A stretch of DNA of 64,000 nt from Nitrososphaera sp. (GCF_036397675.1 NZ_DASWIL010000038.1:21849-85848), one strand, 5' to 3'; positions 1-64,000 are shown, numbered from the stretch's first letter. The notes: a model not told the origin generated them from the sequence alone. Made by a program: numbers and translations.

Positions 1-564
1 CGCGGTCTGCTTGATTATTTTCTTGCACGTGTCCAGGACGGCGTCTTCCGTGTATGTTTCAGTAATGCCGGAAAAGTTCAGCAGTATCTTTGCGCGCCCC
101 CTTGGCTCTTTCGCGAATTTGCGCAGGTTCCTGACGGTGTTGTCGAGCCCCTTGTGCGGGTAACCTTGCGCGTTTATCAGGGCCTCCCGCTCGTCGTCGA
201 CCGCAAGCCGGCGCTGGGCGTTGCCAGCCCGTGGGTCTTTGAGCACGCTTCCGGGATTGAGGTAGCCAAACACGTACGAGGTAGCCTCAAGCATCTCGCA
301 GTCCTTGTCAAAGCCTGCCGCCATGCCGACGGGGCTCTTCAGCATGTGCCCTGCAACCCTGACTTCAAGCTGCGGGCCGGGGTCAAAGTAGGACTCGTTT
401 TTGCGGAACTTGTCAGCCATTCTTGCAAGGTGCTCCTTTGCGACTTCATGTATCACTTCGGCCTGCGACAACTCTGCAGTGGCCTTGTGCCGGGAGTAGA
501 GATACTTGCGGTAGAGCTTGAAAAGCGATGGGTCGAGGGATGCCTTGAAGGTGTCTACGAGCAC
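1..564 (-). CDS. pyrD: dihydroorotate dehydrogenase, class-2-like (N-terminal 188 aa; gene runs off the left edge)
   Basis: Absent from the ORF track because it has no stop in the window. My minus-strand translation from GTG at 564 reads ...RVAGHMLKSPVGMAAGFDKDCEML...GSVLKDPRAGNAQRRLAVDDEREALINAQGYPHKGLDNTVRNL... This matches the GLAAGxDK, GN-x-x-PR and IN-x-G-x-x-x-G blocks of quinone-type DHODH. An in-frame TAA lies two codons upstream of the GTG. Confidence 0.7.
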   Translation of the reverse strand, partial: MLVDTFKASLDPSLFKLYRKYLYSRHKATAELSQAEVIHEVAKEHLARMADKFRKNESYFDPGPQLEVRVAGHMLKSPVGMAAGFDKDCEMLEATSYVFGYLNPGSVLKDPRAGNAQRRLAVDDEREALINAQGYPHKGLDNTVRNLRKFAKEPRGRAKILLNFSGITETYTEDAVLDTCKKIIKQTA

Positions 565-599
565 GGGTTACAGGTTTTTCCTTGCGCCAAGATATATGG

Positions 600-803
600 C
601 TAGTGCTGGCCGTCCTTCACGAACTGCCACAGCTGCGACCAGAGGGCGTCAAAGCTATGCACGCCTATTTCGTAGCTTGCCGAGTTGCCGTACTCGTTAG
701 TCACAACAAGGGAGCCGTCCTCGCTTATCGAGATAGACCTGTCGCCCATAGACGCGGAGGCGCTGCCGGCAATCTTGACTTCCTTTTTCTTTGCCATGCC
801 CAT
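600..803 (-). CDS. hypothetical small protein (67 aa)
   Basis: ORF track. Same strand as pyrD and 35 nt upstream of it. Composition is unremarkable and there is no recognisable motif. Confidence 0.35.
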   Translation of the reverse strand: MGMAKKKEVKIAGSASASMGDRSISISEDGSLVVTNEYGNSASYEIGVHSFDALWSQLWQFVKDGQH

Positions 804-849
804 TATGCGCCGGTAGGATTTTTAAATGCATTTGCGCATATTTTCCTAG

Positions 850-1053
850 ATGAAGTCGGCCGACTGCGTCGAGAACAACCACGGCACGTGCAAGGGGTGG
901 TTCAAGGAAGAAGTTGATTCGTCGCAAGTGACACGGGTCTGCGCCTGCCCGTGCCACGACAGCATGTATCAGCTCGTGCGCAACACGGTTGCCCTTGTCA
1001 ACCAGGCCGAGCGGACAAATCCGTTCAATCAGAGCTACGACGAGCGCCTGTAG
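850..1053 (+). CDS. hypothetical Cys/His-rich small protein (67 aa)
   Basis: ORF track. Contains C-x7-C and CACPCH clusters, a possible metal site. A TTTTAAAT box at about 819-826 lies roughly 25 nt upstream of the ATG, which fits a leaderless promoter. Confidence 0.4.
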   Translation: MKSADCVENNHGTCKGWFKEEVDSSQVTRVCACPCHDSMYQLVRNTVALVNQAERTNPFNQSYDERL

Positions 1054-1403
1054 CGGTGTTTCAAATACAGGAGCGCGAGGTTGAGCGCGGTGCCTGTCAC
1101 GTTTGCCCCGATTATCACCCAGTCTCCTCTGAAAACGCCGTAGGCAAGCCACAGCATCGTGCCGGAGGCAAAGAGCGCCATGAGGTATTGCGAGACGTCG
1201 TGCATCCTCTTGGTGCGGTAGGCCTTGACAAGCTGAGGCACAAAGCTGCCGGTGGTAAGCGCCGCTGCAAGCGAGCCTACCACTGTCACGAAAATGCCGT
1301 CGAATATTATCTGCATCAGTAGCTGCGACGACGACATGAGGGCACTTTTGCCGGCCCAGCTATTAAACGTCTGCTCCGCCAGTTTAATAATGGCCGGAAC
1401 CAA
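1035..1403 (-). CDS. PQ-loop / SemiSWEET-type small transporter
   Basis: Three predicted TM helices and the PQ motif (GSFVPQLVKAYRTKR). The start is uncertain: TTG at 1403 or the internal ATG at 1337 (MSSSQLL...). Confidence 0.7.
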   Translation of the reverse strand: MVPAIIKLAEQTFNSWAGKSALMSSSQLLMQIIFDGIFVTVVGSLAAALTTGSFVPQLVKAYRTKRMHDVSQYLMALFASGTMLWLAYGVFRGDWVIIGANVTGTALNLALLYLKHRYRRSS

Positions 1404-1411
1404 ATAACGGC

Positions 1412-1570
1412 ATGCAGCTTAAAGACCTTGTCGACGGCGCGGTTGTGGGATCCGGCTCTGACTATATCGTGGTACAAAAGGGCAAGAAGAGGATACTGCT
1501 GGAATGCCCGGGCTTCAAGCTGCAGGAATTAAAGACCCACGGCACGCCGTACGGCTCACAATTCGATTGA
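1412..1570 (+). CDS. hypothetical small ORF (52 aa)
   Basis: My own translation gives MQLKDLVDGAVVGSGSDYIVVQKGKKRILLECPGFKLQELKTHGTPYGSQFD. It is below the track's length cutoff and fills the gap upstream of top6B. Confidence 0.25.
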   Translation: MQLKDLVDGAVVGSGSDYIVVQKGKKRILLECPGFKLQELKTHGTPYGSQFD

Positions 1571-1610
1571 TTTTAGTACCAAGTCAACAAAAATTCCGTA
1601 AAAAGTTAAA

Positions 1611-3560
1611 TTGAGTTACGGCGCCACTTCTCAACGTTTGACGCAAAAGGTTACCGCTGAGGTAGCGGCCAGGCCAGCCGACGTACCGGCTTCACAGACC
1701 CGGGCCGTGCACAGGGGCAGGGTGAAATATGACAAGAAGGCCGAGTCCGAGTTCTTCGTAGACAACTCGGCACTTGCAGGGTTTACCGGCGAGCGCATCC
1801 TATACATGGCAGTGCGCGAGCTTATCGAAAACGCGCTTGACTCGTGCGAGAGCAGCCACATCCTGCCTAGGGTATCGCTGTCGCTAAAGAATGTCGATCC
1901 CGCTAACGAGATGTGGGCTGTCACGTGCCAGGACAACGGTATCGGAATACCGGCGGACAAGGTGCCGGTAGCGGTGTGCTCGTTTCTAACGTCGGGCAAG
2001 TACGTGGAAAAGCAGCAGCGCGGGCTTTTCGGCGTCGGCCTGAAGATGATAGCCGCGTTTTCCACAAAGGACACGGACCACCCGCTTAAGGTGTGGAGCA
2101 AGTCCGCGGAGGAAGATTCGGAATATTATTTTGAGCTGCGAACAGACATCAGCACGAACAGGCCGATAGTTCTTGCCAGAAAACAGCTAAAGGGCTCAGA
2201 ATCGGCTGTTCCCGGCGAGTCCGGTTTTCGGGTTGAAGCCATACTCAGGGCGAGGCTCTCGCCCATAACAAAGAGCAGGATATACGACTACATCAGCCAG
2301 ACGTCCGTCGTCAACCCGTACGCCCATTTCGAGTTCCAGACGGACGAGGGCAAGGTGGCGTTTGAGCGCAGGACGGAGAGGATGCCAGAACCTGCGAAAG
2401 AAGTGCTGCCGCACCCGGCCGACATGGACTTGAAGACGCTCAAAAAGGCCATCATGAACTTCATGAACCAGAAAACAACGTTGCAGGGCGTGCTTGCAGG
2501 ATCGTTCCAGAAGCTGTCAAGCGAGAAAGCCAAGCAGATAGTTGCCGAAGCAAGTCTCGAGAACAGGCCTGCCGACCAGTACGACGAGCACGAGCTCATA
2601 AAAATAGTCAACATCTGCAAGCAGACCAAGTTCCACATGCCAAACACGGACCACCTGAGCCCCATTGGCGAGGAGATTCTCACCGCCGGCATGACTTCTG
2701 AATACGCCATAATCACCGGCAAAGACGAGGCCAACCAGCAGCCACAGCTTTCGGTAAAGATACTAAAGCCGTCGCTCACCGCCTATTCATCAAGAACTTG
2801 CGTCATCAACAACCGGCCCACCGTCGTAGAATGCGGCATAGCGTACGGCGGCGACATCGGCTCGTTCAAGATGTACAGGTTTGCAAACAAGATCCCGCTC
2901 CTTTACGACGAGGGATCTGATGTTGCGAAAGAAGTCGTCTCGGAAGTCGAGATAAACAAGATGGGCATATCCAAGAAGGAGGTCAAGGAGCAGTTTGCAA
3001 ACCCTGATGCAAAGTCTGACAGGGCTGTCGAACTGCTGCCGTTGCACATCTTTTTCCACATCTGCTCGACAAAGATACCGTACAAGACCGCAGGCAAGGA
3101 GAGCATCGCTTCCGAGGGCGACTTGAAGCGGTACATGAAAGCATGTTTGTCGGATTTATATCGCAAGGTGAGCGCGCAGATACGCAAGGAGCTGAAGATG
3201 AAGAATGCCCAGAACCGGCTGTCGCTTTACAAGTTTTACATCCCGCTCATAGTCGAGGCCATATCCGAGTCGATAACGGTCGATGCCAAAAAGCTAGAAC
3301 ACGCGTTCACTGAGCTTGCCGAAAAGCACGTTTCCGGCGAAATTACAAACCAGCAGCCGGAGCGCGAGGACGAGATAACCAGCGAGCGTCTCGAGGAAGA
3401 GGTCGTTGAAGCGGAAATTGACGGCGAGGTGGTAAAGCGCGACAAGGCGCAGATAGCAATAAACGCGGCCAGGAAAAAGGGCGAGCGCGCAAGGCCCAGG
3501 TCCAAGAAGGAAGGCCAGACCACGCTTGCCGAGTTTTCCAAAAAGGCGGGGAAAAAGTAG
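1611..3560 (+). CDS. top6B: DNA topoisomerase VI subunit B
   Basis: GHKL/Bergerat ATPase boxes RELIENALDS, QDNGIGI and GLFGVGLK. The N-terminal AESEFFVDNSALAGF resembles the Top6B start region. It sits immediately upstream of top6A. The TTG start at 1611 adds about 38 aa; GTG at about 1725 is an alternative. Confidence 0.95.
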   Translation: MSYGATSQRLTQKVTAEVAARPADVPASQTRAVHRGRVKYDKKAESEFFVDNSALAGFTGERILYMAVRELIENALDSCESSHILPRVSLSLKNVDPANEMWAVTCQDNGIGIPADKVPVAVCSFLTSGKYVEKQQRGLFGVGLKMIAAFSTKDTDHPLKVWSKSAEEDSEYYFELRTDISTNRPIVLARKQLKGSESAVPGESGFRVEAILRARLSPITKSRIYDYISQTSVVNPYAHFEFQTDEGKVAFERRTERMPEPAKEVLPHPADMDLKTLKKAIMNFMNQKTTLQGVLAGSFQKLSSEKAKQIVAEASLENRPADQYDEHELIKIVNICKQTKFHMPNTDHLSPIGEEILTAGMTSEYAIITGKDEANQQPQLSVKILKPSLTAYSSRTCVINNRPTVVECGIAYGGDIGSFKMYRFANKIPLLYDEGSDVAKEVVSEVEINKMGISKKEVKEQFANPDAKSDRAVELLPLHIFFHICSTKIPYKTAGKESIASEGDLKRYMKACLSDLYRKVSAQIRKELKMKNAQNRLSLYKFYIPLIVEAISESITVDAKKLEHAFTELAEKHVSGEITNQQPEREDEITSERLEEEVVEAEIDGEVVKRDKAQIAINAARKKGERARPRSKKEGQTTLAEFSKKAGKK

Positions 3561-4667
3561 ATGCCCATAAAGGACAAGCGCCACCAGGAAGTTACCAAGA
3601 AAATAAAGACGATAATGAAGGACGTGAGCGCCGACCTCTTGCTTGAAAAGACCATGCCGGTGCTCGAACTGCAAAAAGTGGGCTACGACAACACCGTCTG
3701 GTCCGAAGAAAAGAGGATGCTCACCATAGGCGACAAGATGGTCAAGATAAGCCCAGACAGCACGAAAAAGATCCCTACTTTTGCCCAGTACCTTGTGATG
3801 GCAAACGCCGTGCGCAAGCTGCTCGACGAGGAGATGGAGAGCACGATAAGGGGTATGTATTATGCCACGCTGAGCACCATCGGCGACGAGAAGAACAAGC
3901 AGAAATTCTGGAACGGTCAGGAGGACTCTGACGACGCCATCAAGGCGATTGAACTTTTGACTGGCGTTCCCAGGGAAGAGTTTTCGGTAACGTCAAAGCC
4001 AAAAGGCATGATTTCAGGACCGATAACGCTCAGGGTCGGTGGCGACATCATCGACTGCAACTTGGGGAGCAGGGCGACTTCGCAGCTGATACCGACGAAC
4101 ATCCGCGACGTGGAGATAGTCAAGGTTAAGGCGGACTTTGTCATGGTGGTGGAAAAGGACACGGTGCTGAACAACATACGCAAGTCAGGATTTATCCAGA
4201 AATACAACGCGATCCTGCTGACTGGTTCAGGCGAGCCCGACCGTGCAACGAGGATGATGGTCAAGACCCTCAACGAGGAGTGGAAGATGCCCGTTGTGGT
4301 GTTTGCCGACGCAGACCCGTGGGGCCTCGGTATTGCGTTGCGCTACAAAATAGGAAGCGAATCGCTATCCTATGATAGTGACAGATTGGTCGCTCCAAAC
4401 GCAAAGGTGCTTGGCATGATGTTTTCAGATATTTACGAGTACAACATACCCGAAGTCGCAAGACTTGCAGCCACCGACGAGGACATAAACAGGGCGTCGG
4501 ACATGAAGAAAAAGCCGTGGTTCCAGGACAAGCAATGGCAGAAGGAGCTTAACCTGTTCTTGCAGAAAAAGGAAAAGTGTGAGCTGGACGCGTTCTTCAA
4601 GCACGGCTTCAAGTACCTGGCAGAAGTCTATTTGCCAAGAAAACTACGCGAGGCAGGCGTCATCTAG
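3561..4667 (+). CDS. top6A: DNA topoisomerase VI subunit A (Spo11 family)
   Basis: Has the IRGMYY catalytic-Tyr region and the Toprim acidic motif FADADPWGLGI. The ATG directly follows the top6B TAG. Confidence 0.95.
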   Translation: MPIKDKRHQEVTKKIKTIMKDVSADLLLEKTMPVLELQKVGYDNTVWSEEKRMLTIGDKMVKISPDSTKKIPTFAQYLVMANAVRKLLDEEMESTIRGMYYATLSTIGDEKNKQKFWNGQEDSDDAIKAIELLTGVPREEFSVTSKPKGMISGPITLRVGGDIIDCNLGSRATSQLIPTNIRDVEIVKVKADFVMVVEKDTVLNNIRKSGFIQKYNAILLTGSGEPDRATRMMVKTLNEEWKMPVVVFADADPWGLGIALRYKIGSESLSYDSDRLVAPNAKVLGMMFSDIYEYNIPEVARLAATDEDINRASDMKKKPWFQDKQWQKELNLFLQKKEKCELDAFFKHGFKYLAEVYLPRKLREAGVI

Positions 4668-4677
4668 GCAATCTTCT

Positions 4678-5391
4678 TTGAGCTCTCGAGATTCTCTCCA
4701 GTCGCTCTTGATCGACAACTCGCTCTTGATTTCCGTGAGGGCAAGCAGGCGCGCTAGGCAGATGCGGCTTGTGGCGAGCATCAGGGGCGTAGAGGCGGTG
4801 ATTCCAGCCACTTGCAGCGCGGAAAAGCTGCACGAATTTGTGGAAAGTAAGCGCGGCTGGATAACCAAGATGGCGCAGCACTACAACAAAATTAAAGAGC
4901 GCTCTGGCCACGAAGACGGCGCCGTCTACTACCTTGGCGGCAAATACCACTATCACATCATAAAAGACAGGTGTCCGTCGGCCGTTGTCTCTGACGCGAT
5001 AAAGACCATAACGTTCCACGTGACTGACAGGCGCAGCTACAAGAAGGAAATCGAGCAGTGGTATAAAGTTCAGACCGCGCGGATAATCTCCGAGCGTCTG
5101 CCGCAAGTAAGCGCAAGAACCGGCCTTGCATACAACAAAGTCTCGATAAAGAAGCAAAGGTCGAGGTGGGCTAGCTGCTCCAAAAAGCGCAACTTGAACT
5201 TTAACCTGTTCCTGGCCGCTGCGCCCGTCGAAGTCATCGACTATGTCATCGTGCACGAGCTTGCGCACACGGTCGAATTGAACCACTCCACGAGGTTCTG
5301 GAAGGTGGTGCAGGATCGCGACCCCGGATACAGGGAGCACAGGGCGTGGCTTGAGGACCGCTCGCCGGCGATAGGGATAGAAAGTTTATAG
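4678..5391 (+). CDS. YgjP-like metal-dependent hydrolase (DUF45 / M48-like)
   Basis: Has the HELAHTVELNHSTRFW zinc-binding signature and the N-terminal RRARQMRLVASIRGVEAVIPATCSAEKLHEFVESKRGWI pattern typical of DUF45. The track ORF starts at 4579 inside top6A. I place the start at in-frame TTG 4678 (or 4708) after the top6A stop. Confidence 0.75.
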   Translation: MSSRDSLQSLLIDNSLLISVRASRRARQMRLVASIRGVEAVIPATCSAEKLHEFVESKRGWITKMAQHYNKIKERSGHEDGAVYYLGGKYHYHIIKDRCPSAVVSDAIKTITFHVTDRRSYKKEIEQWYKVQTARIISERLPQVSARTGLAYNKVSIKKQRSRWASCSKKRNLNFNLFLAAAPVEVIDYVIVHELAHTVELNHSTRFWKVVQDRDPGYREHRAWLEDRSPAIGIESL

Positions 5392-5409
5392 ACAGTCGGC
5401 ACCGCCCTT

Positions 5410-6462
5410 TTGTGGATGGATGTACAGGAACGCCTCGACCTCGTGCTGCGCGACCCGACCGAGGAGGTCATCACGCGTGGCGAGCTTGAAGGGCTTTTCA
5501 AGACCAAGTCGCGCCCGCGCCATTACATCGGCCTGGAGATATCCGGCGCCCTGCATCTTGGCAGCCTCATCCTGACAGGGTTTAAGATTAACGACTTTAT
5601 CAAGGCAAGAATCGACTGCACCGTGTTCCTGGCTGACTGGCACACCTACATCAACGATAAGCTCGGAGGCGACTGGGACAAGATCCGCGAGATATCGCGG
5701 TACTACGCCGACGCGTTCCAGTTCTTTTGCCCCGGCGTCAACATTGTCACGGGCAGTGACTTGTACAAGAAAACGCCGGAATACTGGGAGAATTTCGTGC
5801 GCTTTGCCAAGCACATGACTCTTGCAAGGACTGTGCGCTCGCTCACGATAATGGGGAGGAAGGAGACGGAAGGCATGGACCTCGGGCAGTTGCTGTATCC
5901 GCCGATGCAGTCCGTAGACATCAAGGCGCTGGACCTTGACATCGTGCACTCGGGGATGGACCAGCGCAAGATCCACATGCTTGTACGAGAGGTGTTTCCC
6001 AAGATGGGCTGGAAGCCGCCGGTGTGCGTCCACCATCATTTGCTGCCCGGGCTCGCAGAGCCGGTCAAGCTGGGCCTTGACGAGAACGCCGACGAGGACG
6101 CCAAGATATCAAGCAAGATGAGCAAGACCAAGCCTGCTAGCGGCATACGGATACACGACGACGAGAAGGCAATCCGCGACAAGGTTTCAAAGGCGTTCTG
6201 CCCGGTAGGCATCAAAGAAGGCAACCCCGTGCTGGAGCTTGTGCGCCACGTTGTCTTCCATGAGTTTTCCGAGTTTGTGATAGAGCGACCCACCAAATAC
6301 GGCGGTAACATGACGTACGCAAGCTACGCCGAAGTCGAGCGGGACTTTGTCGCAAAAAAAATCCACCCGATGGACCTAAAGAGCGCGGCTGCGACGTACG
6401 TCAACAGGATAATCGAGCCAGTCTACAAACATTTCAAGGGCAGAGAGCCCAAGCTGGCTTGA
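5410..6462 (+). CDS. tyrS: tyrosine--tRNA ligase, archaeal type
   Basis: Has a HIGH-like block (HYIGLEISGALHLG), KMSKT, QRKIHMLVRE, and a C-terminal PTKYGGNMTYASYAEVERDFVAKKIHPMDLK that closely resembles the M. jannaschii TyrRS sequence as I remember it. Confidence 0.9.
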   Translation: MWMDVQERLDLVLRDPTEEVITRGELEGLFKTKSRPRHYIGLEISGALHLGSLILTGFKINDFIKARIDCTVFLADWHTYINDKLGGDWDKIREISRYYADAFQFFCPGVNIVTGSDLYKKTPEYWENFVRFAKHMTLARTVRSLTIMGRKETEGMDLGQLLYPPMQSVDIKALDLDIVHSGMDQRKIHMLVREVFPKMGWKPPVCVHHHLLPGLAEPVKLGLDENADEDAKISSKMSKTKPASGIRIHDDEKAIRDKVSKAFCPVGIKEGNPVLELVRHVVFHEFSEFVIERPTKYGGNMTYASYAEVERDFVAKKIHPMDLKSAAATYVNRIIEPVYKHFKGREPKLA

Positions 6463-6923
6463 GCAGCCCCGACTTTCTCAAAAAATACAGTGACGCCGCC
6501 AAGTTCAACAGGAACATCATCATAGCCGGCTTCGCCGCGTTCCTGACAAGCACCTATGTCGCGCAGGCATCCTACGAAAGCACGGGAGACCTTGGGAATT
6601 CTGCGGTAGCCCTTGCGACCGAGTACGGCGTCTACATACCTGTGTTTGCTCTCCTGTTCTACCTAGACAACAGGGGCAAGTATGTCGATGAGAACGGCAA
6701 AAGGAACTCAAAAAAGATTGGCGACGACATCAAAAAGCTGCTTGCGAGTTTTTCCGTGGCAGAGGCGATATTTGCGGTCACCAGGTTTGGCCTGCACTAC
6801 CAATTCCTGCAATTAGGCGCAGAAGCATACGAAGCGTCGATGGCAAGCTCGGTGGTCGCGTGGGCTGTGTTTTTCGTTGCGATAAACCTGATGGCCAAGC
6901 TGGTAAAGCTGTTCAGACACTAG
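6459..6923 (+). CDS. hypothetical membrane protein (154 aa)
   Basis: ORF track. About four hydrophobic helices. The TTG start overlaps the tyrS stop by 4 nt. Confidence 0.5.
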   Translation: MSSPDFLKKYSDAAKFNRNIIIAGFAAFLTSTYVAQASYESTGDLGNSAVALATEYGVYIPVFALLFYLDNRGKYVDENGKRNSKKIGDDIKKLLASFSVAEAIFAVTRFGLHYQFLQLGAEAYEASMASSVVAWAVFFVAINLMAKLVKLFRH

Positions 6924-6945
6924 CCTTGCGGACTTATTTGCTTTC

Positions 6946-8046
6946 TTGATGAACTTACGAATTCAACAAACTCCAGGTAGCTTATCGCCGCAGGTTCGCT
7001 TTTTGCCGATAATTACAGAAATAAACCGCTTGGTTGCTACCATCGACATGGAAAGGGCAGAGTTTGGTGGGTTGTCGGCGTGCAGAATCGTAAACGGCAT
7101 GTGGCAGGTGGCCGGCGGCCATGGCAGGATAGACCCGAAAAAGGCGGTCGAGGAGATGATAAAGTATCACGAGGCAGGTTTTACCAGCTGGGACCTTGCA
7201 GACATTTACGGCCCGGCAGAAGAATTCATCGGCGACTTTAGGCGGCTGCTTGCGTCTCAAAAAGGCAAGGGCGAGCTCGCCAAGGTGCAGGCGTTTACAA
7301 AGTTCGTCCCAGAGCCAAAGAGCATGAGCAGGCAGTTTGTGGAGCGCAGCGTCGAGCTTTCGCGCCGCCGGATGGGCGTCGACTCCATTGACCTGATACA
7401 GTTTCACTGGTGGGACTATTACAACCCGGCGTGGCTCGACGCGCTTGTCCATCTGTCTGAACTCCGCGATAAGGGATTGATACGCAACGTCGGGCTCACC
7501 AACTTCGACACCGCCCATATGCATGACATGGCAGACGCGGGCATCAAGATAGCGTCAAACCAAGTGCAGTATTCAATAATCGACCAGAGGCCGGCGGTCA
7601 AGATGGCTGAATTTTGTAAGAAGAATGGAGTTGTGTTGTTTGCGTACGGCACTGTATGCGGCGGGCTGCTGTCAGAAAAGTACCTCAACAGGCCTGAGCC
7701 GGGGGACGCAGAGCTTGACACGCTGAGCCTTGGCAAGTACAAAAAGATGGTGGACGCCTGGGGCGGCTGGGAGCTTTTCCAGGAACTGCTTGCAACGCTC
7801 AAGGGCATAGCCGACAAGCACAAGGCCAGCGTCGCAAACGTGGCTGCGCGCTATGTGCTTGACAGGCCGTCGGTTGCAGGCGTGATAATAGGCGCTCGCC
7901 TTGGGCTGTCGGAGCACAGGCAGGACAACGCCCGCGTGTTTGGATTTTCGCTCGATAGCGCAGACATGGAAAAGATAGGCACAGTCACTTCCAGGTCCCG
8001 CGACCTTTACCAGCTGATAGGGGACTGCGGTGACGAGTACCGCTAG
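6946..8046 (+). CDS. aldo/keto reductase family oxidoreductase
   Basis: AKR-like blocks WDLADIYGPAEEFIG, IDLIQFHWWD and IRNVGLTNF. The true start is possibly the internal ATG at about 7048 (MERAEFGG...). Confidence 0.85.
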   Translation: MMNLRIQQTPGSLSPQVRFLPIITEINRLVATIDMERAEFGGLSACRIVNGMWQVAGGHGRIDPKKAVEEMIKYHEAGFTSWDLADIYGPAEEFIGDFRRLLASQKGKGELAKVQAFTKFVPEPKSMSRQFVERSVELSRRRMGVDSIDLIQFHWWDYYNPAWLDALVHLSELRDKGLIRNVGLTNFDTAHMHDMADAGIKIASNQVQYSIIDQRPAVKMAEFCKKNGVVLFAYGTVCGGLLSEKYLNRPEPGDAELDTLSLGKYKKMVDAWGGWELFQELLATLKGIADKHKASVANVAARYVLDRPSVAGVIIGARLGLSEHRQDNARVFGFSLDSADMEKIGTVTSRSRDLYQLIGDCGDEYR

Positions 8047-8337
8047 ACGCCTGAAGGCCCGACATCATTTTGAAGTTAGTTAGCCAGAAATGAAAGAAAG
8101 ACTGAAAGCAAGATCTCAAAAAGTAGAAGTACAATTCAAAATCGAATTAGACCGAGTAAAGGGTATCTCTCTGTGAGTTAGCCAAGCCGGACCTTTGGGC
8201 GAAGGTCATGTCTCTTGACAGGAACATCATGTGCGCCTATTTGCTGCACGGTGGGACGCTTGACCACTAGGAAATGCGATAGCAACAGATCAAATGCTCT
8301 GAACTAGAGCTTATATCACCGCTTGCTCAAGGAATCC

Positions 8338-8419
8338 TGCACCGTGATTCCTCCGGCTGTACGCGGGAACCTGTTCCCGGATTTCCGTTCCAGCATGGCA
8401 GGGCTGCTGTCACGGTGCA
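8338..8419. other. candidate structured element: 10-bp closing helix enclosing two hairpins
   Basis: tgcaccgtga (8338-8347) pairs perfectly with tcacggtgca (8410-8419). Inside are the hairpins cgggaa-cctg-ttcccg (8364-8379) and cagca-N9-tgctg (8391-8409). It lies in an 865-nt stretch with no convincing ORF. Confidence 0.25.
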
Positions 8420-8911
8420 AACTATATTATCCAAATTACCTTCATGAGCTTGGGATTTGTATTTGCGATAAAGAACAAACTGTATGTTGCAGAAGCAAAA
8501 GCTTTCCAGTGACGCCACTTTAAGTATACTAATAGACAGAAGACCGCAATCGCGATGCCGTACACTTCTAGTATGGACTCGATAATCACTATTCAGCCAG
8601 CTTTAGCTCAGGAGCTTCTTTCCTATGTCTACTCTCATTACAGACAAATCAATTAAAACGATGACATCATGCTTTTATGGCAGTGGAAAGGATCGACCTC
8701 TATGTTGCCTTGTTCAGGACATAGGGGCATCCTCTTTCACTCCTAGTCATGTCCCTTAATCGAACAGTATCTATCTCTGCAAGGCTTAAGAATGTGTGGT
8801 TGCATCGCTATATGACCCCGTCTGGAGCCCATAAAATGTTCCGCAATTCACTACATAAAACTGGGGAGGAAAGGAGAATGGGAAAGGGAATGTATTGAAG
8901 ATGAGGGAACC

Positions 8912-9757
8912 TTGCGGCTCGGGTTTATGGAAGCGAATCATCAGGATTGTTTAAACGGGAAGTGGGATTCCGTCTATCGAACCTTTCTACAGGGAAAGAA
9001 CAAGAAAACTCCATCTGTAGCTACATCCTTTTTAAATCAAATAAAGAAATTCTACCAGTCAGATGAAGGCGTACTTTGGATTACATTCTATGGTAACGAA
9101 ATGTGGTGGTGCTTTTCAAAACCGGAAATAACTCAACTCGGCGATAAATCAAAGATTCGGCCTGTCATAGGTAAATGGCATGATACAACAATTGATGAAA
9201 AGACCCCTTTAGTCACAGAAAGCTTGCGGGGTGATCTGCTCAAGACCCAAGGATTTAGGGGCACCATTTGCGATGTGAAAATCAAAGAATACGTAATCAA
9301 CAAGATCAACGGAAAGGAACCAGAGGAGGTAAAGGCGACTGTCGAAGCAATGCGTGAGCTTGAAAGTAGGGTGGCTACCCTAATCACAAAGCTTCGCTGG
9401 CAAGATTTTGAAACGCTAATTGATCTCATTTTCAGAGAGGCAGGATACAATAGGACAAGCGATGTGGGCAAAACTCAGAAGACTTTCGACTTGGACTTGA
9501 TTTCGCCTGTAACCGGTGAATGAATTATGGTACAGGTAAAATCACAATCGGACCTTGCCTCATATGAGGAAGACTGCAAGGAATTTGAAGCTATGAAGGG
9601 TTATGACAAGTTCTTTTATGTTGTTCACAGCCCTGATGAATCCCTGAAAACACTTCGGAATCGTGAAGGTCATATCAAAGTAATGTTGGCTGATAATCTC
9701 GCGCAAGTGGTTATTGATTCTGGGCTGGTTAGATGGTTGGTATCGAAACTTGGATAA
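8912..9757 (+). pseudogene. Mrr-like (PD-(D/E)xK, Mrr_cat-type) restriction endonuclease-like gene interrupted by an in-frame TGA at 9521-9523
   Basis: ORFs 8912-9523 and 9527-9757 are in the same frame, separated only by TGA plus one codon. The joined sequence reads WQDFETLIDLIFREAGY...FDLDLISPVTGE*IMVQVKSQ. This is the W-x-FE, G-x-D and QxK layout of the Mrr catalytic domain, with the stop falling between the D and QxK motifs. Confidence 0.6.
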
Positions 9758-9829
9758 CCACCAAGATTGATCAAACGACTTGTTACAATGATAGGATCAA
9801 ACGCTGACGTTACAGAACCGACAAAACTG

Positions 9830-9874
9830 TTTAAATATGTTCTATTAGGCCTACCTAATTAGGCCTACCTAATT
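9830..9874 (+). promoter_or_regulatory. TATA box (tttaaata, 9830-9837) followed by a perfect tandem 14-mer (aggcctacctaatt x2, 9847-9874) running into the ArsR-type gene start
   Basis: Read directly from the sequence. The repeats cover the expected transcription start (about 25 nt after the TATA box) and the TTG/ATG start region. Confidence 0.5.
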
Positions 9875-10223
9875 GACCATGAACGCTCTCACATTTAACA
9901 ACCACGACGTCGCGATGCCCCTTCTGCAGGAGCTTGTCGACGGCGTCTCACACCGGATAATAATGTCCACGATAGACGCCGCCAAGACTGCCGCGCAGCT
10001 GTCTTTAGAAAATTCCCTCCCGCTAAGCTCCACCTACAAAAAGATCAAGAAACTCCAGGAGGCGGGCATGCTGTCGGTGGAAAGGATAGAGCTTGACGGC
10101 AAGGGCAGGAAGGTCGTCTATTACAGGAGCAGGATAAAGTCGATGAAGTTCAACCTCTCCCGCGATCAAGTTCTGCTTCATATTGAGAAAAATGACTCGC
10201 GCGCTTCGCTTTCTGTAAAGTAG
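9873..10223 (+). CDS. ArsR-family winged-helix transcription regulator
   Basis: Has a small wHTH pattern (HRIIMSTIDAAKTAAQLSLENSLPLSSTYKKIKKLQEAGMLSVERIELDGKGRKVVYYR). The start is TTG 9873 or ATG 9878. Confidence 0.75.
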   Translation: MTMNALTFNNHDVAMPLLQELVDGVSHRIIMSTIDAAKTAAQLSLENSLPLSSTYKKIKKLQEAGMLSVERIELDGKGRKVVYYRSRIKSMKFNLSRDQVLLHIEKNDSRASLSVK

Positions 10224-10243
10224 TTTCAAAAAAAGTGGGGACC

Positions 10244-12472
10244 TTAGTCCCTGTGGCCAAAGGCTGAAGTCCTGACCCGGGTGTATGCGACGGTGCCGGC
10301 CACCGCGAGCGCGGCCGCTATTGCTGCCACCGGGAACTCGGGCGTCACGACAGCTCTTGCGGTCTCCAGATCGGTCTTTATCTGCTCAACATGTGCCTCA
10401 ACTTCTGATACGGGCCTGTCCTGGTCGATCATCTGGACTAGTTCGACTCTCATGTCTATCTCTATCTTCTCCATGAGCGGCCTGTCCTCCTCCGCGATGT
10501 CGGCCTCGATGAACTCATAGTTGTCAAGGTAGGCCTCTATCGCAAGTGCTCTGGCCTCCGGACCGTTGCCTGCCCGGTACTCTTCCAAGGCTTCGTCAAG
10601 GAGTTCGTGAATGTGGTCTATGTAGCCCCAGCCGTCGAGTTCTCCAGCACCTTCTACTTCAAGGGCAAACACTTCGTCGAGCTCGTGTATAATGCCGCCA
10701 AGCTGGATGTTTATTTGCGACGGCTCCGCGTTTGAAGAAACGGCCGAGTTCAGTTCTTCAAAGAACTCTGTCACCTCTTCGGCCTCGTGCGCGGTCATGT
10801 CGTCCTTGACTCCTTCAAACATCGCCTCTGCTCGGTGTATGAACGCGCTTGCGTCCTGGTACTCTATCATCTCGATTATCTGCCCTTTCTCAACAGCCTC
10901 GCTGTACTCCACCCCGGCCGTCTGGAGCAGGAGCACCATCACCATCGCGGCGAACACGGGGTCGCTGACCTCGCCTCCGACGACTGCAACAATCGCGTCA
11001 TCCAGAAGTACGTTGATGTCTTCCACCGTACTTTCTACTTGCGATGCCGACATGGTGTCTATCTGGTTTGCAAGCGTTGTCATCGCGCTTTCGAGCTCTG
11101 CATCAAGCTCCAAGTCGGCGCTTGTCAGCTGCACCGTGATGAGCGAATACACTTCTTCAACAGGATGGCCTGCGTGTGCGAGTGCAAGCTCTATGTTGCC
11201 GGCGTTCTTGTTTGCGACCGCCATTTCAAGGTGCCCGCGTATGAACTCGATATTTGTAGCGAAGTCGGCGCTGCCTCCCGCCACGGCGCGTATTGCCTCG
11301 ATTTCAACGAACGCGTGTTGGACAACTGTCCTCACTTCTGCAGGATCGGCCTTGTTTTGCACCAATGTCGCAATTGTTGCAAGATCTTCTTCCAATTCGC
11401 CCGCCGCGCCCGAGCCGACTTCCATCAGCGCGGCTTTGGCCGCTTTAAAGGTGTCAGTCGCTCTCTGCAGGAACAGGATTGTTTCATCATACTCTGTCTG
11501 GTCCACTATCTGTCCGTTTGCCACGGCGTCGGTGTACTCGATGTCGACAAGCGTTAGCATGTCCTTCATCGTGTTGAGCGCACCGGCTATGCCCGTCGAC
11601 TCTTTGCCCTCGTAAGCGTCAAGAAGCGCGCTTATCTCTGCCGCCACTTCGTTCGCGTTTGCAAGGTCACCTGCGGCTGACGCTTCCATCAGCTCCTCAA
11701 GCTCGTGGGACAGGTCGGCCTCGTACTCGGTACCAATCTTTGCCGCGACATCTGGCTGGAGCGTGCGGTAGTACATGGTTCCTTCCTGGCTGAACTTTTG
11801 CGCGTTCAGCGTGTCCGCTGGGCTCTTTTCAAGCGCGCCGACAGCCTCTATGACTTCCTCCCTTACCTTTATGAGGAACTGCGCTTTCAGGCTGTCGAGT
11901 ATGACCGGCGTCAGCTCCTGCACCCTGCTCGGGTTGGCCTGGAGTCCCGCCATCGCCTGCGAAGAAGCTGATGGGTTTTGGGTGTAGCCGAACTTGACAG
12001 TCATGACTGTGAACCACTGGCCGGCTTCCTGCACCTTTGACTGCCTGAGAACCTCCGAGGTCGCCTCGTCTAGGCTCTTTTCTATCTTCATGAAAGCTAT
12101 TTTGTAGATGAGCTTGTCGATTACCTGCTTGTTCAAGACCACGTCTATCTTGGTATTGCTGTTGATAGCAGCGCGAATGTCGACAAAGGCCTGGTCTATT
12201 GCCTCGCCTGTTGCCTGGTCTACTTCAAACGCGACGCTTCGAAATACGCTTTCGTATTTTACCTGTGCCTGGTCAACCTTTGCAAGCGCCCCCGCTGCGT
12301 CCGTTTCAAAAGTCTTTTCAGCGTCCCCTACTGCGGTGTTTATCGAGCTCCAGGATTGACCCCTAGTCTCGCCCTGAGCAAACGCTGGCCTGGCGGCCAT
12401 GGCTATCGATGCTATAGAGAAGACAAGAATAGCTGCCAGCAGGGTCCCGCTGGTGATCTTGGCTTTGTGCAT
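10244..12472 (-). CDS. large acidic, helix-rich secreted protein with PEF-type C-terminal sorting signal (742 aa)
   Basis: Has an N-terminal signal peptide (..SIASIAMAARPAFA/QGE). The C-terminus is VVTPEFPVAAIAAALAVAGTVAYTRVRTSAFGHRD, that is PEF, then a hydrophobic helix, then a basic tail. There is an internal repeat, IEYTDAVANGQIVDQTEYDE versus VEYSEAVEKGQIIEMIEYQD. A TTTATAA box lies about 24 nt upstream of the ATG. Confidence 0.8.
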   Translation of the reverse strand: MHKAKITSGTLLAAILVFSIASIAMAARPAFAQGETRGQSWSSINTAVGDAEKTFETDAAGALAKVDQAQVKYESVFRSVAFEVDQATGEAIDQAFVDIRAAINSNTKIDVVLNKQVIDKLIYKIAFMKIEKSLDEATSEVLRQSKVQEAGQWFTVMTVKFGYTQNPSASSQAMAGLQANPSRVQELTPVILDSLKAQFLIKVREEVIEAVGALEKSPADTLNAQKFSQEGTMYYRTLQPDVAAKIGTEYEADLSHELEELMEASAAGDLANANEVAAEISALLDAYEGKESTGIAGALNTMKDMLTLVDIEYTDAVANGQIVDQTEYDETILFLQRATDTFKAAKAALMEVGSGAAGELEEDLATIATLVQNKADPAEVRTVVQHAFVEIEAIRAVAGGSADFATNIEFIRGHLEMAVANKNAGNIELALAHAGHPVEEVYSLITVQLTSADLELDAELESAMTTLANQIDTMSASQVESTVEDINVLLDDAIVAVVGGEVSDPVFAAMVMVLLLQTAGVEYSEAVEKGQIIEMIEYQDASAFIHRAEAMFEGVKDDMTAHEAEEVTEFFEELNSAVSSNAEPSQINIQLGGIIHELDEVFALEVEGAGELDGWGYIDHIHELLDEALEEYRAGNGPEARALAIEAYLDNYEFIEADIAEEDRPLMEKIEIDMRVELVQMIDQDRPVSEVEAHVEQIKTDLETARAVVTPEFPVAAIAAALAVAGTVAYTRVRTSAFGHRD

Positions 12473-12670
12473 AAACCCTCACGGTCCATGAATTGCTTAT
12501 AAAGCTAAGATCCGATTTTCGCAGCCTAGAATGCAAAACGAATGGTTCATTGCTGACACAGATTCGTCAGCTACTGTATCAAGGTCAGTCTAAAGACGAT
12601 ATTCTGCGTTCATTAGACATTTCAAACGTACATTCTATCGCTATGCGCATAAGATCGCAGACGTTGATAG

Positions 12671-13105
12671 AATGTACCTACAAAGTCAGGTACCAAGAGG
12701 CATGTACTGACCGACCAGAAAGGAGTTCCATTGTCCGCCGTTATCACGGCTGCCAACACACATGACATGAAAGCAGCTGTGGAAACGCTGGACAGCATTG
12801 TAGTGAAGAGGCCACGTCCAAGGAAGTACAGGAGGCAGAACCTGTGCCTTGACAAGGGGTACGACTTTCCAGAGATAGCCCGGGAGGTTGTCAAAAGAAG
12901 GTACCTGCCGCACATCCGCCACAGAGGTGAGAAGAGAAAGAAGCGGCGATACAAAAGGAGGCGGTGGGTCGTAGAGCGGACCAATTCCTGGCATAACAGG
13001 TTTAGAAAATTGCTTGTCAGGTACGAGAAGAAATCGGAGAACTACCTGGGGCTGGTGCAGTTGGCCTGCTGCATCATTGTTTACAGGAGGTTAATTTTGG
13101 GATAG
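12671..13105 (+). mobile_element. IS5-family (DDE_Tnp_1-type) transposase remnant, C-terminal portion only
   Basis: The open frame from 12671 reads ..PTKSGTQRHVLTDQKGVPLSAVITAANTHD...CLDKGYD...RRRWVVERTNSWHNRFRKLLVRYEKKSENYLG. The N-terminal half is missing. A short HTH-like piece (LLTQIRQLLYQGQSKDDILRSLDIS) survives in another frame at about 12550-12650. Confidence 0.7.
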
Positions 13106-13427
13106 GCTCTTATTCGCGCTAAGTTCAAAGACATATGAGAATCTACTTAAGCGGTTACTTACGAATAAGCGCGATCCGCCAAGAGACGAATTGCGTAGGC
13201 TATATCCAATAGACAGGCGAGACATAGTACTTGTCGAAATTGTAGAGAAGGAGAAAAGCGGTTCGACATTAGTCAATCAAATGGAGAGATACTCGAAAGT
13301 TGGCAAATTGATAGTCGTTTTTCCAACAAATGTTAGCAAGATCGAATTCGCAGGCGGAACTTAGAAAGCCTAATACGCTGTAAGTACCAACATGAATCGT
13401 TTTATGATTAGTTAGTCAAAAGCGCTG

Positions 13428-14405
13428 TTGCAGTCATTTCTTCTAAGAAACAAGACAAGAAAGACATATCTTGAATCATTGCTGTCGTACGCGGCTTCTT
13501 CAAGAGCGAGTTATCAGTCTGCATTGAATCGATTTGAAGAATTTTGCGCATTTTTTTACGAGGGAAGAACTTCGGATAAAATCGTCACTGAACTTAAATC
13601 TATTCCCATAGAGCATAGGGATGATGCATATTTCGGAGTATTGCAAGGTTATGTAAACTGGCTCTTGAAACGCAATTTATCACATAAGACAGTAAACAAT
13701 CACTTCAAGATAGTAAATCACTACTTCAACTTTCATGGAATTAGGGCTTTTCCGGCAGATTTGCGGCGGAATGTCAATAGACCAAAAGAAATCAAGGAAA
13801 AACTGCATCCCCTAACACTAGATGAGATTCACAGACTCTTTTCCTGTTCCACCCCAAAACGCAGGATGCTCTATCTCGTCTTGATTGGGAGCGGTATGCG
13901 CATTCGAGAATCTGTGTCTTTACGGAAGAAGGACTTTGATCTAGACTTTTCGAAAAGAATCAAGATAGACATTCCCGCCCAAAACACCAAGACCAAGGCC
14001 GCGCACACGACATTCGTTAGCAAGGAAGCATCAAAATCTCTTATTCCGTATCTAGATTCGCTTCAATCAGATGATCTTGTTTTTGCCACCAACGAAAATC
14101 CCTATCATGCTTCGATGACTGAGATCGAGGCATTTACAAGATGTCGAGACAGTGCAGGGCTGAGGGACAAGTACTCATCCGCAAATCGTCATCATATTAC
14201 GCTTCATTCGTTCAGATCGTATTTCTTCACAAGAGCGAGACGAGTGCATGATACAGACATAGCGCATGCAATGGTGGGTCACACACCGTATCTTGATATG
14301 TATGACAGAAAGGACGATGTTCAGAAGTTAGAACTGTTCTTGAAAGTTGAGCCGAGTCTTGTAATAAAATTCCAGCGAGACACTACGGGCACGAATACGT
14401 CCTAA
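13428..14405 (+). CDS. tyrosine recombinase / phage-type integrase (apparently intact, 325 aa)
   Basis: Has an N-terminal core-binding-like domain. The catalytic residues appear in order: LIGSGMRIRE (Arg), TLHSFRSYF (H-x-x-R), MVGH and LDMYDR (Tyr). The local composition is AT-rich. Confidence 0.85.
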   Translation: MQSFLLRNKTRKTYLESLLSYAASSRASYQSALNRFEEFCAFFYEGRTSDKIVTELKSIPIEHRDDAYFGVLQGYVNWLLKRNLSHKTVNNHFKIVNHYFNFHGIRAFPADLRRNVNRPKEIKEKLHPLTLDEIHRLFSCSTPKRRMLYLVLIGSGMRIRESVSLRKKDFDLDFSKRIKIDIPAQNTKTKAAHTTFVSKEASKSLIPYLDSLQSDDLVFATNENPYHASMTEIEAFTRCRDSAGLRDKYSSANRHHITLHSFRSYFFTRARRVHDTDIAHAMVGHTPYLDMYDRKDDVQKLELFLKVEPSLVIKFQRDTTGTNTS

Positions 14406-14772
14406 TTGTCTGTAAGATCGTGCTTGGTCATTTCGACTAGCCCGGCTCAAATCCGGAAATCCAGATTTCGCCGGGTGTGAGATCGACGTTGCTTATTCTG
14501 AATATGGAAAACGGAATCTTGGCTAATCATGCAACAATGCAGTTGAAACTTATTATTCAGCATTAGTCTACCAAGTCTGGTACGAAAGCACGCATGAATC
14601 TCGACATATGTCGATTTTTAGATGCAATGATTTTGTATTATGCGCATTAAACGTATTTATTGACGCAGGGCAAATTACGCTTGCATGGTAGGCGAGGCGA
14701 TTGCAAACTTTGACTCGTATGTTTACGTCGCAGTCGGTTTGTTCGTGGCCGGCCTGTTTGCAGTAATGGTTT

Positions 14773-17550
14773 ATGAAAAGACAAGCTCAAGAGCCAAGCA
14801 GCCCCAGTCTGCAGAAGACAAGCGAGGCTCTGGACTGGCTGGTAAATGAAAAGTTTGCCCGGGAAGGTTTTGCCAGGCTAACTACGATACAGAAAAAGGC
14901 CCTCCCAGTAATTGCAAGGAAGGTCAACTGCCTGTTAGTAGCGCCCACCGGCTCTGGAAAGACAGAGGCGGCAGTAATGCCCGTTTTCACGGCGCTTGCG
15001 CAGGAGGGCAGAAACGGCATACGCGCGATTTACATCACGCCGCTTCGCGCGCTTAACAACGATGTGCTCAGAAGGATTGTGAGGTACGCAGAGTCTGAAG
15101 GGCTGAGGGTCGAGATACGCCACGGCGACACGACTGTCGCAGCAAGGAAGAGAATAGTTGACAACCCGCCCGACGTGCTGATAACCACGCCCGAGTCGCT
15201 TGGAGTGGTGCTTACAAACGACAAGATGCTTGCCGCGCTCAAGGGATTGCGCTACGTCATCGTCGACGAAGTGCACGAGCTTGTGCCGTCAGAGCGCGGG
15301 TCGCACCTGTCGATAAGCCTGGAGAGGCTGCAGGCAGTTTCAGGCCACGAGCTGACAAGGATAGGGCTCTCCGCAACCGTCGGCAACTTGGAAGAGGCCG
15401 CAAAGTTTGTGGCGGGTGCGGGCAGGCGGCATGCCGTGCTTGTAGACACTGCCGCCAGGGGCTACGACATTGAGGTGAAATACGTCAAGGGGTCGCTGAA
15501 CAACGTGGCGCACTTCGTGGTCGAGTACATCAAGAAAAGCAAGGTGGAAGGCTCGGTGCTCCTGTTCACGAACACACGCGACGAGGCTGAGTACCTTGGA
15601 ACCGTGCTGAACGACCAGTCGGAGATCAAAGTCGACATCCACCACGGCTCGCTGTCAAAGGAGATGCGCGAAGAAACAGAACATACATTGCGTGCAGGCG
15701 AGGCAGGCATAGTCGTGTGCACCAGCTCGCTAGAGCTGGGACTTGACATCGGCGCAGTCGACCTTGTCATCCACTACGGCTCGCCAAGGCAGGTCTCGAA
15801 ACTGATGCAGAGGATAGGCCGGAGCCGCCACAAACAGCGCGAGTTTGCCAAGGGGCTGATAGTGACAAACAACCCCGACGACGAGATTGAGGCGCTTGCC
15901 ATAATCAACCGCATGAAGCACGGGTCGATTGAAGAGCAAAAGATGCACGAAGGCGCGCTCGATGCTATGGCGCACCACCTGGTAGGGCTTGCGATGCAGA
16001 CCCGCGACCCTGTCAGCGTCGACAGGGCGTATGAACTTGTCACCCGGGCGCACCCGTTCCGCAACGTGACGCTGTTTGACGTCGAAAGCTGCCTGGACAT
16101 CCTTGCGGGGCACAACGTGATAAGATATGACAGGGACGCAAGGACGTATAGCCGCAAGATAAAGGCTTACAAGTATTATTTCGAGAATCTTTCGATGATA
16201 CCGCACGTGCTAAAGTTCGAAGTCGTCGACTCGATAAGCAAGCGCAGGATAGGGACGCTTGACCAGCAGTTTGTCGGCGACTATGGCGAGCGGGGCAACG
16301 TCTTTGTTCTCAAGGGCTCGCAGTGGCGCGTCCTTGCAGTCGACGAGCGCAGGATGGTGGTAAATGTCGAGCCATTGCGCGGCGCGGCAATCAACATCCC
16401 CTACTGGGTGGGCGAAATGATACCGGTAGATTTCAAGACTGCAGAGCAAGTCGGCATAATCCGCGACCGGGCCGCAAAAGGCCACGTCACATTATCAACA
16501 ACCATAATGGACGATACGAAAATCGCTCTTGGCGTCATACCGGACGCGAAAAACATCGTGGTAGAAAGTGTGTTGGCAAGGAATATGCTAGTCGTGCACG
16601 TCGCGTTCGGCTCCAAGGTGAATAACACGCTTGCATCCCTTCTGTCGACGATACTTTCGTCGCAGCTCGGCTACATGGTCGAGTCCAGGGCCGATGCCTA
16701 CAGGATAATGCTCACCTCAAGCGCGAGGATGTCAAGGGGTAGGATCGAAGCAGCGTTGAACGATGTCTACGACCTCGAGCCGGTGATAATAGCCTCGCTT
16801 GCAGGCACGCACCAGATAAACTGGAGGGTGTGGATGGTGGCCAAGAGGTTTGGCATGATAGCAAGGGAGGCTGTATACGACAAGAAGATAGCGCGCATGA
16901 TATACGACAGGTACGCCAAGACGCCCGTCAGTTCAGAGTCTATCCGCGAGCTTGCGCACGACAAGTACGACATGGCCCAGGCAGCAAAAGTGCTTACAAG
17001 GATAAAGGACGGCACGATAAAGCTCCACTGGCTTGAAGTGGAGAAATTCTCCGACCTTGCAAAGCCCATCATGGAGCATTCCGCAAAATCCGCGGCGGCG
17101 CCCCAGAGCATAGAAAAGGGAGTCATCGAACTTGTAAAAGAGAGGCTTGAGAAGACCAAGCACAGGCTTGTCTGCATAAGGTGCGGCAAGTGGGAGCGTG
17201 TCATGGAAACCAGAGAGGTGCCAGAGGTCATAACATGCCCGTCGTGCAGGTCAAAATTGATAACGGCGACGTTCTGGTCAGACTACGACCTGTCAAAAGT
17301 GATACAGCGCAGGCTTGCCGGCGGCAAGCTGAGCGACGAAGAGAACCACCGGTTTGAGCGCGCGTGGAAAGTGGCGTCACTTGTCAACAACTTTGGAAGG
17401 AAAGCTGTGATAGTCCTGGCAGGCCACGGCGTCGGCGCTGACACGGCAGCGAGGATACTGCGCAACTACATCGACGACGAGCAGTTGTACCGCAGCATTT
17501 ACGAGGCCGAGAGGCAGTACGTCATTACGCGGGGCTTTTGGAACGACTAG
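14773..17550 (+). CDS. lhr: Lhr-type large ATP-dependent helicase (superfamily 2)
   Basis: Has Walker A (APTGSGKTEAA), DEVH (VIVDEVHEL), SAT (LSATVGN), motif VI (QRIGRSRH), a long C-terminal extension, and a CxxC...CxxC zinc ribbon (CIRCGKWE...CPSCRSK). Confidence 0.9.
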   Translation: MKRQAQEPSSPSLQKTSEALDWLVNEKFAREGFARLTTIQKKALPVIARKVNCLLVAPTGSGKTEAAVMPVFTALAQEGRNGIRAIYITPLRALNNDVLRRIVRYAESEGLRVEIRHGDTTVAARKRIVDNPPDVLITTPESLGVVLTNDKMLAALKGLRYVIVDEVHELVPSERGSHLSISLERLQAVSGHELTRIGLSATVGNLEEAAKFVAGAGRRHAVLVDTAARGYDIEVKYVKGSLNNVAHFVVEYIKKSKVEGSVLLFTNTRDEAEYLGTVLNDQSEIKVDIHHGSLSKEMREETEHTLRAGEAGIVVCTSSLELGLDIGAVDLVIHYGSPRQVSKLMQRIGRSRHKQREFAKGLIVTNNPDDEIEALAIINRMKHGSIEEQKMHEGALDAMAHHLVGLAMQTRDPVSVDRAYELVTRAHPFRNVTLFDVESCLDILAGHNVIRYDRDARTYSRKIKAYKYYFENLSMIPHVLKFEVVDSISKRRIGTLDQQFVGDYGERGNVFVLKGSQWRVLAVDERRMVVNVEPLRGAAINIPYWVGEMIPVDFKTAEQVGIIRDRAAKGHVTLSTTIMDDTKIALGVIPDAKNIVVESVLARNMLVVHVAFGSKVNNTLASLLSTILSSQLGYMVESRADAYRIMLTSSARMSRGRIEAALNDVYDLEPVIIASLAGTHQINWRVWMVAKRFGMIAREAVYDKKIARMIYDRYAKTPVSSESIRELAHDKYDMAQAAKVLTRIKDGTIKLHWLEVEKFSDLAKPIMEHSAKSAAAPQSIEKGVIELVKERLEKTKHRLVCIRCGKWERVMETREVPEVITCPSCRSKLITATFWSDYDLSKVIQRRLAGGKLSDEENHRFERAWKVASLVNNFGRKAVIVLAGHGVGADTAARILRNYIDDEQLYRSIYEAERQYVITRGFWND

Positions 17551-17558
17551 GATTGCGC

Positions 17559-18989
17559 TCAGCCCAAGTGCGCGATTGAGGAGTAAGAGCGCAGGGTAAG
17601 CTCGGGTTTGTTCTCTCTGCCCGCGCCCGCGGTCGCGCCGATGACCCGTATCCTGTCGCCGACGCTCAGCTTGCCCACCTGCGAGCTCTGGACGCGCCAC
17701 CCAACTAGGCGTATCTCGCCTGTGTCGTCTCCCAGAAGCGTCGATGACACCGGCACCATCTCGCCTGTCTTCGTGCTCACATCAGCGCTTTCGGGAGCCT
17801 GAAGCACTATTGCCTCGACTACCACCGGCGTTGGTTCGCTTGTTGCAACGATGTCCTTTATCTTGGTCTCGAATTTTTCGAGTTTGGGAAAAGACGGGTC
17901 ATCGTCGATTACGCGGACGTACGAGTCTTCCTTTGAAAGCGTAATTGCGTTCCCGAATACCCTCGACGGAATGCACTCGACCATCATGCCCGGCGAAAGC
18001 GTGCCGGAAGGTGCAAGCGAGCTGTCCACCGTCAGCGTCAATGACCGCCCGCCCCTGTCTACTGCAAGGCACACGAAACGGCCTCTGCCGGTCTCCTCGC
18101 CCACCGATATTATGCGGAGCGGCATCACTTCGACATCTTCCTGCGAGCCGGCAAACTCTAATATTGTCCCCTCGTCGCCGTGCAGCTCAAAGTCGCCGTT
18201 GCCATACTGCGGGTTGCCCTGCTTTACCCGCACGCCGATGAGGCGCACCCTTGTCCCCGTCCTGAAAACCTTTGGTATCCGCGTCTCGTCGACGTTCCAT
18301 ATCACGGCCCTGAGCGTCCGGGTGCCTGCCTCGCTTGACACCTGCATCTGGAGCGACTTGCTGGGTTCACCACGCTGGTTCACGAATTCGCTTATGCGAG
18401 GGTTTGCATTAACGAACCCCGAGATAACGGCGCTGTCCTGGGTATCCTTCACGTCGTCTATTGTGATCGTCATAGAGTCGATGCCGGGGATGTCCTTTTC
18501 GTCCTGCAGCACCTCGAGCGCACTGTAGCTTCCCAGGTTGATTATGGGCTTGCCGTCAAGCCCCGCCCTGACGTACCCTTTGATTATCTTTACAAGGTCG
18601 CCGGCCTGAAGACCCATCTCGTCCGGAGCGCCGACCTGCTTATCCCAAAGTTTCACGCGCACCTTTGCGTCCTTGTCAAACACGACTATTGTGCGGGTGG
18701 AAGACTGCTCGTTGCTGTCTTTTTTGGTAAAGTTGTGGACGGGGTAGATGTTCATTATCCTGCCCGTAACGGTGATTTCCTTGGCGCCCACGTACAGGTC
18801 CTTCAATCCAGACTGCGGCTTTGGCGCGCTGTCAAAGGATATGCCAAGGTCCGCGGCTACAAGGAATAGCGCGCCCTGGTCGGTCAAATAGCCGGCTCCC
18901 ACCTTGCGTTTTTTCTCGTCCACTAGGTCGCGGACCTGTTCGGCAGTAAGGTCGGGCTTTTTCTTCAGCAGCACGTTGACCATGTCCAT
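17559..18989 (-). CDS. replication protein A-like ssDNA-binding protein with about four OB folds
   Basis: Has repeated OB-like modules, for example ITVTGRIMNIY...VVFDKDAKVRVKLWDKQ and LLGDDTGEIRLVGWRVQ. I moved the start to ATG 18989 (MDMVNVLL...) to avoid overlap with the divergent ABC gene. Confidence 0.7.
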   Translation of the reverse strand: MDMVNVLLKKKPDLTAEQVRDLVDEKKRKVGAGYLTDQGALFLVAADLGISFDSAPKPQSGLKDLYVGAKEITVTGRIMNIYPVHNFTKKDSNEQSSTRTIVVFDKDAKVRVKLWDKQVGAPDEMGLQAGDLVKIIKGYVRAGLDGKPIINLGSYSALEVLQDEKDIPGIDSMTITIDDVKDTQDSAVISGFVNANPRISEFVNQRGEPSKSLQMQVSSEAGTRTLRAVIWNVDETRIPKVFRTGTRVRLIGVRVKQGNPQYGNGDFELHGDEGTILEFAGSQEDVEVMPLRIISVGEETGRGRFVCLAVDRGGRSLTLTVDSSLAPSGTLSPGMMVECIPSRVFGNAITLSKEDSYVRVIDDDPSFPKLEKFETKIKDIVATSEPTPVVVEAIVLQAPESADVSTKTGEMVPVSSTLLGDDTGEIRLVGWRVQSSQVGKLSVGDRIRVIGATAGAGRENKPELTLRSYSSIAHLG

Positions 18990-19086
18990 AAAGCTGAGCG
19001 ACAAGTGCAGTCCCCTAATCTCAATGAGAGAACTTGCTAATATATCTTGAGAGCGAATATTAGCCGGCTTTGACACCGTAACAAAG

Positions 19087-20025
19087 GTGGAGACTTGCAT
19101 CATCGTTTCTGACCTGCACATGAACTACGGGCATGTGGCCGCAGTCGATGGCGTGTCGTTTGACGTGGACTACGGCAAGGTCTTTGGATTTCTGGGCCCA
19201 AACGGCGCCGGCAAGACTACGACCATCAAAGTATTGACGACGCTCGTGCATCCAACATCTGGCAACGTCAGCATATTTGGCAAGGACGTCGTAAAGAATG
19301 CAAGGGAGATAAAGAAGCGCATTGGAGTCGTCCTGCAGGAGCCGAGTTTTGAGGGCAACCTGACGGTAGAGAAGGCGCTTGACCTGTACGGCATAATGTG
19401 GGGAGTTGCAGGCGAGCGCAGGCGCGACAGGGCGCGGGAGCTTTTCGACAGGTTTGACCTTGCGGAACTTAGAAGTAAGAAGAACGACGAACTCTCGATA
19501 GGGCAGAGGAGGCGCGTGCAGGTCGCCCGAGAGTTCATGCACGACATGGATCTGCTATTCCTAGACGAGCCGACGGTAGGACTTGACCCTGCCGCAAGGA
19601 GGACCCTGCTTGATTACGTGAAAAAGCACGTGCACGGCGGCCTTACGGTGTTTTTCACGACGCATATCATGGAAGAGGTGGAATACCTGTGCGACGAGAT
19701 GGCAATCATCAACAAGGGCAAGATAATGGCCATCGACACCCCGGCAGGGCTGAAGCAAAAGTACGGCGGCGTGAAAGCAGTCGAGATAAAGCTGCGTGGG
19801 GCAAAGGCGAAGTCAGTGATGGAAATAGTAAAGCCGCTTGCTGAAGGCTCTGCCATCGAAATCCCGGCAGAAGACACGATAAGGGTAAGCTCAGCGGAGG
19901 CCCAGGACATGCTGGTGAAGATGATACAGGCGCTTGCGAAAAACTCGGTCCAGATAGAGAGCGTGTCTGTCAACTCGCCCACCCTTGAGGAAGTTTTCCT
20001 GACGGTCGTTAACGGCGGAAGTTAG
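19087..20025 (+). CDS. ABC transporter ATP-binding protein (ABC-2 / DrrA-like)
   Basis: Has Walker A (GPNGAGKTTT), an LSIGQRRRV signature variant and Walker B (LLFLDEPTVGLD). Confidence 0.9.
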   Translation: METCIIVSDLHMNYGHVAAVDGVSFDVDYGKVFGFLGPNGAGKTTTIKVLTTLVHPTSGNVSIFGKDVVKNAREIKKRIGVVLQEPSFEGNLTVEKALDLYGIMWGVAGERRRDRARELFDRFDLAELRSKKNDELSIGQRRRVQVAREFMHDMDLLFLDEPTVGLDPAARRTLLDYVKKHVHGGLTVFFTTHIMEEVEYLCDEMAIINKGKIMAIDTPAGLKQKYGGVKAVEIKLRGAKAKSVMEIVKPLAEGSAIEIPAEDTIRVSSAEAQDMLVKMIQALAKNSVQIESVSVNSPTLEEVFLTVVNGGS

Positions 20026-20789
20026 ATCCTCATGCGCAAAAGCGAGAACGTCGCAAGCATGAAAGTCCCGGCCGTAAGGGCGGTTATCACCCCTACCTCG
20101 ACGTTTGTAAAGAACGTTATCTGGTTGAATATGCCGGCGCGTGTAATGTCGACAATGTAAGTCAGCGGGTTTGCGTAAAACGCCGCGCCAAGGGGCCCCG
20201 GCACACCTTCTGCAGGGTAGAATGCAGAACTGACAAACGAAAAGAATAGGAATACGCTGTTCACGATGACGTTAAAGCCCTCGCTGCTCTTCAATCGTGT
20301 AGATATGATGACTGCGATGGAGCCAAAGAATATCGCGCCGACTATCAAGGCGTACAGAACGTAAAGCGAGCCTATTATCGTCGGCTGTGCATTGCCCACC
20401 AAGGTGGGCGAGCCGGCGAGCAGTATGAGGCCGGCGCTTGCAAGCCCCATCAGCATTACCGTGAGGATGTTGCCGATGATGTACTCCATTCTTGCGAAAG
20501 GCATCACGAGTATCTGCCTGAGCATGCCGTTCTTCTTGTCGTTCCAGATGATGCTCCCGGCGGCGGTGCTCGAGTTCATCATGTTAAAGCCTATCATGCC
20601 GGCTGCAAGGTACGCGGGATACGAAACTGCGGCAGTGCCTATCGTGACACCTCCCTCGCCTATCAGCGCCGAATACGCATAGCCGGCGACAAAGATGTAG
20701 ATTATCGGGAAGACAATCTGCCATATCAGGAACACCTTGTCGATGGACGCTACAAGGTTCCTGTAAAGCAGCATCGTAACGGCGTTCAA
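20022..20789 (-). CDS. ABC-2 type transporter permease
   Basis: About six TM helices with an ABC-2 membrane-protein layout. It is convergent with the ATPase gene, and the two stop codons overlap (20022-20025). Confidence 0.8.
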   Translation of the reverse strand: MNAVTMLLYRNLVASIDKVFLIWQIVFPIIYIFVAGYAYSALIGEGGVTIGTAAVSYPAYLAAGMIGFNMMNSSTAAGSIIWNDKKNGMLRQILVMPFARMEYIIGNILTVMLMGLASAGLILLAGSPTLVGNAQPTIIGSLYVLYALIVGAIFFGSIAVIISTRLKSSEGFNVIVNSVFLFFSFVSSAFYPAEGVPGPLGAAFYANPLTYIVDITRAGIFNQITFFTNVEVGVITALTAGTFMLATFSLLRMRI

Positions 20790-20813
20790 GTACGCTGGCA
20801 GATGACCAGTTTT

Positions 20814-20868
20814 GGTATATTAACCATCATCGCACGTTAACCATCATCGCACGTGCACGATTTAAATA
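20814..20868. promoter_or_regulatory. divergent promoter region: minus-strand TTAATATA box (20814-20823), perfect 17-bp tandem duplication (taaccatcatcgcacgt x2, 20821-20854), plus-strand TTTAAATA box (20861-20868)
   Basis: Read directly. Each TATA-like box sits about 25-30 nt from its start codon (20789 on the minus strand, 20893 on the plus strand). The repeats fill the space between them. Confidence 0.55.
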
Positions 20869-20892
20869 ACTAGCAAGCGGCAAACTGTCATC

Positions 20893-21600
20893 ATGATGGC
20901 AGAAGACATGGCCGAGAAAAAGTTGCGCGGCTCAGGCGGTTTTGCTATTGCGAGGGTTACAGACGACGAGCAAAAGATGGCTAACCTGGGCGGGCCTGAA
21001 CTCTTCCTTGCCGGCATTGGCAGGCTCGACGAGGACAGGTTCACCAAGTATTTCTGCAACAGGTGCGAAAAAGAGTTCGAAGGGGCGCCTGGGCTCAAGT
21101 TCGAGAATCCGAACGAAGACCTGGGTGAGGGGGTTACTCTTGTCGAAAAGGGCGAATACAAGTGTAAGGCCTGCAGTGCGACGATAGCGCAGTACCGCAA
21201 GTTTGACGCGCCGGCGCAGGAGCAAAAGCAGGCTCCGGCAAAAGCCGAGCCCAGACCCGCAGCAGAAAAGCAGACAGACGCGCCCGCGGCAACTACTGAC
21301 GACGGCTTTGTAGCAATTGATCAGTTGATTGGAATGGCTGCATACGACAGCGACGCGATGCTTGTAGGCAAGGTGCAAAAAGTGGGGTTGCATAGATCCG
21401 GCGGGAGCGCCCAGATATCGGTCAGGATAGCCTCCGACTCGGGCCACAAGGAAGTCGATTGGAACGGCATCTCCAAGATAGGCGACATCATACTCCTGAG
21501 TTCTACAGGCAAGACAGCAGCTGCCAGGTGCGCGTCCTGCGGCCACCAGAACGAAGCAGAGGCGCTGTTCTGCGAAGAATGCGGTAGCAAGCTGCACTAG
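20893..21600 (+). CDS. zinc-ribbon / PRC-barrel domain protein
   Basis: Has an N-terminal CxxC...CxxC (FCNRCEKEF...YKCKACS), a low-complexity A/P/Q linker, a PRC-barrel-like segment (LIGMAAYDSDAMLVGKVQKVGL) and a C-terminal CxxC...CxxC (RCASCGH...FCEECGSKL). Confidence 0.6.
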   Translation: MMAEDMAEKKLRGSGGFAIARVTDDEQKMANLGGPELFLAGIGRLDEDRFTKYFCNRCEKEFEGAPGLKFENPNEDLGEGVTLVEKGEYKCKACSATIAQYRKFDAPAQEQKQAPAKAEPRPAAEKQTDAPAATTDDGFVAIDQLIGMAAYDSDAMLVGKVQKVGLHRSGGSAQISVRIASDSGHKEVDWNGISKIGDIILLSSTGKTAAARCASCGHQNEAEALFCEECGSKLH

Positions 21601-23699
21601 TTCAGGATTATCCTGGCGTCGACCACCCTGGCGCCCTTGCCTTCTTCAAGCACAAGGAGCGGGTTGATGTCAAACTCCTTTATCTCCGGAAAGTCCACGA
21701 CCAGTTGCGACAGGCGCTGCAGCGAGTCCGCTATCGCTTTCAGGTCGGACGGCTTTTCGCCCCTGACGCCTTTTAGCAGTTTTATGGTCTTTATCGACTC
21801 GACCATCTTGGCGGCTTCCCGCTCGTCTATGGGGGCTACGCGGAACACCACGTCCTTGAGAACTTCGACATAGATGCCCCCAAGCCCGAACATTATAACG
21901 GGCCCAAAGGTAGGGTCCTGGCTTGCGCCAAGTATCGTCTCTTTTGCGGACTTGACCATCTCTTGGACAAGCACGCCCTTTATCTTGGCGTCGGCCTTGT
22001 ACTTTTTCGCGCTCTCTATTATTGCCCGAAACGCCGCTTTCAGTTCGTCATCGCCCTTTATCCCCACGCGCACGCCGCCGGCGTCAGATTTGTGGATGAT
22101 GTCCGCCGATGCTATCTTCAGGACCACAGGATATCCGATTTCATTTGCCGCCTTGACGCACTCTTCCTCCGTTACGCCAAGAATGCTCTTTGGAGTGGGA
22201 AAGCCGTACGCCTTCAGGACTTCATAGCCCTCTTCTTCAAGCAGGTTGTTTCTGCCCTGCTTTTTCACTCCTTCAAATATCAACCTGACCTTTGCAGCGT
22301 CCTTTGAGAACTGGAGCGTTCCGGCCCTTGTCCTTGCGCCTTCAACCCACGCCTTGAACTCGTACATGGCCTTTAACGTCCTTATTGCAGGCTCTGAATA
22401 AAGGTAATAAGGCACGCCGCCTTCGGACATTATGGCTCTGTTCTCCACGCCTTCGGCAAGGCCCATGAGCGACGCAAGCAAGGTCTTGTTCGGGAACTGC
22501 GTAGACATTTTCACGAGCACGTGCGCAAGGTCGTCGTAGTTCAAAGTCGCCGACGGAGTGCACATCGTGACGACAGAGCCGACGGCAGGGTGCGCAAGCA
22601 CCTGCACCAGGACCTGCTCGAACCTGTTAAAGTCGGCGTCGCCGACGATGTCCACGGGGTTTCTCGGCGAGCCGTATGCTGGTATCACCTTTGCTATCGA
22701 GTCGCGTATCGACGAGATGTCGGCCATCTTTAACCCGTACTTTGAGCAGGCATCAGTCGAGATGATGGCAGGCCCGCCGGCGTTTGACACTATCACCACG
22801 CCGCCTTCAGGCAGCGGCTGCTTTGAAAATGCTGTGGCAAGGTCAAAAAGCTCGCCCATAGTGTCCACCCTGATGACTCCGCACTGCGCAAACGCGGCCT
22901 CATAGTTTGCATCAGAGCCACCAAGTGCCCCCGTGTGCGAGGCCGCTGCCCTGGCCCCTTCTACACTCCTGCCCGCTTTCAAAACGATGACCGGCTTGCG
23001 CTTTTCCGTCGTTATGCGCTTTGCTACGTCCATGAAGCGCCGCGCGTTGCGAATGTCTTCAAGGTACATGACGATTACCCGCGTGTCATCGTCCTCGGCA
23101 AGGAGCTCGAGCACGTCGCTTTCGTCCATGTCCACCTTATTGCCCATGCTGATGACCTTCGAAAAGCCGATGTTCTGAGCTTCTGCATCCTCCACAGTGG
23201 CCGCACAGATGGCGCCGCTCTGAGATACGAGCGCGACGTTGCCGTACTTGGGCGTTATCTTTAGAAACGTCGAGTTCATGATGTTTTCTTTTGAAAAGCT
23301 CATGATGCCAAGGCAGTTTGGGCCGATGACCCTGATGCCGTATTTTTTGGAAATCTCGCCGACCTCCTTTTCCAGCCTGGCGCCTGCTTCGTCCACCTCC
23401 TTAAAGCCCGCAGATACGATGATAGCTCCCTTGATGCCCTTCTTGCCAACCTCTTCCATGACTGCTGGCGTGAACCTGCTTGGCGCGGCGACTACTGCGA
23501 GGTCGATGCTTTCCGGCACGTCAAGCACGCTCTTGAAAGCCTGAAGCCCGCCCACCGAGGGGTTTGACGGGGTGATGGGGAATATCTTGCCCTTGAAGTG
23601 CTTGGCGATGTTGCTGAAGATGGTCTTGCCTATGCCGGGCTTTTCAGAAGCCCCGATGACTGCTATGGACCTGGGCGAAAAGAAGATCGAGTTGGACAT
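21597..23699 (-). CDS. ADP-forming acyl-CoA synthetase (fused alpha/beta; acetate--CoA ligase [ADP-forming] family)
   Basis: Has an N-terminal CoA-binding/succinyl-CoA-synthetase-like part (SIAVIGASEKPG, GPNCLGI, SQSGA) and a C-terminal ATP-grasp part (GYPVVLKIAS...HKSDAGGV). Length is 700 aa. Confidence 0.9.
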   Translation of the reverse strand: MSNSIFFSPRSIAVIGASEKPGIGKTIFSNIAKHFKGKIFPITPSNPSVGGLQAFKSVLDVPESIDLAVVAAPSRFTPAVMEEVGKKGIKGAIIVSAGFKEVDEAGARLEKEVGEISKKYGIRVIGPNCLGIMSFSKENIMNSTFLKITPKYGNVALVSQSGAICAATVEDAEAQNIGFSKVISMGNKVDMDESDVLELLAEDDDTRVIVMYLEDIRNARRFMDVAKRITTEKRKPVIVLKAGRSVEGARAAASHTGALGGSDANYEAAFAQCGVIRVDTMGELFDLATAFSKQPLPEGGVVIVSNAGGPAIISTDACSKYGLKMADISSIRDSIAKVIPAYGSPRNPVDIVGDADFNRFEQVLVQVLAHPAVGSVVTMCTPSATLNYDDLAHVLVKMSTQFPNKTLLASLMGLAEGVENRAIMSEGGVPYYLYSEPAIRTLKAMYEFKAWVEGARTRAGTLQFSKDAAKVRLIFEGVKKQGRNNLLEEEGYEVLKAYGFPTPKSILGVTEEECVKAANEIGYPVVLKIASADIIHKSDAGGVRVGIKGDDELKAAFRAIIESAKKYKADAKIKGVLVQEMVKSAKETILGASQDPTFGPVIMFGLGGIYVEVLKDVVFRVAPIDEREAAKMVESIKTIKLLKGVRGEKPSDLKAIADSLQRLSQLVVDFPEIKEFDINPLLVLEEGKGARVVDARIILN

Positions 23700-23867
23700 G
23701 AGAATGAAAAAAGCTTGGGTGTTTATAAATAGCTCATTGCCTGAGACAGGAGACTCGTTGCCGGTGCAACTGCGAGATGATCTATTATGCCCCGGACAGT
23801 TCAGTGAATGATACCAGAAGTGGTTGCATAATGGCTAAATAACATCATTGTGTAGTGCATCAGAGCC

Positions 23868-24080
23868 ATGATCGAGCTCGCAATTTTTGCTGTACTGTTA
23901 TTCTTGGTCGCGATGGTCGATATTCTGCCATTTGAAGGGTCAACACTCACTCTATTGATAATAGCGGCGATAGCTATCGTCGCGCTCGCTATCTTCCGAT
24001 TCCTAATACCGCTCATAATAGCGGTCGTGATAGCTGTTGTGTTGATGATCCTGCTATTTGGCGGAATACCTGTTCCCTAA
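23868..24080 (+). CDS. hypothetical small membrane protein (70 aa)
   Basis: ORF track. Two or three very hydrophobic helices. Confidence 0.4.
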   Translation: MIELAIFAVLLFLVAMVDILPFEGSTLTLLIIAAIAIVALAIFRFLIPLIIAVVIAVVLMILLFGGIPVP

Positions 24081-24146
24081 CGCATCCTTCACAAAAGTAC
24101 ATCGGCTTGGGATGAATTCTTATTGGCCCGCGTGCAGACGTATGCT

Positions 24147-24302
24147 ATGTCGGGCATACTTTTCCTCGTCGTGATACCGGCGGTGCTTGCGTTCATCTTT
24201 GCGGTGTTCGTGGCGTACTATGCGTTTGCCGACGTGGAGGAACGCCTTGATTATTACTACGGCTTCCCCGACCGTGTAAGGCTAGGCGTGCCCGGAGGTT
24301 GA
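24147..24302 (+). CDS. hypothetical small membrane protein (51 aa)
   Basis: My own translation gives MSGILFLVVIPAVLAFIFAVFVAYYAFADVEERLDYYYGFPDRVRLGVPGG. It is below the track cutoff. Confidence 0.25.
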   Translation: MSGILFLVVIPAVLAFIFAVFVAYYAFADVEERLDYYYGFPDRVRLGVPGG

Positions 24303-24342
24303 AAGCAACCTTTATTTCCGCTAGCCAAAGTGTTACCGGCTG

Positions 24343-25692
24343 TTGATAGACTCCCTCGTCGACGCCGGAATGGATAACCTAGTATCAGACCTGCAGACAT
24401 TGATCAGGCAGCCAAGCGTCTCTGCGAAGAAAACAGGGCTGGTCGAGTGCGCAAACCTGGTGGCCTCGATGATGCAGAGGTCCGGTATCAATTCAGGAGT
24501 TTTGTATCTTGACGACCAGAGCATACCACCAATCGTGTACGGCGAGGTGAGGTCAAAGGTAAACCCGAGCAGGACGCTTTTGTTTTACAACCACTATGAC
24601 GTGCAGCCGGAAGACCCTGTCGAGCTGTGGGATGACGACCCGTTCTCCGGCAAGGTCGAAAACAACAAGGTCTATGGTCGGGGCTCAGCAGACGACAAGG
24701 GCGAGCTGATAACCAGGATAAAGGCAGTAGAGTATTGCCTGAAGGCGACAGGCGACGTGCCGTGCAACGTCAAGTTCATGGTCGAAGGCGAGGAGGAGAT
24801 CGGGAGTATCCACGTCGAGCAGTACCTTGAAAAGTACAAAGAGAAGCTTGCGTGCGACGGCGTCATATGGGAGTTTGGCTACATCGACGCAAAGGAGAGG
24901 CCGGTGATATCCTTGGGGATGAAGGGCCTGCTCTACGTCGAATTATTGGCTGCTGGCCCTGTGAGGGACGCCCATTCGAGCCTTGCGGTCCTAATCGAAA
25001 ACCCGGCGTGGCGCCTCGTCCAGGCGCTTGCCACGATGCGTGACAGTAAAGGCAGGGTGTTGATAAAGGATTGGTACAAGGAAGCCAGGCCGTTTGCAAA
25101 GCAGGAGCTTGCGGCTATTGCAAGGGAGCCCTTTGACGTGCAGGAGTTCAAGCAGGAGTACGGCGTCAAGAGGTTCGTGAACAACGCCACTGGAACCGAC
25201 GTGAAGAAGGCCCTTGTAGGCATGCCTACTTGCAATATCGCCGGCTTTGACTCTGGCTACATCGGCGAAGGCGCAAAGACTGTGCTGCCAGCAAAGGCGA
25301 GGGTCAAGATAGACTTTCGCCTGGTCCCGGGCATGGTGCCAGAAAAACAACTGGCGCGCCTGAAAAAACACCTGAAAGACAGGGGCTTTTCTGACATTGA
25401 GGTGAAATTCATCCATGGTGAGGAGGCCGCAAGGACGCCGCTTTCGGACCCGTTCGTAAAAGTAGTCGAGGAAGCGGCAAAAGAATCCTTCGGCAACTAT
25501 GTTTTGAGCGTGTCTGCGGCAGGCACGGGCCCCATGTACTCTTTTGTCAAGGTGCTGCAGGCGCCTTGCATCTCCATCGGCAGCACGTACCTGTTTGCCA
25601 GGATTCATTCGCCAAACGAGTTTGCCCGCATTGAATTCCTGAACAGGTGCACCAAGTGCATGGCAAGAATACTAGAGAAGTTTGCTGCATAG
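24343..25692 (+). CDS. M20 family metallopeptidase (ArgE/DapE/CPG2-like)
   Basis: Has the blocks NHYDVQP, GRGSADDKG and MVEGEEEIGS. Start is TTG 24343 or ATG 24370. Confidence 0.85.
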   Translation: MIDSLVDAGMDNLVSDLQTLIRQPSVSAKKTGLVECANLVASMMQRSGINSGVLYLDDQSIPPIVYGEVRSKVNPSRTLLFYNHYDVQPEDPVELWDDDPFSGKVENNKVYGRGSADDKGELITRIKAVEYCLKATGDVPCNVKFMVEGEEEIGSIHVEQYLEKYKEKLACDGVIWEFGYIDAKERPVISLGMKGLLYVELLAAGPVRDAHSSLAVLIENPAWRLVQALATMRDSKGRVLIKDWYKEARPFAKQELAAIAREPFDVQEFKQEYGVKRFVNNATGTDVKKALVGMPTCNIAGFDSGYIGEGAKTVLPAKARVKIDFRLVPGMVPEKQLARLKKHLKDRGFSDIEVKFIHGEEAARTPLSDPFVKVVEEAAKESFGNYVLSVSAAGTGPMYSFVKVLQAPCISIGSTYLFARIHSPNEFARIEFLNRCTKCMARILEKFAA

Positions 25693-26266
25693 GCCACTTA
25701 CCTACACTAGATTAATAACGGATGACCGCAAATATCGGCCATTGAAACGCGGCTATTACATCCTGATAGCGGGTGCCGTGATTTTTGCACTAGGCATCGC
25801 GCTTACATTAGTTTGGGCACTTCCCATAGCTGAGCAGCTACAGAGGGACACCAGGATCCTTCAAGGTTTTCCGCTTGTGACCGGCCAGTCGACCACTATT
25901 CAGTTTGAAGTCACCGACACGGCAAAGCCGCTGTCAATTGTCATTTCAGCAGGTAACCCCATCGCCATGAGCGCGGTGTTAGTCGACCCGGACGGCAGGG
26001 AGATCATGAATAGAGAGTTCAATGAGACATTTGCCGAGGGCGCCAGGCCCGCCGCCACCGGCACCTATGAGCTTACCATAACAAACGAGAGCAGCACTGA
26101 CACGACGGTCGACGTCGTGTTTGGCCACATACCAGGTGTGGGCGAGGACACGGTTGACGTAGGCGCATTTAGTGGCGTAATCACCGGCGCGTCAATAATC
26201 ATAATAGGCGTTATGGCTATGGTCGGGGGCATAGTCGTAACAGTGCTAGACAGGCACAAAAAATAG
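25682..26266 (+). CDS. hypothetical bitopic membrane protein (N- and C-terminal TM helices flanking a beta-rich ectodomain)
   Basis: ORF track. Shares its architecture and a core block (VLVDPDGREIMNREFNETF...GTYELTITNES) with the ORF at 53038-53625. Confidence 0.6.
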   Translation: MLHRPLTYTRLITDDRKYRPLKRGYYILIAGAVIFALGIALTLVWALPIAEQLQRDTRILQGFPLVTGQSTTIQFEVTDTAKPLSIVISAGNPIAMSAVLVDPDGREIMNREFNETFAEGARPAATGTYELTITNESSTDTTVDVVFGHIPGVGEDTVDVGAFSGVITGASIIIIGVMAMVGGIVVTVLDRHKK

Positions 26267-26452
26267 CTACGTGTCAAGCCCGAGCACGCCGGCGTTGCCC
26301 CAGTTTTCCTTTGAAACTTCGTAGATGAGTATCCTGACGGCGTCCTCCTTTGTCACAAGTATGCGCGCAGATTCCCTTGTCAGGACCTTCACCAGCTCGC
26401 GTTTTTGTTCGACTGTCCTGCCCTGGCTCATCGTCACCTGTATGACTGGCAT
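26267..26452 (-). CDS. 4-oxalocrotonate tautomerase family protein
   Basis: 61 aa. Has MPVIQVTM (catalytic Pro1 after Met removal) and GRTVEQKRELVKVLT, typical of the family. Confidence 0.85.
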   Translation of the reverse strand: MPVIQVTMSQGRTVEQKRELVKVLTRESARILVTKEDAVRILIYEVSKENWGNAGVLGLDT

Positions 26453-26478
26453 GCACTGTTATGCAAAAGGCAGGTATT

Positions 26479-26916
26479 TCAGGCAAGCTCTTTCATTTTT
26501 TCCTCGGCTGGCACGGCTGTTGCCCACACCGTCTCAAAGATATCCTGTTGGTGCGACACGACTTCTGGAACGTTGCTGTAGACAAGTTTCTCAAGTGAAC
26601 CCTGCCCACGGATGCCGGCCACAAACTCGCCTTCGCTCACCGCGAAACTGCCCCGCACGCCGCCAAGGTGGCGCAGCTCGGCATACTGCATCAGCTCTTT
26701 GCAGTGCCGCATGTTGCCGGTGGTTATCTCCGTGATATGCCGTATCTTGACGCCACGCTTTTTCGCGTCGGCGTAGCCCTTCTTTACGGCGTCGCTCATC
26801 GAAAACGCGGGAATGGACGAGTCAACGCAGGCGCACCAGCTGTTCCTTATGTTTGACTGGAATATCGCTATCTTGGCGGTTATTCCGTCGCCGGAAATGA
26901 TCAGGGTCTCGGTCAC
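26479..26916 (-). CDS. hypothetical protein (145 aa)
   Basis: ORF track with coding-like composition. It has a faint resemblance to the C-terminal domains of TrmB-type regulators, which I cannot substantiate. Confidence 0.5.
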   Translation of the reverse strand: MTETLIISGDGITAKIAIFQSNIRNSWCACVDSSIPAFSMSDAVKKGYADAKKRGVKIRHITEITTGNMRHCKELMQYAELRHLGGVRGSFAVSEGEFVAGIRGQGSLEKLVYSNVPEVVSHQQDIFETVWATAVPAEEKMKELA

Positions 26917-27017
26917 AAGTGCGCGACGGCTATTTCCGATGTAAACCTACCGATCAGCTGCTGAAAATGCCCTCTCAATATAAAATACTATATAGGGTTC
27001 CTGCATTATCATAACCG

Positions 27018-28124
27018 ATGGCAGGCATACTCGTAGGAGAACTAATGAGGCAGGCACCACAAGTCGAAGTGGGCACAATAATTGGCATCGTCTTCACCGT
27101 GATAATCCTCGGCATCGTCGGGCTTGTCGTGTACAGGCGCATCTCGGAGGCAAGGGGTTACAAGAGGCCGTCGTTTGGCCGCAGCAGGGTGACCCCCGAG
27201 GGCGAGCCGCTCGAAAGCCCGGGATCTTTTGGTGGGCCCGGCGGCGTGATACCTAGGCGAATTACGCGCATCATTATACCGGCGATCATCGGGTTCATAG
27301 TGCTCGTCGTTGTCGTCACGTCGAGCATCAAGTTAGTGGAGGCAGGATACAGGGGCGTGCTCTTGGAATTTGGCGCTGTAGACACAAACGTGTCTCTTAG
27401 AGAAGGGCTGCACTTTGTCACGCCGTTCAAAGACAACGTGATACAGATGGAGGTTAGGACGCAAAAAACCATTGAAAACGCGGCATCGGCGTCCAAGGAC
27501 CTGCAGGACGTATCAACGCAGGTGGCGCTCAACTACCACATCAATCCCGACGCGGCGCAGATATTGTACCAGCAGCTTGGCTTTGGCTATTCCGAAAGAG
27601 TAATCAGCCCTGCAATACAGGAATCGGTCAAGCAGGTGACTGCAAGGTTCAACGCGGAAGAGCTCATCACGAGAAGGGAGACGGTCAAGACCGAGATAGA
27701 AGAACAGATCAAGGCGAGGTTGGCAGTCTACAACGTCGTGTCCGAGGCTGTATCTATAACCGAGTTCAAGTTCTCGGATCAGTTCACCAGGGCAGTAGAA
27801 TCTAAGGTGGAGGCCGAGCAGAGGGCGCTTCAGGCGACGAACGATCTTCGCAGGATAGAGATTGAAGCGCAGCAGGCAGAGGCAGAGGCCATAGGCCAGC
27901 AAAAGGCCAACATCGCAAGGGCTGAAGGCCTAAGGCAGGCAAACATACTGGAGGCAGAGGGCGAGGCCCAGGCGATACAGATAATCGACCAGCGGCTCAG
28001 GGATAGCCCAAGCTACCTAGAGTGGCTCAAGGCCCAGAAGTGGGACGGCAGGCTACCGCTCGTGGTTGGAGAGGGAGGAACGCCGTTCATCTCCATACCG
28101 ACAGAAGATCGGCAGGAACAGTAA
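27018..28124 (+). CDS. SPFH / band-7 (prohibitin/HflK/C-like) membrane protein
   Basis: Has two N-terminal TM helices, then VEAGYRGVLLEFGAV...GLHFVTPF...VEAEQRALQA, and a coiled-coil A/E/Q-rich tail. Confidence 0.9.
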   Translation: MAGILVGELMRQAPQVEVGTIIGIVFTVIILGIVGLVVYRRISEARGYKRPSFGRSRVTPEGEPLESPGSFGGPGGVIPRRITRIIIPAIIGFIVLVVVVTSSIKLVEAGYRGVLLEFGAVDTNVSLREGLHFVTPFKDNVIQMEVRTQKTIENAASASKDLQDVSTQVALNYHINPDAAQILYQQLGFGYSERVISPAIQESVKQVTARFNAEELITRRETVKTEIEEQIKARLAVYNVVSEAVSITEFKFSDQFTRAVESKVEAEQRALQATNDLRRIEIEAQQAEAEAIGQQKANIARAEGLRQANILEAEGEAQAIQIIDQRLRDSPSYLEWLKAQKWDGRLPLVVGEGGTPFISIPTEDRQEQ

Positions 28125-28136
28125 TCCTCCTTTCTC

Positions 28137-28143
28137 TTTTTTT
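28137..28143 (+). terminator. oligo-T tract (T7) 13 nt after the SPFH stop
   Basis: Seen directly. Archaeal RNA polymerase commonly terminates at oligo-T tracts. Confidence 0.35.
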
Positions 28144-28150
28144 GGAAAGG

Positions 28151-28192
28151 TGAAGGGGTTGGGATTCGAACCCATTACCGCCTGCGTGTAAG
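28151..28192 (-). pseudogene. tRNA 3' fragment (positions 32-73: anticodon loop CUUACAC, GCAGG, CGGTA, T-arm ATGGG-TTCGAAT-CCCAA, acceptor CCCCTTC, A73)
   Basis: Read from the reverse complement. There is no matching 5' half adjacent to it. The acceptor 3' strand pairs with the 5' fragment at 31074-31068. Confidence 0.6.
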
Positions 28193-28247
28193 AAGAAGTC
28201 TAAAATCACGATTGATTCATTCTTGTAAAATCTGCCAATTTTTACGG

Positions 28248-28448
28248 CTAGAGCGATTCAGCGAATACTACTAGTACGTTGTCTTGTTTGTTAAACCGAG
28301 CGTATCTGTTTATGGTACCGCAGTTTCCACATTTGTAACACGGCCACCTACGCATACCACCCTTCTCGTTAAATAACTGAATTTGACTATCTGTGGTGAT
28401 TGTGAACTTGACGCTGCACTTTTCACATTGACCTTCGTATTCGGTCAT
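28248..28448 (-). CDS. hypothetical zinc-ribbon protein (66 aa)
   Basis: Contains CEKC...CYKCGNCG, i.e. CxxC plus CxxCxxC. Confidence 0.5.
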   Translation of the reverse strand: MTEYEGQCEKCSVKFTITTDSQIQLFNEKGGMRRWPCYKCGNCGTINRYARFNKQDNVLVVFAESL

Positions 28449-28848
28449 TGACTCATTCTCTCAGAAGTACTAAATGAGGCTAACGGGCAAAAAGGTGAAA
28501 TGAAGTTGGTACCATTATGCTCCCCCATGTCGGCAAAGCCGCCCACACAACCCACGTGATTAAATTAGTAAATCGTATGGCCCCATGCTTCGCTTGTCAT
28601 CTTGATAAATATGTTTGAGTGCATACATACACGCTCTTAGACACACTGGCAACCGTGGCACGATCCCTCTCTGCAAGAATCGAGCGTCAAAACACCCTGA
28701 TAAGTTTCAAATTACGTACAGAATCCACGTTCAGGTTGGCCTAGGTGTTTCTTATAGGCAATACATATGAGCAGAGATGTCTTATGCCGTGTTGCAGCGC
28801 CTTAGCCCACTGTACAATGTCTAGATAGGTAAAGCAAGAAAGTAGGTT

Positions 28849-29214
28849 ATGCAAATTTATAGACAAGTACCGCCTTATTGCGTGCATAAGTTGGGCAACT
28901 CTAAAGCGATAAAAATTGATTTTTACATACCAACAAGAACCAAAAGCGGCGAAGACATAGACCCCAAGAGGGTTGACAAGATTATAGATCAGATTTGGCC
29001 CAAGTACCAAGGCGCTACAAAAGTGAGGGGCACTGGCTATTTCCGTTCAAAGTCAGGCGAAGATGAAATTACAGATAGTTATGTGCTGTCAATAATTACA
29101 GAACATGATAAAACAACCAATCTTCACTTACAGCATTTTAAACAAAAGATAAGAGAAGAATTGCATCAAGAGGCGGTGCTAATAACTTGGCATTATGTAG
29201 AAGAAGTTTGCTGA
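28849..29214 (+). CDS. hypothetical protein (121 aa)
   Basis: ORF track. AT-rich codon usage and no motif I can name. Confidence 0.45.
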   Translation: MQIYRQVPPYCVHKLGNSKAIKIDFYIPTRTKSGEDIDPKRVDKIIDQIWPKYQGATKVRGTGYFRSKSGEDEITDSYVLSIITEHDKTTNLHLQHFKQKIREELHQEAVLITWHYVEEVC

Positions 29215-29314
29215 ATTAGCGGCCGTAGCTTTTCGCCCGCCGTGCATAATTTCGTAGGTTGTAAATTGCAGGTCAGCTATAACACTTATTTATCATGAAC
29301 TTGTAATTCTCAAT

Positions 29315-29491
29315 GTGTCGTCTAAAAAGGCCAACAAATCTAAAGAGAATGACATTCTACGCAAATACTATAACGAATTTGACGATGACACGGTAGAATC
29401 ATTGAAGCGGTACTACAACGTCGAAGATTCAGCCAACACCGATTTAATGAACTACATTAAAAGACGTCGCGCGACGTCACCGGCAGATTAA
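29315..29491 (+). CDS. hypothetical small ORF (58 aa, GTG start)
   Basis: My own translation gives VSSKKANKSKENDILRKYYNEFDDDTVESLKRYYNVEDSANTDLMNYIKRRRATSPAD. Confidence 0.2.
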   Translation: MSSKKANKSKENDILRKYYNEFDDDTVESLKRYYNVEDSANTDLMNYIKRRRATSPAD

Positions 29492-30061
29492 TGATAATTG
29501 CATTTGAAAGTATCCCGCTTGTCATGACATTAAGAAGCGGCTACGGCCTCAATTGAACATGAGCAATGCATATGCTATTTAATTATACAACATCTGTGCT
29601 TATGCGCTATGCGGTATTTCGACGTGCATAAAGTCATTCGAAGCCATAACCTTGCGCGCGGGGTCTTTTACCCACAAGCGGGCACGAGTTAAGCTATTCT
29701 TCAGACCGTATTTGTGCAATGAGTATTTGCTATTGAAAATATCATACAGAAACGTTTTTGCATCATCTCATCGGCTATTCGGTGCATCTCGCTCTTGTGC
29801 AGCTTTAGGTCTTTCAAAGAGCCAAAAAGGCGCCCACAAATACCACAGCTACATGATCTACCAGCCATGAACTAAACCTCGGCACAATTCAGTCAAAGGG
29901 CAGTGTTGCAAATTATGTCAATTCAGAGCAGTATATTGTGTAAAAAAACATTATGATGTAGTAAAGACATACTATAATGTATCAATACCCGGCGCGCCGC
30001 TAGCGGTCGATGCGAACTACAGAATCTTTAATAGCATTATCTAAGCAGTTCTGCACGAACT

Positions 30062-30442
30062 TTGACAAACATTGACAATTTCTGTGCTCGCATGTTAACC
30101 CTAGACAAGGGCATAAGGTTTGTTGGCGTAGCAAACAAAGAAGCCAAGATGATTGGTAGTGCCTACCGAGAGGGCTTGAGACCATTATTGAACCCTAGTG
30201 AGACTGAAATGTCAATTTTGCAGTCTATAATTAGAATGGGCACTCGCGAAACACTCGAAAAAAAGCTGGGTGAAACTGTCTATGCGTTTGCGATGTACAA
30301 GAAAGTCAAGAGGGTGGCGGTACCACTAAGAAGGTCGTCTAAAATTACTCACATTCTCATGGCGTCTTTTGACATAAACGTAGACCACGAGCCGATTATT
30401 CTTACGAAGATATTGCCAGAATTAGAACAGCTTGCTATGTAG
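30062..30442 (+). CDS. hypothetical protein (126 aa)
   Basis: ORF track. It is followed by an imperfect inverted repeat, aaggcaacagtg...cactgtgcctt, at 30445-30501. Confidence 0.5.
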   Translation: MTNIDNFCARMLTLDKGIRFVGVANKEAKMIGSAYREGLRPLLNPSETEMSILQSIIRMGTRETLEKKLGETVYAFAMYKKVKRVAVPLRRSSKITHILMASFDINVDHEPIILTKILPELEQLAM

Positions 30443-30684
30443 TATAAGGCAACAGTGCTTGATTGCAGGGAACTTTGTTAAGGCAAAGTTTCTCGCATCA
30501 CTGTGCCTTGCTCATGTTCAAAGATTGGTGCAGCTCGCCTTTCTGACAAAGGCGGTATTTACCTGATAGCGCGCAGAGGCGGACATGCTTGCTACAGGTA
30601 ACAGGTGCAGATTAATTGGCTGGCCGTGTTATGGAGCGTAAGCCACGCATATGGTATTTAATTACAGAACGCATATGAAATAAG

Positions 30685-30759
30685 TGGGCGGCGGGTGATT
30701 TGAACACCCGACCACCGCTGTGTAAGAGCGGTATCATAACCGAGCTAGACCAGCCGCCC
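30685..30759 (-). tRNA. tRNA-Val (anticodon UAC), 75 nt, no intron
   Basis: Hand-folded as GGGCGGC TG GTCT AGCTCGGTTA TGAT A CCGCT CTTACAC AGCGG TGGTC GGGTG TTCAAAT CACCC GCCGCCC A. The acceptor, anticodon and T stems are perfect. A TTTATAA box lies about 24 nt upstream (30783-30789). Confidence 0.9.
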
Positions 30760-31025
30760 GATGATTGCAAATTCGTATGGCCTTATAAATTGCAAACGAT
30801 AGCAGCTCTTTACTACGTATGTGCCGGCAAATAATGGTTGGGCAAGGCTCGTAACCATACAAGCTTTATTGACCGCATGCGTTTTAGTAATACGATGTTA
30901 GCCGCTCTTGATACAAACACAGCGCATGCTGCAGACATACAAACCGTACACGAGACGGATGCGAAACGTACACAGAACGCATGCAAAAAAAGCAATGACG
31001 AGCGAAGCTGAGCACAAAAAAACAT

Positions 31026-31074
31026 GACCACCTGCGTGCAAGACAGGTATCCTACCAGTCTAGACAACCCCTCC
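31026..31074 (-). pseudogene. tRNA 5' fragment (positions 1-48: GGAGGGG TT GTCT AGACTGGTA GGAT A CCTGT CTTGCAC GCAGG TGGTC), followed by ATG and T7
   Basis: Read from the reverse complement. It has a complete acceptor 5' strand, D arm and anticodon arm (loop CUUGCAC) but no T arm. A T7 tract (plus-strand A7 at 31016-31022) follows 3 nt after the fragment. Confidence 0.6.
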
Positions 31075-31157
31075 GGCGATTGCCGGACAGTTCGGCTGGA
31101 CGGTATCAATAGTATTTGTGAATCTGAAATTAGGATTATATACGGCGGACGAAAATC

Positions 31158-32567
31158 ATGCTTGAGATGTTTTCCAGCTCGACTGGGAAGGGTTCCCTGC
31201 GCGCGGTTTTTGCATTCGTATTTTTTGCAACAATGATGCTGGCTATCCCGGCGCTTCCGGGCGCGTCTGCCCACGGAGGCCACCAGCCACCTGCTGCAGA
31301 CTTTGGTGGCAAAAAGGCCAGCATATTTTTGAGCGTCAACCCGCCCGTGGTGACAAGCGCAAACGAGCCGGTGTTCATCAGCGCGAGGTTCTTTGACGAA
31401 AACACCAACGAGAATTTCAAAGAAGTAACGTACAGGATCTTTTTCAAGAAGGACGGCCAGGAGATACCCATCCAGACTGAAGGCGGCGACGCCTTTGGGG
31501 GTCAGGGTCTGTTCTACGACCCGGAAGGCGACCTCATGATAAAAATAATGCCCAAGGATACCGCGGTTGCAACTGCAAAGGGTATATCTGAGATCCAGTA
31601 CGGCGGCATTTGGAACTACGGGCAGCCGGTAGTTGTCGAGGGTCCTATATTCAACAAGCCGGGGCTCTACAACCTGTTTGTGGAAATACACACCGTGGGG
31701 ACGACAAGGACGCAGGTCGAGCCAATAATCTCATACGACGTGTGGGTGACTCCCGGCAGGGAAGAGACATTATTCGTGACAGACACGATGCAGGAAATAA
31801 TAGTGCGCAACTATTACGGCGCAATCGACTCGTCAAGCTACGACGAGTCCACAAAGACCATACACTTTTCCATGCCATTTGACTGGCGGTCCGATTTAGC
31901 AAGCAGGATAGGCATGCTGCACACCGAAGTGTTCATACCAAAAGAGCTGTCCGACTTTGACCGCGAATCACTAAAGGGTACCGTCAACGGCTTTGGCGTC
32001 CCCGTGTTCGTGGACAACTATGGAGAGGAAGAAACAGTAGTCCATTTCACGATATCAAGAAAGAACCTTGAAGACCTTGCGGGAAAGATAAGGGCAGAGA
32101 ACAGGTCGCCCGGCGAGGCGATGTTCGCGCTGAGCCCGCCCGACCCGGAAGGCGAGATAGGCGTGATGCAGTTTGAAGCAGAATCTGCCAGCTACTCTGT
32201 CAGCCTCACGATACCTGAATCGATATTCCCCGAGCAGCCGGCGCCATTTGGCGTCAGGATAAGCGACAGACAGGGCAACCCCATGTCTGCTGCAACCTAT
32301 GAACTAGTCATAGAGGATAGCAACGGCAGCGTGTTGTTAAGGAGCGGCGGCGCGACGACGCCGGAGGGCCTGTCGTCGCAGGACGTGACCTTTGATGCGC
32401 AGGGCTCGTTTACAGTCAGAGTGGAAAAGATAAACTCTTCCAACGAGTCGGTCCAGTCGAGCATACAGGTGGTGCCCGAGTTCCCGGTCGCAGCCCTTGC
32501 CGCGTCGCTTGGCATCGCCGGCGCAGTAGCTTACGGCAGGTTCCGTGGGCTGTTCAGCAGGGCCTAG
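31158..32567 (+). CDS. secreted protein with PEF-type C-terminal sorting signal (469 aa)
   Basis: Has a signal peptide ending ..PALPGASA/HGGHQPP. The body is beta-rich. The C-terminus is VVPEFPVAALAASLGIAGAVAYGRFRGLFSRA. A TATA-like ttatata lies about 20 nt upstream. Confidence 0.8.
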   Translation: MLEMFSSSTGKGSLRAVFAFVFFATMMLAIPALPGASAHGGHQPPAADFGGKKASIFLSVNPPVVTSANEPVFISARFFDENTNENFKEVTYRIFFKKDGQEIPIQTEGGDAFGGQGLFYDPEGDLMIKIMPKDTAVATAKGISEIQYGGIWNYGQPVVVEGPIFNKPGLYNLFVEIHTVGTTRTQVEPIISYDVWVTPGREETLFVTDTMQEIIVRNYYGAIDSSSYDESTKTIHFSMPFDWRSDLASRIGMLHTEVFIPKELSDFDRESLKGTVNGFGVPVFVDNYGEEETVVHFTISRKNLEDLAGKIRAENRSPGEAMFALSPPDPEGEIGVMQFEAESASYSVSLTIPESIFPEQPAPFGVRISDRQGNPMSAATYELVIEDSNGSVLLRSGGATTPEGLSSQDVTFDAQGSFTVRVEKINSSNESVQSSIQVVPEFPVAALAASLGIAGAVAYGRFRGLFSRA

Positions 32568-32602
32568 GCAAAGCGTATTAGTTGCGCCTTTGAAAAGGAC
32601 GT

Positions 32603-32896
32603 ATGAAACGCCGGGAACTATCAAAGCAGGAGCTTGAAAAGGCGCTGTCTGACCTCGAGGGCTGGGCCGTCGCAGGCGGCAAGTTGAGCAGGACTTTTGA
32701 ATTTGGCGACTTTGCCGAGGCGTTTGCCTTTATGACCCGCGTAGCGATAGAGGCAGAAAAGGCTGGGCATCACCCAGAGTGGTCAAACGTCTATAACCGC
32801 GTGAGCATCAGCTTGGTGACGCACGACCTTGGAAACAAGATAAGCACGTTTGACGCCGCCCTTGCGGGAAAGATAAGCGAGATCTACGGCAAATAG
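32603..32896 (+). CDS. phhB: pterin-4-alpha-carbinolamine dehydratase (PCD/DCoH)
   Basis: 97 aa. Has [21 protein letters not shown], the family signature. Confidence 0.9.
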
Positions 32897-33111
32897 GTTG
32901 CACGTGCGCCAGCCTGCGGCTCTTGCAGGCAGGGCAGGGCACGACCTGACGAATTTCGTGGTGATAATGGAGGCGCACCAGAAGCACGAGTCGCAGATAA
33001 TGAAGTGCTTGGCCCTCCCCCGGGCAGCCGTGAGTTGCGGCTCGGCTGCCATGCCTTCCTCTTGCGGCCGGCGCTTTTTAGGTTCGCTGTACAGGTGCAA
33101 GTAAGTATCTC

Positions 33112-33924
33112 TTACTCCGCGTGTTGATTGAGGCCCCATCTTGAGCGGATGCGCTCCTCAAGCTTGTAAAATATCACCCTGTCCACCACCATGCCTATCA
33201 CAAATATCACTATCATAGTCGCCATTATCCAGTCCATCCGCAGAAATTCCCTTCCCACGCTCAGTATGTGCCCGAGGCCTACAAGCGAAATTAGGATCTC
33301 GGCGCCCACAAGCGCGTGCCAGGCAAACGACCAGGCCTGCCGCAGGCCGATTATCAGAGTAGGTGTCGCCGCCGGTATCATCACGTGGCGGAAGAGCATG
33401 GACCCGCTTGCGCCCATGTTGCGCGCGGCGCGCATGTATATCGGCGGTATGTTGCGTATGCCACTGTACGTCGACATCATCACCGAGAACACCGAGCTTA
33501 TCACCATGACAAACAGGATGCCAAAGTCGTTAAAGCCGATGAGCAGGATTGTAAACGGCACCCAGGCTATGCTTGGAAACGACTGTAGGCCCACTGAGAA
33601 CGAGCTCATGGTCTTGCCAAAATCCTTGAAGCGCACCATCGCAAGGCCAACCGCGCCGCCGAGTGCAACTGCTATTGCAAAGCCGACCGCAAGCCTGCTC
33701 ATCGTGACTGCAACGCCTATCCCAAGCGAGCCTTCGGCGCTAAGGTCGGCAAACGAGCGGGCCACCGCTATGGGTGACGGGAGCGACTGCTCCGGAAAGA
33801 CACCGGCAAGATAGACTACCTGCCACGCCGCGCCAAACGCCGCCAAAAAGAGCGCGATGCTTGCGACGTCCTCTAGGGTGCTTCCGCTTTTCCCCCGCGT
33901 CTGTACAAGTGGCTTTAGCATCAT
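33112..33924 (-). CDS. ABC transporter permease, NitT/TauT (nitrate/sulfonate/bicarbonate) type
   Basis: Six TM helices with a BPD_transp_1-like loop (..YSGIRNIPPIYMRAARNMGASGSMLFRHVMIPAA..). Confidence 0.85.
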   Translation of the reverse strand: MMLKPLVQTRGKSGSTLEDVASIALFLAAFGAAWQVVYLAGVFPEQSLPSPIAVARSFADLSAEGSLGIGVAVTMSRLAVGFAIAVALGGAVGLAMVRFKDFGKTMSSFSVGLQSFPSIAWVPFTILLIGFNDFGILFVMVISSVFSVMMSTYSGIRNIPPIYMRAARNMGASGSMLFRHVMIPAATPTLIIGLRQAWSFAWHALVGAEILISLVGLGHILSVGREFLRMDWIMATMIVIFVIGMVVDRVIFYKLEERIRSRWGLNQHAE

Positions 33925-34014
33925 GCCTGTGGATTACGACACTTGGGCTGTGCACGCAATATAACTGACGCCATATGCGCAATTGGCGGGCGTTAGGCGA
34001 TCTTTTGGCACATT

Positions 34015-35058
34015 TCACTCCCTCAGCTGTCCGCGTGTGGCATCGTCAAGGTAGCTTGAATCAAACATGCCGGAAAGGTCCGGCTCCCGGGCAAGCAACC
34101 CGAGCTCATACGCGTCCTGCGCCGACTGCTCTACCGTCTCCTTGAGCGGGTCGTAGGTGAACTCCATGCGCCCAAGCGCCGCCCTCAGGTCACCCTCGTT
34201 AAACCCCGAGCCAAGCAGCTCTTCAATCTCGCTGTTGAAAACAGTCACTGCCTCGTCGCTGTTGTCGTTTATCCACGCAGTCATCTCGACATGCACCTGG
34301 AGGAGTTTCTGGACCGTTTCGACGTTGGCCTCGAGGTAGTCGGTCCGGCACACGACTAACGAGCTGGAGAACTTGCCGTCCGGCCACAGGTCCCGCTCGT
34401 CCAGGAAAATGCGCGCATCTGACTCCCGCACGAGCCTTTCGCCCCACGGCTCGGGCACCCACGCGCCGTCCAACTCGCCCTTGGATATCAGCACTGCGAT
34501 GTCGGCAGGCTTTGCCGGGAGTATCTCGGGGCTGCCGCCGGTTATCCTGACGTCGTAGCCACGCTCTTGCAGATAGTGCCTCAGCGCCACGTCTTGGGTG
34601 TTTCCAAGCTGCGGCGAGGCAAGCCTCTTGCCTGCGAAGTCTGAGTCGGAATTTATGCCTGCTCCGTTTCTTACTACGAATACCGCGCCGCCGCTTGACG
34701 CCCCGGCAACGACCCGGAGCGAGCCTTCGGACTGCAAAAAGCCGTTGATAGCCGGGTTTGGTCCCACGTAGGTGCAGTCTACCCTGTCGGCAAAGAGCGC
34801 CTCGATTGCGGAGGGGCCGGCGTTAAATATCTGCCTCTCAAGTCTTATCTGCCCGAGCGCCGCCTGGTAGTCCCCGTTCCCGTAGCCGATGACTGCCTGC
34901 GCGTGGTTGATGTTAGGAAAGTAGCCAAGCCTGAGCGTGTCGGATTCCGAGCCGCCCACGTCCCGGGAAAAGAGGTGACCGTCGCCAAGCGCGGCCGACG
35001 TGCCTATTACAAACGCGACAAGGGACGCCGCTATGCCCAGCTTGACCCTAAAGTCCAT
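34015..35058 (-). CDS. ABC transporter substrate-binding protein, NMT1/SsuA/TauA-like
   Basis: Has an N-terminal anchor and LRLGYFPNINHAQAVIGYG..., typical of NitT/TauT-family binding proteins. It lies upstream of the permease on the same strand. Confidence 0.8.
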   Translation of the reverse strand: MDFRVKLGIAASLVAFVIGTSAALGDGHLFSRDVGGSESDTLRLGYFPNINHAQAVIGYGNGDYQAALGQIRLERQIFNAGPSAIEALFADRVDCTYVGPNPAINGFLQSEGSLRVVAGASSGGAVFVVRNGAGINSDSDFAGKRLASPQLGNTQDVALRHYLQERGYDVRITGGSPEILPAKPADIAVLISKGELDGAWVPEPWGERLVRESDARIFLDERDLWPDGKFSSSLVVCRTDYLEANVETVQKLLQVHVEMTAWINDNSDEAVTVFNSEIEELLGSGFNEGDLRAALGRMEFTYDPLKETVEQSAQDAYELGLLAREPDLSGMFDSSYLDDATRGQLRE

Positions 35059-35158
35059 TTTTTATTCTGGGCCGGGGGCGCAATATAATTGACGGCATAG
35101 GTGCAGGGAAGGCGGCAACAACCTAGAAATATACGCAAATCCTGCATATATCATATCT

Positions 35159-36145
35159 ATGCTGGACGGCCTTGCAAGGAACAGAATAGACGCAAAAAAG
35201 CCTCGCAAGGAGGGCCTTACGTGCACGATAGACAAGTTCCAGGGCGTCGACAGCGAGAACTTGAAGGTAATTGCCCCGTTCATCGACGTTGTCAAGGTGT
35301 ATGGGGCGCTGCCGATGCTCGTATCCGACGAAGCGCTAAGGAGAAAGATAAAGTTCTACCACGATCTTGGCATTAGAGTCTCGACAGGGAGCACGATAAC
35401 CGAGTTTGCGATTGCCGAGAGCTCGCTTGAGAGGTTTGCAAAAGAGGCCGCTGAGGCCGGCTTTGATGTGGTCGAGATAGGCGAGAGCGGCATTAGCCTA
35501 TCAATGGCGCAAAAGAAAAAGGTGACACAAGTCGTCGAAGCCGCGGGATTGGAATCCCAGTGGAAGGTGGGCAAGAAGGACCCCCGCCACCAGCTGGACC
35601 TCGACGACACGCTGCACAAGGTGGACGAGGCGGTGAAACTGGGCTCCAAGAAGGTCGTTATCGAGGCAAACGAGGGGTACAACGTCGGGATATACGACGA
35701 GAAGGGGCTGGTTAAGTGGAGCTTTGTCGGCGCCATGACAAACGAGCACCCGCCAAGCACGTTCATTTTCGAGGCGCCGCTTGAATCCCAGCAATCCGCG
35801 CTCATGGCCGAGTTTGGCCAGCGCGTAAACCTTGCAGAAGTACAGCCCGACGCCATTACGTCGGTAGAGTCCCAGCGACGGGGATTTCTGGCAAAGTCGG
35901 CTTTTGGCGTCTCGTACGTGCGCAAAGATCCGGAAGGCGGGCCGGCGTCCAAGTTCATCTACTACATAATCAAGACCAAGCATCCCGTAGAGCAGGGCGA
36001 GTTGATGGGCCTGAGCCACCTGCCGAGGAGGACAGTCCAGGCGGCAGTCGAGGACCTGAAGAGGCAGGGATTGATAGTCGAGCGCAACAGCCTCGAGGAC
36101 GCGAGGAAAAAGGTGTATCAGCCGGTCCACTCAGATTGGCTTTAA
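35159..36145 (+). CDS. comA: phosphosulfolactate synthase (ComA) family protein fused to a C-terminal winged-helix domain
   Basis: Collinear with M. jannaschii ComA as I remember it: KPRKEGLT..ID, GFDVVEIGESGISL, and FIFEAPLESQQSALMAEFGQRVNLAEVQPDAITSVESQRRGF. It has about 70 extra C-terminal residues (VEQGELMGLSHLPRRTVQAAVEDLKRQGLIVER) that look like a MarR-type wHTH. Confidence 0.8.
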   Translation: MLDGLARNRIDAKKPRKEGLTCTIDKFQGVDSENLKVIAPFIDVVKVYGALPMLVSDEALRRKIKFYHDLGIRVSTGSTITEFAIAESSLERFAKEAAEAGFDVVEIGESGISLSMAQKKKVTQVVEAAGLESQWKVGKKDPRHQLDLDDTLHKVDEAVKLGSKKVVIEANEGYNVGIYDEKGLVKWSFVGAMTNEHPPSTFIFEAPLESQQSALMAEFGQRVNLAEVQPDAITSVESQRRGFLAKSAFGVSYVRKDPEGGPASKFIYYIIKTKHPVEQGELMGLSHLPRRTVQAAVEDLKRQGLIVERNSLEDARKKVYQPVHSDWL

Positions 36146-36652
36146 CCTGTACGCTAGGATCGCGGCAATTGTCTTGGCGTCTGTTATCTCGCCTGAAAAA
36201 CACTTTTTGACTGCAGCATCCAGCCTGACTTTTTTAACGGCGATGTCCTCGTCATCATCCATCTCGCGCCTGCTCGGTATCCTGTGCAGGTTCTTTGCGA
36301 CAAACAGGTGCATGAGCTCCGTGTCGTAGCCGGGCGCAAGGTACCACTTCAGAAACGGCTTCAGCGTGCCCGAATACCCTATCTCCTCGTCCATCTCCCT
36401 TTTTGCCGCGGCAACCGGAGTCTCGCCCTCCTCTATCTTGCCTGCCGGTATTTCCAAAAGCGCCCTGTCTGCAGCCCGCCTGTACTGGCTCACCAGAAAT
36501 ATGCGGTCGTCTTCGACAGCTATTATGCCGACTGACGGCCTGTGCTCGACTATCTCCTTGTCCACTGTCCTGCCGTTTATCGAGAACCTTTCAAGGCGCA
36601 TCGAGACCTCACCGTCGTACACCTTTCTGCTCTCAATCAGTTTTACCCGCAA
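36131..36652 (-). CDS. NUDIX hydrolase (ADP-ribose pyrophosphatase-like)
   Basis: Has the Nudix box GKIEEGETPVAAAKREMDEEIGY. Confidence 0.85.
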   Translation of the reverse strand: MRVKLIESRKVYDGEVSMRLERFSINGRTVDKEIVEHRPSVGIIAVEDDRIFLVSQYRRAADRALLEIPAGKIEEGETPVAAAKREMDEEIGYSGTLKPFLKWYLAPGYDTELMHLFVAKNLHRIPSRREMDDDEDIAVKKVRLDAAVKKCFSGEITDAKTIAAILAYRLKPI

Positions 36653-36725
36653 CGCCGCTGTACATGAGGCGCGGGTTAATTATCGATTCGCTAGTTTTAT
36701 ATCCGATCTGGCACTATTTTTTCCC

Positions 36726-37139
36726 GTGGAGTTTGTCGATGGCGACGGCAACATCGTCGTCCCAAGGGCAGTCAGGCCGATAATAGATATGGGCGAGACG
36801 GCGCTTGGAAGCAAAAAGGGTGCCAAGAGGCAGTACCGCTATGGAAACCTCCACATACGCGATTACGATAGCCATTACACAGTCCACGTGGACAAGGTGG
36901 ACCCGAGGAAAAATCCACTGGGCCACCTGCTTGTCGACGCGCCAGAATATCTGGTGGGTGCGGCAGCTGTCGCTCTGGTGGGTCGGCACGTCGGGAAAAC
37001 AGTATACAAGAAGCGCAAGCAGGATGGCAAGACCGGCAAAGATGCAGCAATTGACGCCATCATTGCAGGCTGCCTTGCAGGGTCCACCGCAGGCGAGATC
37101 TTCTTTGGGGCAGTAAATGCTGCAAAAAATGGAGGTTGA
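36726..37139 (+). CDS. hypothetical protein with C-terminal hydrophobic segments
   Basis: This is the downstream part of track ORF 36366-37139; the upstream part is antisense to the Nudix gene. Candidate starts are GTG 36726 or ATG 36789. Confidence 0.45.
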   Translation: MEFVDGDGNIVVPRAVRPIIDMGETALGSKKGAKRQYRYGNLHIRDYDSHYTVHVDKVDPRKNPLGHLLVDAPEYLVGAAAVALVGRHVGKTVYKKRKQDGKTGKDAAIDAIIAGCLAGSTAGEIFFGAVNAAKNGG

Positions 37140-38753
37140 TTGAATTTGTCGGCGCCCCGGTTTGGCGAGCAGGCCCAAAGCGTTGCAGAAGAAGCCCCAG
37201 TTTACCCAAGCCCGTCAAGGCTGCATGTCGCCAAGGTTATGCTCAGGCTATTGCCTGTGGTGCTAGCGCTTCGGCGCGACAGGCGCGAGTGGGTAAGAAA
37301 AGAAGGCAGGGGCGTCGACGAGGACAAGTACCGTCGCCACGCAGAGCGCGCATTAAAGACCTTCATCTCGCTCGGGCCCTCGTACATAAAGCTTGGCCAG
37401 TGGCTCTCTTCCAGGGCGGACCTGCTTCCCGAGCCATACCTGGAGGTCCTTGCAAGGCTGCAGGACGACGTTCCCCCTGCGCCCTTTTCCAAGGTCAAGC
37501 CCACCATCGAAAAAGAGATCGGCAAGATTGATGAAGCGTTCGAAGAGTTCAACGAAGAGCCGCTTTCCGGGGCAAGCCTAGGGCAGGTGTACCTTGCCCG
37601 GCACCAGGGCAGGCAGATCATAGTCAAGGTGGGCAGACCCAACATCGAGCGCGTCATGGCAGACGACATTTACGTCCTGAAAAAGATAATGCCGGTCGCA
37701 ACCCGCTTTATCGACCCGAACCTGCGCTTTTCTGCGGAAGGGATGCTTGCCCAGTTTGCCGAGACGATACGCGAGGAGATGGACTACAGGATCGAGGCAG
37801 AGAACCTGATAACTATAAAGCGCAACCTGGCCAGCGACCCTTCAGTCATAATCCCCGACGTGATAGCGGAGAGGACGTCAAGACACGTCCTGACTATGGA
37901 GTACGTGCCTGGAATCAAGATAACCGATGTGCAGGCACTTGACGCAAGAGGTATCGACAGATCGATGCTCGTAATGCGCGCTCACCGGTTGTTCTTCAAG
38001 ATGCTCCTGCGCCACAGCATATTCCACGCCGACCCCCACCCGGGCAACATCTCTGTCGAAGACAGCGAGGACGCAAGGCTGATACTGTACGACTTTGGGA
38101 TGGTAGGGAGGCTGGACAACGAGACGAGGCTAAAGCTCATACGGCTTTACCTTGCACTGTTGGATAAGGACCCCGCCCGCACGGTAAACGTACTCATAGA
38201 ACTTGGGACGCTCGAGCCTGCTGTCAACCGCTACGTCGTGGAAAAGGGCATCGACCTTTCAATCCAGTCGATGTTTGGCAAGCAGGTCGACAGGATGGAG
38301 GTAAAGGCACTGATGGAACTGGCGAACAAGACCATGAGCCGCTTTCCGTTCAGGCTGCCAAAGAACCTTGCGCTGTACATGCGCATGGCATCATTGCTGG
38401 AAGGGATCTACCAGCACCACAAGGTCAGCTTCCAGTTCGTCAGGGTGCTAGCAAACCTGCTCGAGGAAGAGGGCCTCATCCGCGACGCCTACATTGAGGA
38501 AGTGAAGGCATCGGCAAAGAGGATAGCAAAGGGCATAGAGGCGTCAGTCGACGTGGCGCCGATGGTCAAGTCGTTTTTCGAGAACCAGCAGGCGTTCCGG
38601 CAGGAAAGGAAAAGCCCAATGCTTGCGGCGAGCATATTTGCATCCGCGCTATTTGTCGGCTCTGCGCTGATGCTCCCACATAATTCCCTCTTTTCGTACG
38701 CCGGCTTTGCAGCAGCCGCTGTAGCAATAGCCGTCGGCGCGGCAAGAAGGTAG
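37140..38753 (+). CDS. ABC1/UbiB-family atypical kinase
   Basis: Has GPSYIKLGQWLSSRADLLP, PLSGASLGQVY, IVKVGRPNI, HADPHPGN and two C-terminal TM helices. Confidence 0.9.
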   Translation: MNLSAPRFGEQAQSVAEEAPVYPSPSRLHVAKVMLRLLPVVLALRRDRREWVRKEGRGVDEDKYRRHAERALKTFISLGPSYIKLGQWLSSRADLLPEPYLEVLARLQDDVPPAPFSKVKPTIEKEIGKIDEAFEEFNEEPLSGASLGQVYLARHQGRQIIVKVGRPNIERVMADDIYVLKKIMPVATRFIDPNLRFSAEGMLAQFAETIREEMDYRIEAENLITIKRNLASDPSVIIPDVIAERTSRHVLTMEYVPGIKITDVQALDARGIDRSMLVMRAHRLFFKMLLRHSIFHADPHPGNISVEDSEDARLILYDFGMVGRLDNETRLKLIRLYLALLDKDPARTVNVLIELGTLEPAVNRYVVEKGIDLSIQSMFGKQVDRMEVKALMELANKTMSRFPFRLPKNLALYMRMASLLEGIYQHHKVSFQFVRVLANLLEEEGLIRDAYIEEVKASAKRIAKGIEASVDVAPMVKSFFENQQAFRQERKSPMLAASIFASALFVGSALMLPHNSLFSYAGFAAAAVAIAVGAARR

Positions 38754-39143
38754 TTACGATATGGGTATGTTGGTTGCACCAGAAGGCATCGGTATCCTGA
38801 GCGTAACGACGCCGTCCACGTAGGTGGCCTTGCCGAGTACCTTCTCGTCTTCCTTGACGCGCAGCGGCAACACGACCTTCTTCTCTATCTTTTGCGGCCT
38901 GTGCCTCTGGTAGACGGTGCCTGCTGCCTCGGGAGCGTCCCTCTTGGCGCTTACAGCAAGTATGTTGCCTTTAATCTGCAGGTTGATGTTCTTCTTTGCA
39001 AATCCCGGCAAATCGATGGTCACGATAAGCTCACTGTCCTCTGCCACCATGTCTATTGCAGGCATCGCAAACTCGTAGAACTCCCTTGACTTGTTGTCAA
39101 GCTCGCGCGCAAGCTCCCGGACCATATACCTTCCTATGCCCAT
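38754..39143 (-). CDS. Hsp20 / alpha-crystallin small heat-shock protein
   Basis: Has LIVTIDLPGFAKKNINLQIKGNILAVSAKR...GVVTLRIP. I use the start ATG 39143 (MGIGRYM...); the longer track ORF has an implausible N-terminus. Confidence 0.85.
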   Translation of the reverse strand: MGIGRYMVRELARELDNKSREFYEFAMPAIDMVAEDSELIVTIDLPGFAKKNINLQIKGNILAVSAKRDAPEAAGTVYQRHRPQKIEKKVVLPLRVKEDEKVLGKATYVDGVVTLRIPMPSGATNIPIS

Positions 39144-39214
39144 GGCGTAAATCCGTGCACTCGGTATAAATCCTTTATTTGCAACAAAGTAAAAATAATC
39201 CAATAGGGTAGCGG

Positions 39215-39403
39215 ATGTACATGTACTCCGGCTCGTACGACATGCCCAAGTGCAACGCGTGCGGTAGGGACGTCCATCCTGGCGAGATGTCAGAGAGTTT
39301 TTCGTGCCCCAAGTGCAAGAACGCCCGGATCTGGCGCTGCGAGGGCTGTAAGGGGAGGTCCAAGGAATACAAGTGCCCTGCATGCGGCCACAGGGGCAAG
39401 TGA
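39215..39403 (+). CDS. small zinc-finger protein with four CxxC motifs (62 aa)
   Basis: Contains CNACG, CPKCK, CEGCK and CPACG. This resembles the CPxCG-type archaeal zinc-finger micro-protein class. Confidence 0.7.
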   Translation: MYMYSGSYDMPKCNACGRDVHPGEMSESFSCPKCKNARIWRCEGCKGRSKEYKCPACGHRGK

Positions 39404-40081
39404 CTAGGTCAGGACCTTGAAAAAGTTCCTTACCAGGTCTTTTTCTTCATCCGCAAAAGATATGAACGCCTCTACAAGCTCCTTTTCAACCGCTATCTGC
39501 TTGGAGATGACAGACCTGAGCTTTTTCGTTTCAAGGGGTGCTATGTTGTTTATCTCGCCCGTACTGTAGGCGTAGATGTATTCGTTTATCATCTTTGCAA
39601 CAAACGAAGGTGCTCGGTCTATCATCAAAAGCAGGCCTTCCTTCATGGCACGGCACTGGGTGTCGGACGAAGGAAGCGACGAGACGTAGGACTTGAACAG
39701 CTGCATCCGCTTGTCGCCAAGCTCCTCTATCGACGACGCCACCAAAAGTCCGGTGTCAGTCAATTCGTAGAATGGGACTCCCTCTAGCTGGAGCGCCTTT
39801 GGGCCGCGCCTCAAAGGGAGCCGGCCGCCCTCCTTGACCACACCCGCAGGTATGAGGACTTCGTCAAGGTCGCGGAAGATCCCCGAGTATATGTTCTGCC
39901 ACAGTATGCCGTGCTGCTCCGCGATTGCGTGCGCGATGGACGTCCTGGTGCGGAGCTCGGGGCTCTGTTCGGTCGCAAGGTGCGCTATTATCCCCCGCTG
40001 CCTCTTGGCCTCGCCGGTGAACTTGTTCCGGCGCGTCTTGAAGGTGTCAAATATCGCGATGTTCGACTTGTCATCCTTCAT
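39404..40081 (-). CDS. hypothetical protein (225 aa)
   Basis: ORF track with coding-like composition. No motif recognised. Confidence 0.55.
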   Translation of the reverse strand: MKDDKSNIAIFDTFKTRRNKFTGEAKRQRGIIAHLATEQSPELRTRTSIAHAIAEQHGILWQNIYSGIFRDLDEVLIPAGVVKEGGRLPLRRGPKALQLEGVPFYELTDTGLLVASSIEELGDKRMQLFKSYVSSLPSSDTQCRAMKEGLLLMIDRAPSFVAKMINEYIYAYSTGEINNIAPLETKKLRSVISKQIAVEKELVEAFISFADEEKDLVRNFFKVLT

Positions 40082-40249
40082 AAAAGCTTCCCCCCAAGCA
40101 CGTTCACCTCTTTATAAAGCAGATAATATTTTAATTTGTTGGTTTTATGGATTAAATTCTCAACCAGTACGCCGTGCAAAATCTCACTAACCTCCTCTTG
40201 TGTCAATTATTCAACAGCTTTTTATTGATGCATGCGTTGACCTTCGACG

Positions 40250-40840
40250 GTGGCAAAAGGCAAAGTAATAGTCCTTGAAGGCACGGATAAGGCAGGCAAG
40301 ACTACCCAGTCAAGGATGGTCCAGGAGGCGCTCAAGGCGCTCGGCAAGATATGCGTGGTTATCGACTTTCCCGATTACACGACGCCCATCGGCATGGAGA
40401 TACGGGCGTTCCTTGACGGCAGACGAGACTACCCTGCCGAGGCCAAGCACCTGCTCTTTTCCGCAAACAGGTGGGAAAAGAAGAAGGAGATAGAGAGTAT
40501 GGTGGAAAATGGCACCATCGTCATCATGAACAGGTACTGGCAGTCAAACCTGGTATACGGCGTGTCAAACGGTATGGACGCCGTGTGGCTCCAGCGTCTT
40601 GACAAGGGCCTGCCAAAGGAGGACGTGGTGATAGTGCTTCTCGTCAACCCGGCCACCTCGAGAAAGAGGGTAGAAGTGCCCGACGCCTTTGAGACCGACG
40701 AAAAACTCGCCATAGCTGCGTACAAGAACTACATCAAATACGCAAAGGCCTTCAAGTGGAAGGTCATTGACGGCTCTAGGAGCAAGGAGCAGGTCCACCA
40801 AGAAATCCTGAAGCTTGTCAGGAAAGTAGTGAAAGTTTAA
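40250..40840 (+). CDS. tmk: thymidylate kinase
   Basis: Has the P-loop VLEGTDKAGKTTQ and size and layout typical of dTMP kinase. Confidence 0.85.
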   Translation: MAKGKVIVLEGTDKAGKTTQSRMVQEALKALGKICVVIDFPDYTTPIGMEIRAFLDGRRDYPAEAKHLLFSANRWEKKKEIESMVENGTIVIMNRYWQSNLVYGVSNGMDAVWLQRLDKGLPKEDVVIVLLVNPATSRKRVEVPDAFETDEKLAIAAYKNYIKYAKAFKWKVIDGSRSKEQVHQEILKLVRKVVKV

Positions 40841-40868
40841 TTCGACCCCTCCCTTCTGCATCTTACTC

Positions 40869-42125
40869 TTGGATTTTGAAGGTGAAATAACCGACCCCAT
40901 CCACCGCTCCATCCGGTTTTCAGGGGCCGAAAGGGACATCATCGACAGCCCGGTGTTCCAGCGGCTGCGCCGGATCCGCCAGCTTGCAGGCGCGCACCTA
41001 GTCTACCCAAGCGCTCAGCACTCTAGGTTCGAGCACTCGCTTGGGGCCATGCACATAGCAGGCCTTGCAGGCGAGAGCCTGCTTGCCAAGGGCTACATCG
41101 ACAACGCAGAAGTCGTCCAGGAATTGCGTTTGGCAGCGCTTTTGCACGACATTGGCCACGGGCCTTTTTCGCATCTGTTTGAAGAAGTGCTTGAAACAAA
41201 GACGAGCACGAGCCACGAAGAAATAGGCAGGCGCATCATTGCAAAGAGCGAGCTGGCCGACGCGCTTGCAAAGAACGGCTACAGCCCGGACCACATCGCA
41301 AGGCTCTCGTTCGGGCAGTCAAAGACCGGCTTTTTGAACGAGATAATATCGGGCGGGCATTCGGCGGACATCATGGACTATCTCCCCCGCGACGCGTATT
41401 TCACCGGGGCAGAATACGGCAAGGTGGACTATTATAGGCTGGTAAGCTCCTTTGAAGTCGCAAAGGGCAAGCTTGCCATCGACAGGTCTGCGCTCAACTC
41501 TCTGGAGTCGATGCTCATATCCAGGTACGAGATGTTCAAGGCCGTTTACTTCCACAAGACGGTCAGGTCTGCAGAGGTCATGCTTTTGCAGTCCATGATA
41601 GCCGGCGACGATGCACTCGGGCTTGCCGACACGTCGCTTGAAAACTACCTTTCGCTGACTGACGAGGCGACGCTTGAAAGGCTTTGCTCGCTGCAAGGAA
41701 TAGCAGGCATGCTGGCCTGCGACTACCGCGACAGGCGGCTTTTGAAGTGTGTGTACGAAAAGTTCCTGCACAAGCGCGACCGGAATAAGCGTATGGACCG
41801 AAAGGCGCTGTCGAAAATGGAAGACGAGATAGCTCACCTTGCCGGCGTTGACAGGTCGCTGGTTTTTGCAGATGCGTCCAGGGCGTCGTCGATGCCCCTC
41901 ACTCCAAGCAAGGAGGAGATGAGTTTTGTGCTCGTAGCCGACAAGAGCGGCGTGCAGGAGGTGCCAGTGTCGGAAATCCCGCTGGTCGACTCGATATCGG
42001 GGTTCTTTGACATGCTCAGAGTATACACGACGGTTGAAAACCGGTACAAGGTGGAGCGATCTGTTAAAAAGGTGCTGGGGGAAAAGGAGACACTGGGAAT
42101 GGGGGCGGGAAGGCTTGGCCGATAA
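40869..42125 (+). CDS. HD-domain phosphohydrolase (dNTP triphosphohydrolase-like)
   Basis: Has ITDPIHRSI.., QLAGAHLVYPSAQHSRFEHSLG and LLHDIGHGPFSH. Confidence 0.85.
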   Translation: MDFEGEITDPIHRSIRFSGAERDIIDSPVFQRLRRIRQLAGAHLVYPSAQHSRFEHSLGAMHIAGLAGESLLAKGYIDNAEVVQELRLAALLHDIGHGPFSHLFEEVLETKTSTSHEEIGRRIIAKSELADALAKNGYSPDHIARLSFGQSKTGFLNEIISGGHSADIMDYLPRDAYFTGAEYGKVDYYRLVSSFEVAKGKLAIDRSALNSLESMLISRYEMFKAVYFHKTVRSAEVMLLQSMIAGDDALGLADTSLENYLSLTDEATLERLCSLQGIAGMLACDYRDRRLLKCVYEKFLHKRDRNKRMDRKALSKMEDEIAHLAGVDRSLVFADASRASSMPLTPSKEEMSFVLVADKSGVQEVPVSEIPLVDSISGFFDMLRVYTTVENRYKVERSVKKVLGEKETLGMGAGRLGR

Positions 42126-42798
42126 GGAGTGTGTCGTCATCAAATTAAGTGGCAGGGTGTTTTCCGGCGACACGGGCTCTGAGATAAAGAAATATGCAAA
42201 GATGCTTGCTGAGATATCTTCCAGAGTGCAGCCAGTCGTCGTCGCAGGCGGCGGCAGGATGGCGCGCCACTACATCAGGATTGCTAGGGGCTTTGGGCTT
42301 GATGAGGCGTCGCTTGACATCATTGGCATACATGTATCGAGGCTCAACGCAGGGCTTTTGGTGGCGGCACTTGGCAAAAAGGCCCACCCCGCAATTCCGG
42401 AGGACCTCGAGCAGGTCACTCAAGCGGCGGCCACCGGCAGGATAGTGGTGACAGGCGGCCTGCACCCTGGACAGAGCACTAATGCGACTGCCGCGCTCAT
42501 AGCCGAGAAGGTTGGCGCTATCAGGTTTGTGAATGCGACCGACATCGACGGCATCTACGACTCTGACCCGAGATCGAACAAGAAGGCCAGGATGTTCAAA
42601 GACATAACAGTCAAAAAGTGCCGCGCGCTTCTTGGCGGCGAGAACTCGATGGCAGGAGGCTACGACCTGATGGACATTGTCGCGCTCAAGGTGATAGAGC
42701 GCTCAAAAATCCCGACGGTGGTCATAATGTCAGAACCGTCAAAAATCAAGGACGCGGTGCTGAAAAACAAGGCTTTCGGAACCAGGATAGTAGCCTAA
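42115..42798 (+). CDS. pyrH: UMP kinase, archaeal type
   Basis: Has VVIKLSGRVF, VVAGGG and GGLHPGQSTNATAALIAE. The track ORF starts at 42007 inside the HD gene. I use in-frame TTG 42115, giving 227 aa. Confidence 0.85.
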   Translation: MADKECVVIKLSGRVFSGDTGSEIKKYAKMLAEISSRVQPVVVAGGGRMARHYIRIARGFGLDEASLDIIGIHVSRLNAGLLVAALGKKAHPAIPEDLEQVTQAAATGRIVVTGGLHPGQSTNATAALIAEKVGAIRFVNATDIDGIYDSDPRSNKKARMFKDITVKKCRALLGGENSMAGGYDLMDIVALKVIERSKIPTVVIMSEPSKIKDAVLKNKAFGTRIVA

Positions 42799-43127
42799 GA
42801 GACGGTCTTTATCTCGCCCGTGTACTCGGGCATCCCGTCGGCGAGCATCTTCTTGAATATCTCCTCTCCTTGCTGCAGGGCCATCGGTTTTGACTGGGCC
42901 TTGGCGTACCCCTGACTGTCGCAGACAAAGAGCATCGCCTCGTCGCCCCGGGTCATCTTGCCAGCAAGCTCCTCCTCGCCTACCGGCTCAAAGCTGTCCC
43001 CCGACTGCTTTATCGTGTAGGTGAGCATGGCAAAGCCTGCGTAGTCGAACAGTCGCATCTGCGCCTTTTGCGCGCGTTGCTTGCCAAGGTGCGCGGCCTT
43101 GTGGTACTGCAACAAAAGCTGTGACAA
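42795..43127 (-). CDS. hypothetical protein (110 aa)
   Basis: ORF track with coding-like composition. Confidence 0.5.
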   Translation of the reverse strand: MSQLLLQYHKAAHLGKQRAQKAQMRLFDYAGFAMLTYTIKQSGDSFEPVGEEELAGKMTRGDEAMLFVCDSQGYAKAQSKPMALQQGEEIFKKMLADGMPEYTGEIKTVS

Positions 43128-43192
43128 CTTGGATGAGTATAAGCATTTGCGCAGGCAATCGACAGATTTAAACAGAAGAAATTGAACAGAGC

Positions 43193-43735
43193 TTGACAGT
43201 GAACATGCTCGTCTACGCCGCAGCAGGCGGCATCACCGTCGCGGCAGTCGCAGTGTTTTTCCTTCTTGGACCGGGAATAGCATTGCCTGATCCGCAGGAG
43301 CGTCCCGAGGCACAGGTCATCCCGCCGGTCGTGGCAGTCAGGGACGTGTCGGTGACAAGCGAAGGTGACAGGGCGCAAGTGCGGGTGGTGTTTACAGTTG
43401 ATAATCCCAACCAGAGGCCGATGTACCTTGAGGAGATACAGTACGACCTGCTTGTAAATGACAAGCCCATGGGGCTGGGCCAGTGGGGAGGCATCCCGGA
43501 GGGCTTTTTGGCAGGCTCAGACACGTTGACACTTATCCCCTCAGAAGGGCGTGTCCCTTCCCTAAGGCCAGATCCAACGACTGTGACAAGGAGCAACCTG
43601 AACGCGGACGAGTGGGATAGCATGGTTGACGGGACTGCCACGTACACTATAAGCGGCAGGTCCACGTACAGGCTGACTGGGGCAAACCTTCAGACTACTG
43701 CCAATGCAGAGACGTTTGATTTGACATTTCCATAA
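43193..43735 (+). CDS. LEA_2 / NDR1-HIN1-like (water-stress-type) membrane-anchored protein
   Basis: Has an N-terminal TM helix, then VAVRDVSVTSEGDRAQVRVVFTVDNPNQRPMYLEEIQYDLLVNDKPMG, the LEA14-like beta-sandwich pattern. Confidence 0.6.
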   Translation: MTVNMLVYAAAGGITVAAVAVFFLLGPGIALPDPQERPEAQVIPPVVAVRDVSVTSEGDRAQVRVVFTVDNPNQRPMYLEEIQYDLLVNDKPMGLGQWGGIPEGFLAGSDTLTLIPSEGRVPSLRPDPTTVTRSNLNADEWDSMVDGTATYTISGRSTYRLTGANLQTTANAETFDLTFP

Positions 43736-43741
43736 CGTTTT

Positions 43742-43948
43742 ATGATAATATCACTTGCTGCCATTTCCCATACCAATAAGGATAATAAGTTTGGGAAAAA
43801 ACGCATCGGCATGGCGGAAACAGCAGCTGCAATAATATTCGGTTCGACAGTCGGAGTATTCATCTTCCTCGCTGCCATCCTCTTTGGATCGAGGGCAAGG
43901 CGGTACAGTGGTGGATACACTTCGTCCGTGGAAAGCCACGGCGGCTGA
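43742..43948 (+). CDS. hypothetical small membrane protein
   Basis: ORF track. One TM helix. The start is possibly the internal ATG (MAETAAAIIFG...). Confidence 0.3.
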   Translation: MIISLAAISHTNKDNKFGKKRIGMAETAAAIIFGSTVGVFIFLAAILFGSRARRYSGGYTSSVESHGG

Positions 43949-43954
43949 TCTTTT

Positions 43955-44611
43955 TTATTTGCCTTTTAGCTTCCCGAACAGGTCATCAAGCAAGTCGCCG
44001 CTCCCTTCTTTTAGCTTTTCCCTCGCGTAGCAGCGCGAATAATACTTGCAGTTCAGGCACAGGTCTGACGGCTCCACTATGGGCACCTTGTTTTCCTTGA
44101 GCAACGTGCTGAGCACCCTTGCCCGGCGGACAATCTCTTCAAACATCTTGTTGCTCTTGGTTATTGAGAACTCGGCGGTCTTGCCGTCGCCCGTCATGTA
44201 TATCAAAAACCCGTCCTGCTTGCCAAGCGCAAACAGGCATGCGTTCAGGTAGAGCATGTGCCTCGGATGCGGAACCTCAGGGAGCTCGGGCACCACTTCA
44301 AAGCGGACTACGAACTCGTCGGCGATTATCATGTCGGCGTCCACCTGCAGCGCGAGGCTGTCCATCTTGTACTCGCCGTGCGCGTTATTCAGAGCCTTTC
44401 GCATCCCGTGGCTCAAGAGTATGGACATTTTCGTTATGTTGTCTGCAGGTAGAGGGTCGCGGCGCTCATAGTAGGCAAGCCTCATGCACAGCGATGCCTC
44501 GATTGCGTGGATCTGGTCAGGGTTTGCCTTGTCTATCTTGACGTCCAAGTCCTGGTACAACCTGTCAAACGTCTTTTCAATTATGTCGCGCAGGTTGCGG
44601 TCTCCAAGCAT
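43955..44611 (-). CDS. Cas4-like / RecB-family PD-(D/E)xK fold protein with four-Cys cluster
   Basis: Has an N-terminal SLCMRLAYY (C-x-R-x-x-YY) and a C-terminal CLNCKYYSRC (CxxCx5C), as in Cas4/DUF83. The expected E-x-K appears as E-V-V (RFEVVPE). Confidence 0.55.
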   Translation of the reverse strand: MLGDRNLRDIIEKTFDRLYQDLDVKIDKANPDQIHAIEASLCMRLAYYERRDPLPADNITKMSILLSHGMRKALNNAHGEYKMDSLALQVDADMIIADEFVVRFEVVPELPEVPHPRHMLYLNACLFALGKQDGFLIYMTGDGKTAEFSITKSNKMFEEIVRRARVLSTLLKENKVPIVEPSDLCLNCKYYSRCYAREKLKEGSGDLLDDLFGKLKGK

Positions 44612-44648
44612 CTCGCGCGCTGTACCACCCGGCGGTATATATTGACTG

Positions 44649-45896
44649 CTAGAAACCCGCTCTTATCGGCTCTTCGGGCTTTATCAGCTCGCGCAAAAGC
44701 GTGGTCGCGTACGAGCCCTTGGGCAGCTTGAACGACACGCGCAGTGGATTTTGCGCAGACGCAAAGTCCCTGCACCAGAGCGGCGCCTGCCGAAAGCCGC
44801 CCTGCTGGCTGAGCTCCTGCATCTCCTTTATGTAAAAGTCTTGGGCGACCACGTCTTCTTGCTCCAGGAGCTCCTTTGTTATGGCTTCAAACCTGCCCTT
44901 CCCCGGCTGGAAAGTGTAGCCGGCCATCCTGACGGCCGGAACCATCTTTTTGCCTGAGGAATTGAACTTAATTATCCTGCCAAATGTGGCGGGCCCTTCC
45001 ATCTCAAAGCATAGGTCGCCCTCCCTTGGGCTGGCGATGTCCTCCCCTGCCGCTATTGCCAGGCTCAGGCACCTGTTGAAAAGAAATGACTGGTAGGCCT
45101 GCACGAAGAGCCGGCGGATTGTTATGGGCACTGCCCGCAACGCCGCGACTGGTTCTCTGCCCTCTACCAGCGCGCCGAGCAGTTGCCGCTCGATGTCCAT
45201 GCCCCGGGGCATCTCCTTCAAGGCTTTTCGGTAGTTTGCAGGGTCTTCGCATTTTTTCCTTATTTCCCTACTTGACTCCGAGTCGTATTGCGTCGTGTGG
45301 CACAGCAAGAGCCGGACTGCACAGACAAAGTTCCGCCTGACCATCTCTTTGCCTACAAGGTGTGTGACCAGTCGCTCGCTCCCGAACCTCTGCAGGCCGT
45401 AAAAGTTGGCTATCTTGCTTATTTCTTGCGCAAAGCAGCCGGTGTCGCCGGCTGCATCGTGGATTGTTATATCAAACTCGTTCCCGGCAAGAGACTCTTT
45501 TCCAAGCGGTCTTTTTGTGAACCCCTGCAGGAAAAGCACGGTATGCCGCGTCTGGAGTTTTTTGGGCGGGTCATTCCACGCGTGGCTTGCGCCGGCGTAT
45601 TGTTTTGTCACTGCCTTGGCATCTTTTATCCCCATCACACGAAGCCTCAGCCTGTGGACTCTCCCTATCTCCATCAGCGCGTGGTTCGAGTCCAGGCCTT
45701 CTTTTTCAAGCACATAGAGCGGGTAGCGGTGCGCGCCCCCAAACGCGGGCGACACGCCGGCAAGAAACGAGCCCTCCACGAGCTCTGACACCTTGAACCC
45801 CCCGCTTTCTTGCTTTATCGAGCCTCCGGTTCCCGAAAAGTCGGTGCAGTAGCACTCTATCCCGGCCATGCGGTCTATATCGGGGACTGGCTTCAA
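44649..45896 (-). CDS. truD: tRNA pseudouridine synthase TruD/Pus7 family
   Basis: Has FYGLQRFG (the NYFGxQRFG block), the N-terminal IECYCTDFSGTGGSIK, and a size typical of archaeal Pus7. Confidence 0.85.
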   Translation of the reverse strand: MKPVPDIDRMAGIECYCTDFSGTGGSIKQESGGFKVSELVEGSFLAGVSPAFGGAHRYPLYVLEKEGLDSNHALMEIGRVHRLRLRVMGIKDAKAVTKQYAGASHAWNDPPKKLQTRHTVLFLQGFTKRPLGKESLAGNEFDITIHDAAGDTGCFAQEISKIANFYGLQRFGSERLVTHLVGKEMVRRNFVCAVRLLLCHTTQYDSESSREIRKKCEDPANYRKALKEMPRGMDIERQLLGALVEGREPVAALRAVPITIRRLFVQAYQSFLFNRCLSLAIAAGEDIASPREGDLCFEMEGPATFGRIIKFNSSGKKMVPAVRMAGYTFQPGKGRFEAITKELLEQEDVVAQDFYIKEMQELSQQGGFRQAPLWCRDFASAQNPLRVSFKLPKGSYATTLLRELIKPEEPIRAGF

Positions 45897-45962
45897 TGGT
45901 TCTGCTTGGCCCGGCCCTGCTTATCTTTGTAACTTATATTTGCCGGCCCACTGATTCTGCGC

Positions 45963-46364
45963 ATGGCATATTGGCTGTTCAAGCAAGAGCCATCCACATA
46001 CAGCTACTCGCAGCTTGAAAAGGACGGCAAGACAGTCTGGGACGGGGTCTCAAACAACCTGGCGCTCAAGCACTTACGCGCAGTCAGTACGGGTGACAGA
46101 GCCATATTTTACCACACAGGCGATGAAAAGCAGGCAGTAGGCACGATGGATATAACGTCTGACCCGTACCCCGACCCGAAGGATAGGTCGCTTGTTGTAG
46201 TGGACGTAAAACCCGCAGGGAGGATGGACAGACCCGTGACACTTGGGCAGATAAAGGCTGACCCCACCTTTGCAGGGTGGGAGCTTGTACGGATTTCCAG
46301 GCTGTCTGTGATGCCCGTGCCGGAAAAGCTGTGGGACAGGATAATGGAGATGTCTGGCAAGTGA
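45963..46364 (+). CDS. EVE (PUA-like) domain protein
   Basis: Has MAYWLFKQEPSTYSYSQLEKDGKTVWDGV.N..A...LR....GD..IFYH, the classic EVE/DUF55 pattern. Length is 133 aa. Confidence 0.8.
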   Translation: MAYWLFKQEPSTYSYSQLEKDGKTVWDGVSNNLALKHLRAVSTGDRAIFYHTGDEKQAVGTMDITSDPYPDPKDRSLVVVDVKPAGRMDRPVTLGQIKADPTFAGWELVRISRLSVMPVPEKLWDRIMEMSGK

Positions 46365-46399
46365 GATTCTATAAATAAGGTCTGGAGCTTGGTAAAATT

Positions 46400-47104
46400 G
46401 TGACTCCAAAGCGACAGGTGGCAGTCATGATAGGGGGATTTTCCGCGCTCGGCATAGGCGTGAGCATTGGGATAATCGCCTTGGGAGGGGGCTTTTCCGG
46501 AACCGGCGGAAATTTGTTCAACCCGCCGACTGACTCTGACATTTATGTTGTCGGCGCGCAGGTCGAGGACGGCGCCGAGTTTGTATACACTCTCACCGGC
46601 ATGGGGCCGAGCACTTCGCTTGTCAACGCGGACGTCACGATAGCGTTTGACAGGCAGGAAGATTCGTGGCGCACCTCTTTTGCCATAGTAAACGGCACGG
46701 GCACACGGTCAGATTTTGATATGATGCTTTCAAGCCAGCTGACAAAGGAGGGCCAGGTAGACGCGCAGGTCAGGCCGTTCCTAGAGCCCGTCGAGTCGTC
46801 GATACTTGCGATAAGGGACATGACCTACGAAGCTGCCGACAAGTACCTGGTGGTCGGCGCACCGTGGAACACGATATTCTACTCCTCGTCGTCAACCATA
46901 GTCCGCATCACTGCGCAAGAGGCCGTACAGACGCCGGCGGGTACTTTTGACGCCTTCGTGCTGAGCTACAAGCTCGGCGAAAAAACCAGCATCATATGGG
47001 TGGTCAAGAACCTGCCGTTCCCCGTCAAGGCAGAAGTGTACGACCCTGGCGACAAGTTGCTGTACCAGTACGAGCTAGTCGGCCTTGGACGGGTTGTCAG
47101 CTAG
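46400..47104 (+). CDS. hypothetical membrane-anchored/secreted protein (234 aa)
   Basis: ORF track. N-terminal TM/signal segment and a beta-rich body. Confidence 0.55.
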   Translation: MTPKRQVAVMIGGFSALGIGVSIGIIALGGGFSGTGGNLFNPPTDSDIYVVGAQVEDGAEFVYTLTGMGPSTSLVNADVTIAFDRQEDSWRTSFAIVNGTGTRSDFDMMLSSQLTKEGQVDAQVRPFLEPVESSILAIRDMTYEAADKYLVVGAPWNTIFYSSSSTIVRITAQEAVQTPAGTFDAFVLSYKLGEKTSIIWVVKNLPFPVKAEVYDPGDKLLYQYELVGLGRVVS

Positions 47105-47579
47105 TGCGGGCGAAATACACGTTCTCCATCAGCCAGTCGGCGTACTGGCGTACCTTGTCGTCGGCCTTGCACCAGAGGTGTATCGAGCCGGGCAGCACCT
47201 CGAGCCTGCTTCCTTCCATGACGACCTTGACTCCTTCCTTTCCCTCGTACATGTAAGCGTCCTGCGCCTTTGCGCCCGGCAGCATTTCTGCAGCTTTTTG
47301 CTTGACCTGCTCCCGGGAAACAGGGAAGGTCTTGCGCCACTTGTCAACGATGATGCCGATGTTCTCCGTACCGTACGCGTCGACGTCTGCTATCTTGGCC
47401 GGCACCGGGAAGTGCAGCTGTAGGTTGACGCCGTGGCGGGAGCCCACAAAGAGCGCCAGCTCGTTCACCTTCTGGTACGCCGCGTGTGGATTCTTTTTCG
47501 CAATGGCCAGCAGCACGTCGCGGTTTTGCGCCACGTTTAAGCGAAAATCATCCATTAGCGCAGAAAACGTAGTCGCCAA
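47097..47579 (-). CDS. hypothetical protein (160 aa)
   Basis: ORF track with coding-like composition. Confidence 0.5.
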   Translation of the reverse strand: MATTFSALMDDFRLNVAQNRDVLLAIAKKNPHAAYQKVNELALFVGSRHGVNLQLHFPVPAKIADVDAYGTENIGIIVDKWRKTFPVSREQVKQKAAEMLPGAKAQDAYMYEGKEGVKVVMEGSRLEVLPGSIHLWCKADDKVRQYADWLMENVYFARTS

Positions 47580-47650
47580 CGCACAAGAAATGCACGTGCG
47601 GACTAATTAGCGTGACTTTATTATAGCGCCTCGTGGAGTGACATCTATCT

Positions 47651-48931
47651 GTGACCAGATCGGAGCAGCTTTTTGGCAGGGCGGGCAAGGTTATCCCCGG
47701 CGGCGTAAACAGCCCGGTGCGCTTTTACGAGCCGTACCCGTTCTTTGCGGCGTCTGCAAGGGGCAGCAAGCTGGTCACCGCTGACCACAAGACGCTTATA
47801 GACTATTGCATGGGCTACGGCGCGCTCTTGCTTGGCCACGGCTACCCATCAGTGGTAGAAGCCGCGAAATCACAGATAGACAGGGGCACGCTTTACTGCG
47901 TCCCCACGGAGCGCGAGGTGAAACTTGCCGAGATGATTACAAAGATGGTCCCCTGCGCCGAGATGGTCAGGCTTGTGAACACGGGCTCTGAAGCCACGAT
48001 GCACGCGATCCGGCTCGCAAGGGCGTTCACAAAGAAGAGGGGCGTGATAAAGTTTGAAGGTGGGTACCACGGCGCGCACGACTACGTGCTTACCAAGGCC
48101 GGCTCGGGCGCGGTAAGCGCCCCGGCGTCAGAGGGCGTGCTTGCCGAAGCCTCCGCACACACTTCCGTCGTCCCGTACAACGACGCGCCGGCGCTAGAGC
48201 GCGCGATTGAAAAGAACCGTGACGCTGGGTGCGTAATAATCGAGCCGGTGATTGCAAACATCGGCCTCGTTTTGCCCGACAAGGGCTATCTGTCTAACGT
48301 CCGAAAGATAACGCAGCAAAATGATGTCGTTCTCATATTCGACGAAGTGGTGACCGGCTTTCGCCTTGCGCCCGGAGGTGCCGGCGAGTTCTTTGGAATA
48401 AAGCCGGATTTGGCTTCGTTCGCAAAGGCGCTAGGGAGCGGCTTTCCCATCGCCGTCATAGCAGGCAGAAAAGAGATAATGAAGCAGCTTGCGCCTTCAG
48501 GCGGCGTTTACCAGGCAAGCACGTTTGCCGGCAATCCCGTTTCAGTTTCAGCAGCCATTGCGGCGCTCGAACTTCTTGCATCGGGCAAGGAGGCCATCTA
48601 TCCAAAGGTCGCCAGGGCGTGCGACAGCATAGTGGAAGGCGTGAAGGAGGAAATCGAGGACATGGGCGGCATCGAATGCACAATCAACTCGATAGGCTCG
48701 ATGTTCCAGCTCTTTTTCACTCCTGACAAGGTCCGCGACGAGGCGAGCGCGAAAAAGGCCGACGTGGCGAAATTCAGAAAGCTGTTCGACGAGCTTTTGA
48801 AGCGCAACGTGTTCATACCCCCGTCGCAGTTTGAGACATGCTTTGTCTCGTATGCGCACGAGGAAGAAGACGTCGACAAAACCATCGAGGCGTACGGTGA
48901 GGCTTTCAAAAAGATAAAGGAACAGAAATGA
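47651..48931 (+). CDS. hemL: glutamate-1-semialdehyde 2,1-aminomutase
   Basis: Has GGVNSPVR, a class-III aminotransferase layout and FDEVVTGFR. GTG start. Confidence 0.95.
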   Translation: MTRSEQLFGRAGKVIPGGVNSPVRFYEPYPFFAASARGSKLVTADHKTLIDYCMGYGALLLGHGYPSVVEAAKSQIDRGTLYCVPTEREVKLAEMITKMVPCAEMVRLVNTGSEATMHAIRLARAFTKKRGVIKFEGGYHGAHDYVLTKAGSGAVSAPASEGVLAEASAHTSVVPYNDAPALERAIEKNRDAGCVIIEPVIANIGLVLPDKGYLSNVRKITQQNDVVLIFDEVVTGFRLAPGGAGEFFGIKPDLASFAKALGSGFPIAVIAGRKEIMKQLAPSGGVYQASTFAGNPVSVSAAIAALELLASGKEAIYPKVARACDSIVEGVKEEIEDMGGIECTINSIGSMFQLFFTPDKVRDEASAKKADVAKFRKLFDELLKRNVFIPPSQFETCFVSYAHEEEDVDKTIEAYGEAFKKIKEQK

Positions 48932-49872
48932 TGACAATCAGGGTAGGCACGAGGGGCAGCAGGCTGGCAGTAGCCCAGACAGAGCTTGCGCTTGGCGCGT
49001 TAAGGAAAGCTCACCCCGGCGCGAAATTCGAGATACTCATGATAAGCACCAAGGGCGACGTTGACAAGAGGCCGCTTTTCACGATGGACGCAAAAGGCAT
49101 CTTCGAAAAGGAGATCAACGAGGCCGTGAGGAAGGGCGAGGTCGACTTTGCAGTGCATAGCCTCAAGGATGTCCCTTCTGACCTTTCTCCCGAGCTTGTA
49201 GTCGCCTGCGTACCCAAGAGGGCGAGCCCGAACGACGTGCTGGTAAACGACAAAGGACGAAAGTTAAAGGATTTGGCGGCAGGCTCGCTTGTAGGCACCA
49301 GCAGCCTGCGCAGGGCGGTGCAGCTGATGAAGGCAAGGCCGGACCTGAGGGTCAAGCCGATCCGGGGTAACGTCGAGACTCGCGTAAAAAAGGTCATTTC
49401 AGGCGAGTTTGACGCGATCGTGCTTGCGGAGGCAGGGTTGACAAGGATAGGGATGAAGGACGTGATAGTCGAGCGGTTCAGAGTCGACGAGTTCGTGCCG
49501 GCACCAGGGCAGGGAGCGATCGCCATCGTGTGCAGGCGCGACGACACCAAGACTGTGGAGATCCTCAGAAGCATTGAGGATCCTAGATCCAGGGCAGAGA
49601 TAACCGCAGAGCGGGCACTCATCGAAAAGGTCGAGGGAGGCTGCAGGTTCCCTCTTGGCGCAGTCGCAATATCAAAAGACGACGAGATGACACTTTACGC
49701 AAGCATCTTTTCAGCCGATGGCTCAAGGGGTATCCGGACAAAGACTACAGGCAGCGCCAAAAACCCGGAGACGCTCGGGATAAAAGTCGCGGACGAGCTT
49801 TTGTCGCAGGGAGCGGCAGAGCTTGCCGAAGGATGGCGCAACGCCGTGGAAGAGTGGAACAAGAAGGCATGA
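48928..49872 (+). CDS. hemC: hydroxymethylbilane synthase (porphobilinogen deaminase)
   Basis: Has IRVGTRGSRLA..Q, HSLKDVP and the GGC..P cofactor-Cys region. ATGA overlap with hemL. Confidence 0.95.
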   Translation: MMTIRVGTRGSRLAVAQTELALGALRKAHPGAKFEILMISTKGDVDKRPLFTMDAKGIFEKEINEAVRKGEVDFAVHSLKDVPSDLSPELVVACVPKRASPNDVLVNDKGRKLKDLAAGSLVGTSSLRRAVQLMKARPDLRVKPIRGNVETRVKKVISGEFDAIVLAEAGLTRIGMKDVIVERFRVDEFVPAPGQGAIAIVCRRDDTKTVEILRSIEDPRSRAEITAERALIEKVEGGCRFPLGAVAISKDDEMTLYASIFSADGSRGIRTKTTGSAKNPETLGIKVADELLSQGAAELAEGWRNAVEEWNKKA

Positions 49873-50642
49873 GAGGCACGGTCTACATCTGCGGCGCCGG
49901 CCCGGGCGACCCCAAGCTGATGACGGTCAGGGCAATGGAGCTTTTGAAGAAATGCGACGTTATACTGTACGACAGGCTCGTTGGGCAGGAAATAATAGAC
50001 AAGTTCCCTGACGGTGTCGAGAAGGTCTACGTCGGGAGGGCCGTGGGCGACCCCACCACGCACCAGAGGCGTACGAATGAGCTGATGGCAAGATACGCAT
50101 TGAAAGGCAAGAGTGTGCTCAGGCTCAAGGGCGGCGACCCTTTCATTTTCGGCAGGGGGGCAGAGGAGGCGGAATACCTGCTAAAGTACGGCATCAGGTT
50201 TGAGATAGTGCCCGGGATAACCTCTGCCATTGCCGGCCCTGCGTACGCGGGCATACCGCTCACGCATAGGCGCTACTCTCCTTCAGTCGCAATAGTGACT
50301 GGGCACGAAGGAGTGGACAACAAGGGCGAGGCCGCGGTCAACTGGAAAAAGCTGCCCGGAGCGGTTGAGACCATCGTCGTGATGATGGGCATAGGTCAGC
50401 TGGAGCAGATTTCCAAGGACCTGATAAGGGGTGGCATGAAGCCAAGGACTAGGGTGGCGATAATAGAAAACGGCGCGACTGACAAACAGCGTGTTTTTGC
50501 GGCGACGCTTGCAACGGCAGCAAAGGCGGCCAAGAATAACGATGTCCGGCCGCCGGCCATAGTCGTCATCGGCAACGTTGCTTCGTTGCACAACAAGATT
50601 GCGTGGTTTAAAGGTGACAGGGATGCTAGGTCTGCGAAATAA
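49869..50642 (+). CDS. cobA: uroporphyrinogen-III C-methyltransferase (SUMT)
   Basis: Has VYICGAGPGDPKLMT, RLKGGDPFIFGRG and VPGITSA. Start is ATG 49869, overlapping the hemC stop (ATGA). Confidence 0.9.
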   Translation: MRGTVYICGAGPGDPKLMTVRAMELLKKCDVILYDRLVGQEIIDKFPDGVEKVYVGRAVGDPTTHQRRTNELMARYALKGKSVLRLKGGDPFIFGRGAEEAEYLLKYGIRFEIVPGITSAIAGPAYAGIPLTHRRYSPSVAIVTGHEGVDNKGEAAVNWKKLPGAVETIVVMMGIGQLEQISKDLIRGGMKPRTRVAIIENGATDKQRVFAATLATAAKAAKNNDVRPPAIVVIGNVASLHNKIAWFKGDRDARSAK

Positions 50643-51408
50643 GACCGTAGCGATAACGAGAAGCGAGGAAGATGCGCGCGAGTTTTTCCAGCTTGTAAGC
50701 ACGGAAGGTGGAAAGGCTGTCGCGATACCGGCCATTGAGATAGTGTCAGCAGGCCCAGAGGTCGCGCAGAAGTTCATCGCATTATTGGAAAAGAAAAAAC
50801 ACGACTATTGCGCGTTCATGAGCGCGCAGGCAGTCAGGGTGCTATTTGGCCTTGTAGGCGAAAAGGAGGTCGCCGGCGCGCTGAAGCAGACTGCAGTGAT
50901 AACTGTGGGCCCAAAGACGTGGCAGGAGCTTGAAAAACACGGCATAAAGGCAGACATGATGCCCGGCAGGTTTTCTTCCATCGGCCTTGTAGAACTGCTA
51001 TCAAAAAAGGAGCCAAAAGGTAAAAAGATAATCATACCGCGCTCGGGCGAGGCAAAGGAGTTTGCCGCAAAGGCGCTGTCAGACCTTGGAATAAGGGTGG
51101 ACGAGGTTTTCCTGTACAGCGCCCGCACTGCCGGCGTGACGCCTAGGTGGAAGGAATTTGGCGACTTGCTGGCGCAGAAAAAAATAGACGCGGTGGTGTT
51201 TACAAGCGCCTCAAACGTCAGGTCGTTCTTTGAGATAATGGGCAGAATGGGCGCAGAGCTGCCAGGGGGCGTCAGGGCGATTTCAATCGGCCCCTTCACG
51301 ACGGCAGAGCTTGCGAAAAAGGGCGTCGGCTGCCACGAGGCCAAGGACCACACGATAAAGGGAACCGTCGAAGCGGCAAGGAAACTGTTTACAAGCCGGC
51401 AAAAGTAA
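50623..51408 (+). CDS. hemD: uroporphyrinogen-III synthase
   Basis: Size and position are those of HemD/HEM4, directly after cobA. Has the pattern ..VAITRSEEDAREF...AVVFTSASNVRSFF. Start is ATG 50623. Confidence 0.8.
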   Translation: MLGLRNKTVAITRSEEDAREFFQLVSTEGGKAVAIPAIEIVSAGPEVAQKFIALLEKKKHDYCAFMSAQAVRVLFGLVGEKEVAGALKQTAVITVGPKTWQELEKHGIKADMMPGRFSSIGLVELLSKKEPKGKKIIIPRSGEAKEFAAKALSDLGIRVDEVFLYSARTAGVTPRWKEFGDLLAQKKIDAVVFTSASNVRSFFEIMGRMGAELPGGVRAISIGPFTTAELAKKGVGCHEAKDHTIKGTVEAARKLFTSRQK

Positions 51409-51561
51409 AGACAAGCTTTACTACAGCAAAGATTATGATGGCCGCGCCTGCTGCCGCTGCAAGCAGGAACTTTTTCTTGGCCGGGACCATGCGCTTGATT
51501 TCGCGCCGGTTCATTAAAAGCTACCGCCAGCTTTATCTTTCCTGTTGCGCGATAAGGGCCG

Positions 51562-52920
51562 TTGGAAAGGTTTGACCTCATCGTAATCGGCAGCGGCTCC
51601 GGCCTTGACGTCGCAAACGCGGCTGCGCGGGGAGGAATGAAGGTGGCCATAATAGAAAAGGACAGGATGGGCGGCACGTGCCTCAACAGGGGCTGTATAC
51701 CGTCCAAGCTGTTGCTGCACAGCGCAGACGTGATGGAGACCATCAGGACCGCCAGCACTTTTGGCGTAAACGTCGGGAGCGTGGCAGTAGATTTTGAAAA
51801 GATAATGCGGCGCACCTACGGCATCGTCGATCCCGACGCGGAAGGAATACGCCAGGCGTTTGGCAGCATCGACAACCCGATGCTTTTCCACGCAGAATGC
51901 AAGTTCGTCGGCAAAAAAGAAATAGCAGTCGCAGGCAAGACGATAACCGCAGACAGGATCCTGATTGCAAGCGGTACGAGGCCGGGCGTGCCCAAGATAG
52001 AGGGGCTTGACGGGTTGGGATTCATAACAAGCGACGAGGCTCTTAGGATAAAGAAACAACCGAAGGTCCTGACCATAATTGGCGGAGGGTACATCGCCTG
52101 CGAGCTGGCGCACTTTTTCGGCGCGCTTGGCACCAAGGTGAATATCATACAGCACAGAGACGTACTCCTAGCAGACGAAGATGAGGAAGTCTCAAAGAGG
52201 TTCACCGAGGTGTTTGCAATGAAGCATGGAGTCTACACCGGCTACAACCCCACGTCGGTTTCAAAAAAGAGCGGCAACTTTGTGGTGAGTGCAAAGGGCG
52301 AGCAAGGAAAGGAGATAAAGCTAATGTCGGACCAGCTCCTGATTGCTACCGGCAGGGTGCCAAACTCTGACACGCTTGACGTTGTGAAGTCCGGCGTCAG
52401 GACCGACAAGGCAGGGTTTGTCAAAGTCGACGAATATCTTGAAACAAATGTTAAGGGGATATTTGCGCTTGGCGACGCCGTCGGACGGTACATGTTCAAA
52501 CACTCTGCAAACCACGAGGCGCAATACGCGTACAACAACCTAGCAAGGCAGAAAAAGGTAGCAGTGGATTACACGGCTATGCCCCACGCGGTGTTTGCGT
52601 CGCCGCAGGTAGCCGGAGTAGGGCAGACCGAGCAGGAGCTGAAGGAAAAAGGGGTGCACTATTCCAAGGCCGTTTACCCTTACATTAATACGGCGATGGG
52701 CGAGGCGCTAGAGGACAGGGACGGCTTTGTCAAGCTCTTGGTGTCTCACGACCGCAAGATCCTAGGCTGCCACATAATCGGGAGCGACGCGTCGGTGCTT
52801 ATACACGAGGTGTTAGTGGTCATAAAGGCTGGATTAACAGTAGATGTCATTGCCAACACGGTGCACATACACCCCGCGCTATCGGAGGTGGTTGCAAGAG
52901 CGTCGTATTCTATTGAATGA
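51562..52920 (+). CDS. FAD-dependent pyridine nucleotide-disulfide oxidoreductase (dihydrolipoyl dehydrogenase / glutathione-reductase family)
   Basis: Has DLIVIGSGSG (FAD), the redox-active disulfide GGTCLNRGCIPSK, a second Rossmann motif IIGGGYIACE, and a C-terminal dimerisation HxxxxE-like HIHPALSE. Confidence 0.85.
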   Translation: MERFDLIVIGSGSGLDVANAAARGGMKVAIIEKDRMGGTCLNRGCIPSKLLLHSADVMETIRTASTFGVNVGSVAVDFEKIMRRTYGIVDPDAEGIRQAFGSIDNPMLFHAECKFVGKKEIAVAGKTITADRILIASGTRPGVPKIEGLDGLGFITSDEALRIKKQPKVLTIIGGGYIACELAHFFGALGTKVNIIQHRDVLLADEDEEVSKRFTEVFAMKHGVYTGYNPTSVSKKSGNFVVSAKGEQGKEIKLMSDQLLIATGRVPNSDTLDVVKSGVRTDKAGFVKVDEYLETNVKGIFALGDAVGRYMFKHSANHEAQYAYNNLARQKKVAVDYTAMPHAVFASPQVAGVGQTEQELKEKGVHYSKAVYPYINTAMGEALEDRDGFVKLLVSHDRKILGCHIIGSDASVLIHEVLVVIKAGLTVDVIANTVHIHPALSEVVARASYSIE

Positions 52921-53037
52921 TAGTGGGTTCTGGTACTTTTCCTGAGTATTGTTCTCTGGATCAGTCATTGATTCTGAATAGGCAGACAGATCTATAAGCC
53001 TTACCACGAGGTTGATAGCTTCTAGATATATAGGCAG

Positions 53038-53625
53038 TTAATGAGTCGTGCTGCTGGTTCCCTGCGGAGTCTTTCTTGCTCCGACATACTTTACTGCTCC
53101 AATTATTAGGCACACAATTCCGGCAATAATAAGCACTATTCCCACCAATATTCCAATACCATAGGCGATAAGATTCTGGATTGTTGGATTATCTTGTACA
53201 CTAACACCACCACCTTGTTGACCGATTGGCAAGTTCAGCAGTGCGCCGCTAATGGTAACAGAGCGCGAACCGACATTCTTTATTTCTAGCGTATGGTCGC
53301 CAGAAATCTCGGTTGTTGCTGGGCCAGTAAAAGGAGTCTCATTTATGTCGTATGTCGTCAACACCGTCCCATCTGGCTGGGTTAGCCGAGCCTGAAGGGG
53401 TACATCGGTAGGATCACCTGAAAGTGAGAGTAAGAGCTGTTGACCTGCTGGAAGATCCGCTAATACTGCTACAATTGAAAGATTAGGTTCCAGTGAAGTA
53501 CTGTCGATGATGGTCGATCCTTCCAAGACTTGTTTAGTAACGCTAAAGGTTGAGACTCCTGCAATGACTAGACCTACTGCCAACAATACTCCGCCAATAA
53601 TGAGAAGAGGGATACCAGGCTTCAT
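53038..53625 (-). CDS. hypothetical bitopic membrane protein, paralog of 25682-26266
   Basis: Has the same N-TM / beta ectodomain / C-TM plan and a shared block (RLTQPDGTVLTTYDINETPF...GDHTLEIKNVGS). Codon usage is AT-rich. Confidence 0.6.
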   Translation of the reverse strand: MKPGIPLLIIGGVLLAVGLVIAGVSTFSVTKQVLEGSTIIDSTSLEPNLSIVAVLADLPAGQQLLLSLSGDPTDVPLQARLTQPDGTVLTTYDINETPFTGPATTEISGDHTLEIKNVGSRSVTISGALLNLPIGQQGGGVSVQDNPTIQNLIAYGIGILVGIVLIIAGIVCLIIGAVKYVGARKTPQGTSSTTH

Positions 53626-53831
53626 AACGCTCGTTCATGGCGTGAACTATTATCTCTTGCGCTCCAGATAGCACAAAAGTTGACTAGGCTGGACCCTGAA
53701 AACTATGAATCAGATAAACATGGTCCTACGGTTAGTACATCTCCAGAGCGTGACGTTCTGGATTCTGTTACCATGAACGTTACAACAATAAATGTAGCTA
53801 TAAAGTCATCGCTTGTTCCCTGCAACCACTC

Positions 53832-53990
53832 CTATCGATTTTGACTGCGGACATGCGTCTGTACATATGTTAACCCTGCTTTCTCTAGCAATACCGCGTA
53901 TTCTTTTTCTGTTCTTTCCCTTCCAGTGAGAGCACACATCAGAAAGCAGATTTGGTGATTCGGGGTTATTTGGAAGACCTGGCGCTGGAT
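53832..53990 (-). pseudogene. C-terminal fragment of a SAM-dependent O-methyltransferase-like gene
   Basis: My own minus-strand translation gives ..NHQICFLMCALTGRERTEKEYAVLLEKAGLTYVQTHV*. This resembles the xxGxERTxxExxxLLxxAGF tail of class-I O-methyltransferases. An in-frame stop lies just upstream and there is no N-terminal part. Confidence 0.35.
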
Positions 53991-54060
53991 TTAATCATCG
54001 TATGTTGATAGACAAAACAGATCTGTAAGGATTTCTAATTAAGAAACTTCTATATTAGCG

Positions 54061-54201
54061 GGTTATCAGTCATACCGTAACTACGTTAGACCGCATGAAG
54101 GGTTGAAAGGAAAGACACCCTCCGAAACATGTGGGATAACAGTAGAGGGTAAGAACAAATGGCTATCAAAAATTCAGAGCGCTATGAAACGATGGGGCTA
54201 A
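54061..54201 (+). pseudogene. C-terminal fragment of a DDE (rve/IS-type) transposase
   Basis: My own translation gives GYQSYRNYVRPHEGLKGKTPSETCGITVEGKNKWLSKIQSAMKRWG*. The xRPHxxLxGKTPxE tail is typical of integrase-core transposases. An in-frame stop lies 7 codons upstream. Confidence 0.45.
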
Positions 54202-54277
54202 CCGCAAGCGGACAAGCTATTCTAGAGTTTGTGGACCTCTCTAAGCAGATACATAATTCTGTAAATGATGTATTTGG

Positions 54278-54520
54278 TCAATCCTTCAGTGATTGAATCT
54301 GTTTTTTCAATGCTATGTTTTCTACATACAGGTCCTCGATGTAGCCGTAAACGTCCTTTAGAATAGTCGCATAGCTTACAAATAATCTTGCGTTAGACCC
54401 TAGAAATTCATCTCGGGGATATCTGGTGGCAAATTCTTCTAGTATTTTCTGGTATTTCTCCAGCTCGCTTCTTTTCGCTCGAAATTCCTCTTCTAACGTG
54501 CTAAATTCTTTCTTAACCAT
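54278..54520 (-). CDS. hypothetical coiled-coil protein (80 aa)
   Basis: ORF track. Heptad-like E/K/L-rich sequence. Confidence 0.45.
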   Translation of the reverse strand: MVKKEFSTLEEEFRAKRSELEKYQKILEEFATRYPRDEFLGSNARLFVSYATILKDVYGYIEDLYVENIALKKQIQSLKD

Positions 54521-54658
54521 TACAACATGATTATCTATCAGGGATTTACCTTTTTCGTTCCTATCACCTGCCAGTCAATACGGACATTTATCGCCCATCA
54601 AGTTAACAAAGCCTAGGTCAGATATCCTTTTAACTTGCAAGCCAGATAACTCGCCTGA

Positions 54659-55090
54659 TTGAGTAGGGATAGCCCCAAAGATTCCCTTATTGCTACAGTC
54701 GATAGATTGTTGGAGATTCATATTGACGTTACTCGAAAAGAAACGGACAAAACACCTATAATAGAACTGAAAAAGGACTTGGTCGAGTTGCGCGAAGTGC
54801 TAACCGAGTTTAATGCCGCTGTTCTGAAGTTCGCTTTTTCAGAGCCCGGTACTGACCCAGAGAAAGCGAAAAGGGCTGCAGATATTTTGACTAAAGTGGT
54901 AGGCAAGAGCATTCTTAACTCAAGGGATGTGGCCGTCGCAGGGATAGTATCCATAGAACTTGCAATAGCCGATATAAGGGACCCTGACCGAATGACCAGT
55001 TCCATAGCTTCTATAATTGCTAACTCGATGGTGTCCAATGGATGCATTGAGGGTCTCAAGAATTTGAGACAGGTGCTACTGTTAATCTAG
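54659..55090 (+). CDS. hypothetical protein (143 aa)
   Basis: ORF track. Helical, with no motif recognised. Confidence 0.45.
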   Translation: MSRDSPKDSLIATVDRLLEIHIDVTRKETDKTPIIELKKDLVELREVLTEFNAAVLKFAFSEPGTDPEKAKRAADILTKVVGKSILNSRDVAVAGIVSIELAIADIRDPDRMTSSIASIIANSMVSNGCIEGLKNLRQVLLLI

Positions 55091-55113
55091 GCCCTAGCAT
55101 CCACGTGAATGAT

Positions 55114-55620
55114 CTAGCAATTCTCGCAGTATTTTTTGATGAATTCCTTGTGGCCCAGATTGAGATATTCAAAATATGTATCGTCGATCATTTCCATAGA
55201 TTTCTGAAGATGCAATATCTCTTGTTTGCATTCAGATGTCCAACCGTGACATACCTCGGCAAAGGCTCCGGTACCAGAGTTTCCAGATTTGAGATATTCG
55301 GCTGCCAAGCCTCTTGCTATTCTTGACCTACTGGGACCTTTTTTGCGCATCTCTTCCGATACGTCGGACACTCCCGCCACATTCTCGCGAGAGAGGACCA
55401 TGGAAGAAACATTTGAGTGGGTAGCAACCATAGACCGAACACCGACCAGGAATTGTTCAAGAGCCTCAATAGACATGGATCCGAGCGCTCCGACGTTGAT
55501 TCCAAGCCTCTGCAGTTCTTGCAGGAGTTCATACCCTGACCTGGGAGCGTTGTTCGGGGTCTCTACGTTCGATTCAACGGTCTCCTCTTCAATCAAGATA
55601 TCCTTTTGCTCGGTCTTCAT
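55114..55620 (-). CDS. hypothetical protein (168 aa)
   Basis: ORF track. No motif recognised. The C-terminus has a C-x-x-C (YCENC). Confidence 0.5.
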   Translation of the reverse strand: MKTEQKDILIEEETVESNVETPNNAPRSGYELLQELQRLGINVGALGSMSIEALEQFLVGVRSMVATHSNVSSMVLSRENVAGVSDVSEEMRKKGPSRSRIARGLAAEYLKSGNSGTGAFAEVCHGWTSECKQEILHLQKSMEMIDDTYFEYLNLGHKEFIKKYCENC

Positions 55621-55855
55621 TAGGCTCTATAGGTAGTGGTATCATTTAAATCTATCTTTAAAGTAACATATGAAGTATCTAATAAAGGATACTAGCCCGA
55701 AAAGACTCCATTCGCGAAATAAAGTAAGACCCCTCAAAATTTTGGCTCCTCCCAGGGGGCCTATACTCCCAGATCCTGCCAAAAGGGTGCCGGTTAAGGT
55801 TAAGATGGGAGTTAACTGTGCCCAAAAGAGCCCCATCGCACGTAAGGACTGGACC

Positions 55856-56143
55856 CTACACAATATTTTTCAAAATTCTAGAATTACTGGGTACAGACTG
55901 ATTCCTACCCCAGTCAGATAGGAGCGGAGAGCATCGCATCTTTTGATAGGCCATGAACCTGAAGGCCATATCAAACGCCCAATCGATGTCCTTTTTGCCC
56001 CTTTCAACAAATAGCCTGGCTTTGTCTTCTAGAGAGCCTTGCATTCCAATACCGGTCAGGAAAAGGTCCAGTTTGCTTCTGTACTGTCGTCTAGTCTCTG
56101 GACTCGCAATAGAGCCAAGAAATAGCCCGAGTGGGTCCCTCAT
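55856..56143 (-). pseudogene. tyrosine-integrase N-terminal (core-binding/SAM-like) stub, 95 aa
   Basis: SIASPETRRQYRSKLDLFLTGIG parallels YAASSRASYQSALNRFEEFCAFF of the intact integrase at 13428. No catalytic domain follows. It starts 68 nt from the tRNA-Lys 3' end. Confidence 0.45.
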
Positions 56144-56210
56144 TGAGACTGCCTGTTCCCGCTTCCCAATACCTCACGGTTGTAGTCCAAAATAAAGCTG
56201 GTTAAAGTAG

Positions 56211-56302
56211 CGGGTTCGGTGGGATTCGGACCCACGACATTTTAACCCAGTTGAACTGATTGGTTAAGAGCCAAACGCTCTGCCTGGCTGAGCTACGAAC
56301 CC
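56211..56302 (-). tRNA. tRNA-Lys (anticodon CUU) with an 18-nt intervening sequence in the 3' side of the anticodon stem
   Basis: Hand-folded as GGGTTCG TA GCTC AGCCAGGCA GAGC G TTTGG CTCTTAA CCAA[TCAGTTCAACTGGGTTAA]A ATGTC GTGGG TCCGAAT CCCAC CGAACCC G. Removing the 18 nt gives a perfect TTTGG/CCAAA stem and a 5-nt variable loop. Confidence 0.8.
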
Positions 56303-56327
56303 GCAAAACTTCTCGTGTGAAATGCGT

Positions 56328-56335
56328 TATTTAAA
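56328..56335 (-). promoter_or_regulatory. TATA box (TTTAAATA on the minus strand) 25 nt upstream of the tRNA-Lys 5' end
   Basis: Read directly. The spacing is canonical for archaeal promoters. Confidence 0.55.
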
Positions 56336-56359
56336 CGTAAAAGAGGGAATGGAAAAGAG

Positions 56360-56953
56360 TCAGGCCGTCTTGGCCAGAGCTTCTTGCCTGTCCTTGATTA
56401 TCTTGACGATTGCCTCCGAAGTCGAGCAGTTCATTACCTGCTTCTCCTTCAGGATGTGTCTGTAGGCGTCAAGGGTGATGTAGACAGGGATGGAGCCGGT
56501 GCCCTCAAGCAACGCTTTTACGCGGAGCAGGCCGTTTTCCATTCCCCGCTCGGCGATCTTGGAGAGCTTGACCTTGTCGAGGAATCCGCCAAGCGGACCC
56601 ATCGGCATGTCATAGTCGACGTCGAGCGACACCTTGGACTTTTTCTCGCCCAGTTCCTCAAAGTTGACCGTTATCGCCCAGCGCTTGAACGGGCCCTCTA
56701 TCATCTTGGCCACTATCTTGCGCATGGGCACGTACTCGGTGGTCTCGCAGTCCCACTCGAGCCTCTTGCCGTCGAAATCACCGCTAATCCTGAATATTGT
56801 GCCGACGCCAAAGGCTTCCTTTACTTTAACCGGCACGATGTTCAATCCCATGTTCTCCGGGAACTGGTCGGCCATGTGCTCCGGCCTTGCAAAATAAGTG
56901 AATGCCTCGGTGACAGGAGCATTGATTTCCACACTCTTTCTGATAACGGTCAT
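56360..56953 (-). CDS. SRPBCC (START/polyketide-cyclase-like) domain protein
   Basis: Has the N-terminal I.KSVEINAPVTEAFTYFARPEH pattern typical of SRPBCC, plus a C-terminal extension of about 50 aa. Confidence 0.7.
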   Translation of the reverse strand: MTVIRKSVEINAPVTEAFTYFARPEHMADQFPENMGLNIVPVKVKEAFGVGTIFRISGDFDGKRLEWDCETTEYVPMRKIVAKMIEGPFKRWAITVNFEELGEKKSKVSLDVDYDMPMGPLGGFLDKVKLSKIAERGMENGLLRVKALLEGTGSIPVYITLDAYRHILKEKQVMNCSTSEAIVKIIKDRQEALAKTA

Positions 56954-57066
56954 CGTGAAAATGACGCTGGCATTCTGAATTTAAAGGTTTTGGGCTCTAA
57001 GATTTCAGTCTTGCATTGCATTACTGGAAACGCGCCTGCTGTGAAATATTTGCAGCCCGCGGCTTT

Positions 57067-58017
57067 TTAGGCCAGCGGGTTTGCGTTCACTATCTCGTCG
57101 AGGCACTTTATGACGTCCTGCTTTGTGACAGGTATCGGGTTGTTGTCAAGGTGCCCCTTGTCCGGCATGATGACGTCAGCGGCAGCGTCCAATGGTTGTT
57201 TCAGCTTCAGTGGCTCGAACTTTAGCTTTTGCGCTATTTCCTTGAAGCGCTTGTAGTAGATTGAGTTGTTGAACTTGTGCGCGACGGTCGTGCACGAGGA
57301 GAGCGCGTAGCCGTGAGGCACACCTTCGTTTGAAAAGACGTACGACAGCGCGTGTCCCAGTGTTGTCGACGAGTTGCCAAAGCCGATGCCTGAAAGCATT
57401 GCGCCGTACGGGAGCAGGCTGGGCTTGTCGTTTATTATAGCATCATAGAGGATGTCAAACGCCTCCTTGCAGAAGAGCTGGGTGAACGGGTTGCCGGCCC
57501 TGCTGTCATAGCCCTCCGACGCCTGCGCCGCGGCGTCGCAGGCAGAGTTACGCATGATGTTAAACGGCGTGCCGGGTAGAAAATACGGATCAACAATAGC
57601 CGCGTCGGCAAGGAACGCTTCATCCTGCAGGAGCTTTTTCTTGTGGTCAAAGCTGATGACCGCATACGTTGTCATTTCCGCGCCCGTGCCAAACGTGGTG
57701 GGGATGAGTATCTTGGGGATGCTGGTCAGCTTGCTTAGATATTTGCAAACGTCCATCGAGCTCCCGCCGCCAAGGCCGATGTAGGCGCCGATCTCCTTGC
57801 CCTCGTACTGCTTCTTTATCGCCTCGATTGATTCGATGGCAGGGTCAGGCGTGACCTTGTCGTAGACTTCATAGTTCTTTATCCCCATGTAGTCGAGCCA
57901 CTTGTCGTAGATGTCGGGGGTCGTGGTCGTTATCACGAGAGAATTTTTCGGATACTGGAACTCTTTGGCGGCATTCTCGCCGAAGGCTATTTTCCTAGGC
58001 ATCAATACTTTCCACAT
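57067..58017 (-). CDS. iron-containing alcohol dehydrogenase family protein (short form, 316 aa)
   Basis: Has GLGGGSSMDVCKY (the GGGS nucleotide motif) and His-rich metal-site segments (LGHALSY, VPHGYAL). Confidence 0.8.
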   Translation of the reverse strand: MWKVLMPRKIAFGENAAKEFQYPKNSLVITTTTPDIYDKWLDYMGIKNYEVYDKVTPDPAIESIEAIKKQYEGKEIGAYIGLGGGSSMDVCKYLSKLTSIPKILIPTTFGTGAEMTTYAVISFDHKKKLLQDEAFLADAAIVDPYFLPGTPFNIMRNSACDAAAQASEGYDSRAGNPFTQLFCKEAFDILYDAIINDKPSLLPYGAMLSGIGFGNSSTTLGHALSYVFSNEGVPHGYALSSCTTVAHKFNNSIYYKRFKEIAQKLKFEPLKLKQPLDAAADVIMPDKGHLDNNPIPVTKQDVIKCLDEIVNANPLA

Positions 58018-58051
58018 GGAAAAGCCATGTCCCTGCAGGGGGTTTTATGTC

Positions 58052-59074
58052 TTACTGGGTTACCTGCGCCTGCAGCTTCTTTTTCTCGTACCGCATCAGG
58101 TAGATTATGCCGCCTACCAGGAACACTTCGACCGATTTTGCAAGTATCCCTGCGATAGACACTGCCTCAGGCTGGTTGGTAGGCGAGAGCGGCGGCGGGA
58201 GTATGACAGAATACGTGTAGAGCCCGACCAGTATCGCGGTCCCGGCCATGCCGAAAAGGTTGAGCGCAACCGTCTTGCGGTAGTACTGCGATTTCTCTAG
58301 GCCTGTTTCCGACTTTAGGGTCAGCATGATGTAGAGCATGCCGTAGCTCACCTGCATGCCACCTGCCGTAATCAGGAATATCGGATACTCTAGTCTGAGC
58401 GAGGCGTGCTCTGAAAACACGGCAAAGTGCACTATGCCGCCGCCGACCGCGGAGAGCATCACCGCGTATTTTATTATCTCGCTTGTGTCGCGCAGCTGGC
58501 CTATGTTCCTCTTTTTCCGGTAGCTGAGCCACAATACCGAGCCGAGGCCGCCAAGCGGCACAAAGATGGCGCCAAGCACCGTGTATGTGAATATGTCGCC
58601 AAAACTCACCGAGATGTTGAGGTTAGAGACCACGCGCTCGCAGTTGCAGCCAAGTGTGCTCAAGAGCGTGCCCCTCGGGGAGTCGATTGAGTTGGAGTTG
58701 ACGGGGCCGTTTGCCACGCTGAATATGAGGTGGTAGTTGCCGGCCTGCGGGAACGTGTAGTAGAGCGTAAAATCGCCGACGTCGTGCTTTGTCCAGGGGA
58801 ACGCCTTTACGCGCTCACCCGTGCTTGAATAGATCTCGGCCATAGTCTCGACATCACGAACGTCGTTTCCGTCGTAGTCTTGGATGCTGAAGATTATGGC
58901 GGTCAGCTGGCCCGGCCCGGCGTATTCCGGCTCTAGCGCTTGGTGGATGATGTAGTCTTCTACACCCCTCTGCATCCCGTTGTAGTGCGGAAGGTGGTCA
59001 AGATGGGCAAACACTTGCGGCGCTGAAAACGCAAGAAGAGCCGCAACAGCCAGCAGGAACGGCCACGGAGCCAC
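58052..59074 (-). CDS. membrane protein: signal peptide, Ig-like ectodomain starting H-L-D-H, five C-terminal TM helices
   Basis: The predicted cleavage ..APQVFA/HLDHLPH leaves a His at the mature N-terminus. It sits immediately downstream of the ctaA / blue-copper / cox genes on the same strand. Confidence 0.6.
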   Translation of the reverse strand: MAPWPFLLAVAALLAFSAPQVFAHLDHLPHYNGMQRGVEDYIIHQALEPEYAGPGQLTAIIFSIQDYDGNDVRDVETMAEIYSSTGERVKAFPWTKHDVGDFTLYYTFPQAGNYHLIFSVANGPVNSNSIDSPRGTLLSTLGCNCERVVSNLNISVSFGDIFTYTVLGAIFVPLGGLGSVLWLSYRKKRNIGQLRDTSEIIKYAVMLSAVGGGIVHFAVFSEHASLRLEYPIFLITAGGMQVSYGMLYIMLTLKSETGLEKSQYYRKTVALNLFGMAGTAILVGLYTYSVILPPPLSPTNQPEAVSIAGILAKSVEVFLVGGIIYLMRYEKKKLQAQVTQ

Positions 59075-59105
59075 GTGGGTAAAGCCATCGATTGAAAGTA
59101 TAAAC

Positions 59106-59555
59106 CTAATCCCTTACGGCGGGGACGGCCATTTTCGCGGGCATCCTGTGCGAGTAAACCACCGTCATGAGCACCATCGAAAACAGCACTAGGCCCAGTC
59201 CTAGGTGCGCGGTGACCAGTAATGAGTGCAGACGCTCAACTATGACGACTGCGCCAAGTGCTATCTGGCCTATTACCGCGCCGGTGGCTATCAGCGATGC
59301 TATCTTCATTCCTCTGGGCGCGTCCTTTGACTTTAGGACAAACGCCGCAGTTGCCATTACAAGGAGGCCTGTGGTTGCGGCCACCGACCTGTGTATGTAT
59401 TCTATGATGAAATCTTCGTGTGGCAAGAACCCCTGTGGGCACAGCGGCCAATCGGGGCACGTGAGCCCGACTCCCGACGCGCTGACGTAACCACCAATAA
59501 AAATCAAAGAAAAGAGGACGGCGAGAGTTGTAAATGAGAGCGATCTCAGGATCAT
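59106..59555 (-). CDS. ctaA: heme A synthase, short four-helix type (CtaA/Cox15 family)
   Basis: Has GVGLTCPDWPLCPQG and conserved His in the TM helices (YIHRS, TAHLGLG). Start is ATG 59555, overlapping the upstream stop (ATGA). Confidence 0.75.
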   Translation of the reverse strand: MILRSLSFTTLAVLFSLIFIGGYVSASGVGLTCPDWPLCPQGFLPHEDFIIEYIHRSVAATTGLLVMATAAFVLKSKDAPRGMKIASLIATGAVIGQIALGAVVIVERLHSLLVTAHLGLGLVLFSMVLMTVVYSHRMPAKMAVPAVRD

Positions 59556-60379
59556 TCTGTCACTTGCAGCTTGCCAGTCATGTACGAATGGATGATGCAA
59601 TAGTAGTCGTATTCTCTTGCGCCGAGTCCCGCTGTATTTATCGTGGCTGTATCCCCTCCGTTGAGTATGCTGGAATCAAACAGTGCCCCCGTGTCAGGGT
59701 CAGAAGGTCCCGTGCCAGATGTTACCGTGTGTGGGATGTTGTCTGCATTAAAGACCGTTATCACGTCGCCAGCAGTTACGGTCATCGGGTCGGGGTTATA
59801 GTCTGGGTTGCCCTGAACTGAAGAGCCTAAAAGTATAGTCAGCGTCGGTCCTGAACCTCCACCTTCTTCTGCCTCTACTATCGTCAGCTGCGAGATCATA
59901 TAGGGGTGAATGAAGCAGTAATATGGGATTGTATCGCCCACTTCGCCGTCAATCTCTATCTCGTCTGACGACTCGCCGTCGTTTACGATGCCCGTGTCAA
60001 AGAGCACGCCCGAGTCTTGGTCGTCTGTGCCTGTGCCCGAAGTCGCGGTGTGCGGGACGTTGTCATGGTTGATCCACACGACCTTGTTGCCCATGGGCAC
60101 GGTCGCGTCATCGTCGGGATCGTAATCCGGGTTGCCCTGCCCAGCCGCGCCGGCAAGTATCGCTATCGTCGTGACGCCTGCAGCTGGAGGCGGTGGAGGA
60201 GGCGGGGGGCCAGTCTGGAGCCTTGTCACGGGCGGCGCGTTTGAGAAAAAGTTCTCAAACTGCGTCACGACTACCGCCGCGCCTATCGCAAGCGTAACTG
60301 CCACTATTATAATGCCCCTCGCCATCCTTCCCGGCGAGGTCAACACCACTGGCTCCTCTCCGTGTTCATGCTCTGTCAT
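59552..60379 (-). CDS. membrane-anchored two-domain blue copper protein (plastocyanin/cupredoxin type)
   Basis: Has an N-terminal TM helix, a poly-Pro linker (PPPPPPPP), and two type-1 Cu sites: VPHTATSG...YYCFIHPYM and IPHTVTSG...YYCIIHSYM (H, C, H, M ligands). Confidence 0.85.
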   Translation of the reverse strand: MTEHEHGEEPVVLTSPGRMARGIIIVAVTLAIGAAVVVTQFENFFSNAPPVTRLQTGPPPPPPPPAAGVTTIAILAGAAGQGNPDYDPDDDATVPMGNKVVWINHDNVPHTATSGTGTDDQDSGVLFDTGIVNDGESSDEIEIDGEVGDTIPYYCFIHPYMISQLTIVEAEEGGGSGPTLTILLGSSVQGNPDYNPDPMTVTAGDVITVFNADNIPHTVTSGTGPSDPDTGALFDSSILNGGDTATINTAGLGAREYDYYCIIHSYMTGKLQVTE

Positions 60380-60391
60380 TTTCAGGGCCCC

Positions 60392-61915
60392 CTAGTGGTG
60401 CGGCTCCTTCCGCGTGTAGTCGAAGTACTGTTCGCCCAGTTTAAACGGGTCGCGCATGTCTGCAGGCTTGCCCTTTCCGGCGCTGTAGATCATGTTGGCC
60501 ATGAACAGCGCGGCTCCGGAGCCTGAGATCATCGCCCCAACTGTCGCTATCTGGTTCATGATTATCAGCGGCTCCACCGGCACGTAGTCGAAGACCCTCC
60601 TTGGCTGACCGTAGAGTCCCAGCACATGCTGCGTGAGGAACACCATGGACACGCCCACGAACAGCAGCCAGAATGTGATCATGCCAACCCTCTCGTTGTA
60701 CATCCTGCCGGTTATCAGCGGGAACAGGTAGTGTATCATGCCGAGGAATGCGAACGTGATGAGGCCCATGACGAACAGGTGGAAGTGTCCCACGACCCAG
60801 TAGCTGTCGTGCGTGAGAAAGTCGAGCGGCATCATGGAGTTAACCACTCCTCCAGCTCCCGCGTAGAAGAACAACACCAGGCCGCCCACCACGAACGACA
60901 TCGGAGTCGAGAACTTGATCCTGCCTCCCCACATCGTGGCTATCCAGTTAAAGACGTGCAGGGCAGACGCAGGCACTGCTGCGAGCGTACCTACCATGAA
61001 CGTGGTCTTCATCGTAAAGTCCATGCCTGTCGCGTACATGTGGTGCGCCCATGATGCAAACGCGACTATGGCCAGGAGTACGAACGCCGTAACCCCTGAT
61101 TGGTAGCTGAACAGCGGCTTTCTTGCAAACCTAGGTATCAACTCGTACGCCATGCCGATGGCAGGTATCGCAAATATGTACACCTCAGGGTGGAACGTGA
61201 ACCAGAACAGGTGCTGGTACGCTATGGGATCGCCTCCCATGTTGGGGTTAAAGAACCCGCTGACGCCAAGCCTGTCCGTAAACAGCATGATGAGCGCGGC
61301 TGTGAATGTCGGCAGCGCGACGAGTATCATGATTGACGTGACAAGCGTGCCCCAGACAAACAGCGAGGTCTTCATGAGCGGCAGGTCAGGGTGCTTCATC
61401 TTTAGTATTGTCACGATAAAGTTGATGGCCCCAAGTATGGACGAAAGTCCGAGTATCTTGAGTCCGAATATCCACATCTCGGCCGCCGGCCCGGGCGCCC
61501 TCAGGATGGAGTACGGGGGGGTCGCGTACCAGGTAAAGTCGGCCATGCCAAGCCAGACCAAGGCCATGCCTACTGGTATCATCCAGAACGCGACTGCATT
61601 CAGCTTCGGCCAGGCCATGTCCTTGTACTTGACCATTATGGGGATCAGGTAGTTGCCCACGCCGGCCGCAAAGGGGAGCAGCCACAAGAATAGCATGTTG
61701 GTCCCGTGGGTGGTGAAGATCCTGTGGAAGGTGTTCGGGTCGGTGATTATCTGCGCGCCGGGCAGGAAAAGCTCTGTGCGTATGACAAGCGCAAGCGCGC
61801 CTCCTATCATGAAGGCTACGAGGCTGAGTATGATGTAGAGAAGCCCGATGTCTGTGTGGTGGGTCGAAAAGAGTATCTCCCACATTGGACGAGGTTTCTT
61901 AACTTCTAGAACCAA
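60392..61915 (-). CDS. coxA: heme-copper oxidase subunit I
   Basis: About 12 TM helices. Has the canonical blocks HPEVYI, WAHHMY and GHFHLF. Confidence 0.95.
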   Translation of the reverse strand: MVLEVKKPRPMWEILFSTHHTDIGLLYIILSLVAFMIGGALALVIRTELFLPGAQIITDPNTFHRIFTTHGTNMLFLWLLPFAAGVGNYLIPIMVKYKDMAWPKLNAVAFWMIPVGMALVWLGMADFTWYATPPYSILRAPGPAAEMWIFGLKILGLSSILGAINFIVTILKMKHPDLPLMKTSLFVWGTLVTSIMILVALPTFTAALIMLFTDRLGVSGFFNPNMGGDPIAYQHLFWFTFHPEVYIFAIPAIGMAYELIPRFARKPLFSYQSGVTAFVLLAIVAFASWAHHMYATGMDFTMKTTFMVGTLAAVPASALHVFNWIATMWGGRIKFSTPMSFVVGGLVLFFYAGAGGVVNSMMPLDFLTHDSYWVVGHFHLFVMGLITFAFLGMIHYLFPLITGRMYNERVGMITFWLLFVGVSMVFLTQHVLGLYGQPRRVFDYVPVEPLIIMNQIATVGAMISGSGAALFMANMIYSAGKGKPADMRDPFKLGEQYFDYTRKEPHH

Positions 61916-61977
61916 TCAAAATCCCTCGCTTGCTGCTTTATGCCGCTCGTTGCAAATAAAAGGATTTTGGCAATCAT

Positions 61978-62478
61978 CTAGTTGCTCACGACCGCTGCTT
62001 TTGTCTCTGGCAGAACGACCGGTATATCCTTTGCGTCTATGTTAGCGCTAACGTTTGATACTCCCTCTTCAACGATCAGCTTGGCACGCATCTGGTAATG
62101 GCTAAAGCCGCAATATTCCCTACACTGGATAAGGTACTCGCCGGTTGCATCAGGCATGACCCAGACGGTGTTTATCCTGCCGGGTATGGCGTCTATGAGA
62201 ACTGTCAGGTCAGGTATGTTGAAGGCGTGATTCACGTCCCTTGCGGTGACCTCGAACTTGTACGGGACGCCCTTTTGGAGGTGGAGCTCGCCTACCTCCC
62301 GAGTCCCATCCTCGTGCTCAAAGGTCCAGAACCATTGCTGGGCGATGACCCTCACCACCTTTGAGTCCTTTGGAGGGTGGTCTAGGAGACGCTCGACGTC
62401 CCAAGCCGCGGCGCCAAGATACACCAAGAGCATGATGACGACGCCGACGTAGACCCACTCTATCATCCCGTGGCCCAT
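61978..62478 (-). CDS. coxB: heme-copper oxidase subunit II (CuA domain, single TM)
   Basis: Has the CuA motif HAFNIP...CREYCGFSHYQM. Confidence 0.9.
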   Translation of the reverse strand: MGHGMIEWVYVGVVIMLLVYLGAAAWDVERLLDHPPKDSKVVRVIAQQWFWTFEHEDGTREVGELHLQKGVPYKFEVTARDVNHAFNIPDLTVLIDAIPGRINTVWVMPDATGEYLIQCREYCGFSHYQMRAKLIVEEGVSNVSANIDAKDIPVVLPETKAAVVSN

Positions 62479-62754
62479 CTAGCGGTGTCCCTCCTGCGGA
62501 CCCCTCGGAATGTTCTTGGGGTTTGACTCGCGGAAACGGAAAACGACATAAGCGATAACGCCCATGATGACTGCGCCTATGGTGAACGCGACTACCATGC
62601 CCTTGTAGAACAGGCCCCACACCTCAACGCGATTGATGATTATATTGTCTGACTCTTGCGCGAACACAGGCTGAATTATAGAAAAGACTACCACGGGAAC
62701 GATCAGGAGTACGGCATGCCGTAGAGAGATTCCCATACGCGTCGATTTGGACAA
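62479..62754 (-). CDS. small membrane protein directly preceding coxB (91 aa)
   Basis: ORF track. A signal-like helix plus one TM helix. Its stop abuts the coxB ATG with no gap. Confidence 0.5.
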   Translation of the reverse strand: MSKSTRMGISLRHAVLLIVPVVVFSIIQPVFAQESDNIIINRVEVWGLFYKGMVVAFTIGAVIMGVIAYVVFRFRESNPKNIPRGPQEGHR

Positions 62755-62780
62755 GATATGTTATTTAAGGTTTTGGGAGT

Positions 62781-63404
62781 TTATTCATGCGGGTAGCGGT
62801 GCATCGCCATCACATTGACGCCCGAAAGAGAATACTCTCTGCTTTCCTGTTTCAAAATAGTCATCGACGCGTTGCGGATGTGCCACCGGTAGAGCGCCTC
62901 CGGCTTTAGATCCAAAAGAGTAGAAATCGCGGCCTTTATTGGATCAAGGTGCGTGACGCACAGCACGTTCCTGTCCGCGTGCCTGTGGGCGACTTCGTCG
63001 AGCAGGCTCTTGACCCGTCTCTTCACTTCCAGAAAAGGCTCGACCCCAAAGCTCTCAAGGACCGGGTCGTGCTCGGCGTAGAACTTCAAAAATAGGTTGC
63101 CGTACTTTGTCACTACTTCTTCATAGTTCATCCCCACCAGCTTACCAAGCTCTATTTCGTACAGGCGCTCGTCAACTTCGTAGCAGGCCCCGACGGCATC
63201 GCAGACAATCTCTGCAGTTTCCAGCGCGCGCATGACAGGCGACACTACCACCTTGTCTATGGGGACGTTTTTCAGCTGCTTCGCCGCGTCGGCCACCTGC
63301 TCCCTGCCGAATTCAGTCAAGTGCGACTCCAGGTGGCGGCCTACGAGCATGCGGTTGACGTTGTTGTCGGCCTGCCCGTGGCGCATAAAGATGACTAGCC
63401 GCAC
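62781..63404 (-). CDS. histidine phosphatase family protein (phosphoglycerate-mutase-like)
   Basis: Has the N-terminal LVIFMRHGQADNN (RHG motif) and a later His (VTHLDPI). Confidence 0.85.
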   Translation of the reverse strand: MRLVIFMRHGQADNNVNRMLVGRHLESHLTEFGREQVADAAKQLKNVPIDKVVVSPVMRALETAEIVCDAVGACYEVDERLYEIELGKLVGMNYEEVVTKYGNLFLKFYAEHDPVLESFGVEPFLEVKRRVKSLLDEVAHRHADRNVLCVTHLDPIKAAISTLLDLKPEALYRWHIRNASMTILKQESREYSLSGVNVMAMHRYPHE

Positions 63405-63481
63405 AGGGATGGAGTTGCCTGGCCGCTACTTAATTATTTACAATGTGAAAGTTAATATTCAAACTTCTCGCAACCGGGTAC

Positions 63482-64000
63482 ATGAACATTGGAATAGTAG
63501 GCGGCACCGGCGGCATGGGCGAGGGCTTTGCCCTCAGGTGGTGTGTCAAGCATGACGTTATCGTTGGCTCGAGGGAGGCAAAGAAGGCGCAGGAGGCAGC
63601 CGCAAACTATGCAAACGCTGCAAAGCAGGCGTATGGCAGCTCGATCGCCGGGAGCATCACCGGCGACGACAACATCTCCCTTGCAAAAAACTCTGATGTG
63701 CTCATACTTTCAATCCCGTACGAGTTCATCGACGACATGTGTTCGAAACTGGCGGCGCGGGCAAAAAGCGACTGCATAGTGGTGTCGCCAATCGTCCCCA
63801 TGACACGGACGGATAGCGGCTTTGTCTACATACCTATCGAGCATGGCAAAAAGCCGGCAGCCGAACTTGTCGCCGAGAAAATGGCGCCAAGATCAAGGGT
63901 CGTTTCTGCTTTCCACACGATATCTGAAGTAAAGCTGAAAAACGTCGGCGCGGGCCTCGACGCAGACACGTTCATCTGCGGCGACGACGCAAATGTCGTC
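63482..64000 (+). CDS. npdG: NADPH-dependent F420 reductase (NpdG-like), N-terminal 173 aa; runs off the right edge
   Basis: Absent from the ORF track because it has no stop. My translation gives MNIGIVGGTGGMGEGFALRW...VLILSIPYEF...VVSAFHTISE, a Rossmann fold plus the family layout. Confidence 0.75.
   Translation, partial: MNIGIVGGTGGMGEGFALRWCVKHDVIVGSREAKKAQEAAANYANAAKQAYGSSIAGSITGDDNISLAKNSDVLILSIPYEFIDDMCSKLAARAKSDCIVVSPIVPMTRTDSGFVYIPIEHGKKPAAELVAEKMAPRSRVVSAFHTISEVKLKNVGAGLDADTFICGDDANVV

Follow-up and report, generated by a model that had tools for sequence, protein, structure and literature searches.

A tRNA gene appears to have been caught mid-swap by mobile DNA in a stretch of 64,000 nucleotides of Nitrososphaera DNA (hereafter the window, 64 kb). 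Two minus-strand fragments of one gene, X, lie on either side of an AT-rich insertion, and within this insertion sits an intact tRNA-Val(UAC) gene, V, with a promoter of its own. On balance we consider it probable that X was the resident gene and that it was inactivated by one or more site-specific insertions importing a V cassette. In its intact form X is a 74-nt tRNA-Val(UAC)-type gene; as it stands it is a dead tRNA gene, a pseudogene pair rather than a functional split gene, and V is presumably the only functional tRNA-Val(UAC) of the genome.

The two halves of X and their shared repeat

The 5′ fragment of X (31023..31074, minus strand) comprises positions 1-51 with the anticodon triplet TGC and is followed directly by T7; the 3′ fragment (28151..28193, minus strand) comprises positions 31-73 with the anticodon TAC. 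On the minus strand, 31074-31026 reads GGAGGGG TT GTCT AGACTGGTA GGAT A CCTGT CTTGCAC GCAGG TGGTC, and 28192-28151 reads CTTACAC GCAGG CGGTA ATGGG TTCGAAT CCCAA CCCCTTC A. ARAGORN calls no tRNA from either half alone or at either end of the insert, and the Rfam tRNA model scores 15.9 bits on the 5′ half (E = 0.47, over 31005-31074) and has no match for the 3′ half. Joined in silico, positions 1-31 of the 5′ half and 32-73 of the 3′ half are called by ARAGORN as a 74-nt tRNA-Val(tac), and positions 1-48 with 49-73 as a tRNA-Ala(tgc). A preliminary description of the locus had taken the fragments for halves of one tRNA-type gene, with acceptor strands pairing 7/7 and a 21-nt imperfect repeat (18/21), and the sequence and the calls on the joins confirm these points. 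In all, X retains 20/21 stem pairs: acceptor 7/7 (with G2:U71 and A3:U70), D 4/4, anticodon 5/5 and T 4/5, the exception being an A49/A65 mismatch absent from that description. There is no G3:U70, and position 73 is A; A3:U70 and A73 are features that we take to favour Val over Ala. X and V differ at 26-27 positions; most of the differences are compensatory changes in stems (pairs 3:70, 4:69, 7:66, 29:41 and 30:40), and X is therefore a once-working tRNA, not a decayed V. That the halves complement into one cloverleaf and that X evolved as a working tRNA both argue for X as the resident gene.

Positions 31-51 are present in both halves and make up the 21-nt direct repeat DR1, a candidate attachment-site core. 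Its left copy, c1 (TCTTGCACGCAGGTGGTCATG, 31023..31043, minus strand), and its right copy, c2 (TCTTACACGCAGGCGGTAATG, 28173..28193, minus strand), span the anticodon loop, 3′ anticodon stem and variable loop of X, and the insertion is thus flanked by direct repeats derived from its target tRNA. Among the repeat families of the region, DR1 ranks first. Whether it is a common genomic motif was checked: with up to 3 mismatches it occurs at these two sites only in the 64-kb window, and 0/100 shuffles held two or more matches, a uniqueness that also speaks for a resident X. Beyond c1 the sequence runs on as TTTTTTTGTGCTCAG... without T arm or acceptor strand, both X fragments are incomplete, and the target tRNA is regenerated at neither end of the insert. 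No terminal inverted repeats occur at the insert ends. A transposon or casposon with target-site duplication was considered and rejected, given the absence of terminal inverted repeats, the failure to find a transposase and the imperfection of the repeat (18/21).

Unusual tRNA introns are numerous in archaea, including Thaumarchaeota, and split tRNA genes exist in some archaea. Against this background, and with 7/7 pairing between the acceptor strands of the halves, X might be thought still functional, either through trans-joining of its halves as a split tRNA or with the 2.8 kb serving as a giant intron, but we regard both possibilities as extremely improbable. The halves do not meet at a bulge-helix-bulge junction but share 21 nt, and their flanks are no more complementary than shuffled controls (duplex of -27.6 kcal/mol vs -33.4 ± 4.4), so a split (trans-spliced) gene was rejected. 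An intron was rejected on account of the T7 right after the 5′ half, the eight runs of at least five T between the halves on that strand and the separate, promoter-driven tRNA lying inside in the same orientation. The 5′ half also has no good TATA box; this and the T7 fit the caveat, attached to the first account of the locus, that the disrupted copy may be an old pseudogene.

The tRNA slot in related genomes

The spacer between the SPFH and PEF-CTERM genes is the chromosomal tRNA-Val(UAC) slot of this Nitrososphaera clade: every sampled sister lineage carries one tRNA-Val(UAC) there, either V or a second allele, V′. The fragments of X lie in this orthologous slot, as had been proposed. Its left anchor is a conserved motif, TATATAATCCTAATTT (31127..31142, minus strand), which is the TATA region of the plus-strand PEF-CTERM gene and is identical or nearly so in all relatives. 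At the other end, a conserved T-run/A-run spacer, flank D (CCTTTCCAAAAAAAGAGAAAGGAGGA, 28125..28150, minus strand), leads from the tRNA slot to the SPFH stop codon and is homologous to the flank 3′ of V or V′ in relatives (e.g. CTTTTTCAAAAAAAGAGAAAGGGGG in L021); this homology extends right to the tRNA end, with the blastn match to L003 reaching window position 28149. The distance from the PEF promoter motif to the start of X is 52 nt (53 nt for V′ in L020-L022), and that from the end of X to the SPFH stop is 26 nt (22-34 nt for the slot tRNA of relatives); hence X is in slot register on both sides, which again favours its being the resident.

All of the sister-lineage loci examined (L003, L011, L019, L020-L025 and L026-L028) are without the insertion and hold a single slot tRNA, V or V′; the insertion is present in the same-lineage contigs L001, L002, L013, L017 and L018. 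That the insertion is lineage-specific and AT-rich likewise counts in favour of a resident X. The preliminary description had further predicted an empty site with an uninterrupted X; no such X was found in the slot of any sampled relative, the allele in every case being V or V′, never X, and 23-27 nt different from it. V and V′ themselves differ at 14-15 positions, so the slot allele has also turned over elsewhere in the clade. In an exact 23-mer scan of metagenomes, the 3′ arm of X was detected in this lineage only, which fits a lineage-specific resident allele better than the arm of a widespread element.

Vertical inheritance alone, however, predicts V as the resident gene here too, and this counts against a resident X. 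The five V-bearing sister lineages diverge from one another as much as they do from the window's lineage, and the position of the latter as sister to all V lineages comes from a single-gene neighbour-joining tree, whose weak rooting is a further point against. So is the region upstream of X. The 52 nt that separate the start of X from the PEF-CTERM promoter motif (P*, 31075..31126, minus strand) are GC-rich, without a good TATA box, and read TTGATACCG at the site where relatives have TTTATAAGG. P* is about as long as spacer plus promoter in L020-L022 (53 nt), but its resemblance to the promoter of V, P, is weak (gapped alignment, p about 0.01-0.02; ungapped, 37% identity), whereas V retains a strongly conserved native promoter. 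Assuming neutral drift of P* and the X halves alike after inactivation, P* seems the more decayed of the two, X still having 20/21 stem pairs.

The insertion, the V cassette and their history

Between the DR1 copies the insertion measures 2,829 bp (28194..31022), as delimited by GC content and blastn against relatives. Its AT-richness, reported earlier, is evident: GC is 0.42 vs 0.53 for the window, and ranges over 0.38-0.47 across 28200-31100 vs 0.52-0.60 in the flanks. V (30685..30759, minus strand), already described as an intact tRNA-Val(UAC) with its own TATA box, is called by ARAGORN and scores 57.6 bits with Rfam. Its promoter P (TATCGTTTGCAATTTATAAGGCCATACGAATTTGCAATCATC, 30760..30803, minus strand; TATA box at about 30783-30789) is homologous to the slot tRNA promoter in all relatives (alignment z = 6-13, p ≤ 0.0005), including a 33-nt match at 94% with L019. 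V itself and the slot tRNA in L003, L011, L019, L026 and L028 are the same sequence (100% identity), and V plus promoter region (30682-30799) matches relatives at 89-90% by blastn. The chromosome-type part comprises the promoter, the tRNA and a trailer of about 9 nt. Given this identity and the shared promoter, the cassette is the ordinary chromosomal one of the clade rather than a gene exotic to it and proper to an element. It is either a captured import or the resident gene itself. The idea of a replacement tRNA belonging to the element therefore stands in so far as a tRNA of the same isoacceptor lies inside the insert, but not in so far as this tRNA is 100% identical to the clade's chromosomal V.

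A second repeat, DR2, surrounds the cassette. Its right copy (CTTATTTCATATGCGTTCTGT, 30664..30684, minus strand) starts at the first base after V and its left copy (CTTTTTTTGCATGCGTTCTGT, 30972..30992, minus strand) 30 nt after c1; they match at 17/21, a level reached anywhere in the insert by 1/2000 shuffles, and enclose V, P and about 170 nt upstream. Short direct repeats of the form (G/T)CAT(AT)GCG..TGT, possibly iteron-like or regulatory, were found by pattern search on both sides of the cassette (30650..30992, minus strand; starts at 30984, 30929, 30880, 30677 and 30653). The motif ATGCG[CT]T[CG]TGT has three occurrences in the 64-kb window and CATATGCG has two on its minus strand, all within this V-flanking cluster. 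DR2 and the repeat cluster around V show that the insert is composite, the product of at least two recombination events. V lies within one repeat-bearing element, with the same short repeats on both sides and DR2 enclosing it, as an imported cassette would; a simple one-event version of the import gives no account of DR2, which weighs against it.

The same data can be read with V as a vertically inherited resident that never moved and the pieces of X as remnants of foreign, tRNA-like attachment arms, an alternative that we hold possible but doubtful. At least two insertions of related elements would be involved, coming from an unsampled lineage with an X-type tRNA-Val(UAC). The first, downstream of V with a crossover in its T-rich trailer, would have left the arm (X 31-73) beside the SPFH flank, and the second, upstream, would have left P* and the 5′ part of X, for example by homologous recombination via a captured copy of the slot promoter; the 21-nt "repeat" would then mark no more than the place where two partial copies of one tRNA type overlap. 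V (100% in five sister lineages) and its promoter (alignment z = 10-13) are exactly as vertical descent predicts, the sequence upstream of X is only weakly promoter-like, and an arm from anticodon loop to 3′ end is shaped as attP arms normally are. Related elements starting at both places would account for the recurrence of the post-V sequence (DR2) 30 nt after c1, and tRNA 3′ ends in this genome do harbour small AT-rich islands whose att repeats are short. This history needs at least three events, however, and its upstream insertion has no standard mechanism, since arrays grow downstream of a tRNA. It would have to be by coincidence, or as a side-effect of special recombination, that the fragments complement into a single tRNA, share precisely the anticodon-arm core and place the 5′ end of X 52 nt from the PEF motif (53 in relatives). 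No convincing direct repeat links the V 3′ end and trailer to the far junction (CTTATTTC vs CCTTTCC), although the tRNA-Lys island has one, and no X arm turned up in the other metagenomes and viral contigs searched.

The gene content of the insert is modest. A 121-aa DUF3574 protein (28849..29214, plus strand; Pfam 27.4 bits, cut-off 25) has homologs at 59-81% identity in ordinary chromosomal context in Nitrososphaera. The product of a 126-aa ORF (30062..30442, plus strand) has a predicted Roadblock/LC7 (MglB-like) fold (pLDDT 87.5; Foldseek E = 3e-6 to Roadblock and MglB structures) and 22 homologs in a family found in Nitrososphaera only, one of them in another AT-rich island without a tRNA. 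These two proteins depart from the earlier picture of small orphan ORFs only. The remaining ORFs are a 66-aa zinc-ribbon ORF (28248..28448, minus strand) with two CxxC pairs and weak Pfam and PHROG matches, a 55-aa C2H2 zinc-finger ORF (29701..29868, minus strand; Pfam zf-C2H2_6, E = 8e-4, under the cut-off) and a 58-aa ORF (29315..29491, plus strand), a gene call in public contigs with no family match in Pfam or PHROG. The reported lack of an integrase was borne out: no recombinase or integrase was found in 28150-31080 among all ORFs and stop-to-stop fragments of at least 40 aa (Pfam and PHROG), and the same scans found no transposase, replication gene or other mobile-element hallmark in the insert. 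The sole integrase of the window, a tyrosine integrase at 13428-14405, lies in a different island. A tRNA-Lys island in the same window has a classical repeat.

These findings bear on the proposal that a self-contained, purpose-built element integrated by a 21-bp attP into the middle of a tRNA-Val(UAC), destroyed the gene and compensated with its own tRNA-Val cassette. Target and cargo are of the same isoacceptor, DR1 falls in the anticodon arm, the usual sublocation, the target is left unregenerated (T7 after c1) and the cassette has a canonical TATA promoter. Nevertheless the arrangement occurs once, in one lineage; it has no integrase, replication gene or other hallmark found, its cassette is the clade's chromosomal allele, and the nested DR2 suggests a patchwork history of at least two recombination events. 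The search of viral contigs and of phage and plasmid collections that the preliminary description had called for returned no relatives of the insert, and homologs of the cargo genes were found only in Nitrososphaera chromosomes or islands. The proposal, a special case contained within the favoured explanation and not to be added to it, is accordingly unsupported in its self-contained form, and we think it unlikely.

In the favoured explanation, X would have been interrupted at positions 31-51 by a site-specific insertion of the tyrosine-recombinase type at the anticodon arm, and the inserted DNA would not have rebuilt the 3′ part of its target. The insert would be a small, cryptic, integrase-less composite island carrying a promoter and tRNA-Val(UAC) cassette amid short repeats. 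As this cassette is an ordinary allele of sister lineages, it was probably captured from a sister-type chromosome, and it would now provide tRNA-Val(UAC). Either the insertion itself destroyed X, which would have been tolerable only since the cassette came along, or X at first survived whole within a tandem array of the classical kind, formed by two related elements, until its 3′ part became redundant and was lost. It counts against this history that no intact-X lineage, no other copy of the element, free or integrated, and no attP form were found, and that the insert has no integrase.

Comparison with known systems

Split tRNA genes are found in Nanoarchaeum and Caldivirga, and mobile elements have been proposed to break tRNA genes. 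X resembles these in having two separately placed halves, both on one strand, whose acceptor strands match perfectly, and a mobile-element insertion at the anticodon region would be a plausible cause of such a split. In contrast to those genes, the halves of X overlap by 21 nt and are without complementary joining sequences, the 5′ half has no good promoter, and a working gene of the same isoacceptor lies nearby.

Sublocation classes of tRNA-targeted islands and prophages were reportedly set out by Williams in 2002. As in classical tRNA-targeted islands (Islander, PMC4383910; Thermococcaceae examples, PMC9897764), the repeat here starts at the boundary of anticodon stem and loop, a common crossover sublocation, the displaced 3′ tRNA fragment adjoins the original downstream flank, and the structure is possibly tandem or composite. 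Unlike in those islands, there is no 3′ patch, restoration, if any, being by a separate complete tRNA 265 nt inward, and the 5′ fragment left behind is not a product of classical integration.

Among integrated elements of Thaumarchaeota, 39/68 of those mapped target tRNA genes and att sites are typically 8-26 bp (median 17 bp) (PMC6563490), so a repeat as short as DR1 is normal in this group and in keeping with a resident X. The cryptic elements among them have in common with our insert the host group, a small size and AT-richness, a location in a tRNA gene, short direct repeats on either side (21 bp in the present case), a cargo of small uncharacterised ORFs and absence from related genomes (PMC6563490). 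They encode an integrase by definition (Krupovic et al., 2019, PMC6563490), whereas our insert has none; moreover, the repeat here covers positions 31-51 only, with the target unregenerated and both fragments incomplete. A same-isoacceptor promoter-plus-tRNA cassette inside the element, as present here, is not described in that survey (PMC6563490).

A parallel for the cassette may be capture of the specialised-transduction type. No donor configuration for such a capture was found, and the cassette is enclosed by its own 21-nt repeat (DR2), whereas simple aberrant excision predicts none. Even so, the V cassette is chromosomal sequence, of the kind seen in related strains, lying within element DNA, and aberrant excision beside a tRNA attachment site would produce just that.

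The split gene and its repeat

The gene denoted X, a tRNA-Val(UAC)-type gene of 74 nt, lies in two pieces on the minus strand. Read from the sequence, the 5' piece (31074–31026) corresponds to tRNA positions 1–48 and the 3' piece (28192–28151) to positions 32–73. Positions 31–51 are common to both, forming a 21-nt imperfect direct repeat (31023–31043 and 28173–28193, 18/21 identical) around an insert of 2,829 bp, in which GC is 0.38–0.47 versus 0.52–0.60 outside. The repeat ranks top among those of the region; at up to three mismatches there is no further copy in the 64-kb window, and two matches arose in 0 of 100 shuffles. The halves, the repeat, the AT-rich insert and the intact tRNA-Val(UAC) within it (V), as given in the preliminary description, were all confirmed by sequence, ARAGORN, Rfam and GC.

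Neither piece taken singly is called as a tRNA by ARAGORN. When joined with the anticodon of the 3' copy they give a 74-nt cloverleaf called as tRNA-Val(tac), and with that of the 5' copy tRNA-Ala(tgc). Stem pairing in the joined molecule is 7/7, 4/4, 5/5 and 4/5, with A49/A65 as the sole mismatch. Going by tRNA identity elements, the lack of G3:U70 and the presence of A73 favour Val over Ala as the isoacceptor of X. Between X and V 26–27 positions differ, and 23–25 between X and V', a variant allele carried by some relatives; the X–V stem differences are mostly compensatory (3:70, 4:69, 7:66, 29:41, 30:40), and X is a genuine tRNA allele, not a decayed V. The possibility that X still works, as a split tRNA or through a giant intron, was rejected by a flank-complementarity and terminator test. 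A leftover tRNA 3' part after the left repeat copy was also rejected; Rfam forces a 70-nt alignment there (15.9 bits), and its 5/7 acceptor pairs are at chance level by our own estimate.

Exact-pattern scans of viral contigs found neither an intact X nor an attP form. An exact-match scan of metagenomes hit this lineage only, plus unrelated tRNA-Gln genes on AT-rich contigs with tRNA gene arrays. One 20-mer of the repeat matches a phage protein-coding gene and is irrelevant.

The chromosomal slot and its tRNA alleles

The inner tRNA V (30685–30759) is encoded on the same strand as X and is recognised by ARAGORN and Rfam (57.6 bits), with a TTTATAA box ~25–30 nt upstream of its first base. The Rfam score comes from a sub-window scan; the whole-window scan at the gathering threshold overlooked V and reported tRNA-Lys alone, which is a speed-filter effect and a caution for negative scans.

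Loci in relatives were found with the SPFH protein as probe. The sampled sister lineages (L003, L011, L019, L020–L025 and L026–L028; SPFH identity 81–87%) keep the synteny of M20 peptidase, tautomerase, SPFH, PEF-CTERM protein, pterin dehydratase and ABC transporter, and every one of them has exactly one tRNA-Val(UAC) in the SPFH/PEF spacer, which is thus the clade's slot for that tRNA. By blastn, the 2.8-kb insertion is absent from all of them, and it is present in all same-lineage contigs (L001, L002, L013, L017 and L018; 99% identity, at least three samples). The slot tRNA of five lineages (L003, L011, L019, L026 and L028) is 100% identical to V, and ~40 nt upstream of V (GTTTGCAATTTATAAGGCCA...TTGCAA) are also conserved in relatives (blastn 89–90%; alignment z = 6–13). 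By this identity and conserved promoter, V is the clade's ordinary chromosomal cassette and no exotic element gene; the earlier proposal that V is the element's own gene is not upheld. An empty site with uninterrupted X had also been predicted; no sampled relative's slot holds one, each carrying V or V'.

That V and its promoter are perfectly conserved fits a rival reading, in which V was inherited vertically and never moved, and the X pieces are arms left by foreign elements. Its simplest form, that the inner tRNA is native and nothing further needs explaining, was abandoned as a settled conclusion given the position of X, and it remains the main rival. Measured from the conserved PEF promoter motif, TATATAATCCTAATTT, X begins after 52 nt and the V' of L020–L022 after 53 nt; the other end of X is 26 nt away from the SPFH stop codon, with the conserved T-run/A-run flank directly following it, as after V in relatives. 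The slot register is occupied by X, not V. The 52 nt upstream of X show a weak likeness to the slot promoter (p ~0.01–0.02 with gaps; 37% identity without), with TTGATACCG in the expected TATA-box position. The first description of the anatomy, and of an interrupted slot gene with a copy of the same isoacceptor inside it, is correct. Vertical descent of V would require an upstream insertion without a standard mechanism, and would reduce to by-products the facts that the two X pieces complement each other, overlap and sit in register. Nor is there a convincing repeat between the 3' end of V and the far junction, whereas the tRNA-Lys island in the window does have such a short repeat. On balance we regard this rival as rather unlikely.

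Alleles V (in the five lineages named) and V' (in L020–L025) differ at 14–15 of 75 positions, the stem changes being compensatory, and V is unchanged across five equally divergent lineages; the slot tRNA seems to change through abrupt allele replacement. A rooted tree from a single gene places the lineage of the window as the sister of all those with V or V', and unrooted multi-gene trees are compatible with this, so that parsimony is silent on whether X or V is ancestral.

The spacer varies in other ways. The distance from PEF promoter motif to tRNA promoter is 16 nt, ~57–64 nt or ~400–430 nt depending on lineage. L003 (11259–11591) and L026 (2179–2496) carry an ORF of 105–110 aa between the two promoters, hydrophobic at both ends by eye; block b of the insert (30804–31022) has no homology beyond the promoter to this small ORF or the spacer upstream of the tRNA in these two. 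Upstream of its tRNA promoter (~6280–6310), L019 has an extra 23-nt segment, CGGGCCGCGGTCTGGTAGTTTGC, flanked by a GTTTGC repeat; by eye the segment is similar to the 5' end of a tRNA, without significance in shuffle tests. The L019 spacer from tRNA to SPFH stop is unusually short (11 nt). Candidate X remnants in relatives' spacers ('GGGCCGCGGTCTGGTAG' in L019, 'CCTGTCT' in L011) had no significance (p = 0.08–0.5).

Contents of the insert and other islands

Neither the insert's ORFs nor its stop-to-stop fragments match a recombinase, any mobile-element hallmark or an integrase remnant. The insert encodes a 121-aa DUF3574 protein, whose homologs in Nitrososphaera have ordinary chromosomal surroundings, a 126-aa protein with a predicted Roadblock/LC7 (MglB-like) fold (pLDDT 87.5; Foldseek E = 3e-6), a zinc ribbon, a C2H2 finger and a 58-aa ORF. 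The 126-aa family was found only in Nitrososphaera, with one member in another AT-rich island without a tRNA, and no tRNA linkage was seen in the genomic contexts of the homologs of the 121-aa and 126-aa proteins. Relatives had been sought in viral-contig, phage and plasmid collections; blastn of the insert against phages and plasmids gave no match, and neither protein has a relative in viral contigs.

A second 21-nt repeat pair surrounds V, the 21 nt after it (30664–30684) recurring 30 nt past the left repeat copy (30972–30992) at 17/21, a level met in 1/2000 shuffles. The insert is composite. The motif ATGCG[CT]T[CG]TGT has three copies in the 64-kb window, all within 330 bp and on both sides of V. 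Five short direct repeats of CAT(AT)GCG type cluster at 30650–30992, flanking V on both sides, and may be iteron-like or a regulator binding site; a 40-nt repeat (29552–29591 and 30631–30670, 78% identical) overlaps this cluster. A 14-nt inverted repeat (28587–28600/30995–31008) was rejected as terminal repeats, being asymmetrically placed, with about one such pair expected by chance on our own estimate.

Elsewhere in the window, a separate AT-rich island (~12.5–15 kb) holds a 325-aa tyrosine integrase (13428–14405, plus strand; Pfam Phage_integrase 47.6 bits plus SAM-like N-terminal domains) adjoining a DDE transposase fragment (12731–13105, plus strand). No tRNA or copy of the 21-nt core lies near this integrase; in principle, other islands could be its substrates in trans. 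The 93-nt, probably intron-containing tRNA-Lys(CTT) (56210–56302, minus strand) has ~3 kb of AT-rich DNA after it (region 52900–56302). A 14-nt repeat overlapping its 3' end (56203–56216) has a second copy at 54051–54064 and a weaker one (CCAGAACCCACTA) near 52925–52940, and the layout resembles a classical array in which two small islands use short att sites. Another AT-rich island (8000–10200, GC 0.43–0.46) has two ORFs of note, one of 203 aa that weakly matches Mrr-type restriction endonucleases and one of 116 aa with a helix-turn-helix. Among strains, the same-lineage contig L001/L002 is identical to the window over 24.0–42.6 kb and has 122 mismatches within 22.7–24.0 kb (22724–24000), which suggests a strain-level recombination tract in an acetyl-CoA synthetase-like gene. 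Compared with strain L017, the insertion is less diverged, at 11 differences in 2.65 kb, than the left flank, where there are 57 over 5.0 kb.

Possible histories and tRNA-targeted integration

All workable histories share one topology, with V-cassette-bearing DNA inside X. In the simplest, an element that had earlier acquired the V cassette from a V-type relative would have inserted site-specifically into resident X, at its anticodon arm; the core would be 21 bp, a length typical among thaumarchaeal att sites (8–26 bp; PMC6563490). Excision between the left and right core copies would yield a circle with the junction ...GACTTCT-core-TTTTTTTGTG... In a more classical variant, two related elements would sit in tandem at X; the tRNA-like arm of one would be a full V cassette, and the other would carry X positions 31–73, the X 3' part being lost after becoming redundant; this variant would explain the second repeat pair around V. 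We lean slightly towards these two histories taken together, in which the resident gene X is dead and the imported V cassette does its job.

The dedicated element first proposed, which destroys its target and brings a replacement, is improbable, with no integrase and no relatives in the viral-contig, phage or plasmid collections. It would be a small mobile DNA integrating in the anticodon arm of a resident tRNA-Val(UAC) gene, leaving it unrepaired and delivering a complete, promoter-equipped tRNA-Val(UAC) cassette from a related chromosome, later deletions leaving the cassette in the slot. If true, it would be a mechanism for in-place horizontal replacement of tRNA genes, and could also explain the abrupt switches of slot allele (V, V' and X are 14–27 nt apart among close lineages).

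A broken target with a supplied tRNA gene of the same function would show in-place horizontal exchange of a tRNA gene, and how a host can become dependent on inserted DNA. It would also bear on a long-standing proposal, that split tRNA genes originate when mobile elements fragment tRNA genes. For annotation, the locus is a warning, as the genome's predicted functional tRNA-Val(UAC) lies within an island flanked by two tRNA fragments. If V descended vertically, the locus would be an ordinary decayed integration hotspot. In the general understanding, mobile elements that target tRNA genes restore the gene that they interrupt. The X locus, seen once and without an integrase, varies this known mode of integration: neither fragment is complete, the core is an internal one, and the insert encloses an entire tRNA gene that has its own promoter and the same anticodon.
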